Part shown: positions 1-64,000 of the stretch, one piece after another | How the letters are laid out: every line of letters starts with the position of its first letter | Position numbering within the stretch: the first letter of the stretch is position 1 | Assembly: GCF_963521255.1 (NCBI RefSeq) | Contig: NZ_CAUQTU010000010.1 | Location: 3,866 to 67,865 of the forward strand | Length of the DNA stretch: 64,000 bases | Source of the DNA: an uncultured Streptococcus sp. | GTDB taxonomy: Bacteria; Bacillota; Bacilli; Lactobacillales; Streptococcaceae | Direction: 5' to 3' | The notes under the pieces: model-generated | The model's input: only the letters and a program-made list of their open reading frames with translations | Told to the model about the DNA's origin: nothing | Databases searched by the model: none | Translations under genes and position numbers: made by a program

Positions 1-281
1 GGGTCACTCGCAAGAAAGACTTTATTAGCTTTTTTAGCTTCTTTTTTCAAGTCATTGATAAGAGGTCCTTTTCCTCGGATATTGATATATTGCGGTTCGT
101 AATTATTTTCAATATCAACGGACATACTGGATTTCTTCAAATCACGGATATGCCCGACACTGGCTAAAACCTTGTAGTTTCTGCCCAAGTATTTCTCAAT
201 CGTTTTCGCCTTAGCAGGAGACTCCACGATGACTAGATTGTTTTTAACTGTTGATTTTTTCTTTTTTGTTGCCGTAGCCAC
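1..281 (-). CDS. topA: DNA topoisomerase I, N-terminal part (gene runs off the left edge)
   Basis: Own minus-strand translation from GTG 281-279, which has AAAGGTG just upstream: (M)[49 protein letters not shown]. This is the Toprim N-terminus of type IA topoisomerases. It lies directly downstream of dprA as in pneumococcus. Confidence 0.8.
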
Positions 282-398
282 AGTATCACACCTTTTCAAA
301 GTAATAAACTTTATAAAGTGTAAACCATTTTGCCATAACTGTCAAGACTTAGCTCCTATATATAGAAGAAAAGTTTGTCTAGTAAGCGAAATTTCTTC

Positions 399-1247
399 TT
401 AAAATTCAAATTCGGCAAGAACATCTTGCCCACTGGTCACCAATTTTGCTCCTTCTTGGATCAAATGATGGCAACCGTCTGATAATCCATCTAAAATACT
501 ACCAGGTATAGCAAAGACATCGCGCCCTTCTTCCATTGCTCGCTCACAGGTAATGAGACTACCTGAGCGTATCTTGGCCTCTGCTACAATCACACCACGG
601 CAAAGTCCAGCAATAATGCGATTACGGGCAGGAAAATGAAATTTCAGAGGCTGTTCACCAGCCCCATACTCACTAAGAACCAGATGGTCATTGCCGATGT
701 AGTCTTGTAAGCGTTTATTGGCTTTAGGATAAAACACATCCAACCCTGTTCCAATAACTGCAATGGTTTTTCCACCATTCTGCAGAGCTGCCATATGAGC
801 TGCTGTGTCTATCCCCTTGGCTAATCCACTGACGATAACCAGTTCATTTTCCAAGCCTTGAATGACTTTTTCAACTGACTTAGCTCCCTGTTTGCTACAA
901 GCACGACTCCCCACAACCGCTACTTTTGGAAATTTTAAGAGGTCAAGATTTCCCTTGTAAAATAAAAGTACAGGTGCATCGTATATTTCACTTAGATCCC
1001 AAGGGTAACAGTCATCTAAAATAGAGAAAGATGGAAATTTTTGAAACTCCTTCTCCAGATGCGCATCGTCTATCTGAAAATAACGTTCCATAAAAACAGC
1101 TGGATTTCGGCAACCTGATATATCTGCAATATCGCCTAACAACAGTTCTTGATCGAAATTTTCACCGTATTCTAGGACCTTCAAAATCTGTTGATTGGTC
1201 AAACCTGATTTTTTTAACTTATAGATTTCATAGTTTGTGATTTTCAT
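399..1247 (-). CDS. dprA: DNA processing protein DprA (Smf)
   Basis: ORF 399..1259. Rossmann-like DprA core (VAVVGSRACS, GLAKGIDTAAH, PARNRIIAGL). The start was moved to ATG 1247 (MKITNYEIY) behind a GGAG motif. Confidence 0.9.
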   Translation of the reverse strand: MKITNYEIYKLKKSGLTNQQILKVLEYGENFDQELLLGDIADISGCRNPAVFMERYFQIDDAHLEKEFQKFPSFSILDDCYPWDLSEIYDAPVLLFYKGNLDLLKFPKVAVVGSRACSKQGAKSVEKVIQGLENELVIVSGLAKGIDTAAHMAALQNGGKTIAVIGTGLDVFYPKANKRLQDYIGNDHLVLSEYGAGEQPLKFHFPARNRIIAGLCRGVIVAEAKIRSGSLITCERAMEEGRDVFAIPGSILDGLSDGCHHLIQEGAKLVTSGQDVLAEFEF

Positions 1248-1334
1248 AAATAGCTCCATTTCTTTTTCTACTCATCTATCTATTCGTAAAAAAATCAAAA
1301 AACATCCGACTATTTCAGCCAGATGTTGGAATTT

Positions 1335-2024
1335 TTAATTTTCGTTTTTAAGAATTTCTTCTAATTTATGATAGTCTTGGACACTGTCAATTTCATAGAT
1401 GCTATTGCCTTCTAATTCTTCAACATAGACATCTAGCTCTTTGATATTATCCTTAACCATATTGTCCCAGTAGAGATCAACAAATTCGCCACTTGCATAA
1501 GCCTTGTCGATAAAGCTGACAATTTTTTCTGCAGTTGGAGCATCCCAGAAAGAGACACCACTAAGGATACGACCTGCCTTGCTATCAACAGTAATGTCTT
1601 GAACCTTATAGTCATCTCCATAGACCAAGAACCATTCGTTGGTACAATCTTCACGATAGACACTAAAATAAGTCGAACGAGTCAAATCATTGCGGAACAT
1701 ATTTTTAAAGAGATAATTATCGGCATCAATAACATAGCTGTTGGCTAATTCTTCTTTTACAAGATAGAGAGAGTAAAAGTTATTGTAGTCAGCGTATTTA
1801 TCATTGAAAACGAGGCGAACACCATATTTTTCTTTCAAATAATCAAATTGTTCTTTAAGATAACCAACAATGATAATAATCTCGTTAATCCCTTTTTCTT
1901 TTAAAAACTCAATTTGGTATTCAATCAAGGGTTTTTGATTAACCTGAACCAAGGCCTTAGGGGTATTTTCAGTCATAGGACGCAAGCGAGTTCCCAATCC
2001 CGCTGCTAAGATAATGGCTTTCAC
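1335..2024 (-). CDS. licC: CTP:phosphocholine cytidylyltransferase
   Basis: 229 aa. N-terminal nucleotidyltransferase motif MKAIILAAGLGTRLRP. Essentially collinear with pneumococcal LicC as I remember it, and last gene of the lic1 cluster. Confidence 0.9.
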   Translation of the reverse strand: MKAIILAAGLGTRLRPMTENTPKALVQVNQKPLIEYQIEFLKEKGINEIIIIVGYLKEQFDYLKEKYGVRLVFNDKYADYNNFYSLYLVKEELANSYVIDADNYLFKNMFRNDLTRSTYFSVYREDCTNEWFLVYGDDYKVQDITVDSKAGRILSGVSFWDAPTAEKIVSFIDKAYASGEFVDLYWDNMVKDNIKELDVYVEELEGNSIYEIDSVQDYHKLEEILKNEN

Positions 2025-2035
2025 ACGAATCTCCT

Positions 2036-2914
2036 TTATTCTTTAATAATAATATAAACTCCAGCAATGACGACAAGTGACGTAATAATTGTCAGCATAT
2101 CTAGTGCTGTTCCCAAGAAGAGAGCTGCAAACAAGACAGTCCAAACTACATAGCTCACGTTCAATCCTGTAGCTTTAGCAGGTTGCAAGCGATTGATAGC
2201 AATATAATAAGCCAAGTAGGAAATCATATCAAAGGCTGCAAAGACAATCATGAGACCTAGTAATTGTCCATTGGCTACTTCTGCAAATGACTGATGAGAG
2301 AAGAGTACAATCACAAGATAAGACAAGAATGAAGTCACTTGACGAATCAAGAGGGCTTCGATTTCACTCAATTCACTTTCCATGGCAAAGGAGCTAAGAA
2401 CACTCTCACTTCCCCATGCAATGGCACAAACCAATGCACAGAGAATACCAATATAGAAGGAATTAACCTGTTCAACCTTATAGGTCTGGGCAATAATCCC
2501 TACAATAATCAAGACAATCCCAAACACAGTATTTTTCGAAATCTTATGCTTCAGAAAGAAGAAAGCCAATAAAACTGAAACTGCAGGGTAGATAGCAGAT
2601 ACCGATGAAGCTAAGGAACTTCCAATATACTTAACCGCATAAAGATTGGCCTGCATACCTATAGGACCAGCTAGCAAGGCTCCGATGATAACACTGACAT
2701 TGCGAATATTTAAGAAAATTGAGAGACGAACTTTTCCTTCTTTTACTAAAAGAAAAGCTAGTAAGATAAAGATACTCAAAAAATCGTGAGCAGCAGCCAC
2801 CACAAAGGGCGATAAATCTGTAAAAATCGAAAAGATATAAGCACTAATCGTTAGACCTAATCCCCAGAAAACACCTGAGAGTAGACCAAAAGAAACTCCA
2901 TTTTTATTTTTCAT
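2036..2914 (-). CDS. licB: choline transporter, EamA/DMT family
   Basis: Polytopic membrane protein of about 10 TM helices between licA and licC. The start was moved to ATG 2914 (MKNKNG) behind GGAGG, and it overlaps the licA stop. Confidence 0.85.
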   Translation of the reverse strand: MKNKNGVSFGLLSGVFWGLGLTISAYIFSIFTDLSPFVVAAAHDFLSIFILLAFLLVKEGKVRLSIFLNIRNVSVIIGALLAGPIGMQANLYAVKYIGSSLASSVSAIYPAVSVLLAFFFLKHKISKNTVFGIVLIIVGIIAQTYKVEQVNSFYIGILCALVCAIAWGSESVLSSFAMESELSEIEALLIRQVTSFLSYLVIVLFSHQSFAEVANGQLLGLMIVFAAFDMISYLAYYIAINRLQPAKATGLNVSYVVWTVLFAALFLGTALDMLTIITSLVVIAGVYIIIKE

Positions 2915-3773
2915 CTGAACCTCCATAATATGACAAACCTTTAATAGCTCTTTGGTAACGGCTCACACCATAATCACCAAAATCTGCACCTTGCTCTTCT
3001 TTGTAAACTGTCCATAAACTCCAAATAGCGTCTTGTAAAATTTTATAAATGGCAATCTTTTCACGAGAGACAGGTGTTTGCTCACTCTCATAGCGAGACA
3101 AGAAGGCTTCTTCCTCTTGGGAAGTGAATTCAGATTCTAAAAATAGGGCTGCCAAATCCCACATTGGATCATTCATTGATGAGTATTCCCAATCAATCAG
3201 ATATAGACGTCCTTGAGGTGATTCGATAAAGTTTTCAGGCACCAAATCGATGTGACAAGATTTTCTGTCAACACCTAAGTCAGCCAGTCTTTTCTCTAAA
3301 GAGAAGACTTCTTCTCGAACAACTTCATAGTTGGCATAAGGAATCTTTTCTTCAATCAAGGATTCGTATTTTTTGATTTCTTCAAAAGGAGCAAATTCTC
3401 CTCTTAATTCCTTGCCAGAAGCATGAATGGTTTGTAAAATTGGAGCAATTTTATCAAATTTAGTCTTGATTGACGTTGAATCAAGCGTGATAGCAGATTC
3501 AATATACTCATTCACTTTGATACCAGCTTCAATATCAAAAAGATAATTTTTGACATCTAAGTCTAAATCTTTAAGTAGTTCAAGATTGTACTTTTCATCT
3601 TGACGATTGATTAGTTTTTCAGTCCCTTTACCAAAGAACTTAACAATGTATTGCTTATTTGTTGTTTTGACCAAATAGTTTTGATTGGTCATTCCCCCCA
3701 GTTGTTCAACACTGAGGACTTCCTCTTCTGCACTAAGTAAAGAAGAAATTTTTTCTTTAATGATTTTCTCCAC
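2904..3773 (-). CDS. licA: choline kinase
   Basis: 289 aa. Aminoglycoside/choline kinase fold motifs (CHIDLVPENF, LIDWEYS). Position within the lic1 cluster. Confidence 0.85.
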   Translation of the reverse strand: MEKIIKEKISSLLSAEEEVLSVEQLGGMTNQNYLVKTTNKQYIVKFFGKGTEKLINRQDEKYNLELLKDLDLDVKNYLFDIEAGIKVNEYIESAITLDSTSIKTKFDKIAPILQTIHASGKELRGEFAPFEEIKKYESLIEEKIPYANYEVVREEVFSLEKRLADLGVDRKSCHIDLVPENFIESPQGRLYLIDWEYSSMNDPMWDLAALFLESEFTSQEEEAFLSRYESEQTPVSREKIAIYKILQDAIWSLWTVYKEEQGADFGDYGVSRYQRAIKGLSYYGGSDEK

Positions 3774-3789
3774 AATTAACCTCCAGCAC

Positions 3790-4812
3790 TTATACTTCCC
3801 ACTTAAACACGGTTTTAAAGGCTGTGTTTAAATCGGTAGCAAAGACACGGTGAATATCTTTAATTTCTCTTACAGGTTCTTCTAGATAAAGGATATTTTT
3901 AAGACGATTGGCAAATTTCTTGACTTCCATCATTTGGATGGCATTTTCAAAATCAATGCGACCAGAACGAGAGGAACCAACTAAGAGCAAGCCCTTTTCT
4001 AAGGCATCGCGTGTATTGAGATTGATTTTATATTCGCTAACGCCCATCATGAGAATCGTTCCCTGAGGACGAATGTAGCGAATCAAGTCATTTATAGCTG
4101 GTCCAGTACCATCACCACCACAACACTCAAAAGCATGGTCAAAGGCCAAATCTTCAGGAATATTATCAGTAATATAACATTCTTTAGCAAAAGAGAAGAG
4201 CTCCAATTTTTCCCAATGACGACCAATAACCACAATCTCTGCTTCTGGTAAAGTATAGTTGATAATATTGGCAACCACAAATGCTAAACTGCCATCTCCG
4301 ATAACGGCAATTCGGTCCCTCTTGCTATGAGCAAGGGTCAGTAAGCGATTCATGGCATGCATACCAACACTGACAAACTCTGTAATGGCTGCAACCGTAT
4401 CTTCGATAGCATCATAAGCCACCACACGGTCTTTAGGAAGAGAAACAAACTCTCTCATAAAGCCATCAAAGCCACTAGACAAGAAATGAGTCCCTGTCAT
4501 GTAGTTCTCATAAAATTCTTCATCACTCTGCATAGGGGGCTGATTAGGAATCATGACAACTTTTTGCCCAACCTCATAAGTTCCTGTCGGATCAGAAATA
4601 ACGGTTCCACATGATTCGTGAATCATTGCCATTGGAAGTTTTTTATTCAAAATCTTTGGATCACGTTTTCCTTGGTAGTAACGTTGATCCGCATGACAGA
4701 CAGCCATGTAGTTAGGGCGGATGAGGATATGATTCTGTTGGTCAATATCCTCTTCCTGGTATTTGACATTGATAAACTTTGGCTTAGTCAGTTGATAAAT
4801 TTGATTAATCAT
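3790..4812 (-). CDS. tarJ: ribulose-5-phosphate reductase (Zn-dependent alcohol dehydrogenase family)
   Basis: MDR/ADH-like protein (CHADQRY, GDGSLAF Rossmann) immediately downstream of tarI. Start moved to ATG 4812 (MINQIYQL). Confidence 0.8.
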   Translation of the reverse strand: MINQIYQLTKPKFINVKYQEEDIDQQNHILIRPNYMAVCHADQRYYQGKRDPKILNKKLPMAMIHESCGTVISDPTGTYEVGQKVVMIPNQPPMQSDEEFYENYMTGTHFLSSGFDGFMREFVSLPKDRVVAYDAIEDTVAAITEFVSVGMHAMNRLLTLAHSKRDRIAVIGDGSLAFVVANIINYTLPEAEIVVIGRHWEKLELFSFAKECYITDNIPEDLAFDHAFECCGGDGTGPAINDLIRYIRPQGTILMMGVSEYKINLNTRDALEKGLLLVGSSRSGRIDFENAIQMMEVKKFANRLKNILYLEEPVREIKDIHRVFATDLNTAFKTVFKWEV

Positions 4813-4816
4813 ATCA

Positions 4817-5524
4817 CTAGTCTTTCTCAATCATACTTTTTGCAATCTTCAAATCTGTCACTGTTGTGATTTTTAGGTTTGAGTATTCCCCCTTAGCCAA
4901 GGCCACCTCTTTTCCTTTAATGACGAAGATTTTACATGCATCTGTTAAGATTTCCTTCTCTTCAACAGAGAGAGAGCCGTAAAGATCCATGAAGTCCTTG
5001 CAACGGAATGTTTGAGGTGTTTGTCCTTGATAGAGGTGGGCACGATTTGGAATATCTGTAATAAATTGACCATTAGTGCTTTCAACGATGGTATCAACCG
5101 CTTCTACCACTGTGTCCACTGCGTCATGATCTTGACAAAGTTTGATATTGTCTTGAATCATGCGAAGCGTAATAAATGGGCGAACAGAATCGTGGGTAAC
5201 AACGATATCCTCTGGAGTAAGCGGACGATAAGCATCAATGGCTTCAATGATTTTCTCAATACTCGTATTACGGTCAGCACCACCCTTTGTAATGATGATA
5301 CGTTCCTTATGAAGAGGAAGGTATTTATCTACAAGATCTTCTGCATGTGAAACCCAGTCTCCATGAACCCCAACTACAATTTTTTCAATACTTGGTTCCA
5401 AGACAAATTTTTCAATTGTATGAATCAAAATAGGTCGATCACCTAGCTCTAAAAATTGTTTTGGCAAGTTACTGATCCCCATGCGAGTACCAGTTCCACC
5501 GGCAAGAATTCCTGCATAAATCAT
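4817..5524 (-). CDS. tarI: ribitol-5-phosphate cytidylyltransferase (IspD-like)
   Basis: 235 aa. IspD/TarI motif MIYAGILAGGTGTRMG. First gene of the tarIJ-licABC operon. Confidence 0.85.
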   Translation of the reverse strand: MIYAGILAGGTGTRMGISNLPKQFLELGDRPILIHTIEKFVLEPSIEKIVVGVHGDWVSHAEDLVDKYLPLHKERIIITKGGADRNTSIEKIIEAIDAYRPLTPEDIVVTHDSVRPFITLRMIQDNIKLCQDHDAVDTVVEAVDTIVESTNGQFITDIPNRAHLYQGQTPQTFRCKDFMDLYGSLSVEEKEILTDACKIFVIKGKEVALAKGEYSNLKITTVTDLKIAKSMIEKD

Positions 5525-5565
5525 CTATTTTCTCCTTTGTCTTACTAAAAAAACTTATTCTCTCT

Positions 5566-5574
5566 ATTATACCA
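5566..5574 (-). promoter_or_regulatory. extended -10 promoter element (TGgTATAAT) for tarIJ-licABC
   Basis: The reverse complement of 5566-5574 reads TGGTATAAT, about 40 nt upstream of the tarI start. Confidence 0.45.
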
Positions 5575-5667
5575 CAATCTAGTCCTATCATAAAAGAAAT
5601 ACTAGTCATCCCGTTCTAGAATAGGAGGATTAAAGAGTTCTATTATTCAAAGAAACTAGTCCATTTC

Positions 5668-5700
5668 TAGTAATGACCAGGAATTCTGTAGTCATTACTA
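5668..5700. repeat. perfect 10-bp inverted repeat (tagtaatgac N13 gtcattacta)
   Basis: Read directly from the sequence. No flanking T-run on either strand, so it is not a terminator. It lies about 100 nt upstream of the lic1 promoter. Confidence 0.5.
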
Positions 5701-5799
5701 ATAAATGGTTGTGAAATTTTAGAGTTCTTCAGAATAATATACTTTCCTTAAAAAAATCTTAAAATTAAGATTTGAAACTTCAAAGCGATTACTTGACTT

Positions 5800-5906
5800 A
5801 TACTCAATGAAAATCAAAAAGCAAACTAGGAAGCTAGCCGTAAGCTGTACTTGAGTACGGTAAGGCGACGCTGACGTGGTTTGAATTTGATTTTCGAAGA
5901 GTATTA
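5800..5906 (-). repeat. BOX element, short form (boxA + boxC, no boxB)
   Basis: tactcaatgaaaatcaaaaagcaaactaggaagctagcc...ggtttgaatttgattttcgaagagtatta is the reverse complement of the ends of the full BOX copies at 19865 and 54168. Confidence 0.85.
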
Positions 5907-5969
5907 CTGCCCTTCATTTCTTATTAGCTGACTTTATTATATAAATACAAATGGGCTCGAGATAAGTCT

Positions 5970-6107
5970 TTAAAATAAAATATAACCAACTGCCACAAGA
6001 GCTCCAGGACCTAAAAATGCTTTTAGATTTTGCCAAAAATTATTGTTATTCGGAGGTTCAATAGATTGATTGATCTCAGAAAGAGAGACCTTTTGGTAAG
6101 AAGACAT
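5970..6107 (-). pseudogene. mntH: truncated 5' fragment of an Nramp (mntH) gene, 45 codons
   Basis: Own translation: MSSYQKVSLSEINQSIEPPNNNNFWQNLKAFLGPGALVAVGYILF*. It matches residues 1-42 of the intact MntH at 41260..42594 (MSSYEKVSLSEINQSIDTPNNNHFWQNLKVFLGPGALVAVGY), then diverges and stops. Confidence 0.85.
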
Positions 6108-6118
6108 CGGAATATTCA

Positions 6119-6250
6119 CTTTCTAATCTTGTCTTTACCTATTTTATTAATGGATTTTGAAAGAAATATTGAAAATAGTTTCCTATTTCCAATTTAGTCT
6201 TACTACATCACATTTTGAAATGATTCTTCAGGAAAGCACGATAGTTGAAA
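6119..6250 (-). repeat. copy of the mntH upstream leader/promoter module
   Basis: tttctaatcttgtctttacctattttattaatgga...tttcctatttccaatt...ggaaagcacgatagtt aligns with 42790-42918, upstream of the intact mntH. Confidence 0.8.
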
Positions 6251-6265
6251 TAAGCAACACCAGTA

Positions 6266-6298
6266 TCGCAAAAGCCAACGTCAGAAAACGCTGGCTTT
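6266..6298 (-). terminator. intrinsic terminator after carB
   Basis: Minus strand reads AAGCCAGCG-ttttctga-CGTTGGCTT followed by TTTGCG, about 25 nt after the carB stop. Confidence 0.6.
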
Positions 6299-6322
6299 AA
6301 AATTGTGAAAAATTTTTCTAAA

Positions 6323-9300
6323 CTAGATCGCTTCTGTGACAAAACTACGGCTTTCCAATACTTTGAGCATGGCGTTAGCTGTATCTAGGGCTGTGAAGAG
6401 GGGCACTCCGTGTTCAATGGCTGAACGACGGATTTGCTCACCATCTTCGTCAGCAGTTCGTTTTGTCCCAACAGTATTAATGATAGCTTGGATTCTTCCT
6501 TTGCGAACAAAGCTTGGAATATCCTTATTATCATCACCAATCTTACCAACAGGTTGGGCTTGCAATCCATGACTGGCAAAGAAGGCTGCTGTCCCTTCTG
6601 TCGCGAGGATTCCATAGCCGATATTTTGGAAACGACGAGCTAAGTCCAAGGCCTCTTCTTTGGCATCATCAGCAATGGTGAAGACTACATTTCCAAAAGT
6701 TGGCAAGTGGAGGTAAGAAGCTTCAAAGGCTTTATAGAGAGCTTTTTCCAAAGTCGTATCAGAACCCATCACTTCACCTGTTGACTTCATTTCAGGACCA
6801 AGTAAGCTGTCTACTTTAGCTAGTTTGGTAAAGGAGAAGACAGGTGCCTTGATATGAACACGGGTGCTTTCAGGGTAAAGTCCATCTTGGTAGCCAAGTT
6901 CTTCAAGTTTTTGACCAAGAATGAGCTTGGTTGCTACTTGAGCCATAGGGATATTGGTCACCTTAGAAAGAAATGGAACCGTACGGCTGGCACGTGGATT
7001 GACCTCAATAACGTAGACTTTTTCATCCTTGATGACAAACTGGATGTTCATCATTCCAAGACAGTTAAGACCGATTGCTAGGCGTTTAGTATAGTCTGCG
7101 ATTGTTTCTTGCACCTTTTGCGACAAGGTTTGTGGTGGGTAAACGGCCATTGAGTCACCTGAGTGGACACCAGCACGTTCGATATGCTCCATGATACCAG
7201 GGATAAGGACATTTTCTCCGTCTGAAATGGCATCAACTTCACACTCTTGTCCAACGATATAAGAGTCTACAAGGACTGGATGGTCAGGACTAGCCTTAAC
7301 AGCTGTACGCATGTAAGAACGAAGATCTTCTTCATTTTCTACGATTTCCATAGCACGTCCACCTAAAACATAAGATGGGCGGACAAGAACTGGGAAGCCA
7401 ATCTTGCGAGCTGCAAGAACTGCTTCTTCTTCATTGGTAGCCGTTTGTCCTGGTGGCTGTGGAATATCCAGGTCTTTTAGAGCTTGCTCGAAGAGGTCAC
7501 GGTCTTCGGCACGGTCTAGGTCAGCAACCTGTGTCCCAAGGATAGTCACACCTGCTTTTGCCAATGGCTCCGCAAGGTTGATAGCTGTTTGACCACCAAA
7601 CTGAACGATAACCCCTTTTGGTTGCTCCAAGTCGATGACATTCATAACATCTTCGAATGTCAATGGCTCAAAGTAAAGCTTGTCTGATACAGAGAAGTCT
7701 GTAGAAACGGTCTCTGGGTTTGAGTTCATGATGATGGCTTCATAGCCAGCAGCCTGAATAGCCTTAACCGAGTGAACAGTTGCGTAGTCAAACTCAACCC
7801 CTTGACCGATACGGATTGGACCTGAACCTAGGACTAGTACAGATTCCTTATCAGATCTGATAGATTCATTTTCCCAACCATAGGTTGAATAGAAGTATGG
7901 TGTTTCAGAGTCAAACTCTGCCGCACAAGTATCTACCATCTTATAAACTGGAACAATCTTGTTTTCCAAGCGAAGTTGGCGAACTTGGTCAGCTGTCGTT
8001 TCCCAGAGTTCAGCAATCTTACGGTCTGAAAATCCATTAAGTTTGGCAGTTTTCAAAACTTCAAGATCTTGTGGATGGGCACCCAACTCCTGCTCAATTT
8101 CAAAGATGTGCAAGAGTTTATCAAGATAGAAGATATCGATTTTTGTAAGCTCTGCAATTTCTTCTGGTGTGTAGCCACGACGAATTGCTTCTGATACGTA
8201 GAAGAGACGGTCATCTTGGGCTTTGACTACTTTTTCAATCAAGGCATCATCAGAAACTGCTGCAAGTTCAGGCATTTCATTGTGGTGCACCCCAATTTCA
8301 AGGGAACGACAAGCTTTAAGAAGAGATTCTTCGATGTTACGACCGATTGCCATGACTTCTCCAGTCGCCTTCATCTGGGTACCAAGACGGCGTTCACCTT
8401 TTTCAAACTTGTCAAATGGGAAACGAGGAATCTTGGCAACCACGTAGTCAAGGGCAGGCTCAAACATGGCATAGGTTGAACCTGTAACTGGGTTAATAAC
8501 CTCATCCAAGGTCAAACCTACTGCAATCTTAGCAGCCAATTTTGCAATCGGATACCCTGTCGCCTTAGATGCCAGGGCTGAAGAACGCGATACACGAGGA
8601 TTTACTTCGATAACATAGTACTTAAAACTGTGTGGGTCAAGTGCTAGCTGAACGTTACATCCACCTTCAATCTTAAGAGCACGAATGATGCTCAAGCTCG
8701 CATCACGTAGCATTTGGTTTTCATAATCTGACATGGTTTGGGCAGGGGCAAATACGATGGAATCCCCTGTGTGAATCCCAACTGGGTCAAAGTTTTCCAT
8801 GTTACAAACAACCAGGGCATTGTCAGCTGAGTCACGCATCACTTCGTATTCGATTTCCTTGAAACCTGCGATTGAACGTTCAATTAAACATTGGGTAACA
8901 GGTGATAATTTCAAACCATTTTCAGCGATTTCACGCAATTCTTCCTCGTTGGCACACATACCACCACCAGTACCACCAAGAGTAAAGGCTGGACGGACGA
9001 TGACTGGGTACCCAATTGTCGCTGCAAAGGCAACTGCTTCTTCTACTGTGTTAACAATTTCAGATTCTGGAATGGGTTGTTCCAATTCTTCCATCAATTG
9101 TTTAAAGAGATCACGATCCTCGGCTTGGTCAATGGCAGATAATTTAGTACCCAGAAGTTCAACACCAAGCTCATCTAGGATGCCATTTTTAGACAATTCC
9201 ATGGCCATATTGAGCCCTGTCTGACCACCGAGTGTTGGCAGCAAGGCATCTGGACGTTCCTTACGAAGAATGCGTGTCACAAACTCAAGTGTAATCGGTT

Positions 9301-9499
9301 CAATATAAACCTTATCAGCAATCTCCTTGTCCGTCATGATGGTGGCAGGGTTTGAGTTAACCAAGACAACCTCATAACCTTCCTCTTTCAAAGACAAGCA
9401 GGCTTGGGTCCCTGCGTAGTCAAACTCAGCAGCCTGACCAATAATAATCGGACCAGAACCAATCACCATAATTTTTTGAATATCAGTACGTTTAGGCAT
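6323..9499 (-). CDS. carB: carbamoyl-phosphate synthase large subunit
   Basis: 1058 aa. Duplicated ATP-grasp halves ([18 protein letters not shown] and [17 protein letters not shown]) and a C-terminal MGS-like domain. Confidence 0.97.
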
Positions 9500-9635
9500 A
9501 GTTTATGATACAAAGCCCGTAAAGAACACAGTGAAAATAGGAAAATCGGTGCAGACGCCTTCAGCGTCAAGACGATGTTTATCTTTTTCACACAGTTCTT
9601 AGGGCGTGTTCGCTTCCGCGAACAACGTATCTTCT

Positions 9636-9821
9636 CCTTTCTATTCGGCAACTCTCGGGTTGCCATTAAATAAATTCTCCGACGATTTTTTAGCGAAACG
9701 ATACTTTTCGGTAAAAAATCTAGTGCAGGGAGTTTTTAGTTCGCCTGATAGCGACTAAAAGAAACGACCTGCCTTTCTATTCGTCGCCTCACAGAGCGAC
9801 ATTAAATAAATTCTCCGACGA
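9636..9821 (-). repeat. two about 50-bp direct repeats, each carrying a short GC hairpin, in the carA-carB spacer
   Basis: 9636-9685 reads cctttctattcggcaactctcgggttgccattaaataaattctccgacga. 9772-9821 reads cctttctattcgtcgcctcacagagcgacattaaataaattctccgacga. The flanks are identical and the hairpin cores differ. Confidence 0.8.
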
Positions 9822-9835
9822 GCTTTTACTCGTTC

Positions 9836-10915
9836 TTAGTTTGAGTGTTTAAAAGCTTCCATCATCTCGATAAACTCGTCAAATAGGTAGCTAGCGTCGT
9901 GTGGACCAGGGGCTGCGTCTGGGTGGTATTGGACAGAGAAAGCAGGTTGGTATCTGTGACGCACACCTTCAACTGACTTGTCATTGATTTCTTCGTGGGT
10001 AATAATCAAGTGCTCTGGCAAATCCTCACGGCTAACTGCATAACCGTGGTTTTGGCTGGTGAAATCTACTCGTCCTGTTGCGATTTCACGTACTGCATGG
10101 TTAAAGCCACGGTGACCAAACTTCATCTTGTAAGTCTTTGCCCCGTTTGCCATAGCAAAGAGTTGATGTCCCATACAAATACCAAAAATTGGAATTTTCC
10201 CTTGCACACCACGAATCATATCGAGTGCTTGTGGAACGTCTTCTGGGTTACCTGGACCGTTTGACAACATCACTCCGTCAGGATTGAGATGGAGAATTTC
10301 TTCAGCCGTTGTCGAATACGGAACAACCGTCACGTTACAGTTACGTTTAGAAAGTTCACGTAGGATTGAGTGCTTGAGACCAAAGTCCACTAACACCACG
10401 CTCAAACCAACTCCTGGAGCTGGATAGGATGTTTTAGTAGAAACCTGCTTAATATTGTCTGTCGGCAATACTGTCGCTTGGAGCTGGTCAGTCACATGAT
10501 CCATACTGTCCCCAACATGGGTCAAGGTTGCACGCATAGTACCATGCTTACGGATAATCTTGGTAAGTGCACGCGTATCAATCCCTGAAATACCAGGAAT
10601 TTTCTTGGCTTTCAAAAATTCATCCAAGGTCATTTGGTTGCGCCAATTGCTTGCTCTGCGTGCTTCTTCGAAAACAACAACTCCCTTACAAGTTGGAATA
10701 ATGGATTCGTAATCATCACGGTTAATTCCATAGTTTCCGACCAAAGGATAAGTAAAGGTCAAGATTTGTCCATTATAAGACTGGTCTGTAATGGATTCTT
10801 GGTAACCAGTCATGCCTGTATTAAAGACGATTTCGCCTGTTACATCAATATCTGCTCCGAAGGCCTTGCCTTCAAATACTGTGCCATCTTCTAATACTAG
10901 AAGTCTTTTTGTCAT
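9836..10915 (-). CDS. carA: carbamoyl-phosphate synthase small (glutaminase) subunit
   Basis: 359 aa. Class I glutamine amidotransferase triad region ([11 protein letters not shown]). Confidence 0.95.
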
Positions 10916-10964
10916 ATTTTCACCTCTCGTGGACGCTCACTGGCGTCTTTTAACGTCTTGTGTT

Positions 10965-11888
10965 TTAGTTGGCGTTTCTACTCGCCAATACGGATTCTAA
11001 GATTGCCATTCGAACAAAGACACCATTGGTCATTTGTTGGACAATCCGTGATTTTGGTGCTTCAACCAAGTGATCTGCGATTTCTACATCACGATTGACT
11101 GGAGCTGGGTGCATAAGGATTGCTGTTTCTTTCAAACGGTCATAACGTTCTTGAGTCAGGCCATGTTGGGCATGGTAGTCTTCTTTTGAAAACACTGCAC
11201 CACTATCATGGCGTTCATGTTGCACACGGAGAAACATCATGATATCCACCTGATCAATGATTTCATCAATGGTTACAAACTGTCCATAGTCTGCAAACTC
11301 TTGACTTCTCCATTCCTCAGGTCCAGCAAAGTAAAGTTCAGCTCCCAAGCGTTTCAAAATCTGCATATTAGATTTGGCAACGCGTGAGTGGTCCAAGTCA
11401 CCTGCAATAGCAACCTTGAGTCCCTCAAAGTGACCAAATTCCTCATAAATGGTCATCAAATCCAGCAAGCTCTGGCTAGGGTGTTGTCCCGAACCATCTC
11501 CACCATTGATGATGGAAGTCGTAATCGTCGGACTAGCAATCAGCTCTCTGTAGTAGTCGACCTCTGGGTGACGAATCACACAGACATCTACTCCTAAGGC
11601 AGACAGAGTCAGGATAGTATCATAAAGTGTCTCACCCTTATTGACCGAACTAGTCTTCACATCAAAGTCAAGTCGTTCCAGCCCCAGTTTAATCTCTGCT
11701 ACTTCAAAGGACTTATGCGTCCGTGTAGAATCCTCAAAGAAAAGATTGGAAACAATCGGGTGGTTTTCATAAGGAAGCTGAGCTCCGTTTTTAAACTCAA
11801 TTCCTCGCTTGATCAATTTCATCACTTGATCGACAGTGAGGTCTTCCATGGACACCACATGGTTCAATGCTTGTTGATTTTCTGACAT
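10965..11888 (-). CDS. pyrB: aspartate carbamoyltransferase catalytic subunit
   Basis: 307 aa. STRTHKSFE carbamoyl-phosphate motif and HPSQ. Confidence 0.95.
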
Positions 11889-11906
11889 GGCTACTCCTTT
11901 AGCTTT

Positions 11907-12570
<664 letters not shown>

Positions 12571-12586
12571 TATTTAGTTATCAAAT

Positions 12587-12615
12587 ACTATAGCACAAAA
12601 CAGACCTAAAATCAA
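12587..12615 (-). promoter_or_regulatory. pyrR operon promoter
   Basis: Minus strand reads TTGATT, 17 nt, TATAGT, with a TG at -15/-14 (gTGcTATAGT). Confidence 0.55.
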
Positions 12616-12638
12616 GCAAAAACTTTTGAGCTCCCATC

Positions 12639-13268
12639 TTATAAATTGCTAAAATCATATAACTGTGGGTACTGGTCACACTCTGGATTTTTAGGATGAC
12701 AAATGGCTCTTCCAAAATAAATCATAGCCTGATGGGCTGCTAACCACTGCTCCGGCGGCAAGATATCCATGACCCGCTTTTCCACCTCAAGTGGTGTTGC
12801 TGATTTTTTGACGATATCATGGTGTTTGCAAATACGCTCCACATGAGTGTCTACTGCAAAGGCTGGAATTCCAAAGCCCACACTCATGACAACATTGGCA
12901 GTCTTGCGACCAACACCTGCTAAACTCTCCAATTCCTCACGTGTTTGAGGAACTTGACCATCAAAATCGTCTAGTAACTGCTGGGCACATTTTTTTAGGA
13001 ATTTAGCCTTATTCCGATACAGTCCTAGACGAGAAATGTGTGAAGCAATCTCACCCTCTGTCGCAACAGACATGGCTTGTGGCGTTGGAAAGGCAGCAAA
13101 GAGACCTGGTGTGGCCTTATTTACCGCTGCATCCGTTGTCTGAGCTGACAACATGACCGCAACCAAAAGTTCAAAATGATTGGTAAAATCAAGACTGGGC
13201 TTGGCATCTGGAAAAAGAGCAATGATTTCTTCTAGCACCTTTCGTGCTCGTTTTTTTGACAAGACCAT
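12639..13268 (-). CDS. nth: endonuclease III
   Basis: 209 aa. HhH-GPD motif LESLAGVGRKTANVV...D. Confidence 0.9.
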   Translation of the reverse strand: MVLSKKRARKVLEEIIALFPDAKPSLDFTNHFELLVAVMLSAQTTDAAVNKATPGLFAAFPTPQAMSVATEGEIASHISRLGLYRNKAKFLKKCAQQLLDDFDGQVPQTREELESLAGVGRKTANVVMSVGFGIPAFAVDTHVERICKHHDIVKKSATPLEVEKRVMDILPPEQWLAAHQAMIYFGRAICHPKNPECDQYPQLYDFSNL

Positions 13269-13810
13269 TATTCGTCTCCATCAAATAGTCCTTGTAGGCC
13301 AGCAAAAGGACTGTTTTCTTCTTTCTTAACTGCCTGTTGGGCTTGGTATTCTTCCTCTGTCATGATTTGCCAGTCATTTCCTGACACAAAACCTTGACCA
13401 GCTTCTTCTTCAGCCGTCAAGACCTTGATAGGAATGTTCAGTAGGATATTGTCTGACACGCTCTCAGCAAGGTCTAGTTCTCCATTTTCGATAGGCAAGA
13501 CCAAATCATCATCTAAAACTTCCTGATCTAGCTGGTTGGTTGCGCCTTCCATGAAAACTTCTGTGACTGGATAAGATTCAGCCAACTCAACTGGCTCCAT
13601 ACTGCGACTTGAAGCAAGAACAATGGTATAAGATAGTTGATAATCTAAGAAATACATACGGTCTTCGTATTGGACTTTCCCAACCGCAAGGATATCTTTT
13701 ACATCTAAAATTTCTTGATTACGTGCACGCAGGTCTGCGGCTAGGTCTAATGTTTGTTCAAAATGCAATCCTTCAGACTGCTTACGAATTTCTTGAATAT
13801 TTAATTTCAT
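13268..13810 (-). CDS. YceD/DUF177 family protein
   Basis: 180 aa acidic protein with the general DUF177 layout. Its stop overlaps the nth start. Confidence 0.7.
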   Translation of the reverse strand: MKLNIQEIRKQSEGLHFEQTLDLAADLRARNQEILDVKDILAVGKVQYEDRMYFLDYQLSYTIVLASSRSMEPVELAESYPVTEVFMEGATNQLDQEVLDDDLVLPIENGELDLAESVSDNILLNIPIKVLTAEEEAGQGFVSGNDWQIMTEEEYQAQQAVKKEENSPFAGLQGLFDGDE

Positions 13811-14043
13811 ACTTCCTCCATAAAGATCTACTCTCTTGATTATACCATGAAAAGCCTACAAATCAGCCCACCAAACTTTATAATTAAAATTCGGTTTTTG
13901 ACATATTTACTATGATATATTTTTTAGTGATATACTATAGGCAAGAATACATGATATAAAGGAGGATACCCCTAGGGAAAACAAAGAACTCATTACTAAT
14001 GCTTACCACTCGGATTTTAGAACTTGGATTTTCCAGTTTTCTG

Positions 14044-14072
14044 TTGACAAAATATCCTGAAAGGTATAGGAT
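14044..14072 (+). promoter_or_regulatory. candidate promoter of the ABC-F leader transcript
   Basis: TTGACA (14044-14049) followed at 15-17 nt by TATAGG/TAGGAT. It is the only plus-strand -35 consensus upstream of the leader. Confidence 0.35.
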
Positions 14073-14103
14073 AAAGGTACTAATACTCGGAGGTAAGGGA
14101 GAC

Positions 14104-14115
14104 ATGAACAACTAA
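14104..14115 (+). other. 3-codon mini-ORF (MNN*) behind a strong Shine-Dalgarno
   Basis: GGAGGTAAGGGAGAC-ATG AAC AAC TAA. Located inside the leader of the ABC-F gene, and function is unproven. Confidence 0.3.
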
Positions 14116-14203
14116 GTCTATCAAATAAAGAACCTTTATTTAGTAGATCTTGTTTTTGTCTCTTTTTGTGTGCTCTTTTTATACTAGATTTTCTAGTATC
14201 TTG

Positions 14204-14292
14204 TCCTCATTGAAAATCAAAAAACTAGAAAGCTATGCTCCTCTTGGGTTGGGCAGCTCCAAGCTAGTTTGACGAGCTTTTCAACGAGGATA
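14204..14292. repeat. divergent BOX-like (A-C type) element
   Basis: Terminal inverted repeats tcctcattgaaaatcaaaaa ... agcttttcaacgagga resemble the boxC/boxA ends. The interior reads ctagaaagctatgc...ccaagctag. Confidence 0.5.
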
Positions 14293-14319
14293 ATAGAGTT
14301 TTTTTGACATTGACTTTAG

Positions 14320-14346
14320 GCTCTACTAGGTAAAGTAGAGCTTTTT
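14320..14346 (+). terminator. intrinsic terminator/attenuator immediately upstream of the ABC-F gene
   Basis: GCTCTACT-aggtaa-AGTAGAGC followed by TTTTT. No plus-strand gene lies upstream that it could terminate. Confidence 0.6.
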
Positions 14347-14382
14347 GTTATGCACTATCGACATTCTAGAAAGGGCAATCAT

Positions 14383-15909
14383 ATGATAAACATCAATCAT
14401 CTAACCATCACACAAAACAAAGATTTACGAGAACTTGTCTCTGACTTAAACATGACCATCCAAGACGGGGAAAAGGTAGCTATTATTGGAGAAGAAGGAA
14501 ATGGCAAATCAACCTTACTTAAAATTTTAATGGGGGAAGCTTTGTCTGATTTCACTATCAAGGGAGACATCCAGTCTGACTATCAGTCACTGGCCTACAT
14601 TCCTCAAAAACTCCCCGAGGACCTGAAAAAGAAAACTCTACATGACTACTTCTTTTTGGATTCTGCTGATTTAGAGTACAGTATTCTTTATCGTTTGGCG
14701 GAGGAGTTGCATTTTGATAGTGATCGTTTCGCTAGCGATCAAGAGATTGGGAGCCTTTCGGGCGGCGAATCTTTGAAAATTCAGCTCATCCATGAATTAG
14801 CTAAACCCTTTGAAATTCTATTTTTAGATGAACCTTCAAATGACCTAGACTTTGAGACGGTTGATTGGCTAAAAGGTCAGATTCAAAAGATTAGGCAAAC
14901 TGTTATTTTCATTTCTCATGATGAAGACTTCCTTTCTCAAACGGCAGATACTATCGTCCACTTACGACTGGTCAAGCATCGGAAAGAAGCGGAAACACTA
15001 GTAGAGCATTTGGACTATGATCGCTACAGCGAGCAGAGAAAGGCTAATTTTGCCAGACAAAGCCAACAAGCTGCTAACGACCAGAGAGCCTATGACAAAA
15101 CTATGGAAAAACATCGGCGAGTCAAGCAAAATGTAGAAAATGCACTTCGAGCTACCAAAGACAGTACTGCCGGTCGCCTATTGGCTAAAAAGATGAAAAC
15201 TGTCCTCTCACAAGAAAAACGCTACGAAAGGGCAGCTAAGTCCATGACCCAAAAACCACTTGAAGAGGAAGAAATCAGACTTTTCTTCTCAGACATCCAA
15301 CCATTACCGGCATCTAAAGTCTTAATCCAACTGGAAAAAGAAAATTTGTCCATTGGCGAGCGAATTTTGGTGCAAGAACTACAACTAACTGTCCGTGGAC
15401 AAGAAAGAATCGGTATCATCGGCCCAAATGGTATGGGGAAATCAACTCTGTTAGCCAAGTTACAGCAACTATTAAGTACCAAAAGAGAGATTGCTCTTGG
15501 TTTTATGCCACAAGATTACCACAAAAAACTACAATTGGATTTATCACCACTAGCCTATCTCCGCAAAACTGGAGAAAAAGAGGAACTTCAGAAAATCCAA
15601 TCTCATCTAGCTAGTCTCAATTTCAGTTATCCGGAAATGCAGCATCAAATTTGCTCCTTATCTGGCGGGCAACAGGGTAAACTCCTGCTTTTGGATTTAG
15701 TCTTGCGCAAACCAAACTTTCTCCTACTGGATGAACCTACACGAAACTTTTCTCCAACTTCTCAACCCCAAATCAGAAAACTCTTTGCAACCTATCCAGG
15801 CGGAATCATCACTGTTTCGCATGACCGTCGTTTCTTAAAAGAGGTCTGTTCAATCATCTATCGCTTAACAGAACACGATTTGGAGGTAGTTAATTTAGAA
15901 GATTTATAA
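14383..15909 (+). CDS. ABC-F family ATPase (two NBDs, long interdomain linker, no TM domain)
   Basis: Walker A motifs GEEGNGKST and GPNGMGKST; signatures LSGGE and LSGGQ. The basic linker is about 80 aa (RKANFARQSQQAANDQRAYDKTMEKHRRVKQ...). Start moved to ATG 14383 (MININHL); the ORF track starts at 14350. Confidence 0.85.
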   Translation: MININHLTITQNKDLRELVSDLNMTIQDGEKVAIIGEEGNGKSTLLKILMGEALSDFTIKGDIQSDYQSLAYIPQKLPEDLKKKTLHDYFFLDSADLEYSILYRLAEELHFDSDRFASDQEIGSLSGGESLKIQLIHELAKPFEILFLDEPSNDLDFETVDWLKGQIQKIRQTVIFISHDEDFLSQTADTIVHLRLVKHRKEAETLVEHLDYDRYSEQRKANFARQSQQAANDQRAYDKTMEKHRRVKQNVENALRATKDSTAGRLLAKKMKTVLSQEKRYERAAKSMTQKPLEEEEIRLFFSDIQPLPASKVLIQLEKENLSIGERILVQELQLTVRGQERIGIIGPNGMGKSTLLAKLQQLLSTKREIALGFMPQDYHKKLQLDLSPLAYLRKTGEKEELQKIQSHLASLNFSYPEMQHQICSLSGGQQGKLLLLDLVLRKPNFLLLDEPTRNFSPTSQPQIRKLFATYPGGIITVSHDRRFLKEVCSIIYRLTEHDLEVVNLEDL

Positions 15910-16060
15910 ATTTGCAACATAGCAGATAGGTGGGACAAAAACACAATTTTAGGAGAAAAAGAAGTAAATCTTCCCACAATAAAACGCATACTATCAAGTT
16001 TTTTGCACACCTGATATTATGCGTTTGTCAGATTTTAAAGGCTTTTTCTCAGCCTTCATT

Positions 16061-16969
16061 TTACATATGTTTTAAACGTTCAATCCGTTCTGAGATAGGT
16101 GGGTGGGTGTAAAAGAGTTTTTGGAACCCTCCCCCTTTCTTGGGATCATTTATATAAAGTGCACTACTAGCATCATCTACAGGACGACTCATCGGTTTAC
16201 TATTATCCAACTTATGGAGAGCAGTAATCATCCCTTGAGGATTGCGCGTCAACTCAACACTGGAAGCATCAGCTAGGAATTCCCTCTGACGAGAAATAGC
16301 TAGTTGTACCAAGGTTGCAGCGAGAGGTGCCAGCACAATAGCTAGTAGGGAAACCACTAGCATAATGATCTCTAAGCCATTTCCATCTCGGTCATCGTCA
16401 CTTCGTCTGCGACCTGCGCCACCCCACCACATCATACGACCTGTCATGCTAGAAAGCATGGTGATAGCACTAGCAAGGGCGACAGCAATAGTCGAAATAC
16501 GGATATCGTAATTACGAATATGACTGACTTCATGTCCCATAACAGCTTCTAGTTCTTCACGATTCATGATAGCTAGGAGACCTGACGTCACAGCAACCGC
16601 CGCATTTTGAGGGTTAGAACCTGTCGCAAAGGCATTTAAGGCTGGATCATCAATGATGAAAACACGGGGCATAGGAATCTGAGCAACCATAGCCATATCT
16701 TCCACTACATGGTAGAGGTCTGGTGCCGTTTGTTCATCCACCTCACGCGCTCCATTCATTGACATGACAATCTCTGTCGATTGAAAAATCATGGACAAAG
16801 CGTAGATAAAGCCGATAATCAGTGCGATAACCAAACCACCAAGTCCAGACTGCATAAAGAGGTAACCAACCGCATAGCCAACAAGAGCTAAGAGTAGGAA
16901 AAATACCAGCAATAAAATCCAGGTTTTTCGTTTATTGCTTGCAATTTGATCAAACAACATCTTAGTCAC
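16061..16969 (-). CDS. htpX: membrane zinc metalloprotease HtpX
   Basis: 302 aa. [10 protein letters not shown] (HExxH) motif and TM helices. Confidence 0.9.
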
Positions 16970-17522
16970 CTAAACCGCTAAAATCAACTTTAGGTACTAC
17001 CTTTTCCTCTTCTGGAGTTTGAAGGAAATCTGCTGCTTTAAATCCAAACATTCCAGCGATAATATTGCTTGGGAAAGTTTCTAATTTTACATTGTAGTTG
17101 CTGACAACACTGTTGTAGAGTTGACGGGAGTAAGAAATTTTATTTTCTGTGTTTGTCAACTCCTCTTGCAATTTAACAAAGTTGGCACTGGCTTTCAAAT
17201 CTGGATAGCTTTCTGCAACTGCAAAAATACCTGAAATCTGACGAGTAAGGGCATCACTAGCTTTCATAGCTTCTGCTGGTGAAGTCGCTGCTGCCACTTG
17301 GTTACGTAGTTCTGCCACCTTTTCAAGGGTAGAACCTTCATATTTGGCATAACCTTTTACAGTCTCAATCAAGTTTGGCAAGAGATCATTTCGACGTTTC
17401 AACTGAACATCAATCTGACTCCAAGCCTCCTTTGTTTGCATACGATTCTTAACCAAACCGTTATAGCTAACAATCACAAAAATAACAACAAGAGCGATAA
17501 CTCCAAGAATAATCCAAGTCAT
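16962..17522 (-). CDS. lemA: LemA family protein
   Basis: 186 aa. N-terminal TM helix plus a LemA-like helical domain. Overlaps the htpX start. Confidence 0.85.
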
Positions 17523-17615
17523 TATATAAGTCCTTTCTACTTTTAGATTAGTACCAGTATATCAAATTTTTAATGATTGTGGTAAAATAAGATGATACTA
17601 AAGAAGGAAATAACT

Positions 17616-18329
17616 ATGAAACCAGAAACATTTTACAACTTGCTTGCCGAGCAAAGTCTTCCACTTTCGGACCAGCAAAAAAAACAATTTGAACGCTATT
17701 TTGAGCTCTTGGTCGAGTGGAATGAAAAGATTAATTTAACAGCCATTACAGACAAGGAAGAAGTTTATCTCAAACATTTTTACGATTCGATTGCACCTAT
17801 TCTTCAAGGTTTGATTCCCAATGAAACTATCAAATTGCTTGATATTGGAGCTGGGGCAGGATTTCCTAGTCTACCAATGAAAATTCTCTATCCTCAGTTA
17901 GATGTGACCATCATTGATTCACTCAATAAGCGCATCAACTTCCTCCAACTTTTGGCTCAAGAACTGGATTTGGACGGTGTTCATTTCTACCATGGACGTG
18001 CCGAAGATTTTGCCCAAGACAAGAACTTCCGTGCTCAATATGATTTTGTAACAGCTCGTGCGGTTGCCCGCATGCAGGTCTTGTCTGAATTGACTATTCC
18101 CTACCTTAAAGTTGGCGGAAAACTATTGGCACTCAAGGCTAGCAATGCGCCTGAGGAATTATTAGAAGCTAAGAATGCCCTCAACCTCCTCTTCAGTAAA
18201 GTCGAAGACAATCTCAACTACGCCCTACCAAATGGAGATCCGCGTTATATCACAGTGGTGGAAAAGAAAAAAGAAACACCAAATAAATATCCACGTAAGG
18301 CTGGCATGCCCAACAAACGTCCGCTTTAA
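17616..18329 (+). CDS. rsmG: 16S rRNA (guanine527-N7)-methyltransferase
   Basis: GidB-like SAM motif [14 protein letters not shown]. Start moved to ATG 17616 (MKPETFY). Confidence 0.9.
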
Positions 18330-18396
18330 ATTTTTTAGTAAAAAATATTTACAAAGTAAACCTCGCTCTCTTATTTTCGGGCTCGGGAAAAAATGA

Positions 18397-18425
18397 TTTA
18401 CAAAATCATTTTTTTCTGCTATACT
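18397..18425 (+). promoter_or_regulatory. pyrP promoter
   Basis: TTTACA, 17 nt, TATACT, with TG at -15/-14 (cTGcTATACT). Confidence 0.55.
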
Positions 18426-18437
18426 ATCCTAAGCAAA

Positions 18438-18466
18438 GGTTTTTAATGTCATCCCGTGAGGTGACG
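18438..18466 (+). promoter_or_regulatory. PyrR binding loop in the pyrP leader
   Basis: GGUUUUUAAUGUCAUCCCGUGAGGUGACG parallels the pyrR-leader box (UUUAA..GUC..CCCGUGAGG). I could not define the downstream terminator confidently. Confidence 0.6.
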
Positions 18467-18581
18467 AAGACACAGAAATACTTGAAACTCTTTAAAGTCT
18501 AGATTTTAGAGAAGTCTTACTCTGAGGGCCTATTGCTGTAAAATAATGGGCTCTTTTTTGATGCCCAAAAGTGAGGTTTAT

Positions 18582-19865
18582 ATGAAACAAGAATCAACTG
18601 TTGATTTGTTACTAGACGTTGACCAACGTCCTTCGGCTGGAAAAGGAATTCTCCTTAGTTTCCAACACGTTTTCGCCATGTTTGGTGCGACCATCTTGGT
18701 ACCCTTGATTTTGGGAATGCCTGTATCTGTTGCCCTTTTTGCTTCAGGTGTTGGAACACTCATCTACATGATCGCAACTGGTTTTAGAGTTCCAGTTTAT
18801 CTAGGATCATCATTCGCCTTTATCACAGCTATGTCCCTAGCTATGAAGGAACTAGGAGGGGATGTATCAGCTGCCCAAACAGGGGTTATCCTTACAGGTT
18901 TTATCTATGTGCTTGTCGCTGCTGGTGTTCGTTTTGCGGGTACAAAATGGATTGATAAACTCTTGCCACCAATCATCATCGGACCTATGATCATCGTTAT
19001 CGGTCTTGGACTTGCAGGTTCAGCTGTTACAAACGCTGGTCTTGTAGCGGATGGAAATTGGAAAAATGCACTTGTAGCAGTTGTTACTTTCTTGATTGCT
19101 GCCTTTATCAATACAAAAGGAAAAGGCTTCCTACGAATCATTCCATTCCTCTTTGCCATTATCGGTGGTTACCTCTTCGCACTAACCCTTGGCTTGGTTG
19201 ACTTTACACCAGTTCTTAAAGCCAACTGGTTTGAAATTCCTGGTTTCTACTTGCCATTTAGTACAGGTGGTGCCTTTGAAGAGTACAATCTTTACTTCGG
19301 TCCAGAAACTATCGCTATCTTGCCAATCGCTATCGTAACAATTTCTGAACATATCGGAGACCATACTGTTTTGGGTCAAATCTGTGGTCGTCAATTCTTG
19401 AAAGAACCAGGTCTTCACCGTACTCTTCTTGGTGACGGTATCGCAACTTCTGTTTCTGCCTTCCTTGGTGGACCAGCCAATACAACTTACGGAGAAAATA
19501 CAGGGGTTATCGGTATGACTCGTATTGCTTCTGTCTCAGTTATCCGTAACGCTGCCTTCATCGCGATTGCCCTTAGTTTCCTTGGTAAATTTACTGCCTT
19601 GATTTCAACCATTCCAAATGCTGTACTTGGTGGTATGTCAATCCTTCTCTATGGGGTTATCGCCAGCAACGGTTTGAAAGTCTTGATCAAAGAACGTGTT
19701 GATTTTGGTCAAATGCGTAACCTAATCATCGCAAGTGCTATGTTGGTCCTTGGACTTGGAGGAGCTATCCTTAAACTTGGTCCAGTTACACTTTCAGGTA
19801 CTGCCCTATCAGCCATGACAGGAATCATCTTGAACTTGATCTTGCCATACGAAAATAAAGACTAA
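18582..19865 (+). CDS. pyrP: uracil permease (NCS2 family)
   Basis: About 12 TM helices and a UraA-like sequence. Start moved to ATG 18582 (MKQESTVD) behind GTGAGG. Confidence 0.85.
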   Translation: MKQESTVDLLLDVDQRPSAGKGILLSFQHVFAMFGATILVPLILGMPVSVALFASGVGTLIYMIATGFRVPVYLGSSFAFITAMSLAMKELGGDVSAAQTGVILTGFIYVLVAAGVRFAGTKWIDKLLPPIIIGPMIIVIGLGLAGSAVTNAGLVADGNWKNALVAVVTFLIAAFINTKGKGFLRIIPFLFAIIGGYLFALTLGLVDFTPVLKANWFEIPGFYLPFSTGGAFEEYNLYFGPETIAILPIAIVTISEHIGDHTVLGQICGRQFLKEPGLHRTLLGDGIATSVSAFLGGPANTTYGENTGVIGMTRIASVSVIRNAAFIAIALSFLGKFTALISTIPNAVLGGMSILLYGVIASNGLKVLIKERVDFGQMRNLIIASAMLVLGLGGAILKLGPVTLSGTALSAMTGIILNLILPYENKD

Positions 19866-20016
19866 TACTCTTCGAAAATCTCTTCAAACCACGTCAACGT
19901 CGCCTTGCTGTAGATATGGTTACTGACTTCGTCAGTTCTATCCACAACCTCAAAACAGTGTTTTGAGCAACCTGCGGCTAGTTTCCTAGTTTGTTCTTTG
20001 ATTTTTATTGAGTATA
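19865..20016 (+). repeat. BOX element (boxA-boxB-boxC)
   Basis: atactcttcgaaaatctcttcaaaccacgtca...ctgacttcgtcagt...cctgcggctagtttcctagtttg...tttttattgagtata. It starts on the last base of the pyrP stop codon. Confidence 0.9.
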
Positions 20017-20032
20017 AGAGTCTAAATACATC

Positions 20033-20072
20033 AAAAACGAGCATTTCCAACTACGGAAGTGCTCGTTTTTCT
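20033..20072. terminator. bidirectional intrinsic terminator between pyrP and ffh
   Basis: aaaaACGAGCA-tttccaactacggaag-TGCTCGTtttt, with A-run and T-run on the two sides. Confidence 0.7.
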
Positions 20073-20111
20073 TCTTTCCAAAAAAGGAAAGCCCTGCAGC
20101 CTTCCCTTGTC

Positions 20112-21683
20112 TTACTTGCGTTTCTTCTTCGCTTTTTTCATTTTGTTAGCCATGCGTTTCATAGACTGTTTCATGGCAAATTCACCGATTTTACCTTTGA
20201 GTCCGCCACCAAACATCTGGCTCATATCTGGCATTCCTGCTCCTCCAAGCGCTGACAAGTCAGGCATACCGCCTTGTCCCATCATTCCTTCAAGGGCAGA
20301 CATATCCATTCCTCCCATATTTGGCATATTTTTTGGAAGGTTGTTTGGATTGATTCCCATCTGCTTCATCATCTTGTTCATATCTCCAGACATAACACCC
20401 TGCATAAGCTGTTTAGCTTGGTTAAAGTCTTTGATGAATTTATTGACTTCGACAAATGTATTTCCAGAACCAGCTGCGATACGACGGCGACGGCTTGGAT
20501 TTAACAAATCTGGATTTTCACGCTCTTCAGGTGTCATGGAAGACACAATGGCACGTTTGCGCGCAATCTGGCGCTCATCCACCTTCATGTTTTGAAGGGC
20601 TGGATTATTGGCCATACCTGGAATCATCTTGAGCAAGTCTTCCATTGGCCCCATATTTTGCACCTGATCCAATTGATCAATGAAATCATTGAAATCAAAG
20701 GTATTCTCACGCATTTTCTCAGCCATTTCAAGGGCTTTTTGCTCATCGTATTCTTGAGAAGCTTTCTCAATCAAAGTGAGCATATCCCCCATGCCAAGGA
20801 TACGGCTAGACATGCGGTCTGGGTGGAAGGTTTCAATGTCCGTAATCTTTTCACCTGTACCAGTGAACTTGATTGGTTTTCCAGTAATGTGACGAACAGA
20901 TAGAGCAGCACCACCACGAGTATCGCCATCAATCTTGGTAAGGATAACCCCAGTTACTTCTAACTGAGTATTAAACTCACGCGCAACATTGGCCGCTTCT
21001 TGACCAATCATGGCATCAACGACGAGCAGAATTTCGTTTGGTTGAGCCAATGCTTTCACGTCACGAAGTTCATTCATCAAAAGCTCATCAATCTGCAAAC
21101 GACCTGCCGTATCAATCAAGACATAGTCGTTATGATTGGCTTGGGCTTGTTCCAAACCTTGACGAACAATCTCAACAGCTGGAACCTCTGTCCCAAGAGC
21201 GAAGACAGGCACATCAATTTGTTGCCCCAAGGTCTTAAGCTGGTCAATGGCAGCTGGACGATAGATATCCGCCGCAATCATCAATGGACGAGCATTTTCT
21301 TCTTTCTTGAGTTTGTTGGCCAATTTACCAGCAAAGGTTGTTTTACCAGCCCCCTGCAAACCGACCATCATGATGATGGTTGGAATCTTAGGTGACTTGA
21401 TAATCTCAGCCGTATCAGAACCTAAAACGGTTGTCAGTTCCTCATCAACGATTTTAATAATTTGTTGTGCAGGATTAAGGGTATCAATGACCTCATGCCC
21501 GACTGCACGCTCACGTACTTTCTTGATAAAGTCCTTTACAACAGGCAAGGCAACGTCGGCCTCGAGCAAGGCTAAGCGAATTTCTTTGGTTGCCTCTTGG
21601 ACATCAGATTCAGAGATTTTTCCTTTTTTACGTAGATTTTTAAAGACGTTCTGCAAACGTTCTGTTAAACTTTCAAATGCCAT
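20112..21683 (-). CDS. ffh: signal recognition particle protein Ffh
   Basis: 523 aa. GTPase motifs GLQGAGKTT, DTAGR and TKIDGD. Methionine-rich M domain. Confidence 0.97.
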   Translation of the reverse strand: MAFESLTERLQNVFKNLRKKGKISESDVQEATKEIRLALLEADVALPVVKDFIKKVRERAVGHEVIDTLNPAQQIIKIVDEELTTVLGSDTAEIIKSPKIPTIIMMVGLQGAGKTTFAGKLANKLKKEENARPLMIAADIYRPAAIDQLKTLGQQIDVPVFALGTEVPAVEIVRQGLEQAQANHNDYVLIDTAGRLQIDELLMNELRDVKALAQPNEILLVVDAMIGQEAANVAREFNTQLEVTGVILTKIDGDTRGGAALSVRHITGKPIKFTGTGEKITDIETFHPDRMSSRILGMGDMLTLIEKASQEYDEQKALEMAEKMRENTFDFNDFIDQLDQVQNMGPMEDLLKMIPGMANNPALQNMKVDERQIARKRAIVSSMTPEERENPDLLNPSRRRRIAAGSGNTFVEVNKFIKDFNQAKQLMQGVMSGDMNKMMKQMGINPNNLPKNMPNMGGMDMSALEGMMGQGGMPDLSALGGAGMPDMSQMFGGGLKGKIGEFAMKQSMKRMANKMKKAKKKRK

Positions 21684-21694
21684 GTTTCTTCCTC

Positions 21695-22027
21695 TTATTC
21701 TCTATTATCAATGCTTGTTAAAATTTCTATCTGCTCCTGCAGAAAGTCATCCTTGGGATAGCGCTCCAAAATCTGGTCAAAAATCTGACTGCGGACAATG
21801 TAGTCCGAGTACATGTGTAATTTCATCTCATAATCTTCCAGAATCTTTTCTGTCCGCTTGATATTGTCATAAACAGCCTGACGACTGACACCAAACTCCT
21901 CGGCAATCTCAGCAAGGCTGTAATCATCAGCGTAGTAGAGCTCTATATAATTCATTTGCTTATCTGTCAAAAGCGCCGCATAAAATTCAAAGAGCGCATT
22001 CATTCGATTGGTTTTTTCAATTTCCAT
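21695..22027 (-). CDS. ylxM: YlxM/p13-like putative DNA-binding protein
   Basis: 110 aa. Sigma-70 region 4-like HTH ([18 protein letters not shown]). Conserved position upstream of ffh. Confidence 0.85.
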
Positions 22028-22117
22028 AACTTTTATTATACCAAAAATTAGCCCAATCTACCACATTAGCAAGCTCATCCGAGAAGATAGCAAGCTAAAT
22101 TTGAAAAAGACAAGAGA

Positions 22118-22495
22118 CTAGCCCCAAGTAATTTCCAATTGATAGCTGGCAAAGGGGTGTCCCTCTTGATTTTGTAGTTGATAGTCTAAATAAATCTTTT
22201 GTCCATCCACTTGATAGCGATTCGTTTGGATAATAAACTCCTGCATGCCCATAGGTGTGGGGATATAGGCTAAACTATCACTATCCTTTAGAAATCTCAT
22301 AATGGTCTTGGGATTGGAAAATCGGCTCATCACCAGTTCCTGACCATGGAATTTAATCACTACTTTTTCCTTTTCCTCATTGTAGAAAAGCAAATAGCTA
22401 TAATCTCCCTTCTCATGCACTGCTACATCATAAAGCTGGTCAATCACTTCCAACTGCTCATCAAACTGAATCGTATTTCGCATCCGAATCTTCAC
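22118..22495 (-). CDS. DUF1934 family beta-barrel protein
   Basis: 125 aa. Size and sequence style match the DUF1934/YwiB family as I recall it. Confidence 0.6.
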   Translation of the reverse strand: MKIRMRNTIQFDEQLEVIDQLYDVAVHEKGDYSYLLFYNEEKEKVVIKFHGQELVMSRFSNPKTIMRFLKDSDSLAYIPTPMGMQEFIIQTNRYQVDGQKIYLDYQLQNQEGHPFASYQLEITWG

Positions 22496-22566
22496 ATCAG
22501 GTCCTCTTTCTTCTCTCTTGTCCTACTATTTTACCAAAAACTCTAGCTTTTTGCTATAATGGTCAT

Positions 22567-23871
22567 ATGAACGAAAAAGTATTCCGTGACCCAGTTCACA
22601 ACTACATCCATGTCAATAATCAAATCATCTATGACTTGGTTAATACAAAAGAATTTCAGCGTTTGCGCCGGATCAAACAACTGGGAACTTCCAGTTATAC
22701 CTTCCACGGTGGAGAACACAGTCGCTTCTCTCACTGTCTAGGAGTCTATGAAATTGCACGACGCATCACAGAGATTTTTGAAGAAAAATATCCTGAAGAA
22801 TGGAATCCTGCCGAGTCCCTCTTGACCATGACAGCTGCTCTCCTACATGACCTTGGGCATGGTGCTTACTCCCATACTTTTGAACATCTCTTTGATACAG
22901 ACCATGAAGCCATTACTCAGGAGATTATTCAAAGTCCTGAGACAGAGATTCACCAAGTCTTACTACAAGTAGCGCCCGATTTCCCAGAAAAAGTAGCCAG
23001 TGTCATCGACCATACCTATCCTAACAAGCAGGTCGTGCAACTCATTTCCAGTCAGATTGATGCGGACCGCATGGATTATCTCTTGCGCGACTCCTATTTT
23101 ACAGGAGCATCCTATGGGGAATTTGACCTGACTCGCATACTCCGAGTCATTCGTCCTGTCGAAAATGGTATCGCCTTTCAGCGCAATGGCATGCATGCCA
23201 TCGAAGACTATGTCCTCAGTCGTTACCAGATGTATATGCAAGTTTATTTCCACCCCGCAACACGCGCTATGGAAGTTCTCCTACAGAATCTTCTCAAACG
23301 TGCCAAGGAACTCTATCCTAAAGACAAGGACTTCTTTGCACGAACATCTCCACATCTCCTGCCTTTCTTTGAAAAAAATGTGACCTTGTCTGACTATCTG
23401 GCTCTGGATGATGGTGTGATGAATACCTACTTCCAGCTCTGGATGACCAGTCCTGATAAGATTCTTGCAGACCTGTCGCAACGCTTTGTCAACCGCAAGG
23501 TCTTTAAATCCATTACCTTTTCACAAGAGGAACAAGACCAACTCGCCAGCATGAGAAAATTAGTTGAGGATATCGGCTTTGATCCAGACTATTACACTGC
23601 TATTCATAAGAACTTTGACCTCCCTTATGATATCTATCGTCCCGAATCTGAAAATCCACGGACACAGATTGAGATTTTACAAAAAAATGGAGAACTGGCC
23701 GAACTCTCTAGCCTGTCTCCTATCGTCCAATCCCTTGCTGGCAGTCGACACGGAGATAATCGTTTCTATTTTCCGAAAGAAATGTTGGACCAAAACAGCA
23801 TCTTCGCAAGTATCACCCAGCAATTTTTACACTTGATTGAGAACGATCATTTTACCCCAAATAAAAACTAG
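22567..23871 (+). CDS. HD domain phosphohydrolase (dNTP triphosphohydrolase-like)
   Basis: 434 aa. HSRFSHCLGV and LLHDLGHGAYSH (H...HD), plus DADRMDYLLRD. Confidence 0.8.
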   Translation: MNEKVFRDPVHNYIHVNNQIIYDLVNTKEFQRLRRIKQLGTSSYTFHGGEHSRFSHCLGVYEIARRITEIFEEKYPEEWNPAESLLTMTAALLHDLGHGAYSHTFEHLFDTDHEAITQEIIQSPETEIHQVLLQVAPDFPEKVASVIDHTYPNKQVVQLISSQIDADRMDYLLRDSYFTGASYGEFDLTRILRVIRPVENGIAFQRNGMHAIEDYVLSRYQMYMQVYFHPATRAMEVLLQNLLKRAKELYPKDKDFFARTSPHLLPFFEKNVTLSDYLALDDGVMNTYFQLWMTSPDKILADLSQRFVNRKVFKSITFSQEEQDQLASMRKLVEDIGFDPDYYTAIHKNFDLPYDIYRPESENPRTQIEILQKNGELAELSSLSPIVQSLAGSRHGDNRFYFPKEMLDQNSIFASITQQFLHLIENDHFTPNKN

Positions 23872-23883
23872 AAGAGGAAATTT

Positions 23884-24690
23884 ATGAGTATTAAACTAAT
23901 CGCCGTCGATATCGACGGAACCCTAGTCAACAGCCAAAAGGAAATCACTCCTGAAGTCTTTTCTGCCATCCAAGATGCCAAAGAAGCTGGTGTCAAAGTC
24001 GTGATTGCAACTGGCCGCCCTATCGCAGGTGTTGCCAAACTTCTGGACGACCTGCAGTTGAGAGATGAAGGTGACTATGTTGTGACCTTCAACGGTGCCC
24101 TTGTCCAAAAAACTGCTACTGGCCATAAGATTATCAGCGAATCCTTGACCTATGAGGATTATCTAGATATGGAATTTCTCAGTCGCAAACTCGGTGTCCA
24201 CATGCACGCCATTACCAAGGATGGTATCTATACTGCTAATCGCAATATCGGAAAATATACGGTTCACGAATCAACCCTCGTCAGCATGCCCATCTTCTAC
24301 CGCACCCCTGAAGAAATGGCTGGCAAAGAAATTGTCAAATGTATGTTTATCGATGAACCAGAAATTCTCGATGCTGCCATTGAAAAGATTCCAGCCGAAT
24401 TTTACGAACGCTACTCCATCAACAAATCCGCTCCTTTCTACCTCGAACTCCTTAAAAAGAATGTAGATAAGGGTTCAGCCATCACTCACTTGGCTGAAAA
24501 ACTAGGATTGACCAAAGATGAAACCATGGCTATCGGTGACGAAGAAAATGACCGTGCCATGCTGGAAGTCGTTGGAAACCCCGTTGTCATGGAAAATGGA
24601 AATCCAGAACTCAAAAAAATCGCCAAATACATCACCAAAACAAATGACGAATCCGGCGTTGCCCATGCTATTCGTACATGGGTACTGTAA
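23884..24690 (+). CDS. Cof-type HAD-IIB sugar phosphatase
   Basis: 268 aa. Motifs DIDGTL and GDEENDRAM. Confidence 0.85.
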   Translation: MSIKLIAVDIDGTLVNSQKEITPEVFSAIQDAKEAGVKVVIATGRPIAGVAKLLDDLQLRDEGDYVVTFNGALVQKTATGHKIISESLTYEDYLDMEFLSRKLGVHMHAITKDGIYTANRNIGKYTVHESTLVSMPIFYRTPEEMAGKEIVKCMFIDEPEILDAAIEKIPAEFYERYSINKSAPFYLELLKKNVDKGSAITHLAEKLGLTKDETMAIGDEENDRAMLEVVGNPVVMENGNPELKKIAKYITKTNDESGVAHAIRTWVL

Positions 24691-24706
24691 AAGGGTATGA
24701 ATAGAC

Positions 24707-24733
24707 GAAAACCGCTCAGCTGAGCGGTTTTTA
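24707..24733 (+). terminator. intrinsic terminator after the Cof gene
   Basis: aaaACCGCTCAGCTGAGCGGTtttt, a perfect palindromic stem. Confidence 0.85.
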
Positions 24734-24846
24734 GTATGAACATGTCATAATAAGAGTAAATTAATAAATTGAATGGCTGTTGCACAGTCACTAAAATCTT
24801 GAGAGTACAAAAACAAAATGAACAGCTGTTATATCAAATGGAGACT

Positions 24847-25503
24847 TTATAACTCTGGTAATTCTACCTTCAAGCTCATATCTGCAGGCTGCAACACTTT
24901 CTGAACCGCAGCAAGAAAGGCCAATCCATTATCCGATGGAGAATACTGGAATGTGATATGGATGACTTTTTGGTCAAAGTTATCGCCATATCGCTCCACA
25001 TACTGCTTGCTTTCGAGGAAGTAAATGTAGTTGTTGAGTTTTTCTTGCAGAATTTCAAGATGGACTGCTTCTATTTCTTCCTGCCAGCCGACTGGATCCA
25101 CCAGAAGAAGCTCTAAATGACTATCAACTATACCAATTGCATCAAGTTCGCTAGGTTCTAGTTCTGAAACAATGGCTTTATATAACAATTCTTCAAATTC
25201 TTTTTCGGAAAAATAGTGTCTCTTTCTATCTGTATCAATAAGAAGAAATTCTGGATTATCTCTTAAAAATTGTATGTTAGCATCTTCTTGACTAATTTTT
25301 AATTTCCAAAATCCGAAATTAGCATAATTAATTAATTCTTCACCATCATGTTCTCCCGACATGTAACTATCTGCAGCTTCTTTGGGAATTTCTCTAATCA
25401 CTTCTGGGCAGGTAATATTAAAAGTTGGATAACGCAAGAAATACTTATCACCATCTTGACAAATTTCCAACATATCTTTTTGACTAGTATAAATCGACTT
25501 CAT
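24847..25503 (-). CDS. hypothetical two-domain cytoplasmic protein, last gene of the island
   Basis: 218-aa ORF whose start overlaps the stop of the upstream membrane-protein gene by 20 nt. The acidic C-terminal half (VDPVGWQEEIEAVHLEILQEKLNNYIYFLES) is reminiscent of small immunity-type domains. No motif was recognised with certainty. Confidence 0.6.
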   Translation of the reverse strand: MKSIYTSQKDMLEICQDGDKYFLRYPTFNITCPEVIREIPKEAADSYMSGEHDGEELINYANFGFWKLKISQEDANIQFLRDNPEFLLIDTDRKRHYFSEKEFEELLYKAIVSELEPSELDAIGIVDSHLELLLVDPVGWQEEIEAVHLEILQEKLNNYIYFLESKQYVERYGDNFDQKVIHITFQYSPSDNGLAFLAAVQKVLQPADMSLKVELPEL

Positions 25504-26404
25504 TTTTAATAGCTATTAGCTCCTTGTATTTTTTTAAATATTTTTTTCCATACCACTCTTCTAAAGTTTTTCCCTCCCACTCGCGGTATTCTTCAGGATA
25601 TTTCCATTTATAGTAGGCTTGTAGCATATAGGGAAACATGAAATAAACTTCAAAAGCAGCAACTAAAATATTAAGAATCAGTATTGAAGCCAAAATACCG
25701 AGTCCTCCAATCAAATTATTCCTATTCTCCATCGAACTTGAGAAAAAAATACGAATGACTAGCCAAATTGCTACAACCAAACCACCATACTTGGCAATTA
25801 TGCTAAACATCTTGCCGAAGAATTTATCACTAAAACTTTTCTTTAGAGTTGTCCCATATAACAAAATTCTTAATGACTCACACTCAGAAAGAATCATTAA
25901 AATAATTATTAATAATATCAATCCTACAAAAGTGAACATTCCCCAAAATCCAGCTACTGCATAAATTAAGTTTAGAGAAAAAAGATTGAGTTCAACAACT
26001 AGCCAGATAATAAAGGTAACCATAAAATGGAATTGGCCCCTATAAATCAAAATAAACTGCTGGTTGTATCGCTTCCCTAGTATAATCAATAAAAGCCATA
26101 TTGCAAGTGCTATCCAAAATACCCAGTACGGAAGAAAATTAATGTCGGGTAAAGGGACTGTTAAATCTCTAGGATCAGAATGGTAAAATAAATAATCATT
26201 TAAAGCTATAATCAACCAATTGGGACCAATTATAAATAGGAAAGTCAGAATTACCAGCCAAACATATGATTTTTTTGTTCCTCTAAATTGCTCTTTTTTT
26301 AAAGCATCTTGGTAATTGTCCCGAGCAAATTTCCCTGAGACGCCATCATCTAATAAATTTAAACTCAACTCAAAACTTGCTTTAAATAGTGACTTTTTTG
26401 TCAT
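25484..26404 (-). CDS. six-TM membrane protein, paralog 1 of 3 (unknown family)
   Basis: ATG 26404 behind GAGGA (MTKKSLFKASFELSLNLLDDG). Six hydrophobic segments. Conserved tail YKWKYPEEYREWEGKTLEEWYGKKYLKKYKEL. Confidence 0.75.
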   Translation of the reverse strand: MTKKSLFKASFELSLNLLDDGVSGKFARDNYQDALKKEQFRGTKKSYVWLVILTFLFIIGPNWLIIALNDYLFYHSDPRDLTVPLPDINFLPYWVFWIALAIWLLLIILGKRYNQQFILIYRGQFHFMVTFIIWLVVELNLFSLNLIYAVAGFWGMFTFVGLILLIIILMILSECESLRILLYGTTLKKSFSDKFFGKMFSIIAKYGGLVVAIWLVIRIFFSSSMENRNNLIGGLGILASILILNILVAAFEVYFMFPYMLQAYYKWKYPEEYREWEGKTLEEWYGKKYLKKYKELIAIKNEVDLY

Positions 26405-26408
26405 AAGT

Positions 26409-27305
26409 TTAATCCTCAATCTTCTTTTCTACTAATTCTGAGTGCTTTTTCAAGTATCTCTTTCCATACCATTCTTCCACTGATTTTCCTTCCCATTCAC
26501 GGTATTCTTCGGAATATTTCCATTTGTAGAATCCTTGTAAATAACTAGGAAATTCGATGTAAATTAGCATAGCAATCACAGCAATATTTAGGATAATCCA
26601 TGTTATCAAAAGACCTAATCCTTCCAATAAAGTTGAAAATTTTATGGAAAAACTTTTTATAATAAAGTTTATAATGACTCCAATTCCCAAAAAACTCATT
26701 CCATAAATCGCTATCTTATTGACAATTTTGTTTCGAAGAGAAGAGCCACTTCCATTACCATACATCAGTTTTGTAAGACTTTCAATTTCAAGGCTAAACA
26801 TAAAATAGGCTAATATAGTAATAAAAACAAAAATCGCAGCAACCATCCAAATAGATAAAGTTGGTAATGACATATCAATCGCTAACAGATTAAATTCAAG
26901 ACTAAGCCAAATTAGAAATGTGATGACATGAAAATGATTACGATAAGGCAGTATAAAAGCTTTTCTAAAAACTTTACCAATCAATATGATAAATACCCAA
27001 ATTAAGAAACAGACTAGATATACCTCAGCTGTTAGTAATGGATGTTGATAGATAGGCAATCTTAAATCTTTAGGATCAGAGTTGTGCAAGGACAGCGAGA
27101 AAACAAGAATCATAAAGTTTATAATGACAGGACCGATAAGAGTGAAAACAATATTCTGAATATGAAGAACTAGTTTAGACTTTCCTTCCCTATAATATGT
27201 TTCTAACTTAGAGAAAACATTTCCTTTCTGATACTGTAAAAAACCATCATCTTCTAGATTAAGACTTTCTTCAAAACTTGCACTAAAAATTGATTTCTTC
27301 TTCAT
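26409..27305 (-). CDS. six-TM membrane protein, paralog 2 of 3
   Basis: ATG 27305 behind AGGTGA (MKKKSIFSASFEESLNLEDDG). Same architecture, with tail YKWKYSEEYREWEGKSVEEWYGKRYLKKHSEL. Confidence 0.75.
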   Translation of the reverse strand: MKKKSIFSASFEESLNLEDDGFLQYQKGNVFSKLETYYREGKSKLVLHIQNIVFTLIGPVIINFMILVFSLSLHNSDPKDLRLPIYQHPLLTAEVYLVCFLIWVFIILIGKVFRKAFILPYRNHFHVITFLIWLSLEFNLLAIDMSLPTLSIWMVAAIFVFITILAYFMFSLEIESLTKLMYGNGSGSSLRNKIVNKIAIYGMSFLGIGVIINFIIKSFSIKFSTLLEGLGLLITWIILNIAVIAMLIYIEFPSYLQGFYKWKYSEEYREWEGKSVEEWYGKRYLKKHSELVEKKIED

Positions 27306-27321
27306 ACTTTTCACCTAAATC

Positions 27322-28203
27322 CTATTTTAATAACTCCTTGTGTTTTTTTAAATATTTTTTTCCATACCATTCTTCTACTGTTTTCCCTTCCCACTCGCGG
27401 TATTCTTCAGGGTATTTCCACTTGTAATAGCCTTCTAAAAAGAAAGGAAACTCCATGAATACAATCATGGCGATTACACCAATATTTGATAGAATCCAAA
27501 ATATAAAGAGACCTAAAAGAGTTACGGAAGAGGAAAAATTAATAGAAAAAGCTTTGAAAATATAATTAACAATCACAGCCAAGCCCAATATACCTGCTCC
27601 ATAAATAGCAAGGCCTTTGGCAATTTTATCGAGTAAGGTAGGTGACTTAACTTCTCCATACATTCGTTTTTTCAAACTTCTAACCTCTGTTCTTAACATT
27701 ACATAAGTCAACAATACTTGAAGCCCAAAAAGTACTAAGATCCCCCATATTGATAATATAGGTAAAGACATAGTTGTTGCCAGCAGATTAAATTCAAACA
27801 CAAACCATATTATAAAAGTTATAATATGAAATCGATAACGATAAGGGAGAATAAACGTCCGTTTAAAGAATTTACCCATTAATACCAATAACAACCAAAT
27901 TAACAAGCAAATCAAATAAAGCTCGACTGTTAGCAAAGGATACTGAGAAACTGGTAACCTTAAATCTTTAGGATCAGAATTTTGCAATGATAGGGTAACA
28001 GCAAGGAGCATGAAATTTGCACCTATCGGAAACAACAGACTAAAAATAAAAGTTTTAATACCAAACCAAAAAGAGGGGCTCCCTTTCTTAAAGGCTTTCC
28101 CAAGTTTATTATAATAATCTTTTTTCTGATACTGTAAAAACCCATCATCTAATAAATTTAAACTCTCCTCAAAACTTGCTTTAAAAATTGATTTCTTTTT
28201 CAT
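27322..28203 (-). CDS. six-TM membrane protein, paralog 3 of 3
   Basis: ATG 28203 (MKKKSIFKASFEESLNLLDDG). Tail YKWKYPEEYREWEGKTVEEWYGKKYLKKHKEL. The ORF-track N-terminal extension overlaps the upstream gene and was dropped. Confidence 0.75.
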   Translation of the reverse strand: MKKKSIFKASFEESLNLLDDGFLQYQKKDYYNKLGKAFKKGSPSFWFGIKTFIFSLLFPIGANFMLLAVTLSLQNSDPKDLRLPVSQYPLLTVELYLICLLIWLLLVLMGKFFKRTFILPYRYRFHIITFIIWFVFEFNLLATTMSLPILSIWGILVLFGLQVLLTYVMLRTEVRSLKKRMYGEVKSPTLLDKIAKGLAIYGAGILGLAVIVNYIFKAFSINFSSSVTLLGLFIFWILSNIGVIAMIVFMEFPFFLEGYYKWKYPEEYREWEGKTVEEWYGKKYLKKHKELLK

Positions 28204-28219
28204 AAACAGATACCTAAAT

Positions 28220-28903
28220 TTAATTTTTACTTTGATTTGATAAAACATCAACTATCTCATATTCCCGTTCTTCTCCAGGTGCAAATGCAATGTTGACAGT
28301 CCCTAGAAATATGAACATTATTAACATCATTAAACAAAGCATGCTAATGTTCTTCAAATATATGAATGCCAGAGCAAATATAAGAGTTAAGGCAAAAATA
28401 CATAGTCGCAATAGAAACATTTTGACATAAAAACGTAATGAATTTACTGGTTTTATCTTAAAATTAATAGATTGCTCCAACGATCTATTGAGTAATTTTT
28501 CCAAAGTTTTTTTCTTTTTAGAATATAAAAGTTGAAGCAAACTAAAAGACAATAATAGACCAATAACTACTAAAACCAAGCTAGTTACTATCGAAAGATT
28601 CACATAAAAGTTGGCAAATAAATCAATATGATTCATACGAGCCCAGGCATTCACAAAAACTGCTAATCCTGCGGCTAATGACGTTGGAAGGATAAATTTG
28701 CTCGCCTTAGAGTTTTTTTCTTCGATTTTAACAAGTTCTTCATCTGAAATAGCATAAACTTTCTGATAAAAATACCAGTTTAGAGGCAAACAGAAGTATC
28801 CGAGAAAATGTTTAGGAGATCTATCTAATAGATACTGTCTCCCCTGATAATGAAATAATAGGTATCGAAGATTCCCTTTATAATATAATTTTATTTTTTG
28901 CAT
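28220..28903 (-). CDS. tandem five-TM membrane protein (DUF443/TsaI-like)
   Basis: 227 aa. N-terminus MQKIKLYYKGNLRYLLFHYQGRQYLLDRSPKH followed by 4-5 TM helices. Paralogous to the next gene. Confidence 0.7.
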   Translation of the reverse strand: MQKIKLYYKGNLRYLLFHYQGRQYLLDRSPKHFLGYFCLPLNWYFYQKVYAISDEELVKIEEKNSKASKFILPTSLAAGLAVFVNAWARMNHIDLFANFYVNLSIVTSLVLVVIGLLLSFSLLQLLYSKKKKTLEKLLNRSLEQSINFKIKPVNSLRFYVKMFLLRLCIFALTLIFALAFIYLKNISMLCLMMLIMFIFLGTVNIAFAPGEEREYEIVDVLSNQSKN

Positions 28904-28975
28904 TCTAATCCTTACTAATCTAAAAAAACATGAGTTCTTCCAAACTATGAGGAGTATCTCGATATAATCTACATC

Positions 28976-29641
28976 TTATTTTAGTATTTTATCATTTATT
29001 TTATATAAGTGATGACTTTCAGTTCCAAATGCAACATTAGAAGCCGATAAATATAGAAAGATGATGGCATTTGCCATTAAACCAAAAAGTAAGTTCCCTG
29101 AGTAAAAATAATACAAGGACATAAAAAATGCTAGTCCACCAAAAACCACTATAAATCCTAGCAACTGTTTAAAGTCAATTTTTACTGGCGTGATTTTATA
29201 GTATTGTAAATGCCTAAGTTCACGCCCTAGCAAGGAGGCCATCCTTCTTTTCCGAGAATAGTAAAATAATTCAACCAGAACATATGTTAAAAGAAAAGTC
29301 ATTAAAAAGAGTGCCACTGTCGTAAAACTTGAAAGATTCGTTTCAAAATACTTAGTAATATCAATCTTGTTCACGCGTAACCAATTATATAAAAAGACAC
29401 TCAGTCCAGCACCGAGTGAAGCTGAAACAGTGAGTTTTGTATCACGTCCATTTTTTTCTTTTATTTTACAGTACTCATCCGATGTAATAGGATACACATG
29501 TTGAAAGAAAAGCAAATTTATAGGTGGAAAAAGATATCCTATCAAATGACATGGCCTTCTATCAAGTAAATAGTATTGATGATTGAATTCAAATACTAAA
29601 TAACGAAAATTTCCATAAGTAAAACGAATTTTTTCCATCAT
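28976..29641 (-). CDS. tandem five-TM membrane protein (DUF443/TsaI-like)
   Basis: 221 aa. N-terminus MMEKIRFTYGNFRYLVFEFNHQYYLLDRRPCH, with the same layout as 28220..28903. Confidence 0.7.
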   Translation of the reverse strand: MMEKIRFTYGNFRYLVFEFNHQYYLLDRRPCHLIGYLFPPINLLFFQHVYPITSDEYCKIKEKNGRDTKLTVSASLGAGLSVFLYNWLRVNKIDITKYFETNLSSFTTVALFLMTFLLTYVLVELFYYSRKRRMASLLGRELRHLQYYKITPVKIDFKQLLGFIVVFGGLAFFMSLYYFYSGNLLFGLMANAIIFLYLSASNVAFGTESHHLYKINDKILK

Positions 29642-29712
29642 TTCTCATTAGTCACAAACAAATCACTTTTACTTATTCCCTCTGAACTATACCCTAACAA
29701 GGTAGCATCATA

Positions 29713-30252
29713 TTAATCTCCTAATCCATTTGCATCATTCAGTTGAATCATCCATTCCTTAATAGTTTTTAATTTTACGATTGATACATAGAAGGTTTGA
29801 AATATTCTGTTTGGCAGGCAAAATAGATTGTATTCATTGTCACTTGCATCTATGTAATAAATCTTGTTTAATTTTGTAGAAAAATTTATTTTTCCTTTAG
29901 TTCTAGAATCAACCGAATAAAAGTCATCCAGTTGTTCTCTAGTTAAGTATTCTTTCAATATTTCAATATCTTCTATATCATTTATTAAAGTCATCAGTGG
30001 AAATTCAAAATCTGTAACTCCTCTTTTAACAAATATAGCAAAATATAGTTGCGCTAACTCCTTGTTACTAATTTTACAATATTCTAAAATAACCCCTCTT
30101 TCATTTACTAAAATGAAAAATTCGTCTTCTCTTTTTTCTAGAATATAAATCATATCCACATTATCATATGCCTGCAACTTGTTATTTATTGAAACAATTT
30201 CGACATTGCTGATAAACCTTTTCAAACTTACAATATATTCATTATCAAACAT
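29713..30252 (-). CDS. hypothetical cytoplasmic protein
   Basis: 179-181 aa ORF. ATG 30252 lies 6 nt after GAGGAA. No recognisable motif. Confidence 0.6.
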   Translation of the reverse strand: MFDNEYIVSLKRFISNVEIVSINNKLQAYDNVDMIYILEKREDEFFILVNERGVILEYCKISNKELAQLYFAIFVKRGVTDFEFPLMTLINDIEDIEILKEYLTREQLDDFYSVDSRTKGKINFSTKLNKIYYIDASDNEYNLFCLPNRIFQTFYVSIVKLKTIKEWMIQLNDANGLGD

Positions 30253-30373
30253 TATCATTTCCTCGAAACAGATTCCATTTTTTTCTTCTATTAGATTGAA
30301 ACCACAGTATCACAACATTACTTTTCAATAGAATTTAAAAAGTTATCAATAAATTGTGGCCCAATAATAAGAA

Positions 30374-31369
30374 CTATTTTGATTGTTTATATAAGTGTTC
30401 TAGTAATTGCCGACATTTTTCGTCAATCAATTCTCTATTAGCCAGCTGATAAATCCATTTTTCTGGGATGCCTTCCAGTTGATAGTGGGCTCCAGCCAAG
30501 GTACCTGTAATGGCACCGATGGTATCTGTATCCCCTCCAAGATTAATGGCTTTTAGAACAGCTTCTTCAAAACTATCTGTTGTACCTAAACACCAGAGAC
30601 AAGCCTTCAAGGTATCAACAACATAGCCTGTGGAAGCAATATCTTCCATAGATTTTTGATAAAATTCTCTATCAAATATTTCTCTAAAATGTTCCTGATA
30701 CTCTTCCCAGTATTCTGATTTTTTCTTGAAATAATCTTCAAGATAAGGTTTTGATTGACAAAGTAATTTTTCTAAACGAATGTTAAGAAGAAAACCGATT
30801 AAAAGCTGGACATAAAGAATAGATGCCACGATAGACCTTGGATGAGCATGAGTCAGCTTAGTATATTTCTCAATTATTTTTGATCTATAACTGAAATCAA
30901 AATTTTCATATAAGAGCAAAGCTAAGGGAGATATCCTCATCAGAGCTCCATTGCCATTATCTCTCTCACTAGTTCCTCCACATTTCTCTGGAGAGACTCC
31001 TGCCAAATACCGTTCAATCGCCTGATTAGTCGCAACACCAATATCAAAGCAGTATCCAAAAGGTGTGAGGTAGCCCTGACGATAAGCTACAAATTTATCC
31101 ATCAACCCATTCAAATCAGAATCCTCACATAGGTGTTCAATAAGTGCTAAGGATAAAGAAGTATCATCTGACCAGGTACCAGCTGGTTGATTATAGGTTC
31201 CATAACCCACCATATCTGAAATATGATAGGTATCTCTATTTCTGAACTCTACAGGGACTCCCAGTGCATCACCTATAGCTAGACCAAAGATAACCGAATT
31301 TATCTTTTGTTTAAGATTATATCTTCTATACTGATTTGAATCATCTTCCCATTTATCTTTTAATCTCAT
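30374..31369 (-). CDS. ADP-ribosylglycohydrolase (ARH/DraG family)
   Basis: 331 aa. Family motifs GDALGVPVEF near the N-terminus, WSDDTS, and GGDTDTIGAITGTLAGA near the C-terminus (binuclear metal site). AGGAG Shine-Dalgarno. Confidence 0.85.
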   Translation of the reverse strand: MRLKDKWEDDSNQYRRYNLKQKINSVIFGLAIGDALGVPVEFRNRDTYHISDMVGYGTYNQPAGTWSDDTSLSLALIEHLCEDSDLNGLMDKFVAYRQGYLTPFGYCFDIGVATNQAIERYLAGVSPEKCGGTSERDNGNGALMRISPLALLLYENFDFSYRSKIIEKYTKLTHAHPRSIVASILYVQLLIGFLLNIRLEKLLCQSKPYLEDYFKKKSEYWEEYQEHFREIFDREFYQKSMEDIASTGYVVDTLKACLWCLGTTDSFEEAVLKAINLGGDTDTIGAITGTLAGAHYQLEGIPEKWIYQLANRELIDEKCRQLLEHLYKQSK

Positions 31370-31553
31370 AGTCTTCTCCTATTGTATTAAATCCATTTTT
31401 AGAATAATTTTATCATCAACTATCTGCTGATTATTTCTTCCCTGAAACATATTTATCTTCTCTTTTGTCCTAACCAAACTTTAGCTAGTTCTCAATGACC
31501 TAGAAAGCTAAACAGATCTTTTACAAAATTCACATATCCTGCCTCAAATTAAA

Positions 31554-32201
31554 TCATTTTCCTTCCTCGTCCCATAGCGGCGAAGGATAGGGGTGTGAAA
31601 AGCCAAGTTCATTTGCCAACTGTTCCGCATGAACTGTCTGACTAAGAATCTTAAAGAATTCATCCTTTGCTTCCTTCATCGTATTAAACTCCCATGTTTT
31701 CCCTACAATATATGAGCGTTCATCCCTACTGTTAATCTGAAACTTACCATTTTTAAAAAACAAATGTGTTGCCCACGGTTTCCTGCTATCTTCATCAAAC
31801 AAGACATAATACAAGCTTTCAAGACCTCGTTCTTTAATCTCCTTTTCCACTATATTTTTTAAAGTTTCGATATCGATATCTAGTTTACCCCATAGTGGAG
31901 AAGGATATTGTGGCACAAAGCCATTGGAAATATAGTACTTATTTCTTGAAACGGTATGGTCTAACAATTCCAAAAATTTTTCTTTTGCATCAGGAAAATC
32001 AGAATACTCAAAAACTCTTCCTTTTCCAGCCCTATCCCTTGTTAAATATACCTCATACTTATGAGTTTGAGGATTGAGTTCAATTCTCGTTTCCCACTCC
32101 CAGGGATTATGGTCATTGAAAATTGAAAATCTCAAACTATCATAGCCTCGTTTTTGAATCTCCGATAAAAGCTCCGATCGTTCTTGCTCTCTATTAAACA
32201 T
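31554..32201 (-). CDS. two-module protein (A-module + B-module of an unknown about 105-aa family ending in SPLW)
   Basis: Residues 1-106 resemble the product of 34464..34793. Residues 107-215 resemble the product of 34809..35135. Both halves end in YPSPLW(G/D). Confidence 0.75.
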   Translation of the reverse strand: MFNREQERSELLSEIQKRGYDSLRFSIFNDHNPWEWETRIELNPQTHKYEVYLTRDRAGKGRVFEYSDFPDAKEKFLELLDHTVSRNKYYISNGFVPQYPSPLWGKLDIDIETLKNIVEKEIKERGLESLYYVLFDEDSRKPWATHLFFKNGKFQINSRDERSYIVGKTWEFNTMKEAKDEFFKILSQTVHAEQLANELGFSHPYPSPLWDEEGK

Positions 32202-32230
32202 TGTTCCTTTTCTCCTCTAAGATTTTGAGA

Positions 32231-32581
32231 CTACAACCATCCCTTGGCTTTTAAAAACTTATCTGGAATACGAAGCTCGAGCTCATCCTTGATTCCTTTT
32301 AGGTATTCATCCCAATCTGTTATTTGGCTGTATACAGCTGGCTCTTTGGTCAGGGATAAGTTCACTTCTTTCGTTAATACAATGAAGAACTCGCAGAGGT
32401 CATTCTCATAATCAAATTCAATAGTAAAGTAATCGTAAGACTTAAAGTCTATTTTAAACGCATGATAGTTGGCTTCTTCAACAACATCATAAATACTAGA
32501 AGAATCCATCTTATGATCAAAATAAGTTCGAATCATTCGGCTCGTTTCTACAGCAAACTTATCGGTTTCATTTAATTTCAA
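32231..32581 (-). CDS. hypothetical small acidic protein
   Basis: 116-aa ORF with a TTG start 9 nt after GAGGAG. Confidence 0.55.
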   Translation of the reverse strand: MKLNETDKFAVETSRMIRTYFDHKMDSSSIYDVVEEANYHAFKIDFKSYDYFTIEFDYENDLCEFFIVLTKEVNLSLTKEPAVYSQITDWDEYLKGIKDELELRIPDKFLKAKGWL

Positions 32582-32626
32582 AATATTATTCTCCTCAAAG
32601 ACATCATTTCTTTAAAATCTATTTGG

Positions 32627-33028
32627 TCAATTCTTTAATAAAACTTCCGCTCTATCTGAATCTATAAAGTCTTTCAATAGTTGCAAGGTGTGTTCAACAG
32701 ACTTTTCATCACGGCCATACACTCTTCTTATACTCTTAACATCAATAACCTTGGATAAAAAAGTGATTGAAAATCTCTGTTCATCCATTTGAGTGAACCA
32801 AATGTTAAACAAGCCACCCTCTCCAACTTCCAATTGCCTATTTTTACCGGTTGATGATATCCCCATCGTCATATGATATCCCTTATACGCGAATGGAAAA
32901 TTAAAATTTTCATCTTCTCCTTCATGAATGGCAATCGTATCAAGGTCAATCGAAAAAATTTTCTCTAAAACTTGTTTGACATTCTGATAACCTAAACTAT
33001 CTCTTGTAGGTAAGTAACCTTCGCTCAT
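32627..33028 (-). CDS. hypothetical small protein
   Basis: 133-aa ORF with a GGAGG Shine-Dalgarno. Confidence 0.6.
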   Translation of the reverse strand: MSEGYLPTRDSLGYQNVKQVLEKIFSIDLDTIAIHEGEDENFNFPFAYKGYHMTMGISSTGKNRQLEVGEGGLFNIWFTQMDEQRFSITFLSKVIDVKSIRRVYGRDEKSVEHTLQLLKDFIDSDRAEVLLKN

Positions 33029-33119
33029 TTACGAGACCTCCAAATATTTTCGAAATTCTCAAACTTCTATTACTTTGATAGAGTCAAATCAACTATTTTC
33101 CCCGTCTTTATATCGACTT

Positions 33120-33392
33120 TTAATCTTCTGTCGAATAAAGCCAGTCTTCTCTCAAAGTCATCTGTTCAAAGGGATAACTATTATTGCTGTATCCACTATT
33201 ATTTATCGTCCAGACTACATTTCCACTCGCATCAATCCTTAAAATGTTATTCTTTTCACTCTCATTATCAAAAGGAATCTCCAATAAAACAATAAATTCG
33301 TCACCGTGTTCAATTATATTTCGGATTTCAAATGTAAAAGATTTGATAATTTCACCATTTTCTATTAGCTGATGTTTTTTATATTCTAGCAT
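33120..33392 (-). CDS. hypothetical small protein
   Basis: 90-aa ORF in the same orientation and with the same codon style as its neighbours. Confidence 0.5.
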   Translation of the reverse strand: MLEYKKHQLIENGEIIKSFTFEIRNIIEHGDEFIVLLEIPFDNESEKNNILRIDASGNVVWTINNSGYSNNSYPFEQMTLREDWLYSTED

Positions 33393-33485
33393 TGTATCAA
33401 CCTTTCATCTGAGAATACCTACGTTAATCATTCTTTTAATCGTTTCTTCGTATTCTTGTTAAATCAATATCCTTTCATCACACTG

Positions 33486-33959
33486 CTAATCCTGTAACAT
33501 AGCTAAAAACTCTGTAAAGTTATTAGCTACAAACTCTATAGCAGGATCCAGCTCGTACGATTCCTCATGATACCAGATACACATGCTTGGATTTTCGGAA
33601 TTCTCGACATAATTTAGACAGAGAAAATCTCCACCATACAATGCTACTATGGGAATCAACTCAAATCCCAAAATATCTTCATGGACAAACAATCTTTCAT
33701 CCAGTTGGGACATTACAACATCAATGTCATACATGCCAAGTGGATTGTCTTTTGAATTCTCTAACACACACAAGAATCGCTCGATTAAAAAGGACCTATT
33801 TGTTACTGAAAATAAATTTTTGGAAGGGCGAAAACCATTTTTTCTCATTATAAAATTCTTATAATCATCAGGCAGTTTAACTCTCCACGCTACTTCTCTT
33901 TCATTTAATAGCGCATCAGTTGGCAAGGGGGAGATAATCGATTGATCTTGTTGTGTCAT
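33486..33959 (-). CDS. SMI1/KNR4 (SUKH-1) family immunity-type protein
   Basis: 157 aa. KLPDDYKNFIMRKNGF near the N-terminus, IPIVALYGGDFLCLNY, and a C-terminal FTEFLAMLQ. This is the typical SUKH layout. Confidence 0.8.
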   Translation of the reverse strand: MTQQDQSIISPLPTDALLNEREVAWRVKLPDDYKNFIMRKNGFRPSKNLFSVTNRSFLIERFLCVLENSKDNPLGMYDIDVVMSQLDERLFVHEDILGFELIPIVALYGGDFLCLNYVENSENPSMCIWYHEESYELDPAIEFVANNFTEFLAMLQD

Positions 33960-33968
33960 ATTCTTCTC

Positions 33969-34412
33969 CTACTGTTCCTCGCTTTTCACTTCCTCAAACC
34001 ATTTTTCAAACTCTAGACGTGGAAGCAATTCTTCATCCTTCTCATAACGCCCTTCATAGCTATAGCGACTATTAAGGGTATTTTTCTGTGCATCATAAAT
34101 CAACCACATCTCAGTCGGATGTTCACGATTATATTCTTGGCAAACCTCCTGCAATTTCTGCATATCTTTAGTTCCATATTTCAATAAAGCAAATGCCATA
34201 TTATCAGAATCATCTACTTTTTTTGTCGCAACTTCATTAACTTTTTCCATTCCAATTACAATACCATTAATTTTATAAAATGGCTTAAAACTATACAAAC
34301 TGTCCGCTATCGCATAGATATATACTTTTTCTGCTTGATTTTGGACATATTCCATTGCTAACGAAATCATACCTACTTGAACTTCCATAAATTTATCTTC
34401 GAATTGTGTCAT
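33969..34412 (-). CDS. YezG/EsaG (DUF600)-like immunity-type protein
   Basis: 147 aa. AEKVYIYAIAD...FKPFYKING and EMWLIYDAQKNTLNSRYSYE recall the WEKVY.YA / two-half layout of DUF600 proteins. This assignment is from memory only. Confidence 0.5.
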   Translation of the reverse strand: MTQFEDKFMEVQVGMISLAMEYVQNQAEKVYIYAIADSLYSFKPFYKINGIVIGMEKVNEVATKKVDDSDNMAFALLKYGTKDMQKLQEVCQEYNREHPTEMWLIYDAQKNTLNSRYSYEGRYEKDEELLPRLEFEKWFEEVKSEEQ

Positions 34413-34463
34413 AATATCTCCTTGTATTTGTATCTTATTGATTCTAACTTATCTTAGCACTTG

Positions 34464-34793
34464 TTATTCTGTTTCATTATCCCATAATGGAGAGGAGTAT
34501 TCAGGAACTTCCCCATTTTCTACAAAAAGTTTATTTATTTCTAGAGTAAGATCTAGTTTTTCTAGAAATTTATTTTTAGCATCCTCAAAATTATAGAATT
34601 CCAATTTTTTATTAAAACTTGCTCGATCCATGGTAGCGTAGACATTGTACACTTGCTTAGAATCGTCATATTCGATTACCACTTCCCATTCACTAGGACC
34701 ATATTCGTTAAAGATAGAATACCTCAAGCTCTCGTAACCTAAATCATGAATGGCTGACAACAGTTCTAAACGTTCTTGGGCTTCATCTCTCAT
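34464..34793 (-). CDS. single A-module protein (SPLW family)
   Basis: 109 aa. MRDEAQERLELLSAIHDLGYESLRYSIFNE...EYSSPLWDNETE. AAGGAGG Shine-Dalgarno. Confidence 0.7.
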   Translation of the reverse strand: MRDEAQERLELLSAIHDLGYESLRYSIFNEYGPSEWEVVIEYDDSKQVYNVYATMDRASFNKKLEFYNFEDAKNKFLEKLDLTLEINKLFVENGEVPEYSSPLWDNETE

Positions 34794-34808
34794 CTTTGCT
34801 TGACCTCC

Positions 34809-35135
34809 TTATTTATCCCACAAACTACATGAATAGTAGGGTGAATCTCCATTCTGTACAAAATATCTGTTCATTTCGATAAAAGACTCCATTAAATTAA
34901 GAAAAAATAGTTTTGCCTCTTCAAAATTGTCAAACTCCCTTGTTTTCCCCATTATATAGGTCCGGTCGTCTCGACTATTTACCATAAACTTCCCATCTCG
35001 ATAGTATAGATGTATGGCCCAAAGTTGACTACTATGTTCATCAAATAGAGCATAATAAAGATTTTCAAAGCCTTTTTCTCTGATTTCTTTTTCTACATCT
35101 TGTTTTAACAAATCTAAATTCAAATTATTATTCAT
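34809..35135 (-). CDS. single B-module protein (SPLW family)
   Basis: 108 aa. LLKQDVEKEIREKGFENLYYALFDE...GKFMVNSRDDRTYIMGKTREF...YYSCSLWDK. Confidence 0.65.
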   Translation of the reverse strand: MNNNLNLDLLKQDVEKEIREKGFENLYYALFDEHSSQLWAIHLYYRDGKFMVNSRDDRTYIMGKTREFDNFEEAKLFFLNLMESFIEMNRYFVQNGDSPYYSCSLWDK

Positions 35136-35185
35136 ATTATTGTCCCAATTAACAGTTTATCTATAGAGTGTTACAAGTCCCATCA

Positions 35186-35728
35186 CTATTTCTCAATAAT
35201 GGAAAAACGTTCATTTTTTTGATATTTTTGATTCAATCTTTCCAGCTGGTTCATTGGTTTTATTTTAACAAGACCGTTTGGGAAAGTGATGCTGTCGTTC
35301 AATTCCTCTTGATAATCCTTAATTCCTTTAGCAATTGCTTGGGCAACTGTCGACGTATGGATTGTAAAACTAGCTATATTTTTTTCTTGCATAAAAAGGA
35401 TTGCATCAAAAAACAAAACCGAAATATACAAATCAACAGCAGAACGCTGCGATAACTCTATAAGATCGCCTTCTAATATATCTTGAATCTTATCAATATC
35501 ATTCTGCTTGTAGAAATACTCAGCTAATACTTGGCAAATATCAGTCGGAAAAAGATCTGGTACAGAGGTCGGAGGATCTATGCGATATCTTTTTTCACCT
35601 CTCAAAATCCCTGCAACATTGCCAGCTTGGATAGCTTCTAACAAGAGTTTTCTGTAATTTTTCATTTGATAATCTCTCTTATCTCCAATTTCGAAGAGAC
35701 TTAGTTCGTTCTCTGCAAAATTTACCAT
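35186..35728 (-). CDS. hypothetical protein
   Basis: 180-aa ORF with a weak Shine-Dalgarno and no motif recognised. Confidence 0.5.
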   Translation of the reverse strand: MVNFAENELSLFEIGDKRDYQMKNYRKLLLEAIQAGNVAGILRGEKRYRIDPPTSVPDLFPTDICQVLAEYFYKQNDIDKIQDILEGDLIELSQRSAVDLYISVLFFDAILFMQEKNIASFTIHTSTVAQAIAKGIKDYQEELNDSITFPNGLVKIKPMNQLERLNQKYQKNERFSIIEK

Positions 35729-35780
35729 TTTGTTTTTATTAAGATTAGTTTCCGCTTTTTAATCGCTACTCGCTAGAATT

Positions 35781-36143
35781 TCAGCACCTTCGGGTAAATA
35801 TTTCTTCCAGTTCGGCCTTTGTGAATAAGCCTTGCGCTTTAGGATTTCCTCTTAAAGCTTCTGGATATTGCCTCAGGAAATTTCTATCAGCTTCTTCTTG
35901 TGTCACGTTCGGTGGCCAATAATCGTATTTAACCTTGCAAGATATTTCAAGTAGAGTCCGTTCTCCACTCTCTAGTAAGGTAAATAATTCATTTGGTAAA
36001 TCATAGACTGCTAACCAAGAAGCCACGGTTCCTTCTTCAAAAACTAAATAATACTTGTCCTCATTTCTCCAGATGGATTTCCCGTATCCTTTAACTTCTT
36101 CAAACTTAATAACATCTTCCCATTCTAGTTTTGTTGATTTCAT
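35781..36143 (-). CDS. hypothetical protein, paralog pair member (KLxWEDVIxFxEVKGYGKSIWRNEDKYYLV family)
   Basis: 120 aa. The first 75 residues are close to those of 36156..36578, and the DNA is near-identical over about 55 nt. Confidence 0.7.
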   Translation of the reverse strand: MKSTKLEWEDVIKFEEVKGYGKSIWRNEDKYYLVFEEGTVASWLAVYDLPNELFTLLESGERTLLEISCKVKYDYWPPNVTQEEADRNFLRQYPEALRGNPKAQGLFTKAELEEIFTRRC

Positions 36144-36155
36144 TCTATACCTCTT

Positions 36156-36578
36156 TTACTTAAGTGGCGATACATAATCATCTGGAAGTTTGCCCATTGA
36201 TTCTATCCATTGTTGTTCAGCTTGGGGAATAAGTTTTTCAAGTTCTTTATTACTAAAAAGCAACTGATTTTTACGGTTGGAAATCAGCACAATTGGCTTT
36301 TTTCTAGCTCTATCTTTTCTAATTTCGTTCTTTTCTTCTTCCGTCGGTGGCCAACAATCGTTCTGAATCTTCCAAGATACTTCGACTAGTGATCTCTCTC
36401 CACTATCTAATAGGGAGAATAATTCCTGGGGTAAATCATAGACAACTAACCAAGAAGCTATGGTCCCTTCTTCTAAAACCAAATAATACTTGTCCTCATT
36501 TCTCCAGATGGATTTCCCGTATCCTTTAACTTCTTTGAACTGGATAACATCTTCCCATTGTAGTTTTGTTGGTTTCAT
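36156..36578 (-). CDS. hypothetical protein, paralog pair member
   Basis: Start moved to ATG 36578 (MKPTKLQWEDV) behind GGAG, by analogy with the paralog (MKSTKLEWEDV). Confidence 0.7.
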   Translation of the reverse strand: MKPTKLQWEDVIQFKEVKGYGKSIWRNEDKYYLVLEEGTIASWLVVYDLPQELFSLLDSGERSLVEVSWKIQNDCWPPTEEEKNEIRKDRARKKPIVLISNRKNQLLFSNKELEKLIPQAEQQWIESMGKLPDDYVSPLK

Positions 36579-36648
36579 TTGTTTTCTCCTAGTATAAATT
36601 CTTCTCTCAACCAAAATATCGTAAAAATCAGGTTTCTATTTCTCTTCA

Positions 36649-37206
36649 TCAATAGGCTACGCCTTCTTTTACCCATTTTCTAGTTTCTAAATCTAAATTA
36701 AAATAGAAATCACTTCGACCAGATTTATCAAAACAATCCTCTTTAAGAGCCTCGCATACAATTCTCAGTTTCTTCTTACTTATCTCAGAAATATATAACA
36801 TAGTAAATCCTGCAGGAGATTCAATTTGATCCATTTTTTCACCTTCTAAATTATAAATCTCTAATTCTGATGGTATATCAAAATTGCTTGATGAGCGACA
36901 TATACTGAAGATACGCTGATTGTTAGGGTTAAAGCAAAGATGATGTAAATGTTGAAAAATAACCTGATGCTTCCCATTATGATTCCAATCTAGGGTTCCT
37001 TCTAGTAGATTTTGTTTCCCTAACAATTTTCCTTCTAAACTAAAGTAGAAAATGATTTTGCTTACAAAGTTTTCTCCACTATAGACGATAACAATGTTCT
37101 CATCTTTATTATATTCCGCATGAATGATATCTGGTAGTTCTATCTTTATTACAGAACCATCCCACTCCCATATGACCATCCGGTCACTGTAATCGATTTT
37201 CATCAT
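36649..37206 (-). CDS. hypothetical protein
   Basis: 185-aa ORF with an AGGAG Shine-Dalgarno. Confidence 0.6.
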   Translation of the reverse strand: MMKIDYSDRMVIWEWDGSVIKIELPDIIHAEYNKDENIVIVYSGENFVSKIIFYFSLEGKLLGKQNLLEGTLDWNHNGKHQVIFQHLHHLCFNPNNQRIFSICRSSSNFDIPSELEIYNLEGEKMDQIESPAGFTMLYISEISKKKLRIVCEALKEDCFDKSGRSDFYFNLDLETRKWVKEGVAY

Positions 37207-37223
37207 CCTTCTCCTAGTCTAAC

Positions 37224-37457
37224 TCAAATAAATTCAATCTGTATTGTTTGCTCAGTCATCATGGAATCCACTTCCTCGACAAGTTTATCTATCTCGTTCT
37301 GTGTGATAGGAATGTGATTGTAAGGTGGCTCCCAATTCTGTATACTTGACCTATATACAAGAAAACTATTATCAGTCAGCAGTTCTCCCTCTGCTTTTAA
37401 AACATAGCCATTTTCATAGTCAAAAGTAATGTTACCGCTTGTCCCAGAAATTTTCAT
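37224..37457 (-). CDS. hypothetical small protein, first gene of the island
   Basis: 77-aa ORF with a GAAGGA Shine-Dalgarno. Confidence 0.55.
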   Translation of the reverse strand: MKISGTSGNITFDYENGYVLKAEGELLTDNSFLVYRSSIQNWEPPYNHIPITQNEIDKLVEEVDSMMTEQTIQIEFI

Positions 37458-37577
37458 TCTATTTCCTTCTTTACTAAAACATCATTATTCTTCTTAGGAA
37501 TCTAAATCCTAATACTCAATCCAACCCCATAATAAGGAGAGAAATTCCCCTCCAAATAAGCACTTATACTTTCTCCT

Positions 37578-37612
37578 ATTATACCACACCTCCATTTTCA
37601 TCTGAAATGGTT
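37578..37612 (-). promoter_or_regulatory. candidate promoter of the island operon
   Basis: Minus strand reads TTCAGA, about 17-18 nt, then TGgTATAAT (extended -10 at 37578-37586), about 120 nt upstream of the first island gene. Confidence 0.5.
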
Positions 37613-37628
37613 TCCATTTTAGGACAAG

Positions 37629-37652
37629 AAAAAAACACTGATCATTCAGTGC
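37629..37652 (-). terminator. intrinsic terminator after tRNA-Arg
   Basis: Minus strand reads CACTGA-atga-TCAGTG followed by TTTTTTT. Confidence 0.7.
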
Positions 37653-37669
37653 TTTTTCGATTGAACTAT

Positions 37670-37741
37670 TGCCCCCTGCCGGAATCGAACCAGCAACTAC
37701 TCCTTAGGAGGGAGTTGTTATATCCATTGAACTAAGGGAGC
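37670..37741 (-). tRNA. tRNA-Arg (anticodon CCU)
   Basis: Minus strand reads GCTCCCTTAGTTCAATGGATATAACAACTCCCTCCTAAGGAGTAGTTGCTGGTTCGATTCCGGCAGGGGGCA. It folds with a 7-bp acceptor stem, an anticodon stem ACTCC/GGAGT with loop CTCCTAA, and a T-arm GCTGG-TTCGATT-CCGGC. CCA is not encoded. Confidence 0.9.
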
Positions 37742-37744
37742 TAG

Positions 37745-37770
37745 ATAAAAACTCTGCTGAATGAGCAGAG
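37745..37770 (-). terminator. intrinsic terminator after rplS
   Basis: Minus strand reads CTCTGCT-cattc-AGCAGAG followed by TTTTTAT. Confidence 0.7.
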
Positions 37771-37783
37771 TTTTTTAGTCGAA

Positions 37784-38131
37784 TTAACGACGGATTTCTT
37801 TGATACGAGCTGCCTTACCTTGAAGAGCACGCAAGTAGTACAATTTCGCACGACGTACTTTACCGTAACGAACAACTTCAATCTTTTCAACACGTGGAGT
37901 GTGGATTGGGAAGATACGCTCAACACCTACACCGTTAGAGATTTTACGAACTGTGTAGTTTTCTGAGATGCCAGCACCTTTACGTGCGATAACAACACCT
38001 TCAAAAATCTGGATACGTTCACGGTTACCTTCGACAACTTTCGCGTGTACACGAACAGTGTCACCAGGACGGAATGATGGGATATCTGTACGAAGTTGAC
38101 CTTCAGTCAAGCTTTGGATTAATGGATTCAT
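37784..38131 (-). CDS. rplS: 50S ribosomal protein L19
   Basis: 115 aa. [29 protein letters not shown] is a canonical L19 start. Confidence 0.97.
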
Positions 38132-38249
38132 TTTATTCTCCTATCTTTGTCAATCTTGAGGAACCTTCCTCAGCGGATAAACTGTATTTTTGTGCGTCCA
38201 TTACACACAAGATACAGTTTACCAAATTTCTAGATAAAAGTAAAGAAAT

Positions 38250-38579
38250 TTATAGCAGAATTCCTAAAAAAATCGCAATCAAACCACCTAGGTAGGTCAA
38301 AGCTAAATAAGAATAAAATACCTTCTTATCACTTAACAGTCTTTGGAGTTCGTCATTCAAGGTAGAGAAGGTTGTTAAACCTCCACAAAAACCCGTCGCT
38401 AAAATAGCATAAACTTCCTTAGATTCCACATGATTATAGAAAAGTCCAATCAAAAAACACCCCAACAGATTTGCGATCAAAGTTCCTAGTGGCAAGTTTG
38501 AAACTTGGTTATAGCGGGAAAAGAAATACCGTACGAGCGCTCCTAAACCACAAGCAATTGCAAGATAGACGATTACCAT
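38250..38579 (-). CDS. crcB: fluoride channel Fluc/CrcB subunit
   Basis: 109 aa, 4 TM helices, FCGGLTTFST motif. Confidence 0.9.
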   Translation of the reverse strand: MVIVYLAIACGLGALVRYFFSRYNQVSNLPLGTLIANLLGCFLIGLFYNHVESKEVYAILATGFCGGLTTFSTLNDELQRLLSDKKVFYSYLALTYLGGLIAIFLGILL

Positions 38580-38947
38580 TTCTTCCTCCCTAGAAAATAA
38601 GCCAAGAGTAAGCCTCCACCGATACTCAAAAGCAAATACAGGGCTAAACTAAGATAACGCCCTGTATCCAGTAATTTTACAGCATCAAGCATTAGACTGG
38701 AAAAGGTTGTCAAACCTCCACAAAAACCTGTACCCAGTGCTAAAACCAAGCCCTTACTGGTTCCCTTATAGACTAGATATCCCTTGACAAGGTAAATCAA
38801 GCAGAAAATGCCTAGATAGTTAACAAGAAGGGTGCCCCAAGGAAAGTCAGGACTGGCTGGTAACCAAGTAGAAACCAGGTAGCGAACCAATCCACCCAAC
38901 ATAGCAGCTAGAAAAATTCCTAGCGGATAAAATTGTTCTTTTTTCAT
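38573..38947 (-). CDS. crcB: fluoride channel Fluc/CrcB subunit
   Basis: 124 aa, 4 TM helices, FCGGLTTFSS motif. Overlaps both neighbours. Confidence 0.9.
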   Translation of the reverse strand: MKKEQFYPLGIFLAAMLGGLVRYLVSTWLPASPDFPWGTLLVNYLGIFCLIYLVKGYLVYKGTSKGLVLALGTGFCGGLTTFSSLMLDAVKLLDTGRYLSLALYLLLSIGGGLLLAYFLGRKKW

Positions 38948-39210
38948 TTGATATTTTGATCCTGATAATCACGCGAACGTTTGAGTATGTCCGAAAATGT
39001 TGCGACAATAGTCTCCTGATAGCGCTTGTCCTCTACACGATTTCTGACCTTTTCAAAAATAACTGCTTCTCTCTTGGTATCTAAAATCGGTTTCCCTGAA
39101 GCCTTCTTATAAGCGACAACCCCTTCAACTAAATGCATTCTTTCTTCTAACAGTTTGACAATTTGGTCGTCGATTTGATCAATCTCTTGCCGAATACTCT
39201 TTAAATCCAT
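38944..39210 (-). CDS. chorismate mutase (AroQ class)
   Basis: 88 aa. IRQEIDQIDDQIVKLLEERM is a typical AroQ helix 1. Confidence 0.8.
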   Translation of the reverse strand: MDLKSIRQEIDQIDDQIVKLLEERMHLVEGVVAYKKASGKPILDTKREAVIFEKVRNRVEDKRYQETIVATFSDILKRSRDYQDQNIK

Positions 39211-39284
39211 ACAATCTCCTCCTTTATTTGAATTATTGTATCAAAAAGCCACCAAATAGGCTAGTAAAATCCCAAGTCACGGTA

Positions 39285-39315
39285 AGAAAAATGCACTGAT
39301 TGATTGCATCAGCGC
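39285..39315 (-). terminator. intrinsic terminator after the flavodoxin gene
   Basis: Minus strand reads GCGCTGAT-gcaatca-ATCAGTGC followed by ATTTTTCTT. Confidence 0.6.
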
Positions 39316-39325
39316 ACGTTTATGC

Positions 39326-39769
39326 TTATCCTACCTTAGCAGCCAATTCTTCTGCGAATTGTTCCAAGCGTTCAATGTCTTCTTCCTCAGCAGAAAGATC
39401 AACTTTAACACACTCTGAACCTTTTTCTGCTCCTGTCGCTACAAAAACGCGATCAAAGTCATCTACCGCCTTACAGAATTCATCGTAGAAGGTATCTCCT
39501 GAGCCGACCACTCCGTAGATTTTGCCATTCAAGTTGAGATCTGCTAGGTCTTCGTAGAAGTCCATCATCTCATCTGGCAATTCACCATCACCATAAGTAT
39601 AGGTCGCAACGATAGCGATGTCTGCTTCCAAGAAGTCTGAAGCGTCAACAGTTGTACATTCATCAACATCAACATCCAAGCCCAAGTCGCGTAATTTGTC
39701 TGCTACAATATCTGCAATTTCTTCGGTATTACCGGTCATACTGGCAAATACAATTTTTGCTAATGCCAT
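39326..39769 (-). CDS. fld: flavodoxin
   Basis: 147 aa. FMN loop SMTGNTEE. Confidence 0.9.
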   Translation of the reverse strand: MALAKIVFASMTGNTEEIADIVADKLRDLGLDVDVDECTTVDASDFLEADIAIVATYTYGDGELPDEMMDFYEDLADLNLNGKIYGVVGSGDTFYDEFCKAVDDFDRVFVATGAEKGSECVKVDLSAEEEDIERLEQFAEELAAKVG

Positions 39770-39872
39770 ATCGTCCTCCTCAATTTATCTTTCTCCATTA
39801 TATCACATCTTTTTCATTTTAAAAATAAAAATTCTTGTGCTACAATGAAATGAGAAAGAATTGAGGTTATCT

Positions 39873-40808
39873 ATGGAAATTTGCCATCAAATTTTAGAAA
39901 AAATCAAAGAATACGACACGATTATCATTCACCGTCATATGAAACCAGATCCTGATGCCTTGGGAAGTCAGGTGGGATTGAAAGCTCTTCTCAAACATCA
40001 TTTCCCAGAAAAAACCATCAAAGCCGTTGGTTTTGATGAACCAACTCTTACTTGGATGGCGGAAATGGATCTTGTTGAAGATAGTGCCTACCAAGGCGCC
40101 CTTGTCATCGTCTGTGATACGGCTAACACTGCTCGTATCGATGATAAGCGCTATAGTCAAGGTGATTTTCTCATTAAGATTGACCATCATCCAAATGATG
40201 ATGTATATGGTGACCTATCTTGGGTGGATACTAGTTCAAGCAGCGCTAGTGAGATGATTACCCTATTTGCCCAAACAACCCAACTGGCCTTGTCAGATCG
40301 CGCTGCTGAGTTGCTCTTTGCAGGAATTGTCGGTGATACAGGTCGATTCCTCTACCCTTCTACCACTGCACGGACCCTCCGCCTTGCTGCTTATTTGAGA
40401 GAACATAACTTTGACTTTGCAACTCTCACTCGCAAAATGGATACTATGAGCTACAAAATTGCAAAACTTCAAGGCTACATCTACGACCATCTGGAAGTGG
40501 ATGAAAATGGTGCAGCTCGCGTTATCCTGAGTCAGGAAGTCTTGAAACAATTCAATGTAACCGATGCTGAAACTGCAGCCATTGTCGGTGCACCTGGACG
40601 CATTGACAGTGTCAACCTCTGGGGAATTTTTGTGGAGCAGGCTGATGGTCACTACCGTGTTCGCTTACGCAGTAAAATCCATCCTATCAATGAAATTGCC
40701 AAGGAACATGATGGTGGAGGCCACCCTCTAGCAAGTGGTGCTAATTCCTATAGCCTAGAAGAAAACGAAATCATCTATCAAAAGTTAAAAAACTTGCTTA
40801 AAAACTGA
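39873..40808 (+). CDS. nrnA: DHH/DHHA1 bifunctional oligoribonuclease / pAp phosphatase
   Basis: Motifs HRHMKPDPDALGS, DHHPND and GGGHPLASGA. Start moved to ATG 39873 (MEICHQIL). Confidence 0.85.
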   Translation: MEICHQILEKIKEYDTIIIHRHMKPDPDALGSQVGLKALLKHHFPEKTIKAVGFDEPTLTWMAEMDLVEDSAYQGALVIVCDTANTARIDDKRYSQGDFLIKIDHHPNDDVYGDLSWVDTSSSSASEMITLFAQTTQLALSDRAAELLFAGIVGDTGRFLYPSTTARTLRLAAYLREHNFDFATLTRKMDTMSYKIAKLQGYIYDHLEVDENGAARVILSQEVLKQFNVTDAETAAIVGAPGRIDSVNLWGIFVEQADGHYRVRLRSKIHPINEIAKEHDGGGHPLASGANSYSLEENEIIYQKLKNLLKN

Positions 40809-40903
40809 TAAAATACTTGCCAAACTTTTCAGAATCTGATAGACTAGTATAGTAACAATCTATGGCTCGCAAAGAGACCATGGCAGAAAGGAAATATTGC
40901 AAA

Positions 40904-41146
40904 ATGAAAAAAGATATCCATCCAGAATATCGCCCAGTTGTCTTCATGGACACAACTACTGGTTACCAATTCCTTAGCGGTTCAACAAAACGCTCTAACG
41001 AAACAGTTGAGTTCGAAGGCGAAACTTACCCATTGATCCGTGTGGAAATTTCATCAGACTCACACCCATTCTACACTGGACGTCAAAAGTTCACTCAAGC
41101 AGATGGACGCGTAGATCGTTTCAACAAAAAATACGGTCTCAAATAA
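40904..41146 (+). CDS. rpmE2: 50S ribosomal protein L31 type B
   Basis: [28 protein letters not shown]. No CxxC zinc motif. The ORF-track N-terminal extension was dropped. Confidence 0.9.
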
Positions 41147-41150
41147 TGAT

Positions 41151-41182
41151 AAAAAAGAACAGTTTCAACTGTTCTTTTTTTC
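41151..41182 (+). terminator. intrinsic terminator after rpmE2
   Basis: AGAACAG-tttcaa-CTGTTCT followed by TTTTTT. Confidence 0.75.
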
Positions 41183-41259
41183 TTCTTTTTATGAACCAAT
41201 CACTACTACTTTCTATTTGTCAACCGTCACGCTGACACTATAATTGATTTCAAATGGGG

Positions 41260-42594
41260 TTAAAAAATATCGAAAAGAAGCTTGATATTGAGAATGGTCA
41301 AGATGATTGAAACTACGTAGCCTAGGATTGTATTCCACTTGGCATTGGTAAATTCTCCCATCACTGACTTCTTAGAGGTCAGATAAATCAGAGGGAAGAT
41401 TGAAAACGGAAGAGCGATTGAAAGAAAGACCTGTGAATAGACCAATAACTGATCTAAGGTCTTTTCTTGATGCCCAAACAAAACAGCGACTATAATCACA
41501 GGGAGCAAGGCAAAAATCCGTGTACCGATACGAATAATCCACTGTGGTAATTTCATATGCAAGAAACCTTCCATAACAATCTGTCCAGTCAAAGTACCTG
41601 TAATAGTAGAATTTTGACCACTTGCTAAAAGTGCCAAAGCAAACAAAGTGGAGAGGCTTGAACTGGCTATCGCTCCTGCTATTGTCGAATCCTGTAAAGC
41701 ATTGTACATTTGAGAAAAAGCTGAAATTTCAGACGCATGGCCAAAAAAGAGGGAGGCCCCTAAAATAAGAAGCAAGGAATTAACAACAAAGGCTAGAGAC
41801 AACTGAAGATTTGAATCCCAGGTCATAAAGCGAACAGCTTTTCGGACATCCTTCTTATCTTTGTAATTGATTTTCCTTGTTTGAGATAGAGAGGAATGGA
41901 GATAAAGATTATGAGGCATAACTGTCGCTCCCACAATCCCTAAAGCCAAAGTCAGTTGACTCTCATGTCCTGGCAAGGGACTTTCAAATAAAGTCGAAGT
42001 CGGTAAATAGCCACCAAAAATCCCCTGCATACTTGGATTAGATAAAGCCACCAGATAAGAAAAAATTCCTAATATGGTTAAGATAAGTGTCGTCACAACA
42101 GCTTCAATCTTCTTGAAGCCAAATTTCATCAATAAAAGCAAAAGAAATACATCTAAAACGGTTAGAAGTATCGCGACCATAATCGGTATTTTAAACAAAA
42201 GATTTAAGGCAATCGCTGATCCTAAAACTTCAGCCAAATCTGTCGCCATTAGAGCTAATTCTACAATTACCCATAGACTATAGCGGAGCCACTTGGGGGC
42301 ATGATAGGCTGTTGCCTGCGCTAGATCCATCCTAGTCACCATACCGAGCTTTCCAGACATCTGTTGTAACTGCATGGCGATGATGGATGAAATCAAAATA
42401 ACAAATAAAAGACTATACTTATAGGAAGCACCTCCAACCACACTGGTAATCCAGTTTCCAGGATCCATATAGCCAACTGCTACAAGAGCTCCGGGGCCCA
42501 AGAATACTTTTAGATTTTGCCAAAAATGATTATTATTTGGAGTATCAATAGACTGATTAATCTCAGAAAGTGAGACCTTTTCATAAGAAGACAT
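41260..42594 (-). CDS. mntH: Nramp-family divalent metal (Mn2+/Fe2+) transporter
   Basis: 444 aa, about 11 TM helices, GYMDPGNW (DPGN) motif. Confidence 0.9.
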   Translation of the reverse strand: MSSYEKVSLSEINQSIDTPNNNHFWQNLKVFLGPGALVAVGYMDPGNWITSVVGGASYKYSLLFVILISSIIAMQLQQMSGKLGMVTRMDLAQATAYHAPKWLRYSLWVIVELALMATDLAEVLGSAIALNLLFKIPIMVAILLTVLDVFLLLLLMKFGFKKIEAVVTTLILTILGIFSYLVALSNPSMQGIFGGYLPTSTLFESPLPGHESQLTLALGIVGATVMPHNLYLHSSLSQTRKINYKDKKDVRKAVRFMTWDSNLQLSLAFVVNSLLLILGASLFFGHASEISAFSQMYNALQDSTIAGAIASSSLSTLFALALLASGQNSTITGTLTGQIVMEGFLHMKLPQWIIRIGTRIFALLPVIIVAVLFGHQEKTLDQLLVYSQVFLSIALPFSIFPLIYLTSKKSVMGEFTNAKWNTILGYVVSIILTILNIKLLFDIF

Positions 42595-42606
42595 ACATAG
42601 CTACCT

Positions 42607-42918
42607 CTTTCTAATCTTCTCTTTTGATATGATGTTGAAAAATAGATTTTAAAATGGTTCCTAACTTTCTCAACTCACTCTTATTATATCATAAAAATGC
42701 CACAAAGTCTTTAAAAATTAGGTGAACTTAAAACAATTATTAACATTGGTTAATTTTTTAATACTCAATAAATCAAACTTCTAACTTTACTTTCTAATCT
42801 TGTCTTTGCCTATTTTATTAATGGAGTTTTGAAAATATAATGAAAATAATTTCCTATTTCCAATTCATCCTTATTATATCAAATTTTGGAATGTTTCTTA
42901 AGGAAAGCATGATAGTTA
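42607..42918 (-). repeat. two tandem, diverged copies of the mntH promoter/leader module, each with an extended -10
   Basis: The proximal copy spans about 42607-42700 (TGaTATAAT at 42683-42691, minus strand). The distal copy spans 42790-42918 (TGaTATAAT at 42873-42881, with TTAAGA 17 nt upstream). Both begin with ctttctaatctt. Confidence 0.6.
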
Positions 42919-42976
42919 AAAAAAACTTTGCACTCTCGATAGCTACACAATGGTTTCTAGAGTACAAAGTTTTTTA
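42917..42976. terminator. bidirectional terminator after tatA
   Basis: aaaaaaaaCTTTGCACTCT...AGAGTACAAAGtttttt, a long imperfect stem flanked by A- and T-runs. Confidence 0.6.
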
Positions 42977-42987
42977 TTAGATAAGTC

Positions 42988-43158
42988 TTACTCTTCCTTA
43001 TCTTGACTTTCAGTTCCTTTAACTGCTTTTTTAAATTCAGATAGCATTTTACCGATTGACTCGCCTAGTTCAGGCAATCGTTTTGGTCCAAAGATCAAGA
43101 GAGCTCCTAAAACGATGATAATCAATCCTGGTGCTCCGATATCACGTAAGATTCCCAT
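42988..43158 (-). CDS. tatA: twin-arginine translocase subunit TatA (56 aa, too short for the ORF track)
   Basis: Own translation: MGILRDIGAPGLIIIVLGALLIFGPKRLPELGESIGKMLSEFKKAVKGTESQDKEE*. It has the canonical TatA TM helix plus the FGPKRLPELG hinge. GGAGAGAGAA Shine-Dalgarno. The start overlaps the tatC end by 17 nt. Confidence 0.85.
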   Translation of the reverse strand: MGILRDIGAPGLIIIVLGALLIFGPKRLPELGESIGKMLSEFKKAVKGTESQDKEE

Positions 43159-43873
43159 TTCTCTCTCCTTTCTGCTTGCGTTTTATAATGTATTTGCTGA
43201 TAGCAATACTCAATTCATAGAGTAAAATCAGGGGGGCAGTCATTGCCAAATCGCTGACAAAATCGGCTGGTGTCAAGATGACTGCAAGTACCAATAAGAT
43301 AAAATAGGCGTATCGGCGATAAGCGGTCAATAATTCTGGCCCAATGAGTCCAATCGACGTCAAAAAGGCAATGATAACTGGCAATTCAAAAATCAGAGCC
43401 AAAGGCAAGGTCGTTTGAAAAACAAAGGACAGATAATTTTGGGCGGTTAACTGCGTCTCAAATAGTCCTTCTCCTAGCCCTAATAAAACCTGAAGTAAGG
43501 CTGGTGTTACAAAGTAAAAACCAAAAGCCAGTCCAACTAGAAAACAAAGGAAACTAGCTGGAATATAGGCAAAAATAGCTCTAGCTTCTTCTTTCTTCAG
43601 ACCAGGTTTGATGAAAGACCAAATATGATACACCGTGTAAGGTAAGGTGATAGTAAAGGCCATCAGACTAGCCAAACGTATGTATATCCATAAAATATCA
43701 TTAGGGCCTAAAACAATCAACTTTTGCTGAAAAGATTGGGTCACATACTGGTAAATCTGGTCTGCAAAAAGCAGAGAAACACAGAATACCAAGAAGAAAC
43801 AAATGACCACTGCCAATAATCTCTTTCTAAATTCTACCAGATGTTCAACGATTGTCAATTCTTTTCTATCCAT
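43142..43873 (-). CDS. tatC: twin-arginine translocase subunit TatC
   Basis: 243 aa, 6 TM helices, N-terminal HLVEFRKRL motif. Confidence 0.9.
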   Translation of the reverse strand: MDRKELTIVEHLVEFRKRLLAVVICFFLVFCVSLLFADQIYQYVTQSFQQKLIVLGPNDILWIYIRLASLMAFTITLPYTVYHIWSFIKPGLKKEEARAIFAYIPASFLCFLVGLAFGFYFVTPALLQVLLGLGEGLFETQLTAQNYLSFVFQTTLPLALIFELPVIIAFLTSIGLIGPELLTAYRRYAYFILLVLAVILTPADFVSDLAMTAPLILLYELSIAISKYIIKRKQKGERNGNLT

Positions 43874-45562
43874 CTATTTTTCACCCTGTCTGAAAGTGAC
43901 AATCAAGACAATAATGACAAAGACTAGCTGGCTGGCTAAACCTTCCCAACTTGGGTAAATTCCAAGTAAGTCGATCGTTGGAAATCCTGTCAACAAGTGA
44001 TTTGGCGCCATATTGGTCAACTGAAGAGCATGGATACTAACTCCCAGCATCTTGAATGCCAAAGCATAAATCATCCAAGTCAAGATAAAGAAGACCTTAT
44101 GTGGCAAGAAGAATTGACTGGCCTTGTTCATCACAACGGCAATAATTACCAAAATCAGCAAGGCAAGTGAAATGCCCAAGACAAATTCAAAGCTGGAAAT
44201 TCTTGGTAAAATCCCAACATAAAAGAGAATGGTTTCTGCTCCCTCACGGAAAACAGCTAGGAAACTGAGGGTAAACATGGAAATAAAGGAGCCTGTTTTG
44301 GTCACTGTTTCCATTTGTGACTCCATAAAGGCATTCCATTTTTTGACCGAGGATTTGCTGTGAAGCCAGATTCCAATCAAAATCATCATTGCTACTGCAA
44401 AAATCCCCACTGATCCTTCGATTATTTCACGATTGGAGCCTGATGTTACTGCTGGAAAGGCTATTTGCAGGATGAAAGCAATGACAAGACTGGCCATAAT
44501 TCCTGTGATAGCACCAGCATAAACCCACTTGAGCCCTTTACGCATCTTGGCTGCTTTCAAGGTCGTCACCAAGGCCATAACGATTAAGAGAGCCTCTACC
44601 CCTTCTCTTAGGAGAATCAGCATGGCATCAAAGGCATTGTAACGTGCGCTAGTATCAATTTGTGATAAATCTGCAATCAGTTTTTCTAATTTTTCTCGGT
44701 ATTCCTTCTCACTTCCCTTGACCATAATCACAGGGCTTTCACTCTCCACTCGTGTATAGAGGGAAGGATTGGTCGTGCTAACAGAACCTTCAATCGTTGG
44801 CCAGATAGTGATGAATTCCTTCATACTGGCTGCTCCTGATGCTTGGTCACCAGCTTGGAATTGTTCCAAAGCCTTTGTCAAAAGGGCAATGCCGTCTTTG
44901 AGAGTCAAATCCGAAGATGTTTCTACTACTTCTTTTCCAGTTACAAAATCATCAATAGCCTTTTTTAAGTCCTCGAAGGAATTCTGGATGGAGTTAAAGT
45001 CTGTAGGCTCGGTTTCCATACTACTACGCAAGAAAGAAATAGCTGTTTCAACACGTCCATAATGGGCCATACTATTGTCACGAACCACACTTTCATTGAT
45101 AGTCCAAGTCGAATTCATTTTCTTAAAAGCTTCTCGGACCTTTTCCAAATCTTTGGAGGCAATGGCCTGCTCTAAGACTTCAAAACGAGGACTTAGACGG
45201 TTTACCAATTTTTCTTTTTCCGCATCTAAGTTAACAGGATTTTGTTCTTTTTCAAAAGTTAATAGGGCTGAAGAAAGTTCGGTAAGTTTGTCTTCAGTAA
45301 TCTCTCCTGATTGTACTAACTTTTCCTTAACAATCTTACCAGCATCAGAATCCTTATTTTCTACTCTTTCGAAGTCTGATACCATCTCCTGAACGAGTTT
45401 CTTAGCCTCAGACTGATTGCCATTTTTGACCGCTTTAGAAGCATCCGTGATTTTTACAAAGTAAGAACTCAAGCTTTCTTGGGCACCTACTGGAGAAAGA
45501 ATTAAAAATGACAAAACTAAAACAAGTAACCAGCTTTTAGCCTTCCAGTAATTTCTGACCAA
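43874..45562 (-). CDS. efeU: FTR1-family iron permease EfeU with a large N-terminal extracytoplasmic domain
   Basis: Two RExxE motifs (LLREGVEAL, VFREGAETI) in the C-terminal 7-TM part. Probable TTG start at 45562, 5 nt after AAAGGAGG, followed by a signal-like segment WLLVLVLSFLILSPVGAQE. Confidence 0.8.
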   Translation of the reverse strand: MVRNYWKAKSWLLVLVLSFLILSPVGAQESLSSYFVKITDASKAVKNGNQSEAKKLVQEMVSDFERVENKDSDAGKIVKEKLVQSGEITEDKLTELSSALLTFEKEQNPVNLDAEKEKLVNRLSPRFEVLEQAIASKDLEKVREAFKKMNSTWTINESVVRDNSMAHYGRVETAISFLRSSMETEPTDFNSIQNSFEDLKKAIDDFVTGKEVVETSSDLTLKDGIALLTKALEQFQAGDQASGAASMKEFITIWPTIEGSVSTTNPSLYTRVESESPVIMVKGSEKEYREKLEKLIADLSQIDTSARYNAFDAMLILLREGVEALLIVMALVTTLKAAKMRKGLKWVYAGAITGIMASLVIAFILQIAFPAVTSGSNREIIEGSVGIFAVAMMILIGIWLHSKSSVKKWNAFMESQMETVTKTGSFISMFTLSFLAVFREGAETILFYVGILPRISSFEFVLGISLALLILVIIAVVMNKASQFFLPHKVFFILTWMIYALAFKMLGVSIHALQLTNMAPNHLLTGFPTIDLLGIYPSWEGLASQLVFVIIVLIVTFRQGEK

Positions 45563-46751
45563 TGTAGCCTCCTTTCTCCACACCACCAAAGCAAGCAAAA
45601 AGTCCACTACCGATGTGAGTGATGTATTCATTCATCTTATCAGTAGCACCTAGATTGGTTTGAACCTTGACAAAGTTATCTGGATCCTTCTGGAAAGAAA
45701 TGAAGAGCAAGCCTGTATCAAACTGACCAGTCTTTTCATCAATTCCATCAGAGTAAGAATAAGAACGACGCAAAAGGGGCTTGTCTACTTCCTTAGCCAA
45801 ACGAACATGCGAATCATCTGGCAAAAGACTCAAATCCACTTCATCAAACTCATTTTTCTTACCAAAGGGGGCACCACTTTCCTTGTAACGACCAAAGGTA
45901 TTTTCTTGTTCTTCGAGACTAGTGCGGTCCCAGGTCTCTAAAAACATCTGAATCCGACGAACTGCCATATAAGATCCATTTTCCATCCAGTCCTTACTAT
46001 CAGCCCAGATGACGCGGTCAAAATCTTTCTCCTTGGTTGGATTTGCTGTTCCATCTTTAAAACCAAAGAGGTTACGCGGAGTCTCCATTCGATCTCCGAT
46101 AGCTGCAAAACCAGATTGACTCCAGCGAAGGGTCACTGCATTTCTCCCCTTACGTATGAGATTGCGAATAGCGTGAAAGGCAACTTGCTCATCATCTGCA
46201 CAAGCCTGAATCACAATATCTCCACCTGTATATTTTTCACGTAATTGCTCTTTAGGAAAAGGCGGTAAATCTCTGAACACTTGAGGACGCTTGCTTTCTA
46301 AGTTCATCTTTTTCAAGAAACTGGCAGACACACCAAAAGTCAGCGTCAAGCGATGAGGATTAAGCCCAACTGTCTCACCAGTATCGCTCGGAGGCAAGAG
46401 AGCATTCTGGCCATCTTTTTTGACCAGTTCCCCCTCAACCAACTTGGCACTATAATCCGTCCAATCCTTGAATAGCTGGATAATCTTATCTCTATCCGTC
46501 GTATGCAAATCCAAGACAACAAAATAGATATTCTTTTGCATGGGCGTACTAATCCCAGCTTGATGCTTGCCATAAAAAGCAATTTTTTCATTTCCGTACG
46601 AGATTTTTTCCTGATTCCCAAGCTTAGGTGCGAAAAAAGCAGAAGCACCAGAGAATCCTAGCGCTAAACCAGCCCCTCCAATCCCTGCTTTTTTTAGAAA
46701 TTCTCGACGGTCCATTTTCTTATCAAAAAACTTTTCGTCTTTTTCAGTCAT
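45537..46751 (-). CDS. efeB: Dyp-type peroxidase EfeB with Tat signal peptide
   Basis: 404 aa. Twin-arginine signal DRREFLKKAGIGGAGLALG and a DyP fold C-terminus. Confidence 0.85.
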   Translation of the reverse strand: MTEKDEKFFDKKMDRREFLKKAGIGGAGLALGFSGASAFFAPKLGNQEKISYGNEKIAFYGKHQAGISTPMQKNIYFVVLDLHTTDRDKIIQLFKDWTDYSAKLVEGELVKKDGQNALLPPSDTGETVGLNPHRLTLTFGVSASFLKKMNLESKRPQVFRDLPPFPKEQLREKYTGGDIVIQACADDEQVAFHAIRNLIRKGRNAVTLRWSQSGFAAIGDRMETPRNLFGFKDGTANPTKEKDFDRVIWADSKDWMENGSYMAVRRIQMFLETWDRTSLEEQENTFGRYKESGAPFGKKNEFDEVDLSLLPDDSHVRLAKEVDKPLLRRSYSYSDGIDEKTGQFDTGLLFISFQKDPDNFVKVQTNLGATDKMNEYITHIGSGLFACFGGVEKGGYIGQKLLEG

Positions 46752-46756
46752 GACTC

Positions 46757-47629
46757 TTATTCTCCACTAAGAAATTTACCCATTTGTGATAGAGGTTCAC
46801 CAAGTTTTGTCACAGCTTCTGACAATTCTTTGGTATCTTCTTTTGTCAAATCAGTATAGAGTTTGTAGTGTTCCTTATCTGTCATGTGTTTGTCCAACAA
46901 GCTATTAACAGACTTGAAATCTGCTTCCAATTCTTTAACTAGGTTAGCGTCTGATTTTTCAAGTAAAGGTTTAAAGAGTTGGAAAATCTTCTCAGCTCCC
47001 TCAATATTGGCACGGAAGTCATACAAGTCTGTGTGAGAATAAATTTCCTCTTCACCTGTAATCTTACTTGTCGCTACTTCGTTAAGCAAGTCAACTGCTC
47101 CAGTCAACATAACCTTGTAATCCACATCTACAGTTGCAATCTTAGCTTTCAATTCTTTGATGTCATTGACCAACTGATCACCATAGCTTTCAGTTCCTTT
47201 GGTTGTATTGTCTTCCCAAAGGATACGTTCGATACGGTGGAAGCCTGACCAGCCTTCTTCTGTCTTGTTTTCATCCATGTAGTCTGCCAAACGGAAGTCA
47301 ATCTTGACATCTGACTCACCAAAACTCTCGGCAATCGGTTCTGAACGCTCATAGGACATACGAATCAGTGGATAAACCTTCTTAGCTTCTTCTAACTTAC
47401 CTTCTTTCAATAGTTTGACAAAGCCTTCCGTATCTGTCAACAATTTATCGATTTGCTCTTGCACAAAAGTTTTATAGTCAGCAGTGGCCTTATCAAGCAT
47501 TTTTTGCTTGTCTTCAGACAAGGCTGTCACCTTAGACGAATCGGTTGTATCTGCTGATTTTTCAAACCTAACAGCACAAGCTGTCAATAGCAAGGCTGAA
47601 GATAAAAGGACAAAACCTAGTTTTTTCAT
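46757..47629 (-). CDS. efeO: EfeO/EfeM-like iron-binding lipoprotein
   Basis: 290 aa. Lipobox LLTAC. Imelysin/M75-like helical domain. First gene of the efeOBU-tatCA string. Confidence 0.75.
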   Translation of the reverse strand: MKKLGFVLLSSALLLTACAVRFEKSADTTDSSKVTALSEDKQKMLDKATADYKTFVQEQIDKLLTDTEGFVKLLKEGKLEEAKKVYPLIRMSYERSEPIAESFGESDVKIDFRLADYMDENKTEEGWSGFHRIERILWEDNTTKGTESYGDQLVNDIKELKAKIATVDVDYKVMLTGAVDLLNEVATSKITGEEEIYSHTDLYDFRANIEGAEKIFQLFKPLLEKSDANLVKELEADFKSVNSLLDKHMTDKEHYKLYTDLTKEDTKELSEAVTKLGEPLSQMGKFLSGE

Positions 47630-47675
47630 TGTTTACTCCTATTGGTTCAGAAAACCTGAATTAATTTTACGTTTT

Positions 47676-47704
47676 ATTATATCATGTTTTCACTCATTTT
47701 TCAA
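47676..47704 (-). promoter_or_regulatory. promoter of efeOBU-tatCA
   Basis: Minus strand reads TTGAAA, 17 nt, TATAAT, about 45 nt upstream of the efeO ATG. Confidence 0.6.
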
Positions 47705-47925
47705 TAAATTGTCAGAAAATTTAATGTATTTAGACTGATATTTAGCTTACAATTTGCTAGTTAGCGTGAATAAGATCCTTATTCCAGCACTTTTTTATGA
47801 TCAACTCTCTATACCTTTTTCATGGCTTAAACTAAGAGATAATTGATAAATATTGAATATATCACTCTTTTATAAAGTCTAACCTTCTTTTATATTTTAC
47901 AATAAGTGTAAAAAGGAGAGTTATT

Positions 47926-64000: not shown

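Follow-up and report, generated by a model that had tools for sequence, protein, structure and literature searches.

Within the 64-kb window (the whole stretch of DNA that was analyzed, from a Streptococcus mitis-group chromosome), a 12.9-kb segment at 24733-37669 is inserted between a tRNA-Arg(CCU) gene and the terminator of a Cof gene. The landmarks of the site are as follows.

22567-23871: HD-domain gene, flank on the Cof side
23884-24690: Cof-type HAD hydrolase gene, flank, convergent with the island
24708..24732, no single strand: bidirectional terminator-like hairpin AAAAA-CCGCTCAGCTGAGCGG-TTTT, common to the island and the convergent Cof gene
37578..37606, minus strand: promoter-like site TTCAGA-17-TATAAT with extended -10 (TGgTATAAT), upstream of g21, best scan score
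37629..37651, minus strand: terminator-like hairpin CACTGAATGATCAGTG followed by T7, closing the rplS-tRNA unit (sequence and scan)
37670..37741, minus strand: tRNA-Arg(CCU) (ARAGORN; Rfam tRNA, 59 bits; alignment with empty sites)
37784-38131: rplS, flank beyond the tRNA

The first island base, 37669, lies directly 3' of the tRNA end. In "empty" related genomes, only 13 bp separate the tRNA from the same Cof terminator; the segment is therefore a true insertion, and the AAAAA-CCGCTCAGCTGAGCGG-TTTT hairpin is its distal edge. This bears out the original prediction of an insertion directly 3' of the tRNA gene; of the limits proposed there (24734-37628), the Cof end was exact, but the tRNA end was 41 bp short. 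The G+C content of the block is 32.9%, as against 39.8% in the remaining window, 41.9% in the left 10 kb and 39.7% in the right 10 kb, and is the minimum among all 12.9-kb frames of the window, in keeping with the earlier remark that the block is more A+T-rich than its flanks. Closely packed, co-oriented genes on the minus strand, 21 in number and not 20 as first counted, span 24847 to 37457; independent gene calls on near-identical metagenome contigs likewise gave 21. They represent at least 13 unrelated families, and every ORF is intact. Coding sequence fills about 91% of the block, with intergenic gaps of at most 184 bp.

37224..37457, minus strand: g21, Imm74 (Tci1-type) immunity protein, 77 aa (Pfam Imm74, E 2.7e-9)
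36649..37203, minus strand: g20, acidic, 184 aa, second array gene in S. mitis-type islands
36156..36578, minus strand: g19, 140 aa, paralogue of g18 (62% identical)
35781..36143, minus strand: g18, 120 aa, same family as g19 and the N-terminal half of g01
35186..35728, minus strand: g17, 180 aa, no named family, LXG-adjacent homologues
34809..35135, minus strand: g16, Imm59 (Pfam E 1.5e-33)
34464..34793, minus strand: g15, Imm59 (Pfam E 5.4e-35)
33969..34412, minus strand: g14, predicted EsaG/BH3703 (DUF600, Imm36) fold (AF2 model, pLDDT 73)
33486..33959, minus strand: g13, SUKH-1/SMI1-KNR4 immunity protein (Pfam SMI1_KNR4 E 3.8e-17, SUKH_6 E 2.4e-16)
33120..33392, minus strand: g12, 90 aa, DUF7957 in precomputed annotation
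32627..33028, minus strand: g11, 133 aa
32231..32581, minus strand: g10, 116 aa, no named family, LXG-adjacent homologues
31554..32201, minus strand: g09, tandem double Imm59 protein (Pfam E 4e-61, two stretches)
30374..31369, minus strand: g08, ADP-ribosylglycohydrolase, enzymatic immunity protein (Pfam ADP_ribosyl_GH E 6.9e-71)
29713..30252, minus strand: g07, 179 aa, no named family, LXG-adjacent homologues
28976..29638, minus strand: g06, DUF443 (TsaI-family) polytopic membrane protein (Pfam E 3.3e-14)
28220..28903, minus strand: g05, DUF443 (TsaI-family) polytopic membrane protein (Pfam E 2.7e-16)
25484..28203, minus strand: g02, g03 and g04, tandem membrane-protein paralogues, 293-306 aa (hydropathy: about six hydrophobic segments)
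24847..25503, minus strand: g01, two-domain protein, C-terminal half DUF6572 (Pfam E 1.6e-28)

The array is predicted to have a promoter of its own, of the extended -10 type, a short way downstream of the terminator that closes the rplS-tRNA-Arg unit. The TGGTATAAT of the promoter-like site is conserved across all island leaders, including the otherwise diverged leader of S. peroris, in which the CACTGAATGATCAGTG hairpin is also kept, with base changes that preserve pairing. The site at 37578..37606 probably acts as the island promoter, and the array probably forms one long operon ending at the terminator shared with Cof.

Pfam placed nine genes in named immunity families: Imm74 (g21), Imm59 (g09, g15 and g16), SUKH (g13), DUF443 (g05 and g06), ADP_ribosyl_GH (g08) and DUF6572 (g01). 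The SUKH/SMI1-KNR4 protein and the ADP-ribosylglycohydrolase had been recognized at these positions before, and the two tandem multi-TM proteins noted at 28220-29641 are the DUF443 members. Profile searches assigned no product to housekeeping or phage-structural families. Eight gene families have homologues in other streptococci located -25 to +35 bp downstream of T7SSb toxin genes, and a ninth, that of g20, has one such homologue; the genes with LXG- or PT-TG-adjacent homologues are g01, g02, g04, g07, g08, g10, g14, g17-g21 and the Imm59 genes. Published experiments link four island families to T7SSb toxins: Imm74, as Tci1, neutralises the LXG-ARC toxin Tac1 (PMC12356396); Imm59 and DUF6572 have been described for S. 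suis T7SSb (PMC12558993); and TsaI, a DUF443 protein, neutralises TspA (PMC9484751). It had been stated that more than half of the genes lacked a recognizable family; most of these are now linked to toxins, but g11 and g12 still have no such link.

At the tRNA end of the array, g21 is only 51% identical to the Imm74 genes found 3 bp behind LXG-ADP-ribosyl-cyclase toxins (loci L037, L047, L069, L105, L109 and L111). Neither Pfam nor NCBIfam profiles matched g20, which is absent from the S. peroris island variant; its single toxin-linked homologue (29% identical, E 2e-21) is in S. suis L086, 10 bp behind an LXG toxin. Homologues of the g18/g19 family, which has one to four copies across islands, are found -18 to +2 bp after LXG toxins at nine loci (L046, L050, L055, L065, L067, L079, L084, L096 and L105). 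For g17, homologues 2 bp after LXG toxins are 56-57% identical in L075, L093 and L108 and 26% identical in S. suis L088. Imm59 homologues abut LXG-TNT-like toxins, as in L057, where a 67%-identical homologue of g15 follows at 0 bp. The original description of g14 as YezG/EsaG-like drew no match from Pfam or NCBIfam profiles, but it is supported by predicted fold and gene context: the top Foldseek matches of the AF2 model were EsaG (8guo/8gup) and BH3703 (E 5e-5 to 7e-4, TM 0.49-0.58), and g14 homologues lie 9-12 bp after PT-TG + Endonuclea_NS_2 (EsaD-type nuclease) toxins.

Genes g14-g13-g12-g11-g10 occur in a conserved order. Neither g11 nor g12 has homologues beside a toxin in the related loci examined. 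For g11, we found no Pfam or NCBIfam family, and its AF2 model was poor (pLDDT 61) and matched nothing in the fold search; solely its place in the array suggests an immunity role for g12. Homologues of g10, present in one to six tandem copies in other arrays, overlap the LXG toxin stop codon (-13 or -25 bp) in L048, L051, L067, L072, L076 and L107. The PDB relatives of g08 are Lmo0067 (E 1.5e-88) and 6dre/6drh (E 1e-46), and in S. oralis L061 an LXG toxin gene with an ADPrib_exo_Tox (ADP-ribosyltransferase) domain (E 1.3e-34) is followed at 10 bp by a 97.6%-identical homologue. Similarly, g07 homologues with 90-93% identity follow LXG toxins at 0 bp in L046 and L108, the toxin of L108, the one scanned, bearing a TNT domain (E 2.8e-25); in L097 and L101, LXG toxins are likewise directly followed by homologues with 44% identity.

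Toward the Cof end, g05 and g06 are 37% identical to each other, and g02, g03 and g04 share 40-57% identity, with homology blocks at the gene ends. The g02-04 family has neither a Pfam nor a PDB relative and is small, with only 123 clusters among 1.84 billion proteins. Two of the three paralogues are linked to a toxin, at one locus: in S. oralis L062, homologues of g04 (84% identical) and g02 (91%) directly follow a 481-aa glycine-zipper toxin that adjoins essC, with Lap-like and DUF4176 genes beside it. Counting against the reading given below, E. coli exposed to cytoplasmic TelE was not protected by the six-TM protein encoded downstream of telE in S. gallolyticus (PMC10434224). The N-terminal half of g01 is related to g18/g19 (26% identical to g18), and g01 homologues are found -3 to +19 bp after LXG toxins. 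DUF6572, its C-terminal half, is the EssC-binding "EIC-CR" region of T7SSb immunity proteins in S. suis (PMC12558993). Its reported role is in effector export rather than in neutralisation, so immunity alone does not account for a toxin-free array having kept it.

As originally stated, the block has no gene for a toxin, for secretion or for mobility. Searches by tblastn with 137 LXG/PT-TG toxins and T7SS proteins of related loci gave no hit in the 64 kb (best, E 0.006, inside carB), and the window yielded neither a toxin or toxin remnant nor a T7SS gene, Lap and EssC included. A serine resolvase is encoded at 47926-48513 of the same window, outside the island.

Comparison across relatives at the Cof/tRNA-Arg(CCU)/rplS junction, which had been proposed as a check, revealed a variable site, either empty or filled with other cargo, and arrays at this site in S. 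mitis, S. peroris and metagenomes are mosaic and variable in copy number. In L037, the island includes a gene for an LXG-ADP-ribosyl-cyclase toxin whose start comes 51 codons later than in the full-length form, with a second Imm74 gene behind it; the C-terminus of this toxin shares about 95% identity with PDB 9ouf, and there is a match to the ADP-ribosyl-cyclase toxin 9ro8 as well.

We interpret the block as a heterogeneous polyimmunity island against T7SSb (LXG, PT-TG/YeeF-type) toxins that lacks a toxin of its own, with a probability of about 0.8. Most likely, its 21 genes protect the cell from protein toxins injected by neighbouring streptococci; on this reading, the majority of the gene families, though not all, encode immunity proteins to T7SSb-exported toxins of streptococci and their neighbours. 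The family assignments and toxin adjacency thus support the original idea of an orphan immunity-gene island, the word orphan applying to the 64-kb window.

It is highly improbable that the block is the decaying, neutral and functionless leftover of a T7SS effector array from which toxins were deleted. Toxin remnants do occur inside relatives' islands, namely the shortened L037 toxin and a 53-aa NADase_NGA fragment in L022. Against decay, however, stand the intact ORFs of all 21 genes, the leader promoter element conserved across species, and maintenance of the array at the site in many strains of at least two species. Moreover, dN/dS was 0.12-0.43 in 17 of 17 testable genes (g11, 0.20; g12, 0.43; g17, 0.23; g20, 0.41), and these genes are under purifying selection. 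Least credible is arrival by site-specific integration, as a mobile genomic island targeted to a tRNA or as an anti-phage defence island. The block does lie immediately 3' of a tRNA gene, is low in G+C and varies in presence among strains, as such an element would, but profiles detected no integrase, recombinase or transposase in the island, no att repeats were found, the tRNA 3' end is not directly repeated at the distal boundary, and Pfam phage- and defence-type families matched no island gene, the families found being those of toxin immunity.

The island might also not be orphan, but serve as a store of cognate immunity genes, or of additional copies, for the strain's own T7SSb/LXG toxins encoded elsewhere. 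Many S. mitis and S. oralis genomes do contain large LXG toxin arrays, the g18-g17-g16-g15 segment is syntenic with the tails of toxin arrays L058 and L111, and g01 has kept the EssC-binding DUF6572, which is easiest to understand in a T7SS-positive cell; beyond the 64 kb, the genome may encode a T7SSb and some cognate toxins. We nevertheless consider this unlikely. The toxin arrays examined all have the immunity gene directly against its toxin (-25 to +35 bp). No toxin, Lap or EssC sequence was found within the 64 kb around the island. Neither rplS nor Cof occurs in any of the 72 toxin loci examined, and the island covers at least seven toxin classes, compared with two to four downstream immunity families per examined array.

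Family memberships, toxin adjacency of homologues, absence of toxin and mobility genes, mosaicism and purifying selection are observed; for a polyimmunity island, we propose the following working. Each product would neutralise a single class among the incoming toxins. The cytoplasmic ones, small and acidic, would bind and block toxin domains: g21 (Imm74) the ADP-ribosyl cyclase, the Imm59 proteins and g07 TNT-type NADases, the EsaG-like g14 EsaD-type nucleases, and SUKH, g10, g17 and g18/19 other toxin domains. By its predicted enzymatic activity, g08 would strip off the ADP-ribose added by LXG-ART toxins, and the polytopic g05/g06 (DUF443) and six-segment g02-04 proteins may shield the membrane from depolarising glycine-zipper toxins acting from outside. 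The S. mitis group is naturally transformable. The repertoire would turn over through homologous recombination: among tandem paralogues, with T7SS effector arrays and over the conserved rplS/Cof flanks. Movement by site-specific integration would not be involved.

The island resembles the heterogeneous polyimmunity loci of Zhang, de Souza, Anantharaman, Iyer and Aravind (2012; PMC3482391), which are also toxin-free tandem arrays of structurally unrelated immunity genes, with content differing among close strains and paralogue expansions in tandem inside the array; in the present array these genes are Imm59, Imm74, SUKH, ADP-ribosylglycohydrolase, a DUF600-like fold and others. Unlike those loci, it is aimed specifically at T7SSb (LXG/PT-TG) toxins of oral streptococci and occupies a fixed chromosomal hotspot, rplS-tRNA-Arg/Cof; g02-04, g07, g10, g11, g17, g18/19 and g20 are absent from that catalogue and from Pfam. 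S. aureus carries strings of esaG/DUF600 and tsaI/DUF443 genes, and ExiCD in "antitoxin islands" (PMC9484751, PMC12744356). Shared with these are orphan immunity copies without a cognate toxin, DUF443 and EsaG-fold members, polytopic membrane immunity proteins, gene-end homology blocks and copy-number change of tandem paralogues. In S. aureus, by contrast, the strings are largely homogeneous and have ess/T7SS or tspA loci next to them, whereas the present array is heterogeneous (at least 13 families), with no T7SS gene found within 64 kb. Acquired interbacterial defence (AID) clusters of gut Bacteroidales are reportedly strain-variable orphan immunity arsenals against the T6SS toxins of other strains and species, and are said to ride mobile elements or to be recombinase-associated; the present island is a strain-variable orphan arsenal too, but no recombinase or mobile-element gene was found in it, and the toxins concerned are T7SSb substrates and not T6SS effectors. 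PDB 6dre/6drh, which we take to be a Tre1-Tri1-type ART/ARH pair, includes a relative of the ADP-ribosylhydrolase g08, whose near-identical homologue follows an LXG-ART toxin. Similarly, Tac1-Tci1 of S. parasanguinis is an LXG ADP-ribosyl cyclase with its Imm74 immunity protein (PMC12356396), the family of g21, whose L037 paralogue follows a Tac1-like toxin. In contrast to both kinds of pair, g21 and g08 stand in the window without their toxins.

Immunity islands are thus already known as a kind, and the present locus seems undescribed. By neutralising incoming toxins one class at a time, it would let the cell survive beside T7SSb-armed competitors without the cost of weapons.

The island is a packed run of minus-strand ORFs between a Cof-type HAD hydrolase gene and tRNA-Arg(CCU), inserted in housekeeping surroundings.

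Borders of the island and its end genes (window positions)
23884-24690, plus strand, Cof-type HAD hydrolase
24708-24732, bidirectional hairpin common to the array end and Cof
24733-37669, insert, limits set by base-level comparison
24847-25503, minus strand, g01, the island gene nearest Cof
37224-37457, minus strand, g21, the island gene nearest the tRNA
37670-37741, minus strand, tRNA-Arg(CCU)

The original prediction counted 20 genes; the island has 21 (g01-g21), and independent gene calls on near-identical metagenome contigs gave the same number. Coding sequence makes up about 91% of the island, and the widest gap is 184 bp. Acidic pI values of 4.1-5.5 are found for the soluble products, and basic ones for the membrane proteins. 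The block had been described as more A+T-rich than its flanks, and this was borne out: its G+C content is 32.9%, compared with 39.8% in the rest of the window, and is the minimum among all 12.9-kb frames in the window.

The site was compared among genomes encoding an identical L19 protein. These genomes share the gene order on the L19 side (L31, DHH, flavodoxin, chorismate mutase, two CrcB, L19, tRNA-Arg) and on the Cof side (Cof, HD, DUF1934, YlxM, Ffh), and in many of them only 13 bp lie between the tRNA and the Cof terminator hairpin. Such empty sites confirm the proposed insertion directly 3' of the tRNA gene. A model of an integrase-type, tRNA-integrated island was dropped, because the tRNA end has no att-like duplication. 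A repeat search found neither att-type direct repeats nor a copy of the tRNA end at the far border, and the sole repeats in the island were homology blocks common to tandem paralogues. Pfam scans of the ORFs detected no integrase, recombinase or transposase gene in the island; the closest recombinase gene encodes a resolvase and lies some 10 kb off, in a separate islet. A phage or housekeeping origin of the island was also rejected, since none of its products matched such families in Pfam.

Several other variable regions were seen. The rplS-tRNA-Arg/Cof junction of five related loci (L001, L005, L007, L009 and L010, about 10460-17000 in each) holds quite different cargo. Among the alternatives were a SAP-domain protein of 332 aa, choline-binding proteins together with an Rgg regulator (one of these proteins has a caspase-like Peptidase_C14 domain), and the toxin-antitoxin pairs HicAB and RelB/YafQ. 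At 43142-47629 of the window, a TatC gene is followed by genes for an FTR1-type permease, a Dyp-type peroxidase and imelysin, an EfeUOB-like, Tat-linked iron-uptake cluster; the fetched S. pneumoniae-like relatives have only Dyp gene fragments at the matching place. The window also contains a second A+T-rich patch (47926-51183, G+C 0.32-0.37), which looks like another small variable islet, because a related locus (L031) has the same genes beside rpmE, together with a choline-binding protein.

Genes of the second A+T-rich patch
47926-48513, serine resolvase
48715-49308, ORF without family
49662-50126, ORF without family
50131-51183, DUF6287 protein

The island products were searched against Pfam and compared with genes beside toxins in other genomes.

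Island genes with a Pfam match or with toxin-linked homologues (L, numbered loci from related genomes and metagenomes; percentages, identity)
g21: Imm74 (37.4 bits, cut-off 27.1); L047, L069, L105, L109, L111, about 51%
g20: S. suis L086, 29%, E 2e-21
g18/19: at least nine loci
g17: L075, L093, L108 at 56-57%; L088 at 26%
g09 (double), g15, g16: Imm59; L057, L061, L067, L083, L094, L100
g13: SMI1_KNR4/SUKH
g10: L048, L051, L067, L072, L076, L107
g08: ADP_ribosyl_GH (239.7 bits); L060, L061, L078 at 96-97%; L088, L116 at 64%
g07: L046 at 93%, L108 at 90%; L097, L101 at 44%
g05, g06: DUF443 (60.4 and 53.6 bits, cut-off 26.2)
g01: DUF6572 in the C-terminal half; at least 12 loci with g01-type homologues

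Imm74 is the primary immunity family against ADP-ribosyl-cyclase toxins (PMC3482391), and the Imm74 protein Tci1 partially rescues E. coli from the S. parasanguinis LXG toxin Tac1 (PMC12356396). In relatives, Imm74 copies 51% identical to g21 are encoded 3 bp behind ARC toxin domains. In S. suis, a T7SSb effector is neutralised by an Imm59 protein, and DUF6572 is the conserved, EssC-binding 'EIC-CR' tail of T7SSb immunity proteins (PMC12558993); the N-terminal half of g01 belongs with g18 and g19 in one family. TsaI, the neutraliser of TspA, belongs to DUF443 (PMC9484751). No DUF443 gene occurred among the fetched toxin loci, which were collected with an LXG-toxin probe. The SUKH and ADP-ribosylglycohydrolase members named in the original prediction were both matched by Pfam, as g13 and g08. 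The g08 sequence retains the GDALG and GGDTDT motifs. Among solved structures, it is closest to Listeria Lmo0067 and to the ARH in entries 6dre/6drh (6dre, E 1e-46), and a gap of 10 bp separates a 97.6%-identical homologue from the LXG-ADPrib_exo_Tox toxin gene that precedes it. With an ARH fold, metal-binding motifs and an ART toxin neighbour in relatives, g08 corresponds to ADP-ribosylhydrolase immunity proteins (Imm-ADP-RGHD/Tri1-like); the published catalogue of immunity proteins includes ADP-ribosylglycohydrolase as an enzyme acting against ART toxins (PMC3482391). NCBIfam gave no match for ten products that lacked an assignment, and PDB sequence searches gave none for g21 and g07.

A metagenome contig with the same island (L037) provided a toxin probe. 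Inside that island, a 519-aa ORF has an LXG domain from profile position 52, a glycine-rich hydrophobic middle, and a C-terminus with about 95% identity to PDB 9ouf and a further match to 9ro8, an ADP-ribosyl-cyclase toxin; 3 bp behind the ORF comes a second Imm74 gene, to which g21 is 51% identical. Searching one genome per species with this toxin yielded 72 loci from S. mitis, S. oralis, S. infantis, S. vulneris, S. suis, Granulicatella and others. These loci are LXG toxin arrays, in which the N-terminal two-thirds of the toxin is common and the C-terminus variable. We compared the 21 island proteins with all ORFs of the 72 loci and found island families as the genes at -25 to +35 bp after toxin stop codons. 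Eight families are toxin-adjacent through at least one homologue of at least 33% identity (g21; g08; g07; g10; g17; g18/19 with g01; Imm59; g14), a ninth (g02-04) on one locus, L062, and a tenth (g20) through one 29%-identical homologue. Beyond the Pfam-named genes, context links eight to toxins (g02-g04, g07, g10 and g17-g19), and g20 by that one weak homologue. The statement that over half of the genes have no recognisable family must accordingly be narrowed: most are toxin-linked by context, and g11 and g12 remain.

Pfam identified the partner toxin of g08 as ADPrib_exo_Tox (E 1.3e-34), that of g07 as TNT (E 2.8e-25), both scanned partners of Imm59 genes as TNT-like, and a partner of an IFS-DUF6572 gene as NADase_NGA. 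It gave no match for the C-terminal domains of toxins paired with g10, g17 and g18/19, which are candidates for new toxin activities. In the LXG toxins L048:9848-12055 (g10), L075:9848-11911 (g17) and L046:9686-11842 (g18/19), these domains are about 250-350 aa long. A glycine-rich hydrophobic segment, GWKDLAIGVVTVAIGALAIWATMGAATPLVVGAGLTAGIGTAAYG, is common to L037:4880-6439 and most toxins of L046-L117; it lies at the junction of the LXG and variable domains, at residues about 205-260 of the L037 protein, and may be a membrane-insertion or translocation module. In tandem LXG arrays (L046, L050, L067 and L107), some copies have their start 51 codons beyond that of the full-length form, and others fall into two ORFs, a pattern suggestive of 'orphan' toxin cassettes behind a complete gene.

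The product of g14 had been called YezG/EsaG-like. Sequence profiles did not bear this out: g14 has no Pfam or NCBIfam match at E <= 0.05 and no PDB sequence match. Fold and context did. An AlphaFold model built from 28 homologues (pLDDT 73, pTM 0.71) had EsaG (8guo, 8gup) and BH3703/DUF600 as its top six Foldseek matches (E 5e-5 to 1e-3, TM 0.49-0.58), and g14 homologues lie 9-12 bp after three toxins with PT-TG and Endonuclea_NS_2 domains, which we take to be of the EsaD/YeeF nuclease type. The assignment of g14 as EsaG/YezG-like stands on its modelled fold and context, not on profile membership. The S. peroris island has four tandem g14 copies. Genes g11 and g12 were found solely inside arrays, in the order g14 (one to five copies), g13, optional g12, g11, g10 (one to six copies), g09; neither was ever found directly after a toxin, and a metagenome scan with g11 returned immunity arrays only. 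The predicted structure of g11 was poor (pLDDT 61), and its fold search yielded only noise. Both genes are under purifying selection (dN/dS 0.20 for g11 and 0.43 for g12).

Genes g02-04 encode three paralogues (40-57% identical) with about six hydrophobic segments each and the motifs SIFxASFEESLNL at the N-terminus and YKWKYxEEYRxWEGKSxEEWYGKKY at the C-terminus. An exhaustive search of 1.84 billion representatives gave 123 clusters for this small family, which has no Pfam or PDB relative. An initial search with g03 retrieved no relative below 94% identity and was informative for prevalence only. At locus L062 of S. oralis O3-1, the genes for an FtsK/SpoIIIE ATPase that matches EssC in size (1458 aa) and for two Lap-like proteins of about 100 aa are followed by that for a 481-aa protein with a C-terminal glycine zipper. 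Directly after it come homologues of g04 (84%) and g02 (91%), and then two DUF4176 genes, a YwqH-like gene and an LXG toxin. The glycine-zipper toxin has no PDB sequence match. Because it comes from one locus, this link between g02-04 and a glycine-zipper toxin is suggestive only. It agrees with published cases: the polytopic ExiCD gives protection from extracellular EsxX and has orphan copies in antitoxin islands (PMC12744356), and in S. gallolyticus a six-pass protein is encoded directly downstream of telE, although this protein gave no protection against cytoplasmic TelE (PMC10434224).

The block had been reported to contain no toxin, secretion or mobility gene, and our searches agree. Neither the ORF inventory nor the Pfam scans showed a full-length toxin gene within the array or next to it, and tblastn of 137 toxin, Lap and EssC proteins from the related loci against the 64-kb window found nothing (best E 0.006, inside carB). 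Sequences for EssC, Lap, WXG and LXG are absent from the window. The large ORFs elsewhere are housekeeping genes (CarB, Nramp, TatC/FTR1/Dyp/imelysin, GlmU, LysS and others), as are the flanks. The island is therefore not physically linked to an ess/T7SS cluster or toxin locus within the 64-kb window. Toxin-bearing variants of the junction were sought as well. Toxin arrays at the rplS-Cof site were rejected, as rplS or Cof occurred in none of the 72 toxin loci; L037 alone has a toxin inside the island, and this gene begins 51 codons short of the full-length form. At L037 4880-9072, the short-start LXG-ARC toxin and Imm74 are followed by an integrase/HTH_17/Rep element, and at L027 1-3082, a prophage holin and amidase adjoin a truncated Imm59 gene.

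Many S. mitis-group genomes and oral metagenomes, as well as S. peroris, have islands of this family at the same site. In the sequence collection, 343 indexed blocks contain g21 with exactly this protein sequence, and 440 contigs carry a homologue of g03. One metagenome scaffold, ENA ERZ28649045 scaffold_23, bears an island with 99-100% identity to this one. Among relatives, the site is empty, filled with other cargo, or occupied by arrays with different modules and copy numbers, which speaks against a gene set fixed in all relatives. Island content is mosaic, with one to four copies of g18/19, two or three Imm59 genes and three or four six-segment genes, and with optional modules (SUKH/g14, ARH, UCP033725, Imm63-like, IFS and IFS-DUF6572). 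One island (L022) has a 53-aa NADase remnant between IFS-DUF6572 genes, and some copies have been invaded, by a prophage in L027 and an integrative element in L037. The exchange of segments between the island and toxin arrays is suggested by their sequences, because island segments such as g18-g17-g16-g15 and g13-g12-g11-g10-g09 are syntenic with toxin-array tails (L058, L111, L084). Tandem paralogues share 5' and 3' homology blocks, and similar blocks are reported to drive esaG and tipC recombination (PMC9484751). In all 17 genes with suitable pairs, dN/dS was 0.12-0.43. The rplS-tRNA-Arg/Cof site is a general hotspot, and the island sits at this recombination hotspot and is maintained by selection.

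Predicted expression signals between the tRNA and g21
37536-37553, small leader hairpin (GGAGGGGAATTTCTCTCC)
37578-37606, best promoter-like site of the region, TTCAGA-17-TGgTATAAT, upstream of g21
37629-37651, hairpin with T-run, directly after the tRNA

A ribosome-binding site lies between the predicted promoter and g21. The scan found no terminator-like site in the intergenic gaps of the island, and the array ends at the hairpin common with Cof; the island is therefore likely to be a single long operon. The S. peroris island leader has diverged, with TGGTATAAT unchanged and the hairpin next to the tRNA (37629-37651) retained via pairing-preserving changes. The small hairpin at 37536-37553, between the predicted promoter and g21, is kept among S. 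mitis islands and missing from the S. peroris leader. It had no Rfam match and corresponds to no known riboswitch or leader, as the Rfam search found the tRNA only.

In several respects the island resembles the heterogeneous polyimmunity loci of Zhang et al. (2012): it is a tandem array of several unrelated immunity families, has no full-length toxin, and differs in structure among close strains. Like S. aureus-type T7SSb orphan immunity islands, it has members homologous to genes directly after T7SSb toxins; unlike them, it lacks linkage to an ess/T7SS or toxin locus here. It also differs from AID or recombinase-associated clusters and tRNA-integrated islands in having neither an integrase or recombinase nor border att repeats. 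On sequence comparison, the locus is most probably a polyimmunity island of the heterogeneous kind that acts against T7SSb toxins, and the orphan immunity island originally proposed gains support from its immunity families and toxin-adjacent homologues, orphan being understood within the 64-kb window. A further-reaching reading, to which we give roughly one chance in three, is that the island is a T7SS-independent, transformation-exchangeable defence arsenal of commensal mitis-group streptococci, a Gram-positive counterpart of the Bacteroidales AID clusters without mobile-element machinery, with several members (g02-04, g07, g10, g11, g17, g18/19 and g20) forming immunity families that no database yet lists. 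Under that same tentative reading, the protection given by g02-04 would be specific to glycine-zipper toxins of the TelE type delivered from outside, and the partners of g10, g17 and g18/19 would define LXG C-terminal domains with no known activity. Our literature search found no paper on this particular mitis-group island.

In the dense biofilms that oral streptococci inhabit, contact-dependent T7SSb toxins determine which of them persist. A chromosomal hotspot with some 20-30 accumulated immunity genes, active against seven or more toxin classes, would account for the survival of strains among armed neighbours. The island also offers a map of suggested toxin-immunity pairs: ARH with LXG-ART toxins, g07 and Imm59 with TNT NADases, the EsaG-like protein with EsaD-type nucleases, and the six-segment membrane family with glycine-zipper toxins; three further families pair with LXG toxins of no known activity. 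Because this kind of locus is already known from the work of Zhang et al. (2012), from S. aureus T7 immunity islands and from Bacteroidales AID clusters, the value of the island lies in a well-resolved example and testable toxin-immunity pairs rather than in a new principle.

Follow-up and report, generated by a model that had tools for sequence, protein, structure and literature searches.

A 64,000-nucleotide (nt) stretch of DNA from an uncultured Streptococcus sp., here referred to as the window, carries three consecutive genes whose predicted membrane proteins share closely similar ends but differ widely in between. This locus raises the question of what function would combine a constant tail with a variable membrane core, and why three versions should be kept side by side. 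The answer that we consider probable from the sequence and its genomic context is that the three proteins are orphan polytopic membrane immunity proteins directed against glycine-zipper LXG toxins of the T7SSb, related to TelE and EsxX.

Three tandem genes in an immunity island

Genes C (27322-28203), B (26409-27305), and A (25484-26404) lie in tandem on the minus strand and encode paralogues of 293, 298, and 306 amino acids (aa), respectively, in agreement with the common plan and the size of about 295 to 305 aa given in the original prediction. Gene A is the most divergent of the three, and the family, which is unnamed, is labeled F here. The ATG starts of C, B, and A are preceded by the Shine-Dalgarno-like sequences AGGTGA, GAGGA, and AGGT. 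Since the gaps between C and B (16 nt) and between B and A (4 nt) are small and the gene at 24847-25503 on the same strand overlaps gene A by 20 nt, the genes are probably cotranscribed.

A hydropathy scan revealed six hydrophobic segments in each protein, and the AlphaFold2 model of C (pLDDT of 87.7, pTM of 0.82) contains six long helices together with short N- and C-terminal helices, which bears out the six helices initially proposed. The N terminus, the loops 2-3 and 4-5, and the tail are rich in K and R residues, and the sequences fit a predicted orientation with both termini inside and the loop carrying the SDP motif (see below) outside. Both predicted cytoplasmic ends are modeled with a pLDDT of about 90 or more.

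The family had not been recognized from the sequence, and the searches agreed: no model in Pfam (E value of ≤0.1), NCBIfam, or PADLOC was matched by A, B, or C, no recurrent match emerged when 45 F members were compared with Pfam at an E value of ≤5, and no known transporter or enzyme family with catalytic residues in the membrane core was found. Among solved folds in the PDB, the best Foldseek match had an E value of 2.7 and a TM score below 0.3, and a profile search of the PDB with F gave a best E value of 1.4e-3, to an unrelated 116-aa chain. Homology to validated immunity families was not detected, and no F homologues were found in phage genomes. Weak colinear matches (E value of approximately 1e-3) were obtained to a PHROG family of unknown function. 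Grouped at 90% identity, F comprises about 2,000 sequence clusters, and at 50% there are 186. The family is found mainly in Streptococcus, but Enterococcus, Clostridium, and Ligilactobacillus also contain relatives, and database labels of its members read only "hypothetical" or "membrane protein."

The array is part of a low-GC (0.30 to 0.34) island of polymorphic-toxin immunity genes, which occupies positions 24847-37206, entirely on the minus strand, between tRNA-Arg/rplS and cof. Directly upstream of gene C lie two tandem five-transmembrane (five-TM) genes of the DUF443/TIGR01218 family (28220-28903 and 28976-29641; PF04276 E values of 2.7e-16 and 3.3e-14, TIGR01218 E values of 7.7e-36 and 9.2e-48). 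The other island genes, all on the minus strand, encode DUF6572 (24847-25503), an ADP-ribosylglycohydrolase (30374-31369), three Imm59 proteins (31554-32201, 34464-34793, and 34809-35135), and a SUKH/SMI1 protein (33486-33959), and several small open reading frames (ORFs) match no family. No toxin gene was found within the island and no toxin C-terminal domain in the whole window.

Conserved ends and divergent membrane cores

The three paralogues begin with the consensus KKS(I/L)F(K/S)ASFE(E/L)SLNL(L/E)DDG, encoded in gene C at 28141-28197 (KKSIFKASFEESLNLLDDG), in gene B at 27243-27299, and in gene A at 26342-26398, all on the minus strand; the block is conserved and predicted to be cytoplasmic. 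The N-terminal motif originally described as starting with MKKKSIF holds as a block common to all three, although gene A departs slightly from it (MTKKSLF..FELS). The motif SDP(K/R)DL(R/T)(L/V)P after the first helix, as anticipated, occupies aa 76 to 84 of every paralogue, within the loop that joins TM1 to TM2 and is predicted to be extracellular; it reads SDPKDLRLP in C (27952-27978, minus strand), has its equivalent at 27054-27080 in B, and reads SDPRDLTVP in A (26153-26179), on the same strand. The proteins end in an aromatic and charged tail of about 30 aa, (Y/F)YKWKY(P/S)EEYREWEGK(T/S)(L/V)EEWYGK(K/R)YLKK(Y/H), which is indeed near identical in A, B, and C at the protein level. The tail is encoded on the minus strand at 27340-27429 in C (YYKWKYPEEYREWEGKTVEEWYGKKYLKKH), at 26442-26531 in B (FYKWKYSEEYREWEGKSVEEWYGKRYLKKH), and at 25526-25615 in A (YYKWKYPEEYREWEGKTLEEWYGKKYLKKY), and it is predicted to be cytoplasmic. 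The tail block of C contains the majority of the residues that are near invariant family-wide; in the F alignment, near-invariant columns are confined to the tail and the N-terminal block, and both blocks are kept out to the homologues from Clostridium, Ligilactobacillus, and Enterococcus. Conservation of the SDP motif is confined to streptococcal members, and the membrane core contains no polar residues conserved across the alignment.

Overall aa identity is 41% between A and B, 42% between A and C, and 57% between B and C, but it is distributed unevenly, reaching 75 to 90% over the first 20 and last approximately 40 aligned columns as opposed to 16 to 50% in most core windows. The membrane cores are thus strongly diverged, as had been claimed, and the uniform identity expected from a recent duplication of whole genes was not observed. 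Two DNA strings from the tail, quoted in the original prediction, each occur exactly three times (at 25548, 26464, and 27362 and at 25575, 26491, and 27389), with none expected from 100 shuffles. Nevertheless, the accompanying claim that the tails are almost identical as DNA was not sustained: tail nucleotide identity among A, B, and C is only 72 to 88%, most of it due to low-degeneracy codons (W, K, E, and Y), and synonymous sites are saturated (pS of 0.62 to 0.94). With a dN/dS of 0.05 to 0.12 in the tail and of 0.05 to 0.18 at the ends overall, the tail is under strong purifying selection. Of the two causes put forward for its conservation, constraint is therefore upheld, whereas homogenization by recent gene conversion among A, B, and C is rejected because the tail dS is saturated. 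For the core, the proposed diversifying change is reflected in a split into discrete types, but the dN/dS (0.26 to 0.41 in the comparison that yields 0.05 to 0.18 for the ends, and 0.24 to 0.41 overall) gives no signal of positive selection. Across strains, tail DNA haplotypes are common to different core types, which indicates that recombination in the end blocks occurs between strains; within one core type, the tail dS is 4 to 10 times the core dS.

Linkage to LXG glycine-zipper toxins

The neighborhoods of F homologues were surveyed for a cognate toxin, as the original prediction had proposed, and a glycine-zipper LXG toxin was found directly upstream in toxin-encoding strains. In 80 Streptococcus genome loci seeded with F, 27 ORFs matched the C-terminal domain of the toxin, and an F gene directly followed 24 of them, mostly at an offset of −3. 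Seeding with the toxin, independently of F, gave 46 metagenome loci with room downstream of the toxin, and in all 46 an F gene starts between 31 nt before and 200 nt after the toxin stop, again mostly at −3; the usual junction is a 4-nt overlap on the same strand. The partner matches LXG in Pfam (E values of 1.2e-10 and 6.8e-7), and its C terminus, ..GKGALSAxxSVGPLEGATxGxxxGxxxGAxxGxxxG..GGIGKALGFG, forms a glycine zipper, presumably a module that inserts into membranes. YukC/EssB, FtsK_SpoIIIE/EssC, and DUF3958-like genes lie upstream and DUF4176 downstream, the module order being EssC, two Lap-like genes, the LXG toxin, one to three F genes, and DUF4176. On these features, the partner of F is a T7SS toxin. 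The order of toxin, F gene, and small gene recurs on an Enterococcus conjugative plasmid. A DUF5085-like gene is absent within 3.5 kb downstream in 36 of 37 full-length toxin modules; most loci that carry DUF5085 genes (7 of 11) have a distinct, Gallo_0563-like family with them.

Each of A, B, and C has an approximately 92 to 97% identical orthologue beside its own, different toxin variant. Gene C is 88 to 96% identical to the gene directly following LXG toxins of other strains that end in ..KAWKPKFFDDPVKGTKE(I/M)IDDVGNGIKGTVKNISN.., and gene B is 93 to 97% identical to the gene following toxins that end in ..KWFEPKFFDDPV(K/Q)GTKNIVNKVGNGIKGVANAVSN.. (loci L052, L093, and L106). Gene A corresponds, with 92 to 94% identity, to the second F gene of the pair behind 481-aa toxins ending in ..KWLEPKFFDDPVQGTKNIINNVGKGIEGFAGAVSK.. 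(loci L016 and L101-L104). The toxin C-terminal domain and the adjacent F protein codiverge (Mantel rho of 0.59, reached in 0 of 300 permutations), a pattern that shared ancestry alone could yield. Orphan arrays of 1 to 7 F copies are common. A toxin C-terminal domain of any kind was present within 10 kb in only 25 of the 80 loci, and several loci occupy the same rplS-to-cof site as the array in the window. Orphan F genes are still under purifying selection.

Collectively, the island context, the toxin linkage, and the matching of paralogues to toxin variants lend genomic support to the original proposal of an immunity-type family facing variable membrane toxins, and we infer an immunity function for the F family.

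Proposed function and its alternatives

Several known systems resemble F in part. ExiC and ExiD of Staphylococcus aureus ST398 (DUF5079 and DUF5080), with six TM segments each, protect against extracellular EsxX and also occur as orphans in "antitoxin islands" of toxin-less strains (PMC12744356). F proteins likewise have six predicted TM segments, are encoded beside a glycine-zipper, membrane-depolarizing LXG toxin, and occur as orphans; protection from outside toxin is experimental for ExiCD (PMC12744356), whereas for F we infer it. The Pfam models DUF5079 and DUF5080 set the two apart, as they were not matched by A, B, or C (E value of ≤0.1) and are not among the 25 commonest of the 63 Pfam families matched by 45 F members (E value of ≤5). 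Moreover, ExiC and ExiD act only as a pair, from a locus with the DUF5085 pair ExiAB (PMC12744356), whereas F modules lack DUF5085 and usually have one F gene, unlike the 481-aa toxin modules with two. The strongly conserved cytoplasmic module formed by the N and C termini is a feature of F, not of ExiC and ExiD.

Gallo_0563 of S. gallolyticus UCN34 is a six-TM protein encoded directly after telE; it is part of a seven-protein TelE complex with a proposed role in export or stabilization, gave Escherichia coli no protection against cytoplasmic TelE, and was only speculated to act in immunity (PMC10434224; bioRxiv 10.64898/2026.03.12.711312). It resembles F in its position 3′ of a glycine-zipper LXG toxin, its six TM segments, the lack of a Pfam domain, and the presence of relatives in streptococcal immunity islands. 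However, these relatives have 221 to 248 aa, ERYHGPLI..HPE motifs, and two DUF5085 genes alongside, and the alignment of 45 F sequences reached an hhalign probability of only 13% over 20 columns with that of 15 Gallo_0563-like sequences, so that identity of the two families was rejected. The Gallo_0563-like representatives were picked by position, size, and motifs rather than from the UCN34 sequence; in locus L078 and part of locus L032, they follow TelE-like toxins.

The DUF443 family (TsaI, TipD, and Imm3) confers immunity to the TspA/TelD class and neutralizes TspA, TelD, and LXG1-CT3 (PMC9600955, PMC12482557). Both families are polytopic, form tandem strings of nonidentical paralogues, and lie near T7SS LXG membrane toxins, but F differs in its number of helices (six as opposed to five) and in its partner toxins, and A, B, and C match neither PF04276 nor TIGR01218, which excludes membership. 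Tandem tipC and esaG immunity paralogues have highly similar 5′ and 3′ blocks, with evidence of recombination through them (Garrett et al. 2022, PMC9484751). F shares the nonidentical tandem copies, the conserved end blocks, and the evidence of recombination; however, TipC (membrane anchored and soluble) and EsaG (cytoplasmic) are unrelated to F, whose end blocks additionally coincide with the parts of the protein under the strongest functional constraint. Imm2 of Streptococcus suis WUSS351 has a predicted TM region, is encoded directly downstream of the glycine-zipper toxin LXG-T2, and rescues E. coli (PMC12955049); compared by description, it is like F in both position and predicted TM segments, and the one S. 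suis cluster found in F (HO520_10655) has a locus-tag prefix unlike that of WUSS351. Results for proteins encoded in the analogous position are mixed; the TM gene following bltA of group B streptococcus gave no protection in one assay (PMC11481500).

As immunity proteins, the paralogues would each neutralize their own matching toxin variant delivered by a neighboring T7SS-armed streptococcus. The toxin would probably be bound within the membrane or at its surface by the variable core of TM helices and the outer loops, through its glycine-zipper hairpin or the variable 50 residues at its C terminus; such binding would block oligomerization into a channel and thereby determine specificity. The invariant N-terminal helix and the tail would form a common cytoplasmic module serving folding, anchoring at the membrane interface, or a shared interaction. 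Three specificities kept in the absence of a toxin would confer resistance to several competitor genotypes, and the conserved 5′ and 3′ blocks would let cores swap between genes by homologous recombination.

A simple in-membrane toxin blocker, however, leaves unexplained what the cytoplasmic ends, where conservation is highest, are for. It is conceivable, though doubtful, that one F protein works in two compartments, its core acting against outside toxin and its cap (the ASFEESLNL helix and the YYKxKYxEEYRxWEGKxxEEWYGKKY tail) capturing the cell's own toxin or passing it to the T7SS in place of DUF5085; the conserved DNA blocks encoding the ends would at the same time serve as sites of recombination, by which specificity cores are reshuffled among genes and strains. 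Immunity in both compartments, with the core blocking outside toxin and the cytoplasmic module sequestering the cell's own toxin before export in place of the DUF5085 pair of the EsxX and TelE systems (ExiAB, TipE), is unlikely. It would account for the toxin modules without DUF5085 (36 of 37) and for the highest conservation across genera falling on the confidently modeled ends of F (pLDDT of about 90 or more), and both EsxX and TelE exert toxicity from either side of the membrane (PMC12744356; bioRxiv 10.64898/2026.03.12.711312). On the other hand, TspA is not toxic from the cytoplasm and needs only TsaI (PMC12744356), and orphan copies, which never encounter toxin in the cytoplasm, conserve the module just as well.

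Quite improbable is a role of F as an accessory that, inside the producer cell, binds the toxin by its hydrophobic C-terminal domain, for solubility or T7SS targeting, and gives no protection against incoming toxin. The translational coupling of the F gene to the toxin gene, the cytoplasmic location of the invariant residues, and the precedent of Gallo_0563, which from the same position copurifies with TelE without protecting E. coli (PMC10434224; bioRxiv 10.64898/2026.03.12.711312), would suit such a role. Yet the toxin domain is present in only 25 of 80 loci and absent from the window, purifying selection persists on orphans, and the arrays, which lie among other immunity genes, combine several divergent types that pair with distinct toxin variants; an accessory without cargo would not be expected to persist in multiple versions. 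Finally, a transporter, enzyme, or bacteriocin immunity protein without a tie to the T7SS, placed in the island by chance, is very hard to sustain: the six-TM architecture is generic and the PHROG matches are colinear, but the database and structure searches described above gave no match to a known family or fold, phage genomes yielded no homologue, the membrane core has no residue conserved family-wide, and seeding with the toxin showed F adjacent to it in all 46 loci.

Oral and nasopharyngeal streptococci compete by T7SS toxins, and their pattern of resistance is set by immunity repertoires. With immunity as the preferred reading, the F family acquires a probable function and a subfamily of toxins as its cognate partners and would be the third sequence-unrelated six-TM family at glycine-zipper LXG loci, beside ExiCD and the Gallo_0563-like proteins, and one without DUF5085 partners. 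Two questions thus become testable, namely, by what mechanism membrane immunity proteins block channels of the glycine-zipper type and whether an antitoxin in the cytoplasm is required in every case; for both, the three-gene array and the matching toxin variants in sequenced strains offer a ready specificity panel.

Genes A, B, and C and the island around them

The segment 25484-28203 is filled by three co-oriented genes on the minus strand, namely, gene C (27322-28203; 293 aa), gene B (26409-27305; 298 aa), and gene A (25484-26404; 306 aa), each of which starts with an ATG preceded by a Shine-Dalgarno-like sequence. The intergenic gaps are 16 and 4 nt long, and gene A overlaps the next downstream gene (24847-25503) by 20 nt; given the small gaps and the overlap, all four genes are probably transcribed as one unit. 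The original prediction of three tandem six-TM paralogues was borne out, as the proteins can be aligned end to end (amino acid identity of 41% for A-B, 42% for A-C, and 57% for B-C) and a hydropathy scan revealed six hydrophobic segments in each of them. All motifs quoted in that prediction were found in A, B, and C, and both quoted DNA strings occur exactly three times, with none expected. The distribution of K and R residues is consistent with an N-in/C-in topology and would fit a location of the SDPxDLxxP motif in the first outer loop and of the conserved C-terminal tail in the cytoplasm. An AlphaFold2 model based on a 45-sequence alignment (pLDDT of 87.7, pTM of 0.82) consists of six long helices and short N- and C-terminal helices.

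The array lies within a block (24847-37206) whose genes all lie on the minus strand and whose GC content is 0.30 to 0.34, compared with approximately 0.40 in the flanks. Its borders are formed by tRNA-Arg(CCT) and rplS at one end and a cof-type hydrolase gene at the other, and it encodes DUF6572, two DUF443/TIGR01218 proteins, an ADP-ribosylglycohydrolase, Imm59 (four domains in three genes, one of which carries two), SUKH/SMI1, and approximately nine small ORFs without a family match. Of these, DUF443, Imm59, and SUKH are established immunity families of polymorphic-toxin systems, and the genomic context suggests immunity roles for DUF6572 and the ADP-ribosylglycohydrolase as well. The two DUF443/TIGR01218 "tandem five-TM" paralogues (28220-28903 and 28976-29641, minus strand) are located directly upstream of the array; TsaI, TipD, and Imm3, which belong to the same family, confer immunity to membrane-depolarising T7SS toxins of the TspA/TelD type (PMC9600955, PMC12482557). 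The block lacks a toxin gene and is an "antitoxin island" of the type known in staphylococci (PMC12744356).

In related strains, the content of the site between rplS and cof ranges from two to three genes of the array's family alone to more than 15 genes (fetched loci L001, L009, L010, L022, L043, L054, and L055). Two adjacent paralogous small ORFs of the island (35781-36143 and 36156-36614, minus strand) both contain ..KLEWEDVI.F.EVKGYGKSIWRNEDKYYLV.., and the C-terminal sequence of the second one, ..GKLPDDYVSPLK, is also present in the S. oralis locus L016, in a 140-aa ORF (15873-16295) that lies downstream of a 627-aa protein with two ORFs (142 and 64 aa) in between. The window pair may constitute another immunity family without assignment. 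The tRNA-Arg(CCT) gene (37670-37741, minus strand) sits at the upstream end of the island. Beyond it lie the most promoter-like sequence of this region (37606-37578; TTCAGA-17-TATAAT, with the -10 element extended by TG) and, past this site, a terminator-like hairpin (37553-37536). When the island was scanned for promoters and terminators, the counts were no higher than the shuffled expectation.

Elsewhere in the window, Rfam matches above the gathering score comprised a PyrR binding site that precedes the pyr/car genes (12440-12572) and the streptococcal sRNAs SpF43 and SpF44 (14079-14177 and 18446-18540), which fit a mitis-group chromosome. In the segment 47926-50126, a gene of the serine recombinase/resolvase type (47926-48513) precedes those for a secreted protein (48715-49308), a protein with choline-binding-type repeats (GWVKDGSWYYLDGSGAMKTGW; 49278-49628), and a small membrane protein (49662-50126). 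Judging by the sequence alone, this segment may represent a small mobile or variable cassette.

An LXG protein directly upstream of the family in related loci

Using a 15-sequence alignment of the family containing A, B, and C (here referred to as F), we fetched 80 genome loci, all from Streptococcus, in which the F arrays comprise one to seven copies per locus. In the T7SSb-bearing loci, the gene order is EssB (YukC match, 1.4e-107), EssC (FtsK_SpoIIIE), two small proteins of approximately 105 to 127 aa, one of them DUF3958-like, an LXG protein, one to three F proteins, and DUF4176. The LXG protein, or toxin, has 480 to 560 aa in these loci (LXG domain matches of 1.2e-10 and 6.8e-7), and the toxins have a common C-terminal domain (..GKGALSAxxSVGPLEGATxGxxxGG..GAxxGxxxGxxIQGIKxxxPKFFDDPVxGTKxxxxxxGxGIxGxxxxxSxxxGGIGKALGFG), a glycine zipper like those of TelE, EsxX, and S. 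suis LXG-T2. In these three toxins, the glycine zipper is needed for membrane damage (PMC10434224, PMC12744356, PMC12955049).

Among the F-selected genome loci, an F gene directly follows 24 of the 27 ORFs with the toxin C-terminal domain, mostly at an offset of -3. Because these loci had been chosen through F, a metagenome scan was seeded on the toxin domain alone; it yielded 48 loci, with an F gene in all 46 that had room downstream and an F start located from 31 nt before to 200 nt after the toxin stop, again mostly at -3. The toxin C-terminal domain is absent from the whole window, where tblastn gave chance-level fragments only.

The same toxin-F order, with an SVGPLEGxTIG zipper and an F homologue that is 31% identical, was found beside an FtsK-domain gene on an Enterococcus conjugative plasmid. 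This T7SS-like module (locus L129; Enterococcus sp. PLM3 plasmid AP025691.1, record positions 34304-43094) consists of an FtsK-domain protein, small genes, a 513-aa protein (SVGPLEGITIG..GGIVGG zipper), the F homologue, and a 114-aa gene. As the module resides on a conjugative plasmid, toxin and immunity could move between cells together.

Most of the differences between the toxin variants lie in the last 50 residues and the zipper turn, and the type of the adjacent F protein tracks the variant. Toxins with ..KAWKPK..TVKNISN.. neighbour F proteins 88 to 96% identical to gene C, and those with ..KWFEPK..GVANAVSN.. (loci L052, L093, and L106) neighbour F proteins 93 to 97% identical to gene B. 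After the 481-aa toxins with ..KWLEPK..GFAGAVSK.., there are invariably two F genes, and the second one is 92 to 94% identical to gene A. In L016 (8547-11798) and in loci L101 to L104, one of the two F genes after the 481-aa toxin resembles C (identity of approximately 85%), and the other resembles A (92 to 94%). Since this toxin always precedes two F genes, it is conceivable that some F proteins work as a heterodimer, like ExiC/ExiD. Distances between toxin domains and between the adjacent F proteins are correlated (Mantel rho of 0.59, reached in none of 300 permutations), and the correlation, which is supportive only because linked genes have common ancestry, peaks between the last 50 residues of the toxin and the membrane core of F. 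Given that A, B, and C each match the partner of a different variant, the window array looks like a collection of three specificities, kept without the toxin.

Conserved ends and divergent cores

Amino acid identity among A, B, and C is not uniform along the genes, as it reaches 75 to 90% in the first 20 and the last approximately 40 alignment columns and falls to 16 to 50% in most windows between them. The tails had been described as almost identical even at the DNA level, and strong constraint or gene conversion had been proposed as the cause; however, their DNA identity is 72 to 88%. The synonymous sites of the tails are as saturated as those of the cores (pS of 0.62 to 0.94 versus 0.65 to 0.72), whereas nonsynonymous change is 4 to 6 times lower in the tails (pN of 0.07 to 0.15 versus 0.29 to 0.48). 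With saturated synonymous sites and low pN, the tail DNA identity stems from constraint on the protein, acting on codons of low degeneracy (W, K, E, and Y), and not from recent homogenisation. Recent gene conversion among the window copies is ruled out by the tail pS, which is close to or above that of the core, and by the longest identical DNA runs of 14 to 27 nt, so that only the constraint part of the proposal stood.

Across strains, orthologues with an identity of 80% or more to A, B, or C were assigned to the corresponding core type, and dS was measured per region (orthologues in the fetched loci L001 to L128; tails corresponding to 25526-25615, 26442-26531, and 27340-27429 of the window). 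Within core types, dS was 0.47 to 0.70 in the tail block, 0.18 to 0.28 in the N-terminal block, and 0.07 to 0.18 in the TM core, with dN/dS of 0.05 to 0.12, 0.10 to 0.18, and 0.26 to 0.41, respectively; synonymous divergence of the tail block is therefore 4 to 10 times that of the core within each type. Furthermore, different core types have tail DNA haplotypes in common at an identity of 96% or more (8 A/C pairs, 11 B/C pairs, and 1 A/B pair). The excess of tail dS, together with haplotypes common to different core types, indicates that strong constraint on the ends of F coexists with recombination at these sites, by which the cores are re-assorted. At the population level, the conserved ends thus act as junctions for recombination, even though A, B, and C of the window have not been homogenised. 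The divergence of the membrane part was confirmed, but the diversifying selection suggested for it was not: neither pN/pS nor dN/dS gave an overall indication of positive selection on the core, where purifying selection is relaxed. A recombining conserved-end pattern is already known from the tipC and esaG immunity arrays, where, as in F, recombination re-assorts the variable part between conserved end blocks (PMC9484751).

F in relation to known families and T7SS immunity systems

In agreement with the original view of an unrecognised family, A, B, and C gave nothing significant in Pfam, NCBIfam, or PADLOC scans, and 45 diverse F members searched against Pfam at E≤5 returned scattered noise with no recurrent family. 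When 1.84 billion 50%-identity representatives were searched exhaustively with a profile, only 186 F proteins were recovered, many of them fragments, and a word-indexed search yielded approximately 2,000 clusters at 90% identity, annotated, where named, as "hypothetical protein" or "membrane protein". Membership is mostly streptococcal, with distant members in Clostridium, Ligilactobacillus, and the Enterococcus plasmid. In total, the analysis assembled 181 full-length F genes. No relatives were found by a profile search of PDB sequences or by a Foldseek comparison of the confident F model with the PDB (best E of 2.7, TM of <0.3). All three proteins match phrog_31733 (unknown function) weakly and colinearly (E of 7e-4 to 8e-3; profile positions of approximately 100-288 of 292), and tblastn of 50,697 phage genomes detected no F homologue. 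Nearly invariant residues occur in the N-terminal block (A9, F11, E12, and S14) and in the tail (Y260, K263, Y264, E266, Y268, R269, W279, Y280, and G281 in gene C numbering), and the TM core has no conserved residue across the family. This argues against a transporter or an enzyme with a membrane-embedded active site, the alternative raised in the original prediction, and no such known family was matched.

In S. aureus, the DUF5085 pair ExiAB neutralises EsxX in the cytoplasm, whereas neutralisation from outside is provided by the six-TM pair ExiC/ExiD (DUF5079/DUF5080), which is also found as orphans in antitoxin islands (PMC12744356). F proteins are likewise six-TM but have no DUF5079 or DUF5080 match. 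The telE gene of S. gallolyticus is followed by genes for the six-TM Gallo_0563, whose immunity role is speculative, and for two DUF5085 proteins, including TipE (PMC10434224; bioRxiv 10.64898/2026.03.12.711312). In contrast to the TelE and EsxX loci, which carry DUF5085 genes, 36 of 37 full-length F toxin modules have none. TspA, TelD, and LXG1-CT3 are neutralised by DUF443 proteins (PMC9600955, PMC12482557); unlike the TsaI/TipD family, A, B, and C showed no DUF443 match, and TelD/TipD was ruled out as a matching pair for F, as TipD is a DUF443 protein.

Homology of F with the Gallo_0563-like family was also ruled out (hhalign probability of 13%); that family is present in several fetched loci, with DUF5085 genes in 7 of 13. 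A second predicted six-TM family, unrelated to F (221 to 248 aa; ERYHGPLI..HPE motifs), was seen in L078 (5271-7944), L032 (11330-16198), and other loci and is probably the Gallo_0563 family. Its L078 member follows a TelE-like glycine-zipper toxin and precedes two DUF5085-like genes; tandem copies occur in S. macacae, and S. sanguinis and S. mitis carry members in their immunity islands. S. suis is represented in F by one cluster only, with a locus-tag prefix other than the E8M06 of the strain encoding Imm2, the immunity protein to LXG-T2 (PMC12955049), and no E8M06-tagged protein was among the F homologues found.

Although systems of this kind are known, the F family, its toxin partner, and the mosaicism of its end blocks are not described in the literature searched. 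The invariant cytoplasmic ends may be structural; less probably, they may act on the toxin in the cytoplasm of the producer, in which case F would provide immunity in two compartments. The island context, the toxin adjacency, and the variant matching support the original reading of immunity against variable membrane-acting toxins. F most likely constitutes polytopic membrane immunity against T7SS glycine-zipper toxins related to TelE and EsxX, present here as an orphan array of three specificities.

Follow-up and report, generated by a model that had tools for sequence, protein, structure and literature searches.

The closest described counterparts of the locus studied here are toxin-immunity systems in which the antidote belongs to the ADP-ribosylglycohydrolase family. 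The immunity family Imm-ADP-RGHD was reported to be strictly associated with Tox-ART-RSE toxins, including the WXG/LXG toxins of firmicute T7SSs (Zhang, Aravind et al. 2012, PMC3482391). Enzymatic immunity is rare in polymorphic-toxin systems, and its experimental demonstration has come mainly from a Gram-negative T6SS pair, Tre1/Tri1. The N-terminal extension of Tri1 carries a helix, residues 27-33, that plugs the Tre1 active site, and Tri1 also undoes modification by non-cognate ARTs (PMC11606950). In Listeria monocytogenes, lmo0067 adjoins lmo0066, a T7SS toxin gene located in a hypervariable hotspot (PMC5417603). The PDB entry 8za7 of 2025 is entitled 'ART-ARH type toxin effector-immunity protein pair of Listeria monocytogenes', and our literature search found no publication on Lmo0067 or 8za7. 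A 2026 review of Lactobacillales T7SSb toxins includes no protein-ADP-ribosylating toxin and no ARH immunity protein among its characterised pairs.

Here we analysed a streptococcal gene of this family (ARH), which lies in a 64,000-nucleotide stretch of DNA referred to below as the window. The first-pass annotation had read its product as a candidate antidote to an ADP-ribosylating toxin. That reading is supported by our comparisons: the best-scoring family model is that of Tri1, homologues are linked to toxin genes, a 43-nt toxin scar lies upstream of the gene, and neither of the two findings named in advance as speaking against it, substituted catalytic residues and linkage of the orthologues to a metabolic operon, was encountered. 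We conclude that ARH is most probably an orphaned ART-ARH-type immunity gene, formerly paired with an upstream T7SS R-S-ExE toxin gene that has been deleted.

The ARH gene and its former partner

The ARH open reading frame fills its interval on the minus strand exactly, while the plus-strand frame over the same interval is riddled with stops (Table 1). The metal-site motifs of the ARH/DraG type that had been picked out from the letters were all found in the product, GDALGVPVEF at residues 33-42, WSDDTS at 66-71 and GGDTDTIGAITGTLAGA at 278-294. In Pfam, the protein matched PF03747 (ADP_ribosyl_GH) over profile positions 2-286 of 287 with E=6.9e-71 and a score of 239.7 bits (cutoff 26.2). The best NCBIfam model was NF041672, the Tri1 ADP-ribosylarginine hydrolase, but its score of 204.6 bits lies below the equivalog cutoff of 490, and strict orthology of ARH to Tri1 is therefore not established. 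Among PDB sequences, Listeria Lmo0067 (8za7, E=1.5e-88) was the first match and Serratia Tri1 (6dre, E=1.2e-46) the second, followed in this order by Thermus ARH, MJ1187, DraG, ARH3 and ARH1. The closest named genome is that of Streptococcus peroris ATCC 700780, with an ARH identity of 96%.

The active site was mapped by counting residues from a HMMER alignment of ARH to Azospirillum DraG (3g9d), in which DraG E28 corresponds to ARH E41, T59-D60-D61 to S67-D68-D69, D97 to D109, and D243, D245 and T246 to D280, D282 and T283, respectively. The 'E-D-D' residues given for DraG and Tri1 (PMC8120803) comprise E28, D60 and D97 of DraG. None of the catalytic residues is substituted in this alignment; the predicted metal-binding and catalytic residues of ARH are E41, S67-D68-D69-T70, D109, D280, D282 and T283, and the mapped positions do not vary among 32 aligned homologues. 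An AlphaFold2 model of the protein (mean pLDDT 94.2, pTM 0.93) was compared with the PDB using Foldseek, and it matched 8za7 with a TM score of 0.93, Tri1 with 0.77-0.79 (6dre 0.77) and DraG with 0.72-0.76; ARH3 was matched as well. As modelled, the product has the all-alpha ARH fold.

The first-pass annotation had stated that no partner ART gene lies nearby, and this holds for intact genes: neither an iterated ART HMM nor tblastn with three ART toxins as queries found a hidden ART gene within the window, the HMM returning nothing and tblastn only a remnant of 13 codons immediately upstream of ARH. Using blastn, we found that window positions 31421..30353 correspond to positions 7707..8775 of L105, a toxin-immunity locus described below, at 96% identity and to a second such locus, L104, at 97%. 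Both matches extend 52 nt upstream of the ARH start, through a 9-nt spacer with the ribosome-binding site and the toxin stop codon into 13 toxin codons, and homology to the intact toxin genes then breaks off abruptly at about position 31421. In tblastn, toxin residues 480-492 aligned to window positions 31420..31382, and the toxin C-terminus, VDDKIILKMDLIQ followed by the stop in the window, reads VDNNIILKMDLIE followed by the stop in the intact toxin. A three-way alignment showed that the Shine-Dalgarno-like AGGAGAAG is kept in the toxin-linked loci. We therefore take ARH to be, most probably, an antidote left behind when the toxin gene paired with it was deleted from the window.

What this partner looked like can be read from loci in which it is intact. 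In L105, an ARH gene whose product is 96% identical (318/331) starts 10 bp after a gene for a 492-aa protein with an ADPrib_exo_Tox domain, and the cluster also holds DUF4176, a YwqH-like gene and an LXG toxin. The L104 homologue (Streptococcus sp. oral taxon 058 F0407; 292/304 residues identical) likewise lies 10 bp after an ART toxin gene. At 65% identity, the homologue in L030 (Streptococcus sp. SS-4456) is located 14 bp after an ADPrib_exo_Tox reading frame, in a locus that further carries LXG, WXG100 and DUF5081 genes and two nuclease toxins. In several Bacillus subtilis genomes, a 51% identical ARH follows at 13 bp a gene for a 680-aa LXG toxin with an ADPrib_exo_Tox domain. Close orthologues of ARH sit in toxin/immunity arrays, and linkage to a metabolic operon was not seen among them.

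Full-length streptococcal ART toxins were recovered with the L030 toxin as the query. The L105 toxin matched PF03496 with E=5.9e-35, and the motifs YRGT, ST[SA] and ExE are invariant in seven ARH-linked toxins, which places these toxins in the R-S-ExE clade. The ExE motif is typical of arginine-specific transferases, and the toxins also gave weak matches to PF01129, 'NAD:arginine ART', which fits an ExE of the arginine type. Pfam detected no LXG domain in the streptococcal ARH-linked toxins. Their N-terminal region recurs in many polymorphic toxins of S. suis, S. equi and S. oralis whose C-terminal domains are different ones, TNT for example, and probably corresponds to the 'MSE' module of PMC12558993.

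Toxin loss and ARH retention among relatives

We found that five genomes of the S. peroris group keep ARH (93-96% identity) without a full toxin gene, and that the breakpoints differ. The toxin 3' end left in front of ARH measures 251 bp in S. peroris ATCC 700780 (L024), 147 bp in L026, about 83 bp in each of L027 and L028, and 8 bp in L025, compared with 43 bp in the window. The neighbouring genes of these orphan ARHs also differ between genomes; in L025, for example, Imm74 adjoins ARH. The differing remnants, together with the differing neighbours, indicate that the toxin body was lost several times independently while ARH was spared.

All orphan ARH reading frames are intact. Nei-Gojobori dN/dS values lie between 0.10 and 0.41 across all 21 pairs, and ARH is thus under purifying selection. 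Among the orphans, dN/dS is 0.14-0.41 and tends to lie slightly above the 0.10-0.25 seen between orphan and toxin-linked copies; the substitution counts are small, and the difference would fit a modest relaxation of constraint. The ARH cluster formed at 98% identity comprises 1622 sequences versus about 44 in total for the oral-streptococcal toxin clusters listed (P0123-P0131), which is a rough comparison, as clustering and search seeds differ between the two and most contigs are short. Flanking ARH, no promoter- or terminator-like sites were found above shuffled expectation; transcription of the gene would therefore depend on read-through, and the data are compatible with its being transcribed by read-through of the array in which it lies.

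These observations bear directly on the reading that ARH is a non-functional relic, left from a decayed toxin-immunity module, that has not yet acquired disabling mutations and brings no benefit. Such a reading would accommodate the loss of the toxin down to a 43-nt scar, the lack of a dedicated promoter-like site and orphan dN/dS values as high as 0.41. We nevertheless regard it as improbable, since the reading frame and all catalytic residues are intact in at least six orphan contexts with different breakpoints, every pairwise dN/dS is below 0.45, the ribosome-binding site is conserved, and the excess of ARH over toxin cluster members, rough as it is, is the pattern expected if immunity genes are preferentially retained.

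The surrounding immunity array

ARH belongs to a co-oriented array in which immunity families abound (Table 1). In the direction of transcription, the array begins with Imm74, four unknowns, two Imm59 genes, u147, SUKH and DUF7957, and it continues with u133, u116, a tandem Imm59 gene, ARH, u181, two DUF443 genes, three multi-TM paralogues of about 300 aa and DUF6572. Its GC content is 29-36% versus 40-43% in the flanks. At first pass, ARH had been placed in a block of SUKH/YezG-like genes. The SUKH assignment was confirmed, and profiles further recognised three Imm59 genes, Imm74, two DUF443 genes and DUF6572; the YezG-like label, however, received no profile support and was dropped as unsupported in the Pfam and PDB comparisons.

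Several members connect the array to T7SS toxins. TsaI, which confers immunity to the membrane-depolarising T7SS toxin TspA of S. aureus, belongs to the DUF443 family (PMC9484751). The DUF6572 'EIC-CR' domain occurs on immunity proteins paired with MSE-ExT T7SS toxins of S. suis (PMC12558993), and a homologue of the DUF6572 protein of the array lies near an LXG toxin in L104. The unannotated family u147 is a candidate for immunity to a nuclease toxin. The ARH locus also helps to recognise a repertoire of T7SS immunity genes in a 12.6-kb array whose members would otherwise be labelled hypothetical.

Table 1. Features of the ARH locus in the window
Feature	Coordinates	Strand	Remarks
Array of 21 co-oriented genes, many of immunity families	24847..37457	minus	12.6 kb
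Protein with C-terminal DUF6572 (EIC-CR) domain	24847..25503	minus	PF20212 E=1.6e-28
Two DUF443 / tandem-five-TM genes	28220..29641	minus	PF04276, TIGR01218
u181, 181-aa gene downstream of ARH	29713-30258
ARH cassette common to L105 and L104 toxin-immunity modules	30353..31421	minus	96-97% DNA identity
ARH CDS	30374..31369	minus	331 aa, ATG start; probable orphan Imm-ARG/Tri1-like immunity gene
Shine-Dalgarno-like AGGAGAAG	31373..31380	minus	overlaps toxin stop codon, 3 nt upstream of ARH ATG
Toxin-gene remnant, 3' end	31379..31421	minus	last 13 codons VDDKIILKMDLIQ and TAG stop; blastn, tblastn, alignment
SUKH gene	33486-33959
u147, unannotated family	33969..34412	minus	homologues directly after Endonuclea_NS_2/PT-TG toxins in L030
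tRNA-Arg (CCT), then terminator hairpin	37670..37741	minus	proximal island boundary

The scanned island genes contain neither an ART domain nor any other toxin domain, and the window has no essC-sized T7SS gene. The content of the array is mosaic in the relatives L024-L028, and identical arrays are present in human-associated ENA metagenome contigs. With several immunity families, no cognate toxins and strain-variable content, the array conforms to the pattern of an orphan immunity island. A mobile-island signature was looked for and not found: the 3' end of tRNA-Arg is not repeated in att-like fashion at the distal boundary, and the island genes include no integrase, recombinase or mobile element. 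A fixed partnership between ARH and the downstream gene u181 was also rejected, because, among the related loci, homologues of u181 occur only in window-identical contigs; the 179-aa neighbours in Gemella are unrelated to it.

Proposed role and comparison with known systems

We propose that ARH descends from a two-gene module, in which a T7SS-delivered ADP-ribosyltransferase toxin of the R-S-ExE, arginine type would have been encoded upstream of ARH, and that the toxin was lost while the antidote was retained. When a neighbouring streptococcus injects this toxin or a relative of it, essential cytoplasmic proteins would become ADP-ribosylated, and the two-metal site of ARH (E41, D68/D69, D109, D280/D282/T283) would hydrolyse the bond between ADP-ribose and protein, restoring the targets. 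The comparisons establish the homology, the intact active site, the fold, the toxin scar, the toxin linkage of near-identical orthologues, the independent deletions and the purifying selection; that ARH is enzymatically active, specific for arginine, expressed and protective, and how widely it would protect, is inferred.

The mode of action can be narrowed by comparison with Tri1. Tri1 residue 71 aligns to ARH residue 22, and ARH residues 5-324 cover NF041672 positions 51-357; the N-terminal extension of Tri1, about 50 residues, is therefore missing in ARH. In the AlphaFold2 model, residues 3-40 of ARH form one long helix, of which the N-terminus is merely a part. That ARH neutralises its toxin mainly by binding it stoichiometrically, so that catalysis could be dispensed with, is in our view distinctly unlikely. 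Most immunity proteins of polymorphic toxins are binders (PMC3482391), and Tri1 itself works by both modes; yet the extension that holds the occluding helix 27-33 of Tri1 is the very part that ARH lacks, and the residues of the active site do not vary within the clade. Protection by the proposed antidote is thus expected to be mainly catalytic, and for this reason less tied to the sequence of one toxin. The same missing extension makes the share of catalysis in immunity, as well as cross-protection, directly testable with ARH.

The first-pass annotation had also expected protection to be broad. This is plausible, given that the occluding extension of Tri1 is missing and that cross-protection by Tri1 has been reported (PMC11606950). 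The stronger version, in which ARH would act through catalysis only as a broad shield against many sequence-diverse arginine-type ART toxins in mitis-group streptococci, is a tentative proposal that we put somewhat below even chances. Its targets would be streptococcal toxins of the MSE/LXG-ART types and possibly Bacillus- or Tre1-like toxins. If true, it would account both for ARH greatly outnumbering the toxin among the collected sequences and for its survival through repeated, independent toxin deletions.

The wider family puts limits on how far the immunity role extends. We surveyed the neighbourhoods of 80 genome loci with ARH homologues at 40% identity or above, and found PF03496 on 10 of 37 sizeable upstream neighbours; by iterated HMM, 15 of these loci contain an ART domain. 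Next to many of the relatives at 40-45% identity, which come from Clostridia, Bacteroidota and spirochaetes, lie unrelated genes, GNAT, MgtC and SIR2 among them, which indicates that the immunity role belongs to particular clades and not to the whole superfamily. In a neighbor-joining tree, which is distance-based and without support values, ARH falls in a clade of Bacilli sequences together with Lmo0067, the LXG-ART-linked copies of Bacillus and a pair from S. suis and L030, and Tri1 lies outside this clade.

These unrelated neighbours, and the fact that both regulators (DraG) and metabolite hydrolases belong to the ARH superfamily, could be taken to mean that ARH is a housekeeping protein which came to lie in the island by chance, either a DraG-like regulator of endogenous ADP-ribosylation or an enzyme hydrolysing free ADP-ribose derivatives. 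We consider this very unlikely. ARH scored 133 bits against the DraG equivalog TIGR02662, below the cutoff of 337, and neither nif/draT nor ART genes were found in the window, so that a nitrogenase regulator of the DraG type was rejected. Moreover, ARH is located within a low-GC variable array, it is preceded by a toxin scar, only a 10-bp spacer separates its 96%-identical orthologue from a toxin gene, and its clade in the neighbor-joining tree consists of Bacilli copies only, several of them toxin-linked. Just as hard to credit is an anti-phage function, the undoing of ADP-ribosylation of host proteins by phage ADP-ribosyltransferases: it would be mechanistically possible for any promiscuous ADP-ribosyl-arginine hydrolase, but ARH and nine neighbours gave no PADLOC match, genes of phages or defence systems were not observed in the island, and the partner that was identified as cognate is a polymorphic toxin of the T7SS type.

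As a probable orphan antidote, ARH offers a natural experiment in oral streptococci, where it is found with the toxin in L104 and L105 and without it in the window, S. peroris and relatives, and to which the graded breakpoints of the toxin deletions add. The concept behind it is established already by Imm-ADP-RGHD in 2012, Tre1/Tri1 in 2018, the Listeria ART-ARH structure, and orphan immunity genes of T7SSs and T6SSs. Judged from sequence comparison, what is specific to the present case is a streptococcal orphan, predicted to act by catalysis only, with its cognate toxin identified and the toxin deletions graded.

Of the known systems, Lmo0067 of Listeria monocytogenes is the nearest, being the closest solved structure, of the same length and in the same Bacilli clade of the neighbor-joining tree; unlike ARH, however, it still has its toxin adjacent, and it comes from a different genus with a Foldseek identity of 43%. 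Tri1 of Serratia proteamaculans (6dre/6drh) shares the DraG-like domain and the same E-D-D and metal residues, and provides immunity to an R-S-E ART toxin by an enzymatic reversal that also covers non-cognate toxins, but it is T6SS-associated, Gram-negative, equipped with the plugging extension and only about 30% identical by Foldseek. The fold and catalytic residues of DraG are also the same as those of ARH, whereas its biological role differs, the nitrogenase/DraT context being missing here. Like the orphan islands known from esaG arrays in S. aureus strains without esaD and from T6SS islands in gut bacteria (PMC9484751), the array in the window is toxin-free and strain-variable; the members of those islands are of the binding type, whereas this array includes one enzyme. 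Finally, the definition of Imm-ADP-RGHD/Imm-ARG as the PF03747 enzymatic immunity family fits ARH, with the difference that the definition rests on adjacency to the toxin, which for ARH persists only as a 43-nt scar.

ARH variants and a second family of ADP-ribose-removing enzymes

Throughout the toxin-linked clade of ADP-ribosylglycohydrolase (ARH) homologues, from Streptococcus to Bacillus, we found the N-terminal motif R-x-x-[DE]-[KR]-W-E-D-D-[SN] conserved, and in the model of ARH this motif falls within a long helix spanning residues 3–40; it might contact the toxin. Homologues of 430–500 aa with additional N- or C-terminal regions were present at eight loci (L022, L052, L058, L059, L065, L075, L078 and L103) and could be bifunctional, Tri1-like variants. 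One of them, P0101 (L022 6582–8006), carries an N-terminal extension of about 130 aa, and its gene is flanked by a TNT toxin fragment on one side and a Colicin-DNase toxin fragment on the other. In Streptococcus sp. oral taxon 058 (L104 1335–2273), the ARH that accompanies the toxin is 312 aa long; one codon is missing around residue 96, and the C-terminus diverges past about residue 303. Either a frameshift or faulty assembly of this older draft genome could account for these differences.

NADAR proteins are a further enzyme family that removes ADP-ribose. A NADAR-domain gene lies one to two genes upstream of the orphan ARH, that is, one with no partner ADP-ribosyltransferase (ART) toxin gene, in S. 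suis arrays (L017 6374–6667; L018 2820–3113; L019 1157–1450), so that two enzymatic antidotes may stand together within one S. suis island.

Unannotated families of the immunity array

The u147 family gave no match in Pfam or in PDB sequence comparison. In Streptococcus sp. SS-4456 (L030) its copies (6688–7122 and 8594–9043) stand immediately behind two Endonuclea_NS_2/PT-TG toxins, and S. peroris (L024 7736–9091) carries three copies in tandem; u147 is probably an undescribed family of nuclease-toxin immunity. Nine paralogues of u116 are arranged in tandem in the orphan-ARH genome L026 (9614–13712), in what looks like a polyimmunity array of a family without a name, and a further copy lies shortly upstream of the ART toxin at L105 (5797–6147).

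Features of the immunity array in the window
Feature	Window position	Strand	Remark
DUF6572 (EIC-CR) protein	24847-25503	-	218 aa; domain at C-terminus
Three multi-TM paralogues	25484-28251	-	about 300 aa each; tandem
ARH N-terminal motif	31309-31369	-	ARH residues 1-20
u116	32231-32581	-	116 aa
u147	33969-34412	-	147 aa
tRNA-Arg(CCT) and terminator hairpin	37670-37741	-	between rplS and first island gene

Array boundaries and a retained toxin delivery region

The position of tRNA-Arg(CCT) places the start of the immunity array directly behind a tRNA. The distal boundary (24691–24846) showed no att-like copy of the tRNA 3' end, and the array has no integrase. Elsewhere in the window, Rfam matches above the gathering score at 14079–14177 (+), 18446–18540 (+) and 12440–12572 (-) correspond to the Streptococcus sRNAs SpF43 and SpF44 and a PyrR binding site, consistent with a mitis-group streptococcal chromosome.

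About 3 kb upstream of ARH, L026 still has a region (2662–3612) with 84% identity to the part of the ART toxin gene that encodes the N-terminal delivery region. Presumably another toxin domain is now fused to it at the C-terminal end; the toxin would then have changed by exchange of a cassette and not by deletion alone.

Membrane paralogues and the DUF6572 protein

The three multi-TM paralogues had no Pfam match and carry nearly the same tail at the C-terminus, YKWKYPEEYREWEGK..EEWYGK.YLKK. These paralogues may serve as immunity proteins in the membrane and have a cytoplasmic module in common. In S. suis, the DUF6572 domain of immunity proteins reportedly binds EssC and aids export of the cognate toxin. 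The DUF6572 protein of the window is an orphan that has no toxin to export.
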